Source of the DNA: Actinomycetota bacterium | Lineage (GTDB): Bacteria; Actinomycetota; CADDZG01; WHSQ01 | Direction: 5' to 3' | DNA length: 24,000 nucleotides | NCBI GenBank assembly: GCA_030446465.1 | Contig: JAUJNI010000003.1 | Coordinates: 61,543-85,542 of the forward strand | Shown here: one piece after another, positions 1 to 24,000 of the stretch | How the letters are laid out: the number at the start of each line of letters is the position of its first letter | Position numbering within the stretch: position 1 is the stretch's first letter | Made by a program: the position numbers and the translations under genes | The notes under the pieces: generated by a model | Databases searched by the model: none | What the model saw: the letters and a program-made list of their open reading frames with translations, nothing else | Told to the model about the DNA's origin: nothing

Positions 1-410
1 CCTACTGCCCCGAGTTGAGGGGGTTGGCCATAGACACCGCACGTTCCGAGCGGATCTCGGTGCACGAACGGGGCACGGTCGTTGCGATTCAGGGCCCCCG
101 TTTCTCGACCCGCTCCGAGTCGAAGTGGTTCGCCGACGCGGGCTGGGAAGTCATCAATATGACGCAGTACCCCGAGGCATACCTCGCCCGCGAGCTCGAG
201 ATGTGCTACGTCAACATCTCCCTCATCACCGACTACGACGTCGGCGTCGAGGGAGAGACGGACGCCGTTACTCACGAAGCCGTCCTCGAAGTCTTCAACG
301 CCAACAACGACAGACTCCGAAGCCTTCTCTTCAAGCTGGTCCCGCAGATTCCGTCCGAACGGAACTGCGTTTGCAGCACCGCCCTGCAGGGGGCGCGCCT
401 CGAAACCTGA
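1..410 (+). CDS. mtnP: S-methyl-5'-thioadenosine phosphorylase, C-terminal part (gene starts left of the window; codon phase begins at nt 3)
   Basis: The frame is open from the window edge. The sequence GTVVAIQGPRFSTRSESKWFADAGWEVINMTQYPEAYLARELEMCYVNISLITDYD matches the conserved MTAP/PNP-family core. Stop TGA at 408-410. Confidence 0.85.
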   Translation, partial: YCPELRGLAIDTARSERISVHERGTVVAIQGPRFSTRSESKWFADAGWEVINMTQYPEAYLARELEMCYVNISLITDYDVGVEGETDAVTHEAVLEVFNANNDRLRSLLFKLVPQIPSERNCVCSTALQGARLET

Positions 411-449
411 AGAGGCAGGGGCGCGGAGCGGGCTTTATAGTCCCCGCGG

Positions 450-1256
450 GTGTCCATCGTTCAGGCAATCGTTCTAGGAGCAGTGCAGGGCCTCACCGAG
501 TTCATCCCGGTCTCCTCCTCCGGTCACTTGGTGATCGTTCCCGGCCTGTTCGACTGGACCCAGCCTGGTGTGTCCTTCGACGTGATGCTTCACGCCGCGT
601 CGCTGGTTGCCCTTGTCATCTACTTTTTTGGGGACATTCTCGATCTTGCGCGCGGCATCATTCAGCGGGACAGACCGTCTATTCGGCTGGGCGCGCTGCT
701 GGTGATCGGCACCGTCCCCGCGGGCGCCGTGGGCCTGCTGTTCGGTGACTATTTCGAACGAAGCTTCAAAGACGCCGAGTCGGCCGCCATTCAACTGGTG
801 ATCACCGCGGTAATCCTGGTGCTGGCAGAGCAAGTGCTGCGCTATCACGAACGCAAGCGCGCTGCGAATGGCCAGCGACTAAGGGGCATGGAGGATCTCA
901 ACGCGGTCGACGCCGCGGTGGTTGGAGTGGGACAGGCGGTGTCCATCTTCCCCGGCATCTCTCGATCGGGCGCCACGATCGGCGCGGCACTCGGGCTTGC
1001 GGTGGCGAGGGATGCCGCGGCGCGCTTCGCGTTTCTTCTCGCGATCCCCGCACTGCTGGGAGCGACGATCGTGGAGTTGCCCGACTTGGGCGAGAGCTCA
1101 CTGTCTCTTGGACCTGCGGTTGCGGGATTCCTCGTGTCCCTGGTGACGTCCTACGCGGCAATCGCCGCGTTGATTCGATACCTCAAGAGAAAGACGCTTT
1201 ATCCCTTCGCGGTTTATTGCGTCATTGCAGGAGTGGTCTTCTACCTCGTGCTGTGA
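450..1256 (+). CDS. uppP: Undecaprenyl-diphosphate phosphatase (UppP/BacA)
   Basis: N-terminal signature AIVLGAVQGLTEFIPVSSSGHLVI, the later PGISRSGATI motif, polytopic hydrophobic profile, 268 aa. GTG start. Confidence 0.9.
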   Translation: MSIVQAIVLGAVQGLTEFIPVSSSGHLVIVPGLFDWTQPGVSFDVMLHAASLVALVIYFFGDILDLARGIIQRDRPSIRLGALLVIGTVPAGAVGLLFGDYFERSFKDAESAAIQLVITAVILVLAEQVLRYHERKRAANGQRLRGMEDLNAVDAAVVGVGQAVSIFPGISRSGATIGAALGLAVARDAAARFAFLLAIPALLGATIVELPDLGESSLSLGPAVAGFLVSLVTSYAAIAALIRYLKRKTLYPFAVYCVIAGVVFYLVL

Positions 1257-1312
1257 TCCCGACAGTCTCTTGAGACGATCGGACGTAGACGATCCATGGA
1301 GGGCAGTAGCTG

Positions 1313-2659
1313 CTAGAGGCCCCCGACGGTCATCTCGGAGACCAGAGTGGTCGATCCCCCGAAGGACCCACCAAAGGGGAGCCACCGCCGGTCGTCGGCG
1401 ACCGACACGATGCGCGACAGGATGACGAGCAGCGGGGCCGCGATCGTGACCTCCTTGACGGCCTGAGTGAGCTCGCCGTCTTCCGCCAGCCGCCCGGTGG
1501 CACCCACAGAGAAGTCTCCCGATACCGGATTGGCGCCCGAGTGCACTCCGTGGAAGTCCTGCACCACGAGCGCGCGGCCTGCTTGGCGCAACACCTCGTC
1601 TCTGCCCACGCCGGTGGACTCGAAGGCGAGGTTCGAGGCCGAGGGGCCGGGGACGGACTTGAACCCGCCGCGGGAGGCGTTACCTGTGGAGGTCTTGCCT
1701 TCCCGGCGAGCGCTCATCGTGTCGTAGAGAAAAGAATCCAGGATGCCCCCCCGGATGACTTCGGTCCGCTGCGTGGGGACGCCCTCGGCGTCCCAGGGGG
1801 CCGAGCCGGGCGCCCCCTCGATTCGCCCGTCGTCCACCAGCGTCAGGCCCGCAGCCACCTCATCGCCGAGCTTGCCTGCAAAGAGCGACCGTCCCTTCTG
1901 CACTGCTTCTGCAGTCAGGGCGCGGGCGAGGACGCCGAGGAACTGCCCCGCCACATAAGGCTCGAAGACAACCGGCATGCGGTTGCTCGGAATCTTGGTT
2001 GCACCGAGCACTCCAAGCGCTCGCTCGCACGCTTTCCTCGCGACGTCGCCTGGATCGAGTTGGTCGAGGCCCCGGCCTAAGGCGAACTCGAAGCCGACCT
2101 CCGTGTCGTCGCCCTCCGTAGCTATCGCGAGCGAGTAGCACCACGAGTCGGTCTGGCGATAGAGCCCCTCTATGCCCGTTGAGGTGGCTATCGCGACCTC
2201 GCTGCTCGAGTCGGCGTAGACCGCCTCCTCCACGGCTCGTATGCGTGAGTCGTACGCCCTGGTGAGCTCTTCGAGCTCGAGCACGAAGCCGGTCTTCTGC
2301 TCCGGGGTCACGCGCGTCTGCGACTCGTCGAAGAGCCCCGGCACCTCCGGCGGAGGCGATCCCGGCACGGCAAGACCGGCGGCCTCATCTGGGGTCGAGA
2401 AGGCGGCGTTCGAGCGAGCGTCGCCCACGATCAGGTCGATCCCTTCCGGCGTCAGGTCGGTGGTGAAGGCAAAGCCCGTGCGATGGCCGGTCACGACGCG
2501 GACACCGGCCCCCCTGGGCTCGGCGGAAGAGACCGACTCGATGTCGCCGAGATAGGCCTTCGCCTGGAAGGTACGGTCGTGAACCATGTAGGCCTCGATC
2601 TGCTCGTCGCCTTGCGCTCGTTCGCAGATAGATCGAGCCAGCTCGAGAAGCTCCGCCAT
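1313..2659 (-). CDS. pmbA: PmbA/TldE-family metalloprotease component
   Basis: 448 aa with typical TldE/PmbA-like sequence (GVRVVTGHRTGFAFT, C-terminal GANPVSGDFSVGATG). Its ATG at 2659 directly abuts the stop of the upstream TldD gene. Confidence 0.8.
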   Translation of the reverse strand: MAELLELARSICERAQGDEQIEAYMVHDRTFQAKAYLGDIESVSSAEPRGAGVRVVTGHRTGFAFTTDLTPEGIDLIVGDARSNAAFSTPDEAAGLAVPGSPPPEVPGLFDESQTRVTPEQKTGFVLELEELTRAYDSRIRAVEEAVYADSSSEVAIATSTGIEGLYRQTDSWCYSLAIATEGDDTEVGFEFALGRGLDQLDPGDVARKACERALGVLGATKIPSNRMPVVFEPYVAGQFLGVLARALTAEAVQKGRSLFAGKLGDEVAAGLTLVDDGRIEGAPGSAPWDAEGVPTQRTEVIRGGILDSFLYDTMSARREGKTSTGNASRGGFKSVPGPSASNLAFESTGVGRDEVLRQAGRALVVQDFHGVHSGANPVSGDFSVGATGRLAEDGELTQAVKEVTIAAPLLVILSRIVSVADDRRWLPFGGSFGGSTTLVSEMTVGGL

Positions 2660-4042
2660 CTACGCCTCCGTCCCGCCCACGGTCATCCGGCCCAGAAGGA
2701 CCGTCGCCATGCCGTTGGTGACGGGAGCGTGCTGGCCGTCCTTGCCGCACACTCCTTCTTTACGGTCGAAGTCGGACCCGACCGCCTCGATCACGCCCAG
2801 CACCTCGGGGCCGTTGCCGATCAAGTTGGCGCCCTTGATTGGGTATGCAAGCTCGCCTTTTTCGATCATGTAGGCCTCCGCCATGCCAAAGACAAAGTTG
2901 CCGGTGGCGGGATTGACCTCGCCGCCGGCGAAAGTGGCCGCGTAGACGCCCCGCTCGATTGACCTGATGATGTCCTCGGGGTCGTCCTGTCCCGGCTCGA
3001 GATCGGTGTTCGTCATACGAACGATGGGGAGGTGGGCGTAGGACTGCCGGCGGCCGTTGCCCGTCGGGGGGGCCTCGATCTTCCCGGCGGACCGCAGGTC
3101 GCTCAGGTGACCGATCAGCACGCCCTTGTCGAACAGCACGGTGCGTTGCGCGGGGGTGCCCTCGTCGTCGACCCCGAAGGACCCCCACGAGCCCGGTTTG
3201 GTGGCGTCGTCGACGATCGTCACGATGTCGGACCCGAAACGATCCCCACGTCTCTTTGCGTAGACGCTCGCCTCCTTTACCAACGTGTCGGCCTCGAGGC
3301 CGTGGCCACAGGCCTCGTGAATCAGGACTCCTCCGGTGCCGGGCGCGAGAACTACCGGGAACTCTCCTGCGGGCGACGGCTTCGCCTCCAGCATCCGCAG
3401 GGCCTTGGCCGCGGCCTTCGAACCGAGCTCTGCGGGCGGGAGCCGTTCAAAGAGCTCGAAGCCTCCGGAGTGACCCGGCGCTTCGAAGCCGGTTGCGATC
3501 TGCCCGTCCCTCCCGGCGACGACCTGCACCGCGAAACGAACGCGGGTGCGATCGTCCTCTGCACGGCGTCCGTCGGATGCAGCGATCAACACCCGTTGCC
3601 TGATATCGGCGTACGAAGAGATCACCTGACGGACCGCATCCCCTTTGATCCGGGCCGCGTGGTCGGCCTCGACGAGGGCCGCAACCTTGTCCCCGGCGCC
3701 CACATCCTCCGGGCGTACCTGCACGGCGGCGGTTGAGGAGGCTCCAACCATGCGCAGGTCCCTCGCCTCCACGGGCCCCTCGGACAACCCCGCCCGAGCC
3801 GACCGGGCGGCGTCCAGCAGCGCCTCCTGGGTGAGCAGATTGGTGTAGGCGTAGGAGGCCCTCTCGCCCGAGATCAGCCGGATGCCTGCCCCTCGGTCAC
3901 GGCCCGACGAAACGTCTTCCACTCTGGAGTCCTCGAGCCTCAGAGCAGTCGATCGGCGGTCCTCGACGAACAGCTCGGCAAGGTCCCCGCCGCGCCCGAG
4001 CGCCTCCGCCAGGACCCTCTTTATGACACCGTCGTCGAGCAT
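2660..4042 (-). CDS. tldD: TldD-family metalloprotease
   Basis: HEACGHGLE zinc-binding motif and GEVNPATGNFVFG C-terminal motif. I place the start at ATG 4042 (MLDDGVIKRVLAEAL...), giving about 460 aa. The 153 upstream codons of the 613-aa ORF look non-protein-like. Confidence 0.85.
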   Translation of the reverse strand: MLDDGVIKRVLAEALGRGGDLAELFVEDRRSTALRLEDSRVEDVSSGRDRGAGIRLISGERASYAYTNLLTQEALLDAARSARAGLSEGPVEARDLRMVGASSTAAVQVRPEDVGAGDKVAALVEADHAARIKGDAVRQVISSYADIRQRVLIAASDGRRAEDDRTRVRFAVQVVAGRDGQIATGFEAPGHSGGFELFERLPPAELGSKAAAKALRMLEAKPSPAGEFPVVLAPGTGGVLIHEACGHGLEADTLVKEASVYAKRRGDRFGSDIVTIVDDATKPGSWGSFGVDDEGTPAQRTVLFDKGVLIGHLSDLRSAGKIEAPPTGNGRRQSYAHLPIVRMTNTDLEPGQDDPEDIIRSIERGVYAATFAGGEVNPATGNFVFGMAEAYMIEKGELAYPIKGANLIGNGPEVLGVIEAVGSDFDRKEGVCGKDGQHAPVTNGMATVLLGRMTVGGTEA

Positions 4043-4315
4043 GGAAAGGGCAGGATACGGCCCGGCCCACTTACTGGGTTCGTGCGCTTGTGCGTGTCGA
4101 TATGAGCGATGTAGTCTCACGTCGGCACACCGGCCTACCCAGCCCCTCAGCCGCTGGCACTTACAAGGAGCCCACGCCTGACAAGCCAAGACGGAGCCAG
4201 CTTCACCAGCCAGCAGGTCGGCCGGCTCAACTCCATCCAGGAACGCCTCACCGAAGCCCGCCGGGAGCTCGACGCGCTCATCGGGGACGCGTACCTTCGA
4301 CCCAGGGCATCGGTC

Positions 4316-4507
4316 GTGCCGGTCCACTTCCTCGACCTCGCCTCCGCCGTCGAGAAGCTGAGGTGGGCTGAAAAGGAATGGAGAGAGCTCAACCAGCAGG
4401 TTCGGGAGGCCCGGAGGAGCCCGGGCGGCGACGGCGCCGTCGATATGCCGGCTCACGAGCAACCGCACGACCTCCTCAGGCTCGTGCCGGAGGCGCGCCA
4501 ACTCTAG
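4316..4507 (+). CDS. Hypothetical small protein (coiled-coil-like); true 5' end unresolved
   Basis: Strong third-position GC bias in this frame from about 4199 to the TAG at 4505-4507. The only canonical start in frame is GTG 4316. The frame is open back to 4115 with no ATG/GTG/TTG. Confidence 0.3.
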   Translation: MPVHFLDLASAVEKLRWAEKEWRELNQQVREARRSPGGDGAVDMPAHEQPHDLLRLVPEARQL

Positions 4508-4514
4508 GGGTTGA

Positions 4515-5282
4515 CTACTTCGGCGGCATCCTGAGTGCGCCGTCCAGCCGGATGGTCTCGCCGTTCAGCATTGGGTTCTCGACGATGTGCTTCACCAACG
4601 CCGCGTACTCCTCCGGTCGTCCGAGGCGATGCGGATGCGGGATGCCCTCGGCGAGCTTTGCCCTCACCTCTTCTGGCAGGCCGGCAAGCATCGGGGTGTC
4701 GAAGGTCCCCGGCGCGATCGCGACACAGCGGATCAGCCGGTTCGCCAGATCACGTGCAACAGGAAGCGTCATTCCGACAATGCCCCCCTTGGAGGACGAA
4801 TAGGCAGCCTGGCCTATCTGACCGTCAAAGGCCGCGATGCTGGCGGTATTGATGATCACGCCGCGCTCCTCATCCTTGGGCTCTTGCTTCGCCATCTGGG
4901 CCGCTGCCAGACGCAGAACGTTGAAGGTGCCGATCAGGTTCACCCTGACCACAAACTCGTAGCGCTCAAGATCGGTGGGAGTGCCGTCGCGGGTCAGCAC
5001 CCGGCCAGGGAAGCCGACCCCCGCGCAATTGACGTTGATGTGGAGGCCTCCGAGCTCTTTTGCTGCCAGGTCGACCGCCGCCCGGACCTCGTCCTCGGAG
5101 GTGACGTCGGCCCCCTGAAAAAGAACCGCGTCTCCGAGCTCCTTGGCGACTGTGTCACCGTTACTTGTGGGGAGGTCGACCATCACCACGGAGGCCCCCG
5201 AATCGAGCAGCTGCTTGGTAGTGGCGAGCCCGAGCCCCGAGGCGGCGCCCGTCACCAACGCGACCCGGCCGTCGATTTTCAT
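4515..5282 (-). CDS. Short-chain dehydrogenase/reductase, 3-hydroxyacyl-CoA dehydrogenase type-2-like
   Basis: TGAASGLG Rossmann motif near the N-terminus, YSSSK catalytic motif, about 255 aa. The start ATG at 5282 ([12 protein letters not shown]) overlaps the upstream gene's stop as ATGA. Confidence 0.85.
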
Positions 5283-7195
5283 ACTGCCTCTCTTTCGGTG
5301 ACCACATCTCCGCTTGCCAAGACGAGGCCATCCTCGCACCTCGTCTCGATCGCCCCGTCGGAGAACTGCTCGTGATACAGGGCCGCGTAAGCGCCATCCC
5401 TGGCAAGTAAGTCGGCATGGGAGCCCCGCTCGGTGATCTTTCCCTTGTCGACGAACAAGATCGTGTCCGCTGCAAGGATGGTCGACAGCCTGTGGGCGAT
5501 GGCGATGGTGGTCCGACCTTGGATCAGAGGAGACAACGCTTGCTGGACGAGACGTTCGGAGTGAGTGTCGAGCGCGCTGGTCGCCTCGTCGAGGATGAGG
5601 ATGTGCGGGTTCTTCAATATGACGCGCGCGATGGCGAGGCGCTGTTTCTCGCCGCCGGACATCTTGTAGCCGCGCTCTCCTACCGTGGTGTCTAAGCCCT
5701 CAGGCATCTCCACGATTCGGTCCCAGATGTAGGCCGCCCGGGCTGCGTCTTCGAGTTCCTCGTCGCTCGCCTCGGGATTCCCGTACCTGAGGTTCTCTCT
5801 GATCGTGGCGTTGAACAGATAGGTCTCCTGAGTCACCATCCCAATGATGTCGCCGAGGGACTCGAGCTTGATGTCCCTGACGTCAACGCCATCGACACGC
5901 ACGCTTCCTCGCGTGACGTCGTAGAGCCGAGGGACCAGGTAGGTGAGCGTCGTCTTGCCCGCGCCTGAAGGTCCCACCAGGGCGACCAGCTTGCCCGGCT
6001 CGACCTCGAAGTCGACGCCAGAGATAGTCCACACTCTTTCTTCCTCGGGACCGATATCCCGGCTTCGGTCGTACTTGAACCAGACGTTCTCGAACGAGAC
6101 CCGGCCCCTGACCTCTTGCGGCCTCAGCTCTATGGCCCCGTCGCGATCGACGATGTCTCGCTCGAGGTCGAGGTACTCGAAGATGCGATCGAACAACGCG
6201 AGCGCGGATTGCACCTCTACGGTCACGTTGAGAAGCTGTCCCATGGGGAAGAACAGCCGGCTCTGCAGGGTCGTGAATGCGACGATCGTCCCTACGATTC
6301 CCTCGGGCGCGCCGGCCCCTCCTCTCAAGAAGAGGTAGCCACCGACCAGATAGACAAATGCCGGGGTGATCGAGAAGAAGATTTGAATGAGTGAGAAGAA
6401 GCCTCGGCCCACCATCGTCCGGCGGACCTCCAGCTCGGAAAGCCTTTGGTTCTCGGCGCGGAACCTTCCGATCTCGTAGGGCTGTCTGCCGAACGCCTTT
6501 GACAACAGGATCCCCGACACGGACAGGGTCTCCTGCATGTGCGCGGTGAGATCGGCTAGCGACTCCTGCGTTTGTCCCGACACCTCTCGCCGGATCTTGC
6601 CGACCTTTCTGCTGATCAGCAGGAACACCGGGAGGATCCCGAGCGACAACACCGTAAGCTCCCAGCTCAGCACGAACATCACCACGACCGTCGAGATCAC
6701 CGTCGCGATGTTGGACACGATGCTCGACGCAGTGTCCGTAAGAACGCCTTGGACGCCGCCCACGTCGTTCGAGAGCCTCGACTGGATCTCGCCGGTGCGC
6801 GTGGAGGTGAAGAACTTCAGGGACATGTGCTGCAAGTGCGCGTAGAGCGCGTTGCGCAGGTCGCGCATGACGCTCTGCCCAACCCGGTTGTTGATGTAGG
6901 TCTGCCATAGCCCGAGAAGGCCGCTCACTATCGGCGTCGCGATCATCACGGCGACCACGATGAGAAGCAGGCGCAGCCTGTCGCTCTCGGGCCCTTCCCC
7001 CAGGATCACTTGGTTGAACACGACCTTGATCAGCAACGGGTTGATCAGGCCAAGGCCTGCGGTGACGAGGATCAACAGCGCAACAAGTCCGACCTGTGCC
7101 CTGTATGGGCGGAAGGTCGCGACGATGCGCGCGAAGGTGCCAGGCCTTGCCGGGTGCTCCGGGGTGGCCGGAGGCGTCAGCCTGTGAGGGCGCAA
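5279..7195 (-). CDS. ABC transporter, fused permease/ATP-binding exporter (MsbA/type I exporter-like)
   Basis: N-terminal six-helix-like TM domain. Walker [13 protein letters not shown] signature MSGGEKQR, Walker [14 protein letters not shown]-loop IAHRLST. The TTG start at 7195 is uncertain. Confidence 0.9.
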
Positions 7196-7287
7196 ACTCC
7201 TTGCCTTTCTTCCTGATTACCTGATTGCTTCAAGTCTGATGAGAACGCCCCTATTCCGGGTGCCACCTGTCTTTGCCCACGGGTCCC

Positions 7288-7935
7288 TCACCTCGTCCTC
7301 ACCGCAGCAACGACACCGTCTCTTATGGGCAGGATGAAAGACCGAAAGTTTGGGTCGGACGCGATCGCCCGGTTGGTCTTGTCGATCGCCTCGGTGTAGC
7401 CGTCGCGCACGTCGGGCTCGTCCGACTCCCCCGTCACCCGACCGGACCACAGCATGTTGTCGCACAGGTAGAGGCCACCGATACGTACCCTCGTCTTCGC
7501 CGCTTCCCATGCGTCCGGATAGCCGTCCTTGTCGATGTCGCAGTAGACGATGTTGAAGTCACCCGCGGTCTCGTTGAAAACGTCGAGCGCGGGGCCAACG
7601 TGATAGTCGATCGGTGCGTCGAGACCGGCTCGTCCGAGGAAGTCCAGCGCCTTGGACTGGTTGGCCGGGTCGGTGTCGGTGAGATGTATCTCGCCGTCGG
7701 GACCGGTGGCGCGCGACCACCAGTAGGCCGAGTAACCGAAACCAGATCCCATCTCAAAGATTCTGCGAGCGCCGTTCGCTCGCGCCATCACTTCGAGAAA
7801 CCTGCCGCACAACCTGCCGATTATCGGGAAGTGCTCCCTGGCTGCGAGCGCCTCCATCTCGAGCAGTACCGGCTCGTCGTCCTTGTGAGCAAGCTCGGTC
7901 AGATAGCGATCGACGGCAGGATGGAGAATGTCCAC
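7288..7935 (-). CDS. Class I SAM-dependent O-methyltransferase (family 3, caffeoyl-CoA OMT-like)
   Basis: 215 aa. IFEMGSGFGYSAYW SAM-binding motif and DIDKDGYP motif typical of cation-dependent OMTs. Confidence 0.8.
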   Translation of the reverse strand: MDILHPAVDRYLTELAHKDDEPVLLEMEALAAREHFPIIGRLCGRFLEVMARANGARRIFEMGSGFGYSAYWWSRATGPDGEIHLTDTDPANQSKALDFLGRAGLDAPIDYHVGPALDVFNETAGDFNIVYCDIDKDGYPDAWEAAKTRVRIGGLYLCDNMLWSGRVTGESDEPDVRDGYTEAIDKTNRAIASDPNFRSFILPIRDGVVAAVRTR

Positions 7936-7947
7936 GTCCTCTCCTTT

Positions 7948-8769
7948 CTAGGTGCGTTTTGACCTGCTATGTAGGTCAGATGTCGGCGAGTTCGCCCTTG
8001 CTCCCACCAGAGCTCGCAGATCGTCGTGTAGTCGGGGGCCGGACGCCACAAGACCGTGGGAGGTTCCGTGGGGGGCGGGGAGGTCGCTCACGACACCGCC
8101 CGCCTCCTTCACGATAAGCGCACCGGCCGCGTTGTCCCACACCTCCATCACAGCCTCGTAGAAGCCGTCGAAGCGGCCGCATGCTAGCCAGCAGAGATCG
8201 AGCGCCGCAGAGCCCGCCCGGCGTATGTCTCGGACGCACGGCAAGACCCTTGCTACGACCTCTGCCTGTGCGCGCCGCGACGCAGTGTCGTAGGCGAACC
8301 CTGTCCCAATTAACGCCTGCGACAAGTCGTCACAATGGGAGACCGTGATCGGCTCGTCGTTAAGCGTGGCCCCCCCACCACGAGCCGCGCTGAAGGTCTC
8401 GTTGCGGTTCGGGTCGTGAACGACTCCGACAAGCGTTCCGGTTGGGTCCTCCACCGCAATGCTCACGCACCACACGGGGATGCCGAACAGATAGTTGACG
8501 GTCCCGTCTAGGGGATCGATGATCCAGCGGTAACCGGACGAGGACTCGCCCGCGCCACCCTCCTCGCCCAAGAAGCCGTCGTCGCCTCGCTTCTCGGAGA
8601 TCAGCCCGGTTATGAGCCTCTCGGAGTCCCTATCCGCCTTACTCACCAGGTCGGTTGGAGAAGTCTTCGTGCTCACGGCTTCCGCGGGGTGACGGAACCT
8701 CGACATCAGCAAGTCACCGGCCGCGCGAGCGGCGTGAGCTGCAAGTTCGACTAACTCCTGATGGACCAC
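7948..8769 (-). CDS. Inositol monophosphatase family protein
   Basis: WIIDPLDGTVNY and FLGEE motifs, and the C-terminal WDNAAG motif characteristic of IMPase/SuhB/HisN-type phosphatases. GTG start. Confidence 0.85.
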   Translation of the reverse strand: MVHQELVELAAHAARAAGDLLMSRFRHPAEAVSTKTSPTDLVSKADRDSERLITGLISEKRGDDGFLGEEGGAGESSSGYRWIIDPLDGTVNYLFGIPVWCVSIAVEDPTGTLVGVVHDPNRNETFSAARGGGATLNDEPITVSHCDDLSQALIGTGFAYDTASRRAQAEVVARVLPCVRDIRRAGSAALDLCWLACGRFDGFYEAVMEVWDNAAGALIVKEAGGVVSDLPAPHGTSHGLVASGPRLHDDLRALVGARANSPTSDLHSRSKRT

Positions 8770-8772
8770 GAT

Positions 8773-10146
8773 CTAGGGCAAATTTCTTTCGACCTCTTGC
8801 CATGCTTTGCGTGCGGCGATCAACACCGCGTCCCACACCGGCGAGAAGGGAGGAGCGTAGGACAAGTCCATGTTGAGGATCTCGTCGACTGCCATCTCGT
8901 TCCACAAGGCGGTCGCCAGAACGTCGATGCGCTTGGCCGCGCCTTCACGCCCGATGATCTGCGCACCGAGAAGTCTTCCGGACACCTTCTCGACTATGAG
9001 CTTTGTCTTGATGGGTGCGGCGCCGGGGTAGTAGCCCGCGCGGGTCGACGAGTCGACGACGACCGAAAGGGGTTGAAACCCCGCGTCCACCGCCTCGCTT
9101 TCCTTCAACCCCGTGCGCCCCACCTCGAGGTCGCAGATCTTCGACACCGCGGTCCCAATAACTCCGGGAAAGGTCTCGTAACCGCCGCCGATGTTGATGC
9201 CGGCGACCCTGCCCTCTTTGTTTGCGTGCGTCCCGAGGGGGATCACGACCGGCCGTCGCGACACGCGGTGAAACTTTTCTGCGCAGTCCCCCGCGGACCA
9301 GACCGCGTCGACCAGTGTTCGCATCTGCCGGTCGACGCGTACGCCCCCCGAGGGTCCTAGGGGAACGCCGGACTCGGCGGCGAGCTGAACGTTCGGCGCG
9401 ACTCCCAGGCCGAGCACGACGATATCCGCAGGAAGAGTCCGCTGTTGCGTGACGACGGCATCGATGCGGCCGTTGCTCGTCTCGAAGCCCTCGACTGGCT
9501 CTTCAAGGTAGACGTTCACTCCGAGCTTGCGAATGCCGTCGGCGACCAGCGCGCCCATGTCCGGGTCGAGCGTCGACATCGGTTGAGCCGCCATCTCGAC
9601 CAGGGTCACGTCCATGCCCCGCCGTACGAAGGCTTCGGCCATCTCGATGCCGATGTAGCCGCCACCGACCACCACCGCCCTCTTGGGGTCCTGCTGTTCG
9701 ACGACCCTGCGGATGGCCACGCCGTCGTCGAGGACTTGGACGCCGAACAAACCGTCAGCGTCCGAGCCGGGCCAGGGCGGCTTTATAGGGGTGGCGCCGG
9801 TCGCCACCATGAGAAGGTCGTAGCCCTCCCACGTCTCGACCCCGTGGTCGAGGTCTTTCACCTGCACCGCGCCCTTGTCGAGGTCGATCGCGGTGACCTC
9901 GTGACGAACACGCACCTCGATGGAGTTGCGCTCGCGGAACTGCTCGGGGCTACGGACGACCAGGTCGTCCACCTGCCCCACGACGTCGCCCACGAAGTAC
10001 GGGATGCCGCAGGCCGAGTAGGAGCTGTAGTTGCCGCGCTCGAATGCGAGGATCTCGAGATCGTCCGGCCCCCGGCGCCTGCGTGCCTGAGACGCCGCGC
10101 TCATCCCGGCGGCGTCCGCCCCCACTACGATCAAGCGCTCAGCCAT
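8773..10146 (-). CDS. FAD-dependent pyridine nucleotide-disulfide oxidoreductase, CoA-disulfide reductase / NADH oxidase family
   Basis: N-terminal VVGADAAGMSAA dinucleotide fold, single redox Cys in SYSACGIPY, second VVGGGYIGIEMAE NAD(P) fold, 457 aa. Confidence 0.8.
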   Translation of the reverse strand: MAERLIVVGADAAGMSAASQARRRRGPDDLEILAFERGNYSSYSACGIPYFVGDVVGQVDDLVVRSPEQFRERNSIEVRVRHEVTAIDLDKGAVQVKDLDHGVETWEGYDLLMVATGATPIKPPWPGSDADGLFGVQVLDDGVAIRRVVEQQDPKRAVVVGGGYIGIEMAEAFVRRGMDVTLVEMAAQPMSTLDPDMGALVADGIRKLGVNVYLEEPVEGFETSNGRIDAVVTQQRTLPADIVVLGLGVAPNVQLAAESGVPLGPSGGVRVDRQMRTLVDAVWSAGDCAEKFHRVSRRPVVIPLGTHANKEGRVAGINIGGGYETFPGVIGTAVSKICDLEVGRTGLKESEAVDAGFQPLSVVVDSSTRAGYYPGAAPIKTKLIVEKVSGRLLGAQIIGREGAAKRIDVLATALWNEMAVDEILNMDLSYAPPFSPVWDAVLIAARKAWQEVERNLP

Positions 10147-10212
10147 GGGACCCCCCGCTCTTTCAATCGCTCGAGAAGCTTAGGTACCTCTTTGCTAAGC
10201 GTTTGCGCTCCT

Positions 10213-10329
10213 CTATGCCCGATTGAATCTCCTCTTCGATCTTCCCTGTGTCCAGCACCTGGGTGCAGCCACCCAGAAAGGCCCGGATAGTAAGAAAGTC
10301 ACGGCTGCGATAAGAGCCCGAGCGGTCAT
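10213..10329 (-). CDS. Possible 38-aa hydrophobic small protein
   Basis: ATG at 10329 is preceded by AAGGAGG with a 4-nt spacer. The peptide is MTARALIAAVTFLLSGPFWVAAPRCWTQGRSKRRFNRA, one TM-like segment plus a basic tail. It lies between the tRNA and the flavoprotein gene on the same strand. Confidence 0.35.
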   Translation of the reverse strand: MTARALIAAVTFLLSGPFWVAAPRCWTQGRSKRRFNRA

Positions 10330-10458
10330 GGCCCCTCCTTCTTTGTCGTCGTGTGGCTTGTCCTCACCCCACTGCGTAAAGCTACAGGCTAGGCCCCTCG
10401 GCACACCTGCGGGGTCACCCACCAGCAACGCTCTCAGTAGGAACACGACAACAATCAG

Positions 10459-10531
10459 TGCCCTGGGCAGGATTCGAACCTGCGACACCCGGTTTAGGAA
10501 ACCGGTGCTCTCTCCCCTGAGCTACCAGGGC
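10459..10531 (-). tRNA. tRNA-Arg (anticodon CCT)
   Basis: The minus strand reads GCCCTGG TA GCTC AGGGGAGA GAGC A CCGGT TTCCTAA ACCGG GTGTC GCAGG TTCGAAT CCTGC CCAGGGC A. This is a full cloverleaf with a 7-bp acceptor stem, TTCGAAT T-loop and anticodon CCT. CCA is not encoded. Confidence 0.9.
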
Positions 10532-10565
10532 CAGGGCGGGACTTGGCCAAATGGTGGGACAAAAC
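10531..10565. repeat. Direct repeat copy A (35 bp) beginning at the 5' end of tRNA-Arg
   Basis: ccagggcgggacttggccaaatggtGggacaaaac matches 16508-16542 with one mismatch. It contains the TTGGCCAA palindrome. Confidence 0.85.
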
Positions 10566-10699
10566 TACTCGCGGACCAGGCTCAAGACAGCTTTCCCACG
10601 TTAGAAGCCAGCTAAGGGCGACCGTGAGCCGGTCAATCGGGGTGTGACGCCGCGTCCCACCAACGTCGAACTGTCTCAGCCTCTCAATAGGTTGCTCTT

Positions 10700-10990
10700 A
10701 TGACTCCGGATGAGGAACTTGAGAAGGTGCTCGCCGCCTTCGTTCGGCGACGTCCGAAAGACGTGAGATTGTCGCCGCTCGAGGTGCTTGAGATCGTCAC
10801 CCGGGACGCCTTCAGGTGTCGGATCTGCGGCAGGTCCGTGGATGCCCAACCACGCCGTGTCATTCGTCTCGAGGGAGACCAGGCGGGCAGCGGAGCCGAA
10901 CAGATGATTACGGTTTGCGACGGGTGTCGACACCGGCTACTGATGGAGCGCTTCAGCCACAGGACTGAAGGGAGTTCGGATGACGAGTGA
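10700..10990 (+). CDS. Hypothetical zinc-ribbon protein (two CxxC pairs; degenerate HNH-like layout)
   Basis: 96-aa ORF with CRIC ... CDGC. No clear SD. First ORF inside the repeat-bounded segment. Confidence 0.4.
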   Translation: MTPDEELEKVLAAFVRRRPKDVRLSPLEVLEIVTRDAFRCRICGRSVDAQPRRVIRLEGDQAGSGAEQMITVCDGCRHRLLMERFSHRTEGSSDDE

Positions 10991-11152
10991 CTTGCAACTC
11001 ACGGCGGCGTCGATCGTTGATGCGTTCGGCGCCCAGGGTGGTCCGTCGGCGAACGTGGTTCCTTCACGATAGAGACCCACGTCCGGGACGTTCAACGCCT
11101 TACCCCGTGTCCCCGGGCGCGGGGCAGTAACGCCGCTCAAGATGACCGCTGG

Positions 11153-11386
11153 TTAAGGGAGTTCCTCTTCCGCTGTGGTTAGGACCATGTGTAGGAGCCG
11201 ACGGCGACTCTCGCGATATTCATCACCTAGGTTGACGTGTCCGCCGTTCCGGGGCCAGAGGTCGCCATCGCTTGACAGCGCGAAGACGAGGTCTCGGCGG
11301 TCGTAGTCGTAGTTCCCGACGAAGAGGATCTTCGCTGCAGCGAACTTAGAACCCTGGGAACGGACCCACTCCGCCGCGGCAGGCAT
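11153..11386 (-). CDS. Hypothetical protein
   Basis: 77-aa ORF with no recognisable motif. Upstream in-frame sequence looks non-coding. Confidence 0.25.
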   Translation of the reverse strand: MPAAAEWVRSQGSKFAAAKILFVGNYDYDRRDLVFALSSDGDLWPRNGGHVNLGDEYRESRRRLLHMVLTTAEEELP

Positions 11387-11593
11387 CTTGTCGAGCCCGT
11401 CGGGCGCCTCACCGCGCTCGACCTCGCTCCAGTCGTTCCACGCCGTCCACCGAGGTCGCGAGGCGCAGGTAGAGCTCGGCGTCCGAGTAGACCGAGCGCC
11501 TCGGACGCCTTCGCGTTCTGGCGGGACCAGTTCGATGGACGAGCGGCGAGTAACGCTTCTGGTATGGCGGCGGCGCGCTGCGCTCTGCGCCCC

Positions 11594-12625
11594 CTATCCG
11601 TGCCGGGCTCGGAGTCGTCCCTGCTTCGCCGCCATTCGCACCGGTACGAGGAGGAAGAGCGCGCCGAGCAGGATGACTGCCGCAGCCGGCAATGCGCCAC
11701 CGATCGGCACCCCTGGCGGCTTTCCGCTGATCACGGAGCGCTCGCCGACGATGAATGCGAACACGCCTGCGAAGTAGAGAAGCTCCCTCACGACCGCTTG
11801 TGCGGCACCCCTCTGGTTTCGCACCGCAAATTTGTAGCCTCCTCGCACGACGACGAGGAAGACGGCGGCCGCGACCCATAGCGCGAGTCCGTCGCCGTTG
11901 CCTTTGAATCCGGTGCGGAATCCGTTCGCCCCGAGCACGAGATTGTTCAGCGCGCCGTACATCATCACGGCAAGGCCGCCGACGAGCAGGAGCTCCGTCG
12001 CGAGTGGGCCCAGGAAACGGAACGCGGCGCTGCCCCGTCGATCTCCGCGGACCGCGGCCTTCAGCGCCCCGCGCAGCACGACCAGCACGAGCATGCCGGT
12101 GATCGTCAGACCGAGGAAGCTGACCCAGTTCCACTTCGGCGTCATCAGGCGTTCGTTGCCGATCTGTCCGAGCCCGATCCCGAGCAAGATCGTGCCGACG
12201 GCGAGAATCACGCCGTCCGGGACGAAGTAGCTCACCCGCTCGGCTCTCCGCGCCTCCGGCGTGAGTGCGAAAGCGATCCCGCCGAGCACCAAGCCGATCG
12301 GGACGGTCACGAACTGAGCGACCGCGATCGAGTATCCGACACCGCCTTCGTGGAACTCCGTGTTCGTGACGGCGAGATAGACGAGCGAGGCCAGCAGCGT
12401 GAGCCCTCCCGCCGTCATCGCTGCATGCGCGCCTCTCGCGAGCAGCAACGTCCCACCAATTGTCGCCAGCGCTCCGGCCACGGCCTCTGCGGCTCGCGGA
12501 CCCGCATCGACGGGAGCGATGAACGCCATCGCCGCCATCGCTCCCCCGAGCGCGAGGCCGCCGAAGCCGAGCGCTTTCGCACTGCCCATCACTGATCCCG
12601 TGAACGTGGTCTCGGCCGTGGTCAT
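11594..12625 (-). CDS. Polytopic integral membrane protein of unknown family (about 10 predicted TM segments)
   Basis: 343 aa, Gly/Ala/Leu-rich hydrophobic segments throughout. ATG at 12625 preceded by AGGAG with a 5-nt spacer. The Arg-rich 420-aa ORF in another frame of the same strand is a shadow ORF. Confidence 0.75.
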   Translation of the reverse strand: MTTAETTFTGSVMGSAKALGFGGLALGGAMAAMAFIAPVDAGPRAAEAVAGALATIGGTLLLARGAHAAMTAGGLTLLASLVYLAVTNTEFHEGGVGYSIAVAQFVTVPIGLVLGGIAFALTPEARRAERVSYFVPDGVILAVGTILLGIGLGQIGNERLMTPKWNWVSFLGLTITGMLVLVVLRGALKAAVRGDRRGSAAFRFLGPLATELLLVGGLAVMMYGALNNLVLGANGFRTGFKGNGDGLALWVAAAVFLVVVRGGYKFAVRNQRGAAQAVVRELLYFAGVFAFIVGERSVISGKPPGVPIGGALPAAAVILLGALFLLVPVRMAAKQGRLRARHG

Positions 12626-12848
12626 TCAGGCTCCTGTCATAGGTGATAATGTCCTCTCCCGAGATTAGCATACCTAAAAAAAATATTAGACATACCTAAA
12701 AGAGGCCAAGGAGGGTGAAGCCGCGTTCGCATGGCGAGAGCGTCTTCATCACCCGTGCACATGAGGGGCAACCATCTTGAAGAGCGATCCGGTACCGCGA
12801 GATCCCGAAACTCATACGATTGAATCGCCACCTACAGCGTCCGTATGA
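12626..12848. promoter_or_regulatory. Divergent intergenic/promoter region with an AT-rich tandem direct repeat
   Basis: The only strongly AT-rich stretch I noticed in the window. ATTAGCATACCTAAAA (12664-12679) and ATTAGACATACCTAAAA (12685-12701) are spaced about 21 bp apart, between divergently oriented genes. Confidence 0.5.
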
Positions 12849-13250
12849 GTGATGAGAGTCAGAGAGCAGCTCGCGCCTCGTCCCCCTGACGGAGAGAATA
12901 CGCGCGCTCCCGCCACGGTTCGCCGCGGTGCTGCAAGGGGTATAGCCGCCGGACTCGTAGCGATCGGGTGCTGCGTTGGCCCGGTTGTCGCGGCACTCCT
13001 GGGGTTGATGAGTGCGGCAGCTGCGGCCGATCTAGCTAACGATCTTTACGCCGACTGGGGATGGGCATTCAAGGTCGCCGGCGCGGTCTTCGGTGGCGCT
13101 GCGTTGCTCGCGGCGCGCAGGCACGCAAGAGCGTGCAGGCTTGAAGATCGGTCGATCATTCCATTTGCCCTCGTCTTGGTAGCGACTGGAACCGTGACGT
13201 ATCTCGTGCTCTACGCGGCCACAACGTCGCTCGGACGGGCAGCAACGTGA
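12849..13250 (+). CDS. MerT-like three-TM membrane protein with a vicinal Cys pair in TM1
   Basis: LVAIGCCVGPVVAALLG resembles the MerT TM1 motif (..CCLGPLVL..). There are two more TM segments with a Cys (HARAC) in the loop between them. The start is uncertain (GTG 12849 or ATG 12852). Confidence 0.55.
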   Translation: MMRVREQLAPRPPDGENTRAPATVRRGAARGIAAGLVAIGCCVGPVVAALLGLMSAAAAADLANDLYADWGWAFKVAGAVFGGAALLAARRHARACRLEDRSIIPFALVLVATGTVTYLVLYAATTSLGRAAT

Positions 13251-13420
13251 TGGTGGAACTACTCCTCCCTCGGACGGACGGCGGCGTGGCCGCCCAGATC
13301 GGGCTTACGTTCCTGTTGCTCGGGCCCCTGCCGTATCTGCTGATCAGGGGCAGCCACAAAGATGCCACCTGGGTCACCGGTGGCTTCGGCGCGATATGGG
13401 CAGTGTTCACTGCTCTTTAG
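13250..13420 (+). CDS. 56-aa two-TM small membrane protein (not in the supplied ORF track)
   Basis: ATG 13250 overlaps the upstream TGA (TGATG). The peptide is MVELLLPRTDGGVAAQIGLTFLLLGPLPYLLIRGSHKDATWVTGGFGAIWAVFTAL. High third-position GC; TAG at 13418-13420. Confidence 0.45.
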   Translation: MVELLLPRTDGGVAAQIGLTFLLLGPLPYLLIRGSHKDATWVTGGFGAIWAVFTAL

Positions 13421-13480
13421 GACGCTTCATTGACGATCGGCGAATCGCACGAGGTCAACGGCTTGAACAAGGAGAAGCGC

Positions 13481-14911
13481 ATGCAGGAGGCGGGACCTAA
13501 GTCCGACGTGAAGCTTGGAACCACGCATTCTCTCTGCCCGCGCTGTAAGCGCGTGGTCCCCGCTGACATCGTCGAACGCGACGGTCGCATCGTCATGATC
13601 AAGGAGTGCCCCAAGCACGGGGTCTCAGAAGCACTCACCTGCTCGGACGCCGAGTGGTATCGGTGGAGCCGTCGCTTCCAGCGTCCGGGCAGACCTCCGG
13701 TGCACCGAGCCACAGAGACCCACCTCGGCTGCCCGTATGATTGCGGCTTCTGCCCCGAGCACGAGCAACATGCGTGCGTGACGCTTTTCGAGATCACGCA
13801 GGCATGCAATCTGGAATGTCCTGCTTGCTTCGCCGCAAGCCCGCACGGTCGACATTCCACGATGGAGGAGATCGACTCGATGCTCGATGCCGTAACGCTT
13901 GCGGAGGGCGGTCCCGCGGACGTGGTGATGCTCTCGGGTGGAGAACCAACTATCCACCCGCAGTTCGAGGAGATCGTCGCGCACGTGGCAGGGTCCGGAC
14001 GCGTTAAGCACCTCATGGTGAACTCGAACGGGATCCGTTTCTCACGCGATCCGAAGCTGTGCGACTTGCTCGCTGCGAATCAGGTCAAGGTGTACCTACA
14101 GTTCGACGGCCTGGAAAGTGGATCGCTCGAGATGTTGCGTGGGAGTGATCTCGTTGCGACGAAGCTAGAGGCACTCGACCAGCTCGGCAAGGCCGGAGTC
14201 ACCGTTGTCTTGGTAGCGACGATAGCGAAAGGCGTGAACGATCACGAGATCGGAGACATCGTCGATCTCGGCGTTAAACATCCCGCGGTTCGCGCCGTGA
14301 GCTTCCAACCCCAGTTCGGCGAGGGCCGCTGGGTCCCGTTCGATCCGTTAAATCGCACGACAGTGACCGATGTGATCGCCGCGATCGCCGAGCAGACGGG
14401 GGGCACCTTCGAGACGACGGATTTCGTCCCGATCCCCTGTTGCGACCCCATCTGTACAGCGGCTACGTACGCGTGGATACAAGACGGCGACGTCACACCA
14501 CTGCCTCGGATCGTCGATGTCGAGCACTACCTCGACTACATCAAAGATTCCGCTTCTCCCGCGGTTAACCCCGCGCTCGAGGACGATTTCGTGGAGATGC
14601 GAGGGACGCTCGAAACCCTTTACTCGAAATCGAACCCGGCAGGATCCGAGGGCCAGAGTCATGCGTTTACGTGTGCCTGCGGCCCCCTGGTGGACGTAGC
14701 AAACGCTGATCTCTCGATGCGCCTGTTCTCGATCACCATCGAAGCGTTCATGGACCGACATAATTTCGACGTGTCACGAGCGCGTAAGTGCTGTATCCAG
14801 GAGGCGCTCCCCGACGGACGGATCATTCCGTTCTGCGTGTACAACACCCTGCATCGCTTTGCCCCCGGCAAACACGCCCGTCCCCCCGTCGAACAGACAA
14901 CGAACCTGTGA
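13481..14911 (+). CDS. Radical SAM enzyme with N-terminal Cys knuckle and additional Cys clusters (MJ0619 / GDGT-MAS-like architecture)
   Basis: CNLECPAC (CxxxCxxC) at 13805-13828. Upstream are CPRC...CPKHG and CPYDCGFCPEHEQHAC; C-terminally IPCCDPIC, FTCAC and KCCIQEALPDGRIIPFCVYN. ATG 13481 is preceded by AAGGAG with a 6-nt spacer, so I prefer it to TTG 13430. Confidence 0.85.
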   Translation: MQEAGPKSDVKLGTTHSLCPRCKRVVPADIVERDGRIVMIKECPKHGVSEALTCSDAEWYRWSRRFQRPGRPPVHRATETHLGCPYDCGFCPEHEQHACVTLFEITQACNLECPACFAASPHGRHSTMEEIDSMLDAVTLAEGGPADVVMLSGGEPTIHPQFEEIVAHVAGSGRVKHLMVNSNGIRFSRDPKLCDLLAANQVKVYLQFDGLESGSLEMLRGSDLVATKLEALDQLGKAGVTVVLVATIAKGVNDHEIGDIVDLGVKHPAVRAVSFQPQFGEGRWVPFDPLNRTTVTDVIAAIAEQTGGTFETTDFVPIPCCDPICTAATYAWIQDGDVTPLPRIVDVEHYLDYIKDSASPAVNPALEDDFVEMRGTLETLYSKSNPAGSEGQSHAFTCACGPLVDVANADLSMRLFSITIEAFMDRHNFDVSRARKCCIQEALPDGRIIPFCVYNTLHRFAPGKHARPPVEQTTNL

Positions 14912-15723
14912 TCGAGACGGATACGGTCACGAATGAGATCAAGGCGTCGTGTTGTACGACGTGGGAACATCCTGCAGCTCGTCTCCTATTAGGCGACCAT
15001 CTTCACCCCGGAGGCCGCGCTCTTACGGCGGCGACCGTCGATAGCGTCGGAGCAGTTGCCGGCGATGTGGTCCTCGATGTCGGATGCGGAACCGGATCCG
15101 CTGTTCGTCTCATGCAGGAGAGAGGTATCCGGGCTGTAGGCATAGACCTATCGGAGCGCGCGACAAGCGCGGCTTTCGATGCGGGCGCACGCCAACTCGT
15201 TGTCGCCGATGGCGAGCGGCTCCCGTTCTCCAGCACATCCATGGACGGCTCTACGGTGGAGTGCGTCACGTCGCTGTTCACTGACAAGCAGCGGGCGTTC
15301 GGCGAACTCTACCGAGTCCTCAAACCAGGAGGCCGTCTGGCTATGTCCGACGTCGCTCTGGAGAAGCCGTTGCCAACCCTCCTTGAAGGAGCCGCCGCCA
15401 GGTCCTGCTGCATCGGCGGAGCCCTTTCCGTTCGAGGTTACGAGCGCGCCTTATCCGATGCCGGATTCGAGGTGCTGAGGGCGGTCGACCACTCCGACGC
15501 TCTGATCGCGACGATAGAGCAGGTCAGGCGCAGGCTCTCGCTCTTCGAGGTCACCGCCGTCGCAAGTGGTTTCGACCTCTCGGGTCTCGGCGTCTCGTCC
15601 GAAGCTCTAGAGACCGGCCGTACGGTCGCCGCAATGCTGGTCGAGGAAGTGCGGAATGGCGTCCTCGGGTACACCTCTATCACCGCCCGCAAGCCGGGGC
15701 CGGGTCCGTCACGAGACGAGTAG
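14908..15723 (+). CDS. Class I SAM-dependent methyltransferase with two vicinal Cys pairs (ArsM-like features)
   Basis: GTG 14908 overlaps the radical SAM stop (GTGA). VLDVGCGTG SAM motif; CC at 14950-14955 followed by LLLGDHLHPGG; second CC in SCCIGGAL (15406-15411), resembling the ECLGGAL region of As(III) methyltransferases. Confidence 0.85.
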   Translation: MIETDTVTNEIKASCCTTWEHPAARLLLGDHLHPGGRALTAATVDSVGAVAGDVVLDVGCGTGSAVRLMQERGIRAVGIDLSERATSAAFDAGARQLVVADGERLPFSSTSMDGSTVECVTSLFTDKQRAFGELYRVLKPGGRLAMSDVALEKPLPTLLEGAAARSCCIGGALSVRGYERALSDAGFEVLRAVDHSDALIATIEQVRRRLSLFEVTAVASGFDLSGLGVSSEALETGRTVAAMLVEEVRNGVLGYTSITARKPGPGPSRDE

Positions 15724-15731
15724 GTCACGAG

Positions 15732-16286
15732 ATGTTGTTGAAGCAGCCCGCTCCGGAAGTTGGGTTCACCACCCTGGGCGGTGAAGTCATCGAACTCCGT
15801 TCGCTGCGTGGGCGCCGGTCGTCCTGACGTTCCTCCACTATATCGGTTGACTGTTCTGCGAACACCATCTCGTGAAGATGGAAAAGAGGAAGGATCGGTT
15901 CGCAGCGGCGGATGCAAGAGTCCTGGTCGTCTCGTTCGAATCGCCCCACAGGTTGAGTACGCTTCAACAGCGACTGAACCTCTCGTTCACCCTCGTCGTA
16001 GACGAGGGGTCGCCCGGCGTACAGAGCGTTTGGGCTAGGACGCGCTGATTTCGCCAGGACATATCCCGACCCCCGGGTCGCCTGGGGCTACGCCAAGATT
16101 ATCGCCGGCGGCGACCTACCCGATCTGCATCGTGGTCAGGACCGCCGTCAACTAGGGGGTGACTTCGTTCTAGACGCTGACGGGGACATCGCGTTCGCTC
16201 ACCCCGAACGGGGGCCGGAGGATCGAGCTCACGTCGCCGCTCTGACGCGCAGCAGTGCCGCAGGCTTAGGATCCCGTGGCCCGTAG
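15732..16286 (+). pseudogene. Prx-like2 / AhpC-TSA-family redoxin, disrupted (two frameshifts, TGA at the first Cys of CxxC)
   Basis: Three frame segments join into a redoxin-like sequence. The first is MLLKQPAPEVGFTTLGGEVIELRSLRG (frame of 15732). The second is PVVLTFLHYIG*LFCEHHLVKM...LNLSFTLVVDE (frame of 15812, TGA at 15848-15850). The third is RPAYRAFGLGRADF...QLGGDFVLDADGDIAFAH (frame of 16002, TAG 16284-16286). Confidence 0.7.
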
Positions 16287-16417
16287 GGCGCCGAAGCTTC
16301 GAATCGCTATCTTGCGAACGAGGGACCCCCGAACAAGTCGGCGCAATCGCGGCTGAAAGGGGCCTCTCGAGTTTAGCCGACCTACACCTTCCGACCGCCA
16401 GACGAGCGTCGTCGCCT

Positions 16418-16574
16418 GGGTCGTTACCAAAAGTGCCTTCTCGCGTTACCCGGCCGTGTCCCAAGGCACCGCTGACCAGCACGGTCAAGGGTTTTGTCCG
16501 CGTCCGACCAGGGCGGGACTTGGCCAAATGGTAGGACAAAACCTCAAACGAATATCCATTGGATGCCGTCGCGC
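16418..16574. repeat. Repeat copy B (about 157 bp unit; contains the 35-bp core at 16508-16542)
   Basis: 16418-16514 matches 20444-20540 with a single mismatch (97 nt). Homology continues with indels to 16574 / 20592. Confidence 0.9.
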
Positions 16575-16780
16575 TGCCCCGCAAGCCTGTGATGGTGAGG
16601 AGATTGCTCAATGGACTCGAGGTAGTCCTTCAGCGTGAAGCCACACGCTCTTCCTACCGCAAACGCGAGGATGACAACACTCAACAAACACGGATAGCAA
16701 CTGGGGGTCGTCCGAGCAAGAGGGTTCCGGTGACGGATCGGCCACACCGCCCATGGCCCGTTACTACGGGACTCTCGCTC

Positions 16781-17056
16781 TCATGCCATCCGGCACTGGA
16801 CCTCGGCCTTAACGGCGTCCTCGGGTCGGTCCGTCTCGATCCGGAACGACAAATCGTAGTGCCGCGCCTTCGGGTTGCGCAGTTCTCGAGGCGGCCAGAA
16901 TGTCGGTCGGATCTGCTGGAAGCCGCGGCCTAGCGCCTCGTCTCCCTCCGCGAACACGACGGCGTGGCATTCGGCTTCGGCGTTGATCATCGGCTCGCCT
17001 ATAAACCGCAACGGGCTCGCGACCTGCACAGCGTCGCTCCCGACCGGTTCGAGCAC
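16781..17056 (-). CDS. Hypothetical protein
   Basis: 91-aa ORF with moderately protein-like composition and no motif recognised. Confidence 0.35.
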   Translation of the reverse strand: MLEPVGSDAVQVASPLRFIGEPMINAEAECHAVVFAEGDEALGRGFQQIRPTFWPPRELRNPKARHYDLSFRIETDRPEDAVKAEVQCRMA

Positions 17057-17125
17057 GATCTCTGTGGGCCGCCACCCCGGTTCGCTGAATTGCCGGCACG
17101 CGATCTTTACGTCGGTCGCGGAGCC

Positions 17126-17689
17126 TTAAAACTCTGAGCCGTGAATGCCACCGGCGCGTTCCCAGTCCTCGTCCGGCGCTGCGATGTACTCAGGGTGGCC
17201 TTCGTAGATGAGTGAGCCAGCATCGTTGTAGGCACGCGTCCGGCAACGGCTCCCGGGCCCCTCATAGGGGATCGGCCCTACCCACAGGCCCGCACCACGA
17301 ACCACCGTTCCCTTGTCACCCGCCCGGGCGGTGGAGAACTCCCAGTGGGGGACTTCCTGGGTATCGGGGAGCGAGAACGCCTTCAGCCCGGAAATAGTAT
17401 CCGCGTCGAAATTCCCATCGAGCGCCACAACGTTCCATCTGCCGCCGCGTAAGGCGACGGTGATCCATGCATCTGTCTCCCCGGAGACTGACTTGCACGT
17501 TTCGTACGTCTCCCCCTTACGGTTGGTGAAGATCCCGCACCTCGAGCGACCGAACCCGACTCGCCACGTAGCGTCGTCAACCGGCTTCACTTCTTCGCTA
17601 AAGGAGTAGAAGTCGCCCAAAGGGTCGAAGAGGCCGGCGGTGGCCAGCGCCCGGACCGTGAACACCTCCGCTCGCTCCCCTGGAGTCAT
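17126..17689 (-). CDS. Hypothetical protein
   Basis: Protein-like sequence from MTPGERAEVFTV... (ATG 17689), about 187 aa. The ORF is open further upstream to 17842, but that part is Arg/Ala/Ser-rich. No motif recognised. Confidence 0.5.
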   Translation of the reverse strand: MTPGERAEVFTVRALATAGLFDPLGDFYSFSEEVKPVDDATWRVGFGRSRCGIFTNRKGETYETCKSVSGETDAWITVALRGGRWNVVALDGNFDADTISGLKAFSLPDTQEVPHWEFSTARAGDKGTVVRGAGLWVGPIPYEGPGSRCRTRAYNDAGSLIYEGHPEYIAAPDEDWERAGGIHGSEF

Positions 17690-17896
17690 GCGATCAGATG
17701 GCACATCCGTCTCCTCGCGGTGCGCGGGGGGCGTGGCGTCTCCGTCACGAGTCACGAGGAGGGCATGGGAAGCACGCGCTGACAAAGGATGTAACGCCGG
17801 TCGAAAACTCCGGCTCGCGTCCTCCTCAGCACACCTCCACATCCTCCTCCTTCCTGAGACCTTGCCGCGAGCACTTGAGATCCGTGCGGCATGCAG

Positions 17897-18823
17897 TCAT
17901 GTCAGGACATCGGAGGCCGAGCAGGCAAGCGCTTGTCGCAACAGCTCGTAGGACGAGGGTTCGTCTCCTCGCAGAAGTCGCTCCGAACCGGTGATCACCA
18001 CGACGGCGTCCAGGGAGGGTGCGACGGCGAGGAGCTGACCGGCGTAGCCCGCCGCGAACCACGCTGGGGGGTCAGCATCACCGTCGCACCACCACATGAA
18101 GCCGTAGGGACGGTGCTCCGGTGCGCCACCATCGCTCGCGGGCTTCCAGGCCATGCCCATGAACCGGTCCGCCACCAGTGTTTCGGTCTTAGCCTGTCCC
18201 CGCGCCAGCCACAACCGCCCGAACCTCGCGAGATTGACAGGACTGATCCGGAAATGGCCGAAGCCGTACGGGATGCCCTCGGGATCCGTGGGCCACGTCC
18301 ACCCTGAGATGTCGAGTGGATGAAACAGCCTCGATCGCGCGTACTCGACCACCGGTTGCGGCAGGATGCGCTGCAACACCGCGGCTGTGAGGTGTGCGCA
18401 TCGGTTGTCGTATTTGAACGCGCTCCCGGGCGCTCGCTCTGCAGGAAGCGACAAGATGTCGTCGACCCAGGACGATTCCCGCTTCATGACCCGGTCGATG
18501 TCCATGAACCCGTCGGCCGCGATGCTCGCCGTCATCGTCAGAAGATGGCGGACCGTAAGGGCGGGATGGCGCTCGCCTGCCGCCGGGAGAATCTCGGCGA
18601 CGCGCTCATCAATGCCTTCTAAGTACCCATCGTCGACGACGGCTCCGATGAGCGTCGTGACGATTGGCTTGGTGAGAGAGTAGGTGTCGAGGGGACGATG
18701 GATGTCCTCGCCATGAAACGATCGGACGTGCGTCTCGGGGCCATCGACCGCAAGGTGGTCGATGTGGGCCCAGCACGGGTCTGTTGAGATGCGGTGCTCT
18801 AGCTCCTCAAAAAGCCGGCGCAT
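17897..18823 (-). CDS. Beta-lactamase-fold serine hydrolase (class C / esterase-like)
   Basis: SLTK (SxxK) nucleophile motif near residue 50, YDN (YxN) motif, 308 aa. Confidence 0.8.
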   Translation of the reverse strand: MRRLFEELEHRISTDPCWAHIDHLAVDGPETHVRSFHGEDIHRPLDTYSLTKPIVTTLIGAVVDDGYLEGIDERVAEILPAAGERHPALTVRHLLTMTASIAADGFMDIDRVMKRESSWVDDILSLPAERAPGSAFKYDNRCAHLTAAVLQRILPQPVVEYARSRLFHPLDISGWTWPTDPEGIPYGFGHFRISPVNLARFGRLWLARGQAKTETLVADRFMGMAWKPASDGGAPEHRPYGFMWWCDGDADPPAWFAAGYAGQLLAVAPSLDAVVVITGSERLLRGDEPSSYELLRQALACSASDVLT

Positions 18824-19074
18824 TGGTTCTCTGCCGCTCCTCGCATCTGACGACGGATCGTAACTCTGACGGAACTGTGTAAAGCATCACGTGGCGCCGG
18901 AATGTCAAGCTTCTTAGCAACTTCTGATGTGCGCTTAAGCCCCCCATCTCAAGTTGTCTTGCTCTGATGCATGTAGACACGTCGATCGTGTCTGCTTCGT
19001 CGGCCTCTTGTCCGGCCGGTAACGCTCCGTGGAATGTTGTGGCTGAGCCTCCGCTTGGTCGTCAGAGGAGTCGC

Positions 19075-20109
19075 TCAACGTTCGCTGGCGAGAAGGAGCC
19101 AGACGAGGATCCGTGGGACGCCAACGGGCGTTGGGTGAGCGATGCCCTCGTCCTCCGTCCTTGAGGCGTCAGGGGTCCCGTCCCACCACTCGAGCACCCG
19201 GAGCGCCCGGAGGGTGTTCCAGCGGCTCGCCGTCCCCTCGCCGCCCTCGACGTCGAAGTGGACGCGACCCGGATGGATGCGGTCGAGCAGCCACCGGCCG
19301 TCGGGCTGCCGCTTCGACCGGACGACCGCCACCGCCTCCGCCATCCGGGGATCCGGGTCCGCGCCCGACCGTCGGAAGTAGTCGAGCGCGCGCAGCACGT
19401 CGTAGTGCCAGTAATACGGGAACGCAAACTCGAGATACGACGGGTCGGCGACCTCCCCAGTGCTCTTGCGGCGGAACAGGCCGCGCTCGAGCAGGTACTC
19501 CTCACCGCCGCGCCGGGCCGTGCGCACCTCCGCGGACCCGCCGGTCGCGCGCTCGAACTCGAGCAGGCCGTCGAGCACGTTGATCGTCGTGTCGAAGGAG
19601 GACCGCACCGATCCGTTCTCGGCCTCGCAGTTCCAGCCGCCGTCCTCGAGCCGCTCGTCGAGGATCCGCTCGACGAGCGCCGCAACGTCCACCCCGAAGT
19701 ACGCCCCTGTCTCGATCGTCCTGCCGTTGATGCACGGCTCGACCTCGCCGTCGAAGTACCGCTGCCCGGCGTGCTCCCAGCGCCCGTTCTCCGCGACGAG
19801 CGCGATCGCCCGGCGGGCGGACTCCGACGCCGGGTCGAGCCCGAGGAGTTGCAGCGTCTGCAGCGTGTGCATCGTGGCCGTCCAGGGCTGCCCCGGTTCA
19901 CCGCCGGTGTAGGACGCCGGGAAGCAGGCGCCGCCCGCCCAGAGCCCGTCGGGATCCTCGAGCGCGAGGAGGCGCGCGCCCCAGCCGTCGTGCTCCACCC
20001 GGGCTCGCTCGGCGACGTCGTCGGGCGCCGCGTTCGTGAGATAGCGCAGGACCTGCCAGCGGATGGCGGGGTCGCCGTCGAGCAGCCAGTCGATCACGCT
20101 CATCGTCAC
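19075..20109 (-). CDS. Prenyltransferase / squalene-cyclase-repeat (alpha-alpha toroid) protein
   Basis: Recurrent DG-W repeat motifs (DPDGLWAGG, ENGRWEH, EDGGWNCE, QPDGRWLL). 344 aa. The start is GTG 20109 or ATG 20103. Very high GC produces long shadow ORFs on both strands. Confidence 0.6.
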   Translation of the reverse strand: MTMSVIDWLLDGDPAIRWQVLRYLTNAAPDDVAERARVEHDGWGARLLALEDPDGLWAGGACFPASYTGGEPGQPWTATMHTLQTLQLLGLDPASESARRAIALVAENGRWEHAGQRYFDGEVEPCINGRTIETGAYFGVDVAALVERILDERLEDGGWNCEAENGSVRSSFDTTINVLDGLLEFERATGGSAEVRTARRGGEEYLLERGLFRRKSTGEVADPSYLEFAFPYYWHYDVLRALDYFRRSGADPDPRMAEAVAVVRSKRQPDGRWLLDRIHPGRVHFDVEGGEGTASRWNTLRALRVLEWWDGTPDASRTEDEGIAHPTPVGVPRILVWLLLASER

Positions 20110-20443
20110 AGGCTACCCCCGGCCGCCGACGACCCGAAAGGGAGTCGGCGATATAGGTCGGGCGGCGGTGTCGGCCCGAGTTCAGTCTGGCCTCACCATC
20201 CCTTCGCAGCTGGGCGCCGTTTGAGCATCTGGTGGTGCAATGCCGCCATCATCGTCAGGCATGGCTCCTTGACTTCAAATAGACGTCCCACCCGAGACCG
20301 ACCGTGGTCGATCGACTGGATCCCCTCACGCCACCCCACGACCACCTTCCCCCTGGTCCGGCCCTATTCCAGGTAGGCGATCGCAGCGCGGATTCGGCGG
20401 ACGGTAGGTCCGGTCGATCACCGGGCCCGCCTGCGGGGTTCGG

Positions 20444-20592
20444 GGGTCGTTACCAAAAGTGCCTTCTCGCGTTACCCGGCCGTGTCCCAAGGGACCGCTG
20501 ACCAGCACGGTCAAGGGTTTTGTCCGCGTCCGACCAGGGCCACACTTGGCCAAATGTAGGACAAGGCGAATGTCCATTGGATTCCGTCGCGC
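20444..20592. repeat. Repeat copy C (about 149 bp unit, diverged core)
   Basis: See copy B. In the core, accagggcca matches the tRNA-proximal end of copy A, and acttggccaaatg and taggacaa are also shared. Confidence 0.9.
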
Positions 20593-20681
20593 GCAGGACA
20601 CTAGGCCTCGTTGTGCTGAAGCGTGATCTGATCGGCCTCCGCTGCCTAAGGTCTCCCGAACACGGCCAATACAATCCTTCA

Positions 20682-21164
20682 ATGCGCCGCCTGCTCAGCC
20701 TCTTCTTGCTCTCTGCGCTCCTCGCTGCCGGCTGCAGTGATGAAAGCAGTCCGTCCAAGTCACCCGAAGGCGGGGGCAAGATGGAAACAACGGAGCACGG
20801 CACCCACATCATCGCCTCGGTCGACCAAGAGACCGGCCTGCGCCTCGAGATCCAGGACAACAGCCTCTTCTTGGAGTTGCCGGAAAGCCCAACCGGTAAG
20901 GCCGCTGAGCTGCGGGGGACTGGACTTGGGGGTGCGTGTGACGTCTCCTCGGATGCTCCCTTCACCATGCCCGAGCTGTTCCCCATCTACTGGCGGGAGG
21001 AATACAACGACTGGGGCAGTGCCGTGACGCGCGGGCTGCCGGTGCCCGAGGACAGCGAACCAACCCTGGCCGAGTTCGTCACCGAGTGCCGGATCTACGC
21101 CCCACCCGAAGGCAGCGACGAGGTTCGACTCGACAATCTGGTCACCACGATCGACGTTCGCTAA
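20682..21164 (+). CDS. Putative lipoprotein
   Basis: MRRLLSLFLLSALLAAGCSDE is a signal peptide with a LAAGC lipobox. The mature protein has no recognisable motif. I prefer ATG 20682 to the upstream ORF start, which lies inside repeat C. Confidence 0.7.
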   Translation: MRRLLSLFLLSALLAAGCSDESSPSKSPEGGGKMETTEHGTHIIASVDQETGLRLEIQDNSLFLELPESPTGKAAELRGTGLGGACDVSSDAPFTMPELFPIYWREEYNDWGSAVTRGLPVPEDSEPTLAEFVTECRIYAPPEGSDEVRLDNLVTTIDVR

Positions 21165-21687
21165 ACGGTAACGCTCGCAGTCCGAGACCGGCTCGGATGT
21201 CCTTGTCGTGATGGATCACCTCGTGTCCGACCCAAACGACCAGCTCCCCCACCGTCCAAGAGTCGCCCTCGCCGATATCGAAGACGAGCGATCGATCGGC
21301 GCCTTTGGCGGCTTCAACGAACAGGTCAGCAGCTTTCTGCAAGGCCCACAGCCCCCCAGTAGGCGGTAGCTCGTCGTACTTGAATATCTCTCCGAGGTGC
21401 GCCGGGTCGAGACGGAGGTGTAGCCAACGATAGAGAGGGTCGCTCGCGAGCGCGTAAATCCGTTGCCCTTGGATGCGAAACCAGTCACTAAGGTGCCAGA
21501 CGTACCCGGATGGGGACCATGTATCGGCGTCCGGCTTGACCATGGCTTTCTCTTCCCTGCCCCGGATGAGCTCGCCGTACCGAGAAGCCGCTCCGGCAAT
21601 CAACTCCAGCGCGTCCTCGTAGGTCGTTGCCCACGAGTACCCGCACCCAGGACAAGGATCGCCCCACACACGACCGCCATATGTCAT
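21142..21687 (-). CDS. DinB/YfiT-like (DinB_2-type) putative metal-dependent protein with N-terminal CPGC
   Basis: MTYGGRVWGDPCPGCGYSW..., with WHLSDW and GHEVIHHDKD His-rich motifs reminiscent of the DinB/MDMPI_N fold. ATG at 21687. Confidence 0.5.
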   Translation of the reverse strand: MTYGGRVWGDPCPGCGYSWATTYEDALELIAGAASRYGELIRGREEKAMVKPDADTWSPSGYVWHLSDWFRIQGQRIYALASDPLYRWLHLRLDPAHLGEIFKYDELPPTGGLWALQKAADLFVEAAKGADRSLVFDIGEGDSWTVGELVVWVGHEVIHHDKDIRAGLGLRALPFSERRSW

Positions 21688-21706
21688 GCCGAGGAGCCTT
21701 CGGCGA

Positions 21707-22195
21707 TCACAACGGTCCCTTGGAGGGCGGCTGCGTGGGCGCCAGCGTCGGAAGAACCTCCACGAAGAACCTGCGGTCACCCTCGAACGTCGGGGTCAAT
21801 TCGAGGAACTCATCAGTTGTGACCCACCGGTCTTCCGCAACTTCTCCGGCGTCAGGACGCAACTCGTCATCGTCGACTTCAGCGATCCACCAGTGGAGGG
21901 TGAAGTCGCCGTCATCAGTAGCGCACTCCCATACTTTGGCCACGGGTTTGGCAACAAGGCCGAGCTCTTCCGAGAGCTCGCGCACAACGGCCTGCTCCTG
22001 GGTTTCGCCGGGCTCGATTCGCCCGCTGGGGGGACACCAGTAACCCGGCAGGATCACGTCCGGGCCCCGCTTTATGACCAGAACACGTCCGTCTTTTCGA
22101 AGGATCGGTACTACGGCCTCTGTAGCAACTGGCTCTGTCACTTCCTCCATCCTATGGAGTGGGACTCGTGCACCAGGCGCCGGCTGCGCCATCAC
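21707..22195 (-). CDS. NUDIX hydrolase
   Basis: NUDIX box GRIEPGETQEQAVVRELSEELGL (Gx5Ex7REUxEExGU). The start may be an internal Met. Confidence 0.85.
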   Translation of the reverse strand: MMAQPAPGARVPLHRMEEVTEPVATEAVVPILRKDGRVLVIKRGPDVILPGYWCPPSGRIEPGETQEQAVVRELSEELGLVAKPVAKVWECATDDGDFTLHWWIAEVDDDELRPDAGEVAEDRWVTTDEFLELTPTFEGDRRFFVEVLPTLAPTQPPSKGPL

Positions 22196-22202
22196 CCCTC
22201 AC

Positions 22203-23141
22203 TTAGGTGAGGCTGGCTCCGGTCGGCGTCACGTCGTCGATGAGCTTCAACTCTTGTGGGTCGAACGAGACCTCTGCCGCGGCGGCATTGGACTCCATCT
22301 GTCGAGGGTTCTTCGCGCCCGGTATCGCGGTGTGCACGGCCGGATGTTCGAGCACGAATCGAAGAGCAACTTGGGCGAGGTTGCGGTCCTCGCCCGCAAG
22401 GTGTTTCAACCGCTCGGTCCTATCGAGCCCCTCAGGCCACCATTCCTGCACCGGCCAGTCGCGCCTGACATCGCCATCAGGAAAGGTTGTGTCCTCGCTG
22501 AACTTTCCCGTCAACAAACCCATCCGGAGCGGACCTCTGACGATCGTCCCAATGTTGCTCTCGGCACAGTAGGGCAGAACCTCGTTCTCAGGCTTACGGT
22601 TGAAGATGCTGTAATCCAGCTGCAAGACCTCGCATCTTCCATCCCGGTTGAAATGTCTTAAGTGGTTGACGTCGTCCGTGCTGACGCCGTAGGCCCTCAC
22701 CTTGCCCTGGCGTTTGAGGTCCTCGAAGGCCTCCAGGAACACCTCCGTGTTCTCATCCCACCAGAGATGGCACAGATAAACGTCGATGTGATCGGTTCGA
22801 AGTCTCCTCAAGCTCTCGTTGCAGCAATTCTGGATGAGCTTCGGGTCGCTGTAGAGGTTGGGCTTGACGTCGACATGGGAATCCCACAGCCCCACCTTCG
22901 TGGAGATGACCACGTCGTCTCGACGCGAGCCGATTGCTTGACCCAGGAGCTCTTCACTGTGCCCGCGGCCATAGACATCGGCGGTGTCGAAGAAGTTGAC
23001 GCCTAGCTCTAGCGCTCGCTCCATCGCGGCCTTCGAGTCCCGATCGTCGACCGGCCCCCACGCGTCACCCCCGACAGCCCAGCAGCCCATGCCAATGACC
23101 GACACCTCGAGCCCGGTCTCGCCCAGCATCCGATATTCCAA
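22203..23141 (-). CDS. Aldo/keto reductase
   Basis: MLGETGLEVSVIGMGCWAVGG...GVNFFDTADVYGRGHSEELLG, a typical AKR N-terminus with the catalytic D/Y region. 312 aa. Confidence 0.9.
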   Translation of the reverse strand: MEYRMLGETGLEVSVIGMGCWAVGGDAWGPVDDRDSKAAMERALELGVNFFDTADVYGRGHSEELLGQAIGSRRDDVVISTKVGLWDSHVDVKPNLYSDPKLIQNCCNESLRRLRTDHIDVYLCHLWWDENTEVFLEAFEDLKRQGKVRAYGVSTDDVNHLRHFNRDGRCEVLQLDYSIFNRKPENEVLPYCAESNIGTIVRGPLRMGLLTGKFSEDTTFPDGDVRRDWPVQEWWPEGLDRTERLKHLAGEDRNLAQVALRFVLEHPAVHTAIPGAKNPRQMESNAAAAEVSFDPQELKLIDDVTPTGASLT

Positions 23142-23259
23142 GTGTCACTCCCTGCTCTCGAAAAAGCTCTGCCCTCGAGGGCCTAGCCATGCGGTCATCA
23201 TCCAAACGTAAGGAAGACTAGCCACCGCTGAACTCCCCCACGGTCCCTATCCTGTGTAG

Positions 23260-24000
23260 GTGAAGCGATGGGCATGGCCGTCACTCTGGACGCTAGTGCT
23301 CCTTGTGGGGGGCTGCGTAGCGCAACAACCCAACAGCAACAACAACCCCGCCTTCCCGACGGGCACGGTGATGGCCAGAATCCAATCGGAAGGCCGCCTG
23401 CTGGTCGCCGTCCCCTACGAAGGTAGGCCCCCACAGGGAGAGGAGAACCCTTCGTTGACCGTCTACAGGGGATTCGCAGTCGAACTCGCGCGAGAGGTGG
23501 CGGATTCGCTTGACGTACCGGTCCGATTCACTCCGTCGGCAACTAGCGCGGTATCTTCTCTGAGCGAATCGAGCTCCATCCACATCTCTTTCGCACTTAC
23601 TCCGGTAACCGACCGTCTCATCGAAAAGAGCACGCTTACAGATCCCTATCTCATCAGCAACCGGCGACTCCTTGTGGACCGCGGGTCCGACATCAAGGGT
23701 CTAAACGATCTGTCGGGGCGGCGAGTTTGCTTCATCGTGGAACAGGCGACCACCGTAGTAGCGGAAGAGCTGGGAGCCTCGGTCCAGGTGATCAAGGCCC
23801 GAGAGAACGATTGCTTGGAGCTGCTGAGAAACAATGAGGTTGCGGCCGTAGTGGGTCTAGACGTGGACTTGGCCAGGGTCATTGCAGACAGTGAAGGTCG
23901 CTGGACGGTGGTGGGGCGTCCCATCGACACAGTTGCCCTTGCAGCCGTTGTACCCAGGGACGCGCGGGCCTTCGCCGACTATGTGAGCCGGGTGTTCGAC
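23260..24000 (+). CDS. Solute-binding lipoprotein, family-3 (amino-acid type) ABC substrate-binding protein, 5' part (runs off the window)
   Basis: Not in the ORF track because there is no stop. GTG 23260 follows an in-frame TAG. VKRWAWPSLWTLVLLVGGCVAQ is a signal peptide with a lipobox. It is followed by GRLLVAVPYE...YRGFAVELAREVADSLDVPVRFTP, typical of SBP_bac_3 proteins. Confidence 0.65.
   Translation, partial: MKRWAWPSLWTLVLLVGGCVAQQPNSNNNPAFPTGTVMARIQSEGRLLVAVPYEGRPPQGEENPSLTVYRGFAVELAREVADSLDVPVRFTPSATSAVSSLSESSSIHISFALTPVTDRLIEKSTLTDPYLISNRRLLVDRGSDIKGLNDLSGRRVCFIVEQATTVVAEELGASVQVIKARENDCLELLRNNEVAAVVGLDVDLARVIADSEGRWTVVGRPIDTVALAAVVPRDARAFADYVSRVFD

Follow-up and report, generated by a model that had tools for sequence, protein, structure and literature searches.

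Three co-oriented repeats at the 5' side of a tRNA-Arg(CCT) gene bound two recombinase-less segments, probably decayed or trans-dependent islands, in an uncultured soil actinobacterium

Upstream of an intact tRNA-Arg(CCT) gene of an uncultured soil actinobacterium, three copies of a repeat (A, B, and C) delimit two consecutive segments of DNA (Table 1). These segments are probably two islands, decayed or dependent on a recombinase acting in trans, that integrated at the 5' side of the tRNA gene. Tandem islands had been proposed at this locus in an earlier note; the anchoring on the tRNA gene, the common orientation of the copies, the chimeric middle copy, and the accessory cargo speak for this reading, whereas the lack of a recombinase and of an empty site speaks against it. 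All positions refer to the window, i.e., the whole stretch of 24,000 nucleotides that was analysed.

Table 1. Features of the tRNA-Arg(CCT) locus, with positions in the window
Feature	Positions	Strand	Remarks
tRNA-Arg(CCT)	10458-10531	-	intact, anchor of the repeat array; ARAGORN; Rfam RF00005, 69.6 bits
Copy A	10524-10565	+	attL-like; tRNA side plus element-type right half; ACCAGGGC 10524-10531; CAGGGC 10532-10537; GGGACTTGGCCAAATGGTGGGACAAAAC 10538-10565
Segment 1	10566-16417		5.85 kb
Segment 1: Zn-ribbon/HNH-like protein	10700-10990	+	96 aa
Segment 1: ORF	11152-11385	-	77 aa
Segment 1: membrane protein	11594-12625	-	343 aa
Segment 1: Cys-rich membrane protein	12849-13250	+	133 aa
Segment 1: TrsS/Tes-like radical SAM	13430-14911	+	
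Segment 1: DVU_1556-family methyltransferase	14788-15723	+	
Segment 1: AhpC/TSA pseudogene	~15851-16283	+	frameshifted
Copy B	16418-16574	+	attP-like, full 157-nt unit; long arm 16418-16506; ACCAGGGC 16507-16514; core GGGACTTGGCCAAATGGTAGGACAAAAC 16515-16542; short arm 16543-16574
Segment 2	16575-20443		3.87 kb
Segment 2: ORF	16781-17056	-	82-91 aa
Segment 2: protein	17126-17842	-	238 aa; no function assigned
Segment 2: beta-lactamase-family serine hydrolase	17897-18823	-	
Segment 2: 73% GC gene	19075-20109	-	no family assigned; probably 312 aa
Copy C	20444-20592	+	attR-like, 149-nt unit; element long arm plus diverged half; long arm 20444-20532; ACCAGGGC 20533-20540; CAC ACTTGGCCAAATG TAGGACAAGGC 20541-20567; short arm 20568-20592

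Anatomy of the repeats

A repeat search of the window returns a direct 35-nt family with three members, at 10531-10565, 16508-16542, and 20534-20568. The recurrence of the first of these in copy B with a single mismatch, as claimed earlier, is confirmed (34/35, 97%), and about 5e-10 such repeats would be expected by chance in 24 kb of the window's base composition. The diverged third copy described in the same note is real (66% identity ungapped, 27/35 with one 1-nt gap), its start being 20534 in the register of the search instead of 20533, and its accagggcca was correctly said to match the tRNA-proximal bases of A. All the copies indeed share one orientation, and the 13-mer ACTTGGCCAAATG is invariant among them, with three exact occurrences against 0.01 expected.

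The 35 bp are only part of the repeat. Beyond them, the similarity of B and C extends over a unit of about 150 nt with sharp limits (16418-16574 and 20444-20592), which had been missed together with the participation of tRNA nucleotides 1-8, and outside the outer edges of both units the sequences are unrelated. The 8-mer ACCAGGGC, which is tRNA nucleotides 1-8 in reverse complement, is present in all three copies; in A, the homology extends over these 8 nt of the tRNA, with a break at a 6-nt tandem duplication (CAGGGC, 10532-10537). Because the homology between A and B/C enters these eight nucleotides and ends there, the unit appears tied to the tRNA locus rather than being an independent repeat family. 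The 8-mer and the 13-mer are separated by a variable spacer of 3-9 nt (CAGGGCGGG, GGG, or CAC). Copy B also includes a 9-bp perfect inverted repeat, GTTTTGTCC (16491-16499) and GGACAAAAC (16534-16542), with a 34-nt spacer, as well as two occurrences of CGTTACC (16422-16428 and 16444-16450) lying 22 nt apart.

The unit could alternatively represent a genome-wide intergenic family of the REP/MITE type, with B and C as full copies and A as a partial one, in which homologous recombination or gene conversion produced a mosaic. The discrete, non-coding, and hairpin-containing nature of the unit would fit this origin, as would the 96% identity between the whole B and C units, the lack of a nearby recombinase, and two assemblies with a contig end at 10531, which the A/B repeat itself does not explain. 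This origin is nevertheless rather unlikely: the roughly 36 kb of the source genome that were searched contain no more than three copies, clustered in 10 kb with a common orientation and with the tRNA gene as their anchor. Moreover, tRNA nucleotides 1-8 belong to the homology, it is at the edge of the tRNA that the mosaic switches, the two ends of the unit (GGGTCGTTACC... and ...CCGTCGCGC) do not form an inverted repeat, and target-site duplications are missing from the flanks. Outside its source, the core pattern, searched as exact patterns only, gave a single chance match in the species-representative genomes (596 Gb) and another one in the JGI metagenomes.

The mosaic middle copy

Alignment of the three copies identifies B as a chimera whose switch point stands exactly at ACCAGGGC, i.e., at the tRNA boundary. 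The left 97 nt of B match C with one mismatch (96/97, 99%), and the 28 nt of core following the 8-mer match A (27/28), whereas the right part of C differs from B by seven substitutions and two indels (~85% identity). The contrast between the left and right sides of the B-C comparison gives a Fisher p=0.003, or 0.0004 when indels are counted. The similarity between A and B stops after 35 nt, and the short arm of B resembles that of C (23/26).

A tandem array predicts the succession U-O-P', P-O-P', and P-O-tRNA, so that a chimeric B is the expected pattern. Judged from the sequences, copies A, B, and C would correspond to the attL, attP-like, and attR sites of two elements in tandem at the 5' end of the tRNA gene. 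The simplest att model predicts similar outer flanks in A and B; these are absent, and an extra assumption is therefore needed, namely that the elements may differ in their left arms or that a later rearrangement may have occurred beside A. The variable spacer, which falls inside the presumed att core, counts against the att reading.

Ordinary local duplication or rearrangement, by which a piece of tRNA upstream sequence would have been copied twice with neither mobile element nor function, is unlikely. It would suit a highly plastic region devoid of recombinase, where synteny with all relatives stops at the start of the oxidoreductase gene and where a sister strain has, at 17748/17749, 4561 bp of inserted DNA without flanking repeat. 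Uniform decay, however, cannot leave the two sides of the 8-mer so unequal (99% identity versus ~85% with indels), three co-oriented and sharp-edged copies at the segment borders would be left unexplained, and the repeat search finds no sequence shared by segments 1 and 2.

Proposed integration at the 5' side of the tRNA gene

In the tandem-island reading, two related integrative elements would have been inserted successively by site-specific recombination into a site that takes in nucleotides 1-8 of tRNA-Arg(CCT) and some 35 nt upstream. Copy A would then join the tRNA to the left end of an element, copy B would associate the right end of element 1 with the left end of element 2, hence its attP-like look, and copy C would join the right end of element 2 to the displaced, older tRNA upstream region, its right half possibly being native tRNA-upstream sequence. 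We infer both the site-specific recombinase as the maker of these junctions and the order of events. Insertion on the 5' side implies that the incoming DNA must replace the 5' leader and promoter region of the tRNA, which would explain why a copy of that region is found at the element ends. The core would presumably carry the tRNA promoter.

The core occupies the place expected for the tRNA promoter and leader, which also fits a regulatory role. The repeats would then be a duplicated tRNA-Arg promoter/leader module driving a small RNA transcribed from the long arm, or else the gene downstream of C that encodes 312 aa, or the same region could act as an operator for divergent plus-strand genes. 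TANNNT-type hexamers (TACCAT and TACATT) are found in B and C about 19-25 nt upstream of the GCCCTGG start, all the copies are intergenic and have a gene start at a distance of no more than about 100-450 nt, and the core holds an 8-bp palindrome (TTGGCCAA). Such a role is decidedly unlikely as the whole explanation: a sigma-70-type promoter is predicted at none of the copies, Rfam returns nothing for 16300-16700 up to E<=10, neither strand folds better than its shuffled versions (z = -0.84 and +0.37), and the sole difference between the long arms of B and C breaks a predicted stem without compensation. In addition, 97-99% identity over 35-97 nt far exceeds what a shared operator needs, no intact minus-strand gene lies downstream of B, and the chimeric pattern is left unexplained. 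A regulatory content is otherwise compatible with the att model because the element must supply a promoter.

Cargo and flanks of the segments

The enclosed genes had been described as accessory in appearance, and this description is supported by the operon formed in segment 1 by the TrsS-like radical SAM and DVU_1556-family methyltransferase genes, the pseudogene, the hydrolase, and the 73% GC gene with its foreign homologues. The latter has homologues with 85-92% identity in many soil metagenome and MAG contigs, one of them named 'Actinomycetes bacterium', whereas for the core flank gene the identity to the nearest relative does not exceed 84%. Some of the cargo is thus accessory or foreign in character, and the 73% GC gene, the pseudogene, and the strain-specific 4.56-kb indel make it look acquired. 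One gene excepted, no compositional step is seen at A, B, or C. The right flank past C is poorly conserved, with an aldo-keto reductase gene whose matches fall from 97% to 71%. Copy C need not be an island boundary, as this reductase is also without close orthologues.

Assembly support and related genomes

The source is a MAG of an uncultured actinomycetote and two assemblies end exactly at position 10531, in copy A, so an assembly or binning artefact deserves mention. It is hardly credible, since contigs L012 and L013, obtained independently from two other runs, read junction A identically and since B and C are both read through by a 241-kb contig of GCA_030447735.1, an independent assembly with 99.75% identity. 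The A/B repeat itself does not account for the ends at 10531; the end of contig L018 at 16485 follows from the 47 nt that are identical in B and C.

A strain with an empty site or with a single segment, which the earlier note had suggested looking for, was not found: the genomes that share this gene order all have 99.7% identity and contain the three repeats. Relatives with 70-84% amino-acid identity display unrelated content at this position. In relatives, tRNA-Arg(CCT) is an integration hotspot. A 44-nt fragment 100% identical to the 3' part of the tRNA adjoins Phage_integrase fragments in relative L009, 3.8 kb of variable genes adjoin the tRNA in L011, and a 23-nt repeat of the tRNA 3' end is found in L014. 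Unlike L009 and L014 with their classical 3'-side att remnants, the window is clean on the 3' side of the tRNA.

Missing recombinase

The cognate recombinase that had also been suggested as a check was not found. Searches with Pfam, NCBIfam, and PHROG among all plausible ORFs and intergenic frames of the segments and the whole window detected neither an integrase nor a resolvase, transposase, or excisionase, and none lies in about 7 kb past the right end of the window. Neither segment includes transfer genes, and the search for a phage, plasmid, or viral contig bearing attP returned none. As both segments are devoid of recombinase, they would be either decayed islands or CIME-like, integrase-less elements using a recombinase from elsewhere.

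Recombinases supplied in trans are able to move integrase-less modules such as the IMEX elements at dif and the pdif modules of Acinetobacter plasmids. These resemble the present locus by their tandem 4-6 kb recombinase-less cargo modules bounded by short conserved sites; the site is here a tRNA 5' end instead of dif, and the likeness is one of general arrangement, not of an established resemblance of the core to dif/XerCD. By analogy, the segments could be live integrase-less cassette modules with an attP-like unit of about 130 nt, inserted serially at the very 5' terminus of tRNA-Arg(CCT) by a recombinase from elsewhere, each swapping the tRNA promoter/leader for an element-borne copy. This putative system, similar to pdif and IMEX modules but anchored on a tRNA promoter, is improbable; on this view, the contigs of one sample that stop precisely at 10531 would be a sign of recombination still under way in the population.

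Comparison with known integrative elements

Some integrative elements and phages of actinomycetes use tRNA 3' ends as targets, among them the phage VWB, in tRNA-Arg(AGG), and AICEs of the pSAM2 type. They share host phylum and tRNA isoacceptor with the present locus, and L009 and L014 display the classical 3'-side signature, whereas the repeats of the window stand on the 5' side.

The 5' location had been called unusual; to regard it as very unusual overstates the case. Among the 3919 islands of Islander, 159 have a displaced 5' tDNA fragment, and 125 tandem arrays are reported (PMC4383910). Likewise, pelagiphages integrate at the 5' ends of tRNA-Cys/Leu genes, with an overlapping att core and a 5' part supplied by the phage (bioRxiv 10.1101/410191). 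The present locus shares with these cases an intact tRNA at one end (tRNA-Arg(CCT), 69.6 bits), co-oriented copies of the tRNA 5' end upstream, a tandem arrangement, and incoming DNA that would restore the 5' part. It differs in that the repeat includes only tRNA nucleotides 1-8, far fewer than typical fragments, the remainder being mostly upstream DNA (28-35 nt of upstream identity at B and C). Furthermore, Islander requires an integrase gene in each island, and the Pfam, NCBIfam, and PHROG searches found none in either segment.

CIMEs and tandem accretion at att sites are documented for elements related to ICESt1/ICESt3 in Streptococcus thermophilus and for Streptomyces pathogenicity islands (PMC5704250). 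As in CIMEs, both segments are bounded by att-like direct repeats, whose att function we infer, are free of integration and transfer genes, and stand in tandem with an attP-like site in between. Known CIMEs, however, adjoin or trace back to a related integrase-bearing ICE or IME, a partner not seen here, and lie at the 3' ends of their target genes rather than on the 5' side of a tRNA.

Significance

Islands on the 5' side of tDNA and integrase-less tandem elements (CIMEs) are both already described, and the arrangement is known and uncommon. Current understanding would remain unchanged unless a recombinase acting in trans proved to be actively moving the elements. Island-finding software usually demands an integrase together with a long 3' tDNA fragment and would thus miss this locus, which may serve as a test case for such programs. 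If the tandem-island reading is true, the locus would be a clean case of the minority of 5'-side tRNA islands, in a decayed, integrase-less tandem state in an uncultured soil actinobacterium, and an element inserting at a tRNA 5' end would have to carry the tRNA leader and promoter along.

Repeat array at tRNA-Arg(CCT)

The array consists of three same-direction repeat copies, referred to as A, B and C, separating two gene segments, with segment 1 lying between A and B and segment 2 between B and C.

Repeat copies, gene segments and other features discussed in the text
Feature	Position	Strand	Remarks
Two adjacent TldD/PmbA-family metallopeptidase paralogues	1313-4501	-	448 and 613 aa by ORF
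tRNA-Arg(CCT)	10458-10531	-	sole tRNA gene of the window
Copy A	10524-10565		8-mer 10524-10531; 35-nt repeat 10531-10565
Segment 1	10566-16417		96-aa Zn-ribbon/HNH-like protein, 77-aa ORF, two membrane proteins, TrsS/Tes-like radical SAM enzyme, DVU_1556-family methyltransferase, frameshifted AhpC/TSA pseudogene
Cys-rich operon	11594-15723		343-aa and 133-aa membrane proteins, radical SAM enzyme, methyltransferase
AhpC/TSA-type peroxiredoxin pseudogene	15851-16283	+	PF00578 3e-6, PF13911 9e-5, in two frames
Copy B	16418-16574		8-mer 16507-16514; 35-nt repeat 16508-16542
Segment 2	16575-20443		82-91-aa ORF, 238-aa protein of unknown function, beta-lactamase-family hydrolase, 73% GC gene without family assignment
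GC-rich gene	19075-20109	-	73% GC against a background of ~63%
Copy C	20444-20592		8-mer 20533-20540; 35-nt repeat 20534-20568

The earlier note had claimed a tRNA-anchored, co-oriented direct repeat in three copies, and a repeat search of the window bears this out, recovering a family of three copies in one orientation. Copy B matches A at 34 of 35 positions, a similarity expected by chance about 5e-10 times in 24 kb of the window's base composition. The match of C is 66% ungapped, or 27/35 with one gap. An invariant 13-mer, ACTTGGCCAAATG, is present three times, compared with an expectation of 0.01.

Two features were overlooked at first reading. Repeat search and alignment identify B and C as copies of a discrete unit of ~150 nt with sharp outer borders, beyond which the sequences are unrelated. 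Moreover, the 8-mer ACCAGGGC, the reverse complement of tRNA nucleotides 1-8, is common to A, B and C, so that the homology extends from upstream sequence into the tRNA as far as position 8. The spacer between this 8-mer and the 13-mer is variable, reading CAGGGCGGG in A, GGG in B and CAC in C, and the extra CAGGGC of A is a tandem duplicate of the six bases before it. No 3' tRNA fragment is present elsewhere in the window at up to 3 mismatches, and no fourth copy occurs within ~7 kb past the right-hand end of the window.

The array is not an assembly artefact, since A is read through identically by contigs of two other sequencing runs (L012, L013) and both B and C lie inside a 241-kb contig of GCA_030447735.1 that is 99.75% identical to the window; such an origin retains hardly any probability. 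JAUJOG010000006 and a Logan contig (L003), both from one sample (SRR24765285), terminate precisely on the first nucleotide of the tRNA (10531). The exact identity common to A and B extends over 25 nt only, which is shorter than the assembler k-mer length, assumed to be k = 31, and thus the repeat alone would not be expected to interrupt the assembly graph. The break may stem from a variant in the population whose sequence diverges at 10532, such as an A x B recombinant or a form lacking the CAGGGC duplication. For another contig (L018), which ends at 16485, the 47 nt of exact identity between B and C are a full explanation.

A dispersed repeat family would be another way to account for the copies, but it is unlikely, as the ~36 kb of sequence covered from this organism contain only three copies. 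Scans with the exact core pattern gave one chance match, in Aliidiomarina, among GTDB species-representative genomes (596 Gb), one chance match, within a gene, in JGI metagenomes, and none in IMG/VR. The B unit had no blastn match in phage and plasmid collections. A core-like sequence in the contig of a relative (L009, 7844-7880) was rejected as a chance similarity, 30 of 200 shuffles scoring equally well.

Chimeric structure of the middle copy

Copy B is a chimera. Its left 97 nt, through ACCAGGGC, differ from C at one position, whereas the right-hand 60 nt differ from C by 7 substitutions and 2 indels, a contrast with a Fisher p of 0.003 for substitutions and of 0.0004 when indels are counted. 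The 28 nt following the 8-mer in B match A at 27 positions. Past the 35-nt core, the short arm of B resembles that of C again (23/26), and A is unrelated there. Copy B also contains a perfect 9-bp inverted repeat, GTTTTGTCC (16491-16499) and GGACAAAAC (16534-16542), with a spacer of 34 nt; 6 bp of it are kept in C and the right arm alone is found in A. Little weight is given to this repeat, since it was spotted post hoc and its chance expectation is about 0.03.

The best explanation, credited with about an even chance, is that two elements have integrated in tandem, with an att core that would comprise the first 8 nt of the tRNA and the region upstream of it. Read in the tRNA sense, C would combine native upstream sequence, core and element arm; B would combine element arm, core and element arm, and hence be attP-like; A would combine element arm, core and tRNA. 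An insertion on the 5' side would have to bring a leader and a promoter for the tRNA, so the element ends would be expected to resemble the tRNA upstream region. Such a tandem integration would explain why the copies are co-oriented, why they include tRNA nucleotides 1-8, why the units have sharp borders and, above all, why B is chimeric with the switch falling at the tRNA boundary. Its weaknesses are that neither a recombinase nor an empty site was found, that the spacer varies within the putative core, and that the outer flank of A is unlike that of B past 35 nt. Under the same model, an A x B deletion junction would read ...GAGCTACCAGGGC-GGGACTTGGCCAAATGGTAGGACAAAAC-CTCAAACG, an A x C deletion junction ...GAGCTACCAGGGC-CACACTTGGCCAAATGTAGGACAAGGCG, and the junction of a segment 1 circle long arm-GACCAGGGC-GGGACTTGGCCAAATGGTGGGACAAAAC-TACTCG. 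That the segments form an active integrase-less cassette system anchored on the tRNA promoter is very improbable.

Passive local duplication, as an origin of the copies, is held to be quite unlikely. Reuse of a promoter or regulatory module, an idea partly compatible with tandem integration, is distinctly improbable; a sigma-70 promoter scan predicted none at A, B or C, and the single plus-strand terminator-like hairpin of B and C is weak and inside the shuffle expectation. Other roles of the B/C unit were rejected. As regards a structured RNA or sRNA, a Rfam search at the gathering threshold returned only the tRNA in the window, 16300-16700 gave nothing at E<=10, and folding was no better than that of shuffles on either strand. 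The ORFs across the unit (16099-16611 and 20326-20682) are arginine-rich wrong-frame artefacts, uncalled by gene callers.

Gene content of the segments

Neither the segments nor the rest of the window yielded any integrase, resolvase, transposase or excisionase, and the same holds for the ~7 kb rightward in the sister strain. Two excisionase candidates near A were discarded, the 96-aa protein having weak HNH/IcmJ matches and the 77-aa protein a weak chaperone-like match. An integrase remnant in the pseudogene region, which directly adjoins the long arm of copy B, was ruled out, this region being the frameshifted AhpC/TSA gene.

The gene set of the Cys-rich operon resembles an uncharacterised TrsS/DVU_155x gene neighbourhood. 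Its radical SAM enzyme, with a Zn ribbon at the N-terminus, is near TrsS/Tes (E 1e-98) and under the family cut-off; its methyltransferase belongs to the DVU_1556 family (158.8 bits against a cut-off of 155), and the 133-aa membrane protein has a weak MerC-like match. Outside the segments, the TldD/PmbA paralogue pair is kept in all relatives and is ordinary.

The GC-rich gene of segment 2 matches nothing in Pfam, NCBIfam, PHROG or PDB and has no viral relatives. Homologues in other soil Actinomycetota, drawn from soil metagenomes and Actinomycetes MAGs, number in the thousands; they share 85-92% identity with it and are typically 312 aa long, whereas the core flanking oxidoreductase is no more than 84% identical to its nearest relative. 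The conservation of the gene thus exceeds that of the lineage's core genes against their nearest relatives, which points to either a recent horizontal acquisition or extreme conservation or constraint.

Comparison with sister strains and relatives

The source is an uncultured Actinomycetota lineage, and the same gene order is found only in genomes of essentially the same strain, which differ by a 4561-bp indel at 17748/17749. In the sister strain GCA_030447735.1, the extra 4561 bp (L004, 5918-10478) code for an ECF sigma factor, an RHS/abhydrolase protein and an abhydrolase. The junction falls within the 238-aa ORF of the window, and shows neither a flanking direct repeat nor microhomology. 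Since Logan contigs of SRR24765286 stop here, that sample may contain the two variants side by side. Inside the extra DNA, a 294-nt near-perfect direct repeat (L019, 3233-3524 and 6457-6749), with copies 3.2 kb apart, links two abhydrolase genes.

Relatives at 70-84% amino-acid identity are syntenic left of the oxidoreductase. The earlier note had proposed a search for an empty site, and none was found among the contigs carrying left-flank orthologues (L008, L009, L011, L014, L016); indeed, synteny stops at the oxidoreductase start, so that no empty site is definable for segments on the 5' side. On the right flank, matches to the aldo-keto reductase drop from 97% straight to 71% identity, leaving no orthologues in the 72-96% range, and C is thus not demonstrably the edge of a variable region.

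Classical 3'-side signatures at the orthologous tRNA in several relatives mark tRNA-Arg(CCT) as an integration hotspot. Beside Phage_integrase fragments and a tRNA-Gly-like gene, L009 (5339-6558) carries a 44-nt, 100% identical tRNA 3' fragment starting from the anticodon loop. In L011 (1-3860), the tRNA and the oxidoreductase are separated by 3.8 kb of variable gene content, with an RHH antitoxin and a sigma factor among the genes. [quoted passage not shown] The contig of an 82%-identical relative (L008) ends, at 2-253 and 250 nt upstream of the oxidoreductase, in what was read by eye only as the C-terminus of an IS481-like transposase, a gene call without a Pfam record; this putative transposase end would be another sign of a mobile-DNA hotspot.

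Relation to known tDNA islands

The 5' location, described as unusual in the earlier note, does belong to a minority class but was already known. Indeed, Islander contains 159 islands with a 5' tDNA fragment out of 3919, and lists 125 tandem arrays (PMC4383910). Pelagiphages also use the 5' ends of tRNA-Cys and tRNA-Leu as integration sites, supplying the 5' part (10.1101/410191). In CIMEs, attL and attR are kept, integration genes are lost and tandem accretion occurs (PMC5704250). Islander tDNA islands are defined with an integrase, which the window lacks, and it is therefore not classed as a standard tDNA island. By analogy, the segments would work like tDNA islands, and would most simply represent a decayed or trans-dependent relative of them.

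Follow-up and report, generated by a model that had tools for sequence, protein, structure and literature searches.

A radical SAM enzyme and a class I SAM methyltransferase form the conserved core of a gene row in the 24,000-nt stretch of actinobacterial DNA analysed here (the window). Of the 57 best genome loci, 48 have the methyltransferase gene directly downstream of the radical SAM gene, and the radical SAM enzyme differs in its cysteine pattern according to whether a methyltransferase accompanies it. We propose, with a probability of roughly 0.4, that the pair would act on a thiophilic metalloid, which it would join to a lipid-like substrate by radical alkylation and also methylate. The pathway is uncharacterised; 'undescribed', the word of the preliminary description, is too strong, as NCBIfam curates both the DVU_1556 family of methyltransferases and the sister family TrsS.

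Table 1. Gene row, lesions of the redoxin gene and downstream repeat (positions in the window)
Feature	Position	Strand	Basis or remark
P1, 133-aa membrane protein, divergent MerT-superfamily member by profile comparison	12849..13250	+	ORF call, alignment, profile searches
P2, 56-57-aa small hydrophobic protein	13247..13420	+	ORF call; start overlaps P1 stop (TGATG)
Radical SAM enzyme, Tes/GDGT-MAS-TrsS superfamily, 476 aa	13481..14911	+	Pfam, NCBIfam, PDB 7TOL matches
Class I SAM methyltransferase, DVU_1556 family, 271 aa	14908..15723	+	NCBIfam NF045667
SelL-related redoxin gene, AhpC/TSA fold, decayed	15732..16286	+	Translations, homologue comparison
Frameshift 1: one C lost from C run (RGR/PVVLTF)	15815..15816	+	Comparison with L017 homologue
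In-frame TGA, first position of redox motif (G-TGA-L-F-C)	15848..15850	+	Translation
Frameshift 2: one extra G in G run (VVDEG/RPAYRAFGLG)	16006..16009	+	Translation, L017 comparison
Repeat element just downstream of gene row	16418..16542	.	Terminator-like hairpin 16473-16487 inside

The gene row is real and all of its genes but the redoxin gene are intact, four out of five. Its four junctions, re-read in the sequence, are as originally described: the P1 stop TGA (13248-13250) overlaps the P2 ATG (13250-13252), a 60-nt gap (13421-13480) with AAGGAG (SD) at 13469-13474 precedes the radical SAM ATG at 13481, the radical SAM stop and methyltransferase start share GTGA in a 4-nt overlap (14908-14911), and 8 nt (15724-15731) lead to the redoxin ATG at 15732. 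NCBI starts the radical SAM gene at TTG 13430, which gives 493 aa. The picture of a tightly coupled five-gene module holds in part only: the conserved unit is the radical SAM-methyltransferase core, joined by P1 in a subset of loci, and the five-gene unit is not conserved.

By sequence, the radical SAM enzyme is homologous to Tes/GDGT-MAS from end to end and unlike ArsS, in agreement with the kinship considered earlier. It matches PDB 7TOL over its full length (E 8.7e-115) with all four metal-site ligand sets, namely the Zn-ribbon/rubredoxin-like site, the N-terminal cluster, the radical SAM cluster and the C-terminal cluster, and the cysteine groups are present as reported before. Pfam recognizes Zn_ribbon_HMPTM and Radical_SAM; the ArsS model TIGR04167 matches the core only, with 44 bits where 300 are required. 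The best NCBIfam match, end to end, is TrsS (NF045646), with 331 bits for a cut-off of 490, and Tes (NF045702) yields 322 bits for a cut-off of 450. Ten diverse bacterial homologues also fall under the TrsS cut-off, at 309-382 bits. With Tes (MJ0619) the protein shares the four-domain layout, including the rubredoxin-like site and the N-terminal cluster (three Cys and one His each), the radical SAM CX3CX2C motif and the C-terminal cluster cysteines. However, it lacks a ~20-residue insertion of Tes, has PCCDPxC in place of PSVAPIS, is partnered with a methyltransferase and belongs to a bacterial host without archaeol. TrsS is a radical SAM (seleno)protein (Haft & Tolstoy 2025, mSystems 10:e0141724). 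Its name refers to its selenoprotein-rich neighbourhoods. The protein studied here contains no selenocysteine and comes from an aerobic-type actinobacterium rather than from Desulfovibrio-like anaerobes, while the adjoining TGA-xx-C redoxin echoes those neighbourhoods.

Two vicinal pairs, C320C321 and C437C438, are specific to the clade. Residues C321, C437 and C452 are found in 54-55 of 56 methyltransferase-linked homologues, as against 1, 8 and 9, respectively, of 32 homologues that lack the methyltransferase.

The methyltransferase passes the cut-off of the DVU_1556 family (NF045667; 158.9 bits, cut-off 155). It is not an ArsM: PRK11873 (NF008823) gives 87.7 bits for a cut-off of 263, the cysteine of the YGCG motif is missing, and Foldseek with the AF2 model (pLDDT 93) returns other methyltransferases as its top 50 without singling out ArsM, the predicted fold being closer to small-molecule and phosphoethanolamine N-methyltransferases. 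ArsM is nevertheless its second-best NCBIfam and PDB sequence relative, and JGI pipelines label its orthologues 'arsenite methyltransferase'. The two share the class I SAM methyltransferase type (ArsM/AS3MT, PDB 4FS8 and 4KW7), an additional N-terminal cysteine pair and thiol-redox partners nearby; they differ in that HPGG stands where ArsM has its C72-bearing YGCG motif, and in that the ArsM C-terminal domain is lacking. The likeness to ArsM in cysteines is borne out: C119 and C168 align with the As(III) ligands C174 and C224 of CmArsM. Of the two CC pairs noted at the outset, C15C16 is conserved and C167C168 keeps a single cysteine: the N-terminal CC, C119 and C168 are invariant in 56 orthologues and 40 database homologues.

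The adjacent pair occurs in at least four phyla (Actinomycetota, Chloroflexota, Acidobacteriota and Dormibacterota). The two genes show the same 4-nt overlap in loci L081, L083, L085, L087, L093 and L094 and are fused in one metagenomic protein (P0091). The preliminary description had named a lack of co-localisation in other genomes as evidence against it; the pairing is strongly conserved, and this objection therefore falls. Thiol-redox, SRPBCC and some phospholipid genes are enriched near the pair. Among the neighbours Pyr_redox_2 is the most frequent, with 17 of the 296 ORFs from 52 loci, and the adjoining flavoproteins lack the C-terminal CC of MerA. A redoxin adjoins the methyltransferase here and in L017, an AhpD domain is fused to it in L025, which parallels the ArsM/AhpD architecture of NCBIfam, and flavoprotein disulfide reductases or TlpA/CcdA lie near the pair in other loci. 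No arsB, acr3, arsC, arsR, merR, merP or merA gene is present in the window, as had been observed before, and ars/mer genes are not enriched in 52 neighbourhoods, where HTH_5 appears in only about three. An ArsR-LMWPc fusion and a glyoxalase are divergent from the pair in L087, and L086 contains ArsR-type regulators.

To judge from profile comparisons, P1 is a divergent member of the MerT superfamily, which bears out its first description as a MerT-like protein with a CC in a transmembrane helix. Hydropathy indicates three hydrophobic segments with C41-C42 inside the first, and across 18 family members C41, C42, V43, G44, P45, W72, F74, C96, Y118 and T125 are invariant. The CCVGP motif thus lies within helix 1 and Cys96 follows helix 2, as in the CC(V/L)GP motif, three membrane segments and cysteine-bearing loop after helix 2 of MerT, although P1 has one loop cysteine instead of two and no merR, merP or merA nearby. 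Matches to Pfam MerT (PF02411) are sub-threshold in 14 of the 18 members, P1 itself reaching 8.5 bits (gathering score 32.9). With hhalign, P1 aligns to Tn501 MerT over the first helix only (77.8% probability, E 1.9e-5), and the family profile, along its entire length, connects to a bona fide MerT protein with two HMA domains (E 1.8e-7). The family is small, with 217 clusters among 1.84 billion representatives. P1 directly flanks the pair in four different actinobacterial arrangements, accompanies it in only some 6 of the 48 genome loci, and is also found apart from it, next to flavoprotein and copper genes. P2 is a real gene and a lineage-specific accessory: its L081 orthologue has the same overlap with P1, 59% identity and a dN/dS of 0.13, while P2 is present only in the closest relatives, with none beside the P1 homologues of other Actinomycetota and no family match in Pfam or NCBIfam.

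The preliminary description took the last gene for an intact CxxC redoxin; it is a decayed TGA-xx-C gene with two frameshifts. The ORF from 15732 ends at 15825; the homology carries on in a different frame before returning, such that the middle third is read in another frame than the two outer thirds, N- and C-terminal. Once repaired, the sequence matches AhpC-TSA (3.4e-16) and scores 119.6 bits with NF040769 (cut-off 120). All three lesions are real, since they recur unchanged in a Logan contig and in another NCBI assembly with differences elsewhere (L088, L092). In the L017 homologue, 38% identical, the aligned codon is also TGA (G-TGA-L-A-C), and therefore the ancestor was probably a UxxC selenoprotein and TGA its selenocysteine codon; hairpins downstream of the TGA are not significant against shuffles. 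The redoxin is absent in L081 and is dispensable in this lineage.

ArsS and ArsL offer two radical SAM precedents: each forms C-As bonds in partnership with an ArsM. The ArsS/ArsM (arsenosugar) and ArsL/ArsM (arsinothricin) systems resemble the pair in combining radical SAM carbon-element chemistry with a cysteine-dependent methyltransferase; however, the radical SAM family here is unrelated and an ars operon context is lacking. In the proposed reaction, the Tes-like enzyme would, as Tes does, act on a hydrophobic, lipid-like chain, taking a hydrogen atom from one of its unactivated carbons. It would then couple the carbon radical not to a second tail but to a thiophilic atom, either a metalloid or a chalcogen (of As(III) type, with Sb, Se or Te as further possibilities), which the clade-specific vicinal cysteines could hold beside the C-terminal cluster. 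The methyltransferase would bind the same atom via C119 and C168 and methylate it, its N-terminal CC reducing an oxidised intermediate as in the disulfide cascade of ArsM. This CC could in turn be re-reduced by thiol-redox partners: formerly the SelL-like redoxin here, AhpD in L025, and flavoprotein disulfide reductases or TlpA/CcdA elsewhere. P1 may use its CC pair to move the soft element through or along the membrane, and P2 would be a lineage-specific membrane accessory. The cysteine alignment, the rank of ArsM as second-best relative and the MerT homology favour the soft-metal(loid) derivatisation first suggested for this locus, as do the ArsR-type neighbours in L086 and L087; the neighbourhoods overall, not enriched in arsenic or mercury genes, do not. 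Tes-type chemistry is favoured by the full-length match to 7TOL and by the capture of a terminal alkyl radical on a cluster sulfide in Tes (PMC13459092), redox recycling by the redoxins, the AhpD fusion and Pyr_redox_2, and a hydrophobic substrate by the SRPBCC and phospholipid genes beside the pair. The lack of ars/mer genes in the window, the failed ArsM cut-off, the missing YGCG cysteine, the fold closer to other methyltransferases, the flavoproteins without the CC of MerA, the optional P1 and the dispensable redoxin all count against the proposal and keep it tentative.

A less probable alternative dispenses with the foreign element: the lipid tail itself would be modified, either by release of an alkyl-S-cluster adduct, the same as in Tes, as a terminal thiol or by receipt of a methylthio group. 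The methyltransferase would then produce S-methyl, as MiaB/RimO-type methylthiolation suggests by analogy, and the cysteines and redox partners would deal with cluster repair and with intermediates of the persulfide or disulfide kind. The Tes mechanism involves a lipid-S-cluster intermediate (PMC13459092). The predominance of thiol-redox over ars/mer genes, the SRPBCC (lipid-binding) genes next to the pair in at least 13 loci, the phospholipid genes directly downstream in 12 (CDP-alcohol phosphatidyltransferase in 6, PlsY in 6), and the methyltransferase fold akin to small-molecule and phospho-base enzymes point the same way. It leaves unexplained, however, the two invariant cysteines at the metalloid-ligand positions of ArsM, the MerT-type membrane protein and the ArsR-ArsC neighbours. 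To our knowledge, S-methyltransferases have no need for a four-cysteine site, and we know of no terminal thio-lipids from the carrier phyla.

Synthesis of membrane-spanning lipids by a brGDGT or iso-diabolic-acid route, with the methyltransferase adding methyl branches, is improbable. The full-length Tes homology, the lipid genes at some loci and the Acidobacteriota among the carriers suit it, and bacterial Tes homologues have been proposed as brGDGT synthases (PMC8941075), but known diabolic-acid producers lack Tes homologues, and only 3 of 14 iso-diabolic-acid Acidobacteria carry one (PMC13159169). The protein falls under the Tes equivalog cut-off, the operon lies between repeats with a GC3 lower than that of its flanks, and the invariant four-cysteine site and MerT-like partner would have no role in C-methylation. 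In Streptomyces, Mycobacterium and Amycolatopsis, genera not known for spanning lipids, the pair is moreover an accessory with a patchy distribution. Classical soft-metal resistance, with Hg/As imported or handled by P1 and volatilised by the methyltransferase, the radical SAM enzyme being nearby without a functional tie, could appeal to the MerT homology and the JGI name; we consider it very unlikely, since the link to the radical SAM gene is the most conserved feature, even to fusion, while P1 is optional and merA, merR, arsR and arsB are missing from the window. Nor, on established chemical grounds, can a class I SAM methyltransferase methylate electrophilic Hg(II). Pterin or cofactor methylation is hardly credible: it rests on the legacy annotation 'HMPTM / 7,8-dihydro-6-hydroxymethylpterin dimethyltransferase' of many homologues, seen in JGI names of several of them and in the Pfam name Zn_ribbon_HMPTM, whereas the neighbourhoods of the pair contain no pterin or C1 genes and the founding protein MJ0619 is now classed as GDGT-MAS on structural and activity evidence (PDB 7TOL; PMC9433317).

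The repeat downstream of the gene row has a further copy at 20444-20568, and its last 35 nt recur at 10531-10565, abutting a tRNA-Arg gene. The Logan contig ends within this repeat, which is possibly the boundary of an inserted segment.

The gene row at 12849-16286 consists of five reading frames on one strand: P1, a membrane protein with a vicinal cysteine pair; P2, a small hydrophobic protein; P3, a radical SAM enzyme; P4, a methyltransferase; and P5, a decayed redoxin gene. On re-reading of the sequence, all four junctions claimed in the preliminary description are exact. A scan of 12400-16800 gave no promoter-like sites, and terminator-like sites at chance level. Of the five-gene unit originally proposed, P3 and P4 (hereafter the pair) hold together across genomes, whereas P1 accompanies them in a subset of loci, P2 is limited to the closest relatives and P5 has decayed. 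What is firmly shown is a P3-P4 pair that is conserved, translationally coupled and occasionally fused, with clade-specific vicinal cysteines and, in a subset, a MerT-superfamily accessory protein.

Features of the window and of compared genome loci (L numbers); positions refer to the window unless a locus is named
Feature	Position	Strand	Remark
TldD/PmbA-family metallopeptidase genes	1313-4501	minus	tandem, 448 and 613 aa; the second has an N-terminal extension of ~170 aa
CoA-disulfide-reductase-like flavoprotein	8773-10146	minus	TIGR03385 439 bits, under the cut-off of 579; 300 nt past the tRNA
tRNA-Arg(CCT) with 35-nt repeat copy 1	10458-10565 (repeat 10531-10565)	minus (tRNA)	repeat abuts tRNA 5' end
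No convincing ORF	10566-11590 and 16290-17120
Multi-pass membrane protein	11594-12625	minus	343 aa, high GC3, no Pfam or NCBIfam match, divergent to the operon
P1/P2 junction	13248-13252	+	P1 stop TGA 13248-13250 overlaps ATG 13250-13252
Gap before P3	60 nt	+	ATG at 13481; AAGGAG at 13469-13474
P3/P4 junction	14908-14911	+	GTGA, P3 stop and P4 start
Gap before P5	8 nt	+	ATG 15732
P5 frameshift 1	15815-15816	+	one C missing from run
P5 TGA codon	15848-15850	+	first position of redox motif
P5 frameshift 2	16006-16009	+	one G extra in run
113-nt repeat version	16418-16530 and 20444-20556		96% identity
35-nt repeat copy 2	16508-16542		97% identical to copy 1
35-nt repeat copy 3	20534-20568		66% identical to copy 1
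Small indels in the second NCBI assembly (L092)	16649-16651, 17097-17098, 17347, 17601, 17726		all outside the operon, some in homopolymer runs
Recurrent flavoprotein/redoxin/DUF3179/ECF set	L089 4637-6351; L091; L083 2938-7189

A search with P3 finds 3589 relatives at E<1e-20; uncultured Actinomycetota supply the closest ones (58-86% identity). In 48 of the 57 best among 80 genome loci, the gene immediately after the P3 homologue encodes a P4-like methyltransferase, and in the metagenomic protein P0091 (743 aa; L086, 8001-10232) the two are fused, so that P3 homologues are indeed co-localised with the methyltransferase in other genomes. These loci belong to Dehalococcoidia and other Chloroflexota, to Acidobacteriota and Dormibacterota, and to many Actinomycetota, including Streptomyces, Mycobacterium, Amycolatopsis and Actinomadura; the methyltransferase is missing at more distant loci of Planctomycetota, Bacteroidota, Bacillota, cyanobacteria and Pseudomonadota. 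The 4-nt P3/P4 overlap recurs in six further loci (L081, L083, L085, L087, L093 and L094). In L025, from an uncultured actinomycete, the P4 ORF carries (downstream of 7573-8337) an extension of ~330 aa with an AhpD-like CxxC domain at its end (E 2.9e-7 against 5DIK).

P3 combines a Zn_ribbon_HMPTM with a Radical_SAM domain (Pfam), and its family profile matches the archaeal tetraether synthase Tes/GDGT-MAS (7TOL) end to end, over residues 9-464, at E 8.7e-115. All four sets of metal-site ligands of Tes are kept: C19/C22/C43/H46, C84/C88/C91/H94, C109/C113/C116 and C325/C437/C438/C452. The second possibility raised in the preliminary description, a Tes/GDGT-MAS relative, is thus borne out at the level of homology. 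By their cut-offs P3 is nevertheless not a member of Tes (NF045702, 322.3 bits vs 450), of the NCBIfam family TrsS (NF045646, 331 vs 490) or of the arsenosugar enzyme ArsS (TIGR04167, 44.2 vs 300, radical SAM core only); the architecture had been rightly called different from that of ArsS. Ten diverse bacterial homologues score 309-382 bits with TrsS, and none of them reaches either the TrsS or the Tes cut-off; the P3 clade is a third, unnamed clade beside TrsS and Tes. Many TrsS members contain selenocysteine, but P3 encodes none, there being no in-frame TGA in the ORF 13481-14911.

The cysteines of P3 co-vary with the presence of the methyltransferase partner. When 56 methyltransferase-linked homologues were compared with 32 methyltransferase-less ones, C321 was present in 54/56 vs 1/32, C325 in 56/56 vs 15/32, C437 in 55/56 vs 8/32 and C452 in 54/56 vs 9/32. 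The C-terminal cluster site of the methyltransferase-less homologues may be different or absent. Tes-like loci lacking the methyltransferase (L058-L080 and others) are found in Planctomycetota, Bacteroidota, Paenibacillus, cyanobacteria and others; most are without C321, C437 and C452, and half are without C325.

P4 scores 158.9 bits over residues 31-203 with NF045667, the DVU_1556 family (equivalog cut-off 155), and is a member of that family. The next-best NCBIfam match is the arsenite methyltransferase ArsM (NF008823), at 87.7 bits vs a cut-off of 263. The comparison with ArsM suggested in the preliminary description therefore does not extend to membership: the ArsM YGCG cysteine (C72) upstream of motif I is missing, its place being taken by HPGG with an invariant H33, and P4 has instead an N-terminal CC 18 residues upstream of the HPGG position. 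The ligand positions, by contrast, are kept: C119 and C168 align with the As(III) ligands C174 and C224 of CmArsM (phmmer; 4FR0, 4KW7 and 5EG5) and are invariant in 55/56 orthologues. Of the two CC pairs noted earlier, the N-terminal one is, together with H33, C119 and C168, essentially invariant; in the SCC pair, conservation does not extend to the second cysteine. A P4 fold closest to that of ArsM appears unlikely from the predicted structure: a Foldseek search of the PDB with the AF2 model (pLDDT 93) returned RebM, AtmM, TleD and phosphoethanolamine N-methyltransferases, and no ArsM, in the top 50.

The nearest curated entities are thus TrsS and the DVU_1556 family in NCBIfam, both reportedly from work by Haft & Tolstoy (2025), P4 falling inside the latter and P3 outside the former. 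Undescribed overstates the case for this module, since P4 belongs to a curated family and P3 has a curated sister family in TrsS; the finding as a whole is a variant of already curated, functionally uncharacterised families. The table of a 2026 review names TrsS and the DVU_1556 family and lists no function for them there; a literature search with the locus tags DVU_1555, DVU_1556 and DVU_1557 returned no papers.

P1 (133 aa, three hydrophobic segments by hydropathy) has no Pfam or NCBIfam match above threshold, and scores 8.5 bits with Pfam MerT (PF02411), vs a gathering score of 32.9. Across its family of 18 members, helix 1 carries CCVGP without exception and Cys96, which follows helix 2, is conserved; sub-threshold MerT matches are found in 14 of the 18 (best E 1.3e-4). 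Aligned by hhalign with Tn501 MerT, in a sequence 100% identical to an annotated merT, the family gives E 1.9e-5 in the helix 1 region. When 1.84 billion representatives were searched with the family profile, just 217 clusters were recovered; among them is, matched over the full length of P1 and at E 1.8e-7, the database protein P0368, a MerT with two HMA domains that itself passes Pfam MerT at 36.7 bits. The motif, the hhalign result and the link through P0368 together make P1 a divergent member of the MerT superfamily, and its earlier designation as MerT-like is upheld. Like MerT, it has three segments, and its first transmembrane helix contains a vicinal CC with xGP immediately after it; unlike MerT, it lacks the second cytoplasmic cysteine pair, having one conserved loop cysteine (C96), and is not accompanied by merR, merP or merA in the window.

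Homologues of P1 directly flank the pair in the window lineage and in L029, L032, L038, L041, L043 and L045, in four different arrangements. P1 can also stand apart from the pair. Its gene runs into the 3' end of one for a flavoprotein disulfide reductase in L089, beside CsoR-CopZ-CopA, and comes after a redoxin-DUF3179-ECF sigma set in L091. A set comprising a flavoprotein disulfide reductase, a TlpA-like redoxin, DUF3179 and an ECF sigma factor followed by a ~227-aa protein recurs in Actinomycetota near P1, the pair or both. With dN/dS 0.13, P2 (56-57 aa) evolves under purifying selection; a conserved component or a peptide substrate was considered and ruled out by its occurrence in the closest relatives only.

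P5 had been taken for an intact CxxC redoxin gene; it carries two frameshifts, and a TGA in place of the first cysteine. Translation from 15732 ends at 15825, and the redoxin homology shifts to another frame, returning to the first near 16010. With both frameshifts mended, the gene would encode an AhpC/TSA-fold "SelL-related redox protein" (Pfam/NCBIfam) that, with the TGA read as Cys, scores 119.6 with NF040769, just under the cut-off of 120. A Logan contig is 100% identical to the window across 12606-16447. The second assembly, GCA_030447735.1, is 99.76% identical across 11829-17748 and differs elsewhere by SNPs and indels, yet has both frameshifts and the TGA as in the window; because this second assembly carries the same lesions, we take them to be real and rule out an assembly error. 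P5 is also absent from L081, the 86%-identical relative, and its decay in the window lineage together with this absence means that the redoxin is dispensable.

The only other P5 homologue adjoining a pair, in L017 (Dormibacter; 38% identity), has a TGA at the same aligned position (5625-5627, minus), G-TGA-L-A-C against G-TGA-L-F-C in the window. A TGA at the catalytic first position of CxxC, occurring twice independently, is what normally marks a UxxC selenoprotein, and the two TGA-bearing redoxins beside pairs point to such a family. Hairpins fitting a loose bacterial SECIS geometry lie 17-21 nt past the TGA in both, and fold no better than shuffles (z -1.1 in the window and +0.3 in L017); since they are not significant, it is the shared TGA position that by itself carries the selenocysteine reading.

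Our neighbourhood census covered 52 loci and, up to 3 kb from the pair, 296 ORFs. The commonest families were Pyr_redox_2 flavoproteins (17) and extra methyltransferases (~13), with at least 8 members of SRPBCC/Polyketide_cyc2 and at least 6 Crp regulators; PlsY (5), DUF3179, DUF427, MauE/DoxX, MarR, redoxins and ArsR-type HTH_5 (~3) were also frequent. BLAST clustering of neighbour ORFs within ±4 kb placed the SRPBCC family in 13 loci. Directly downstream of P4 lies a CDP-alcohol phosphatidyltransferase in 6 loci and PlsY in 6. The typical Streptomyces order is flavoprotein, DUF3179, MauE, P3, P4, SRPBCC, TlpA, CcdA. Canonical ars and mer genes were not enriched among these 296 ORFs, and Pfam and NCBIfam searches of the 20 flanking window ORFs found no arsR/arsB(acr3)/arsC or merR/merP/merA, just as the preliminary description had it. 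A divergent ArsR-LMWPc fusion occurs in L087, as do a glyoxalase and a chromate transporter. The neighbouring flavoproteins are not MerA (304 bits vs a cut-off of 454, C-terminal CC missing), and the window flavoprotein on the minus strand is not supported as part of the unit, being of a different subfamily from the pair flavoproteins and 2.7 kb off, past the tRNA.

We infer that the pair has one substrate, both hydrophobic and thiophilic. Its hydrophobic side is suggested by the homology to Tes and by the neighbouring SRPBCC and phospholipid genes, its thiophilic side by the thiol-redox partners, the relation of P1 to MerT and the P4 cysteines that fall on ligand positions of ArsM. Redox partners are a requirement of Challenger-type oxidative methylation of metalloids, as in the ArsM disulfide cascade; S- and C-methylation can do without them. 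We therefore rank first, tentatively and with a probability of roughly 0.4, radical alkylation and methylation of a metalloid or chalcogen as the putative activity. An element-free route, with thiolation or methylthiolation of a lipid tail, comes second and seems rather unlikely. Synthesis of spanning lipids with methyl branching ranks third and is very improbable, Tes homologues being absent from the known bacterial producers of such lipids (PMC13159169).

A more specific form of the metalloid/chalcogen reading, which we regard as a long shot, is that the pair is a route to lipid-bound organo-metalloids in which a terminal chain carbon is bonded to As (or Se/Sb). The Tes-type P3 would act on an acyl or alkyl chain, activating its terminal carbon and joining this to the element held by the vicinal cysteines of P3, P4 would methylate the bound element, and the products would be As-containing lipids of the fatty-acid or hydrocarbon type. 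To our knowledge, the biosynthesis of such arsenic-containing lipids is not known in the literature, and our literature search found no paper tying Tes-like enzymes to arsenolipids. If true, radical SAM enzymes would have arrived at C-As bonds by a third, independent solution, and bacterial "Tes homologues" would have a role other than brGDGT synthesis. Hundreds of these are treated as candidate brGDGT synthases, which is of relevance to palaeoclimate proxies. The pair clade is large, spread over Actinomycetota, Chloroflexota, Acidobacteriota and Dormibacterota, and its partner, a Cys-rich ArsM-like methyltransferase, and its co-varying cysteines set it apart from true tetraether synthases. 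As a two-gene unit the pair is clonable: a metalloid substrate would mean a new enzyme type for arsenic, selenium or antimony biogeochemistry, and sulfur a new lipid modification.

The first two 35-nt repeat copies enclose the gene row and the divergent 343-aa membrane protein, and the segment they bound has no integrase. GC3 is lower in the operon (0.64-0.74) than in the flanking genes (0.77-0.92). This repeat-bounded position and the low GC3 suggest that the operon was acquired as a block. In Rfam, the whole window matches tRNA-Arg only, and the repeat region nothing.
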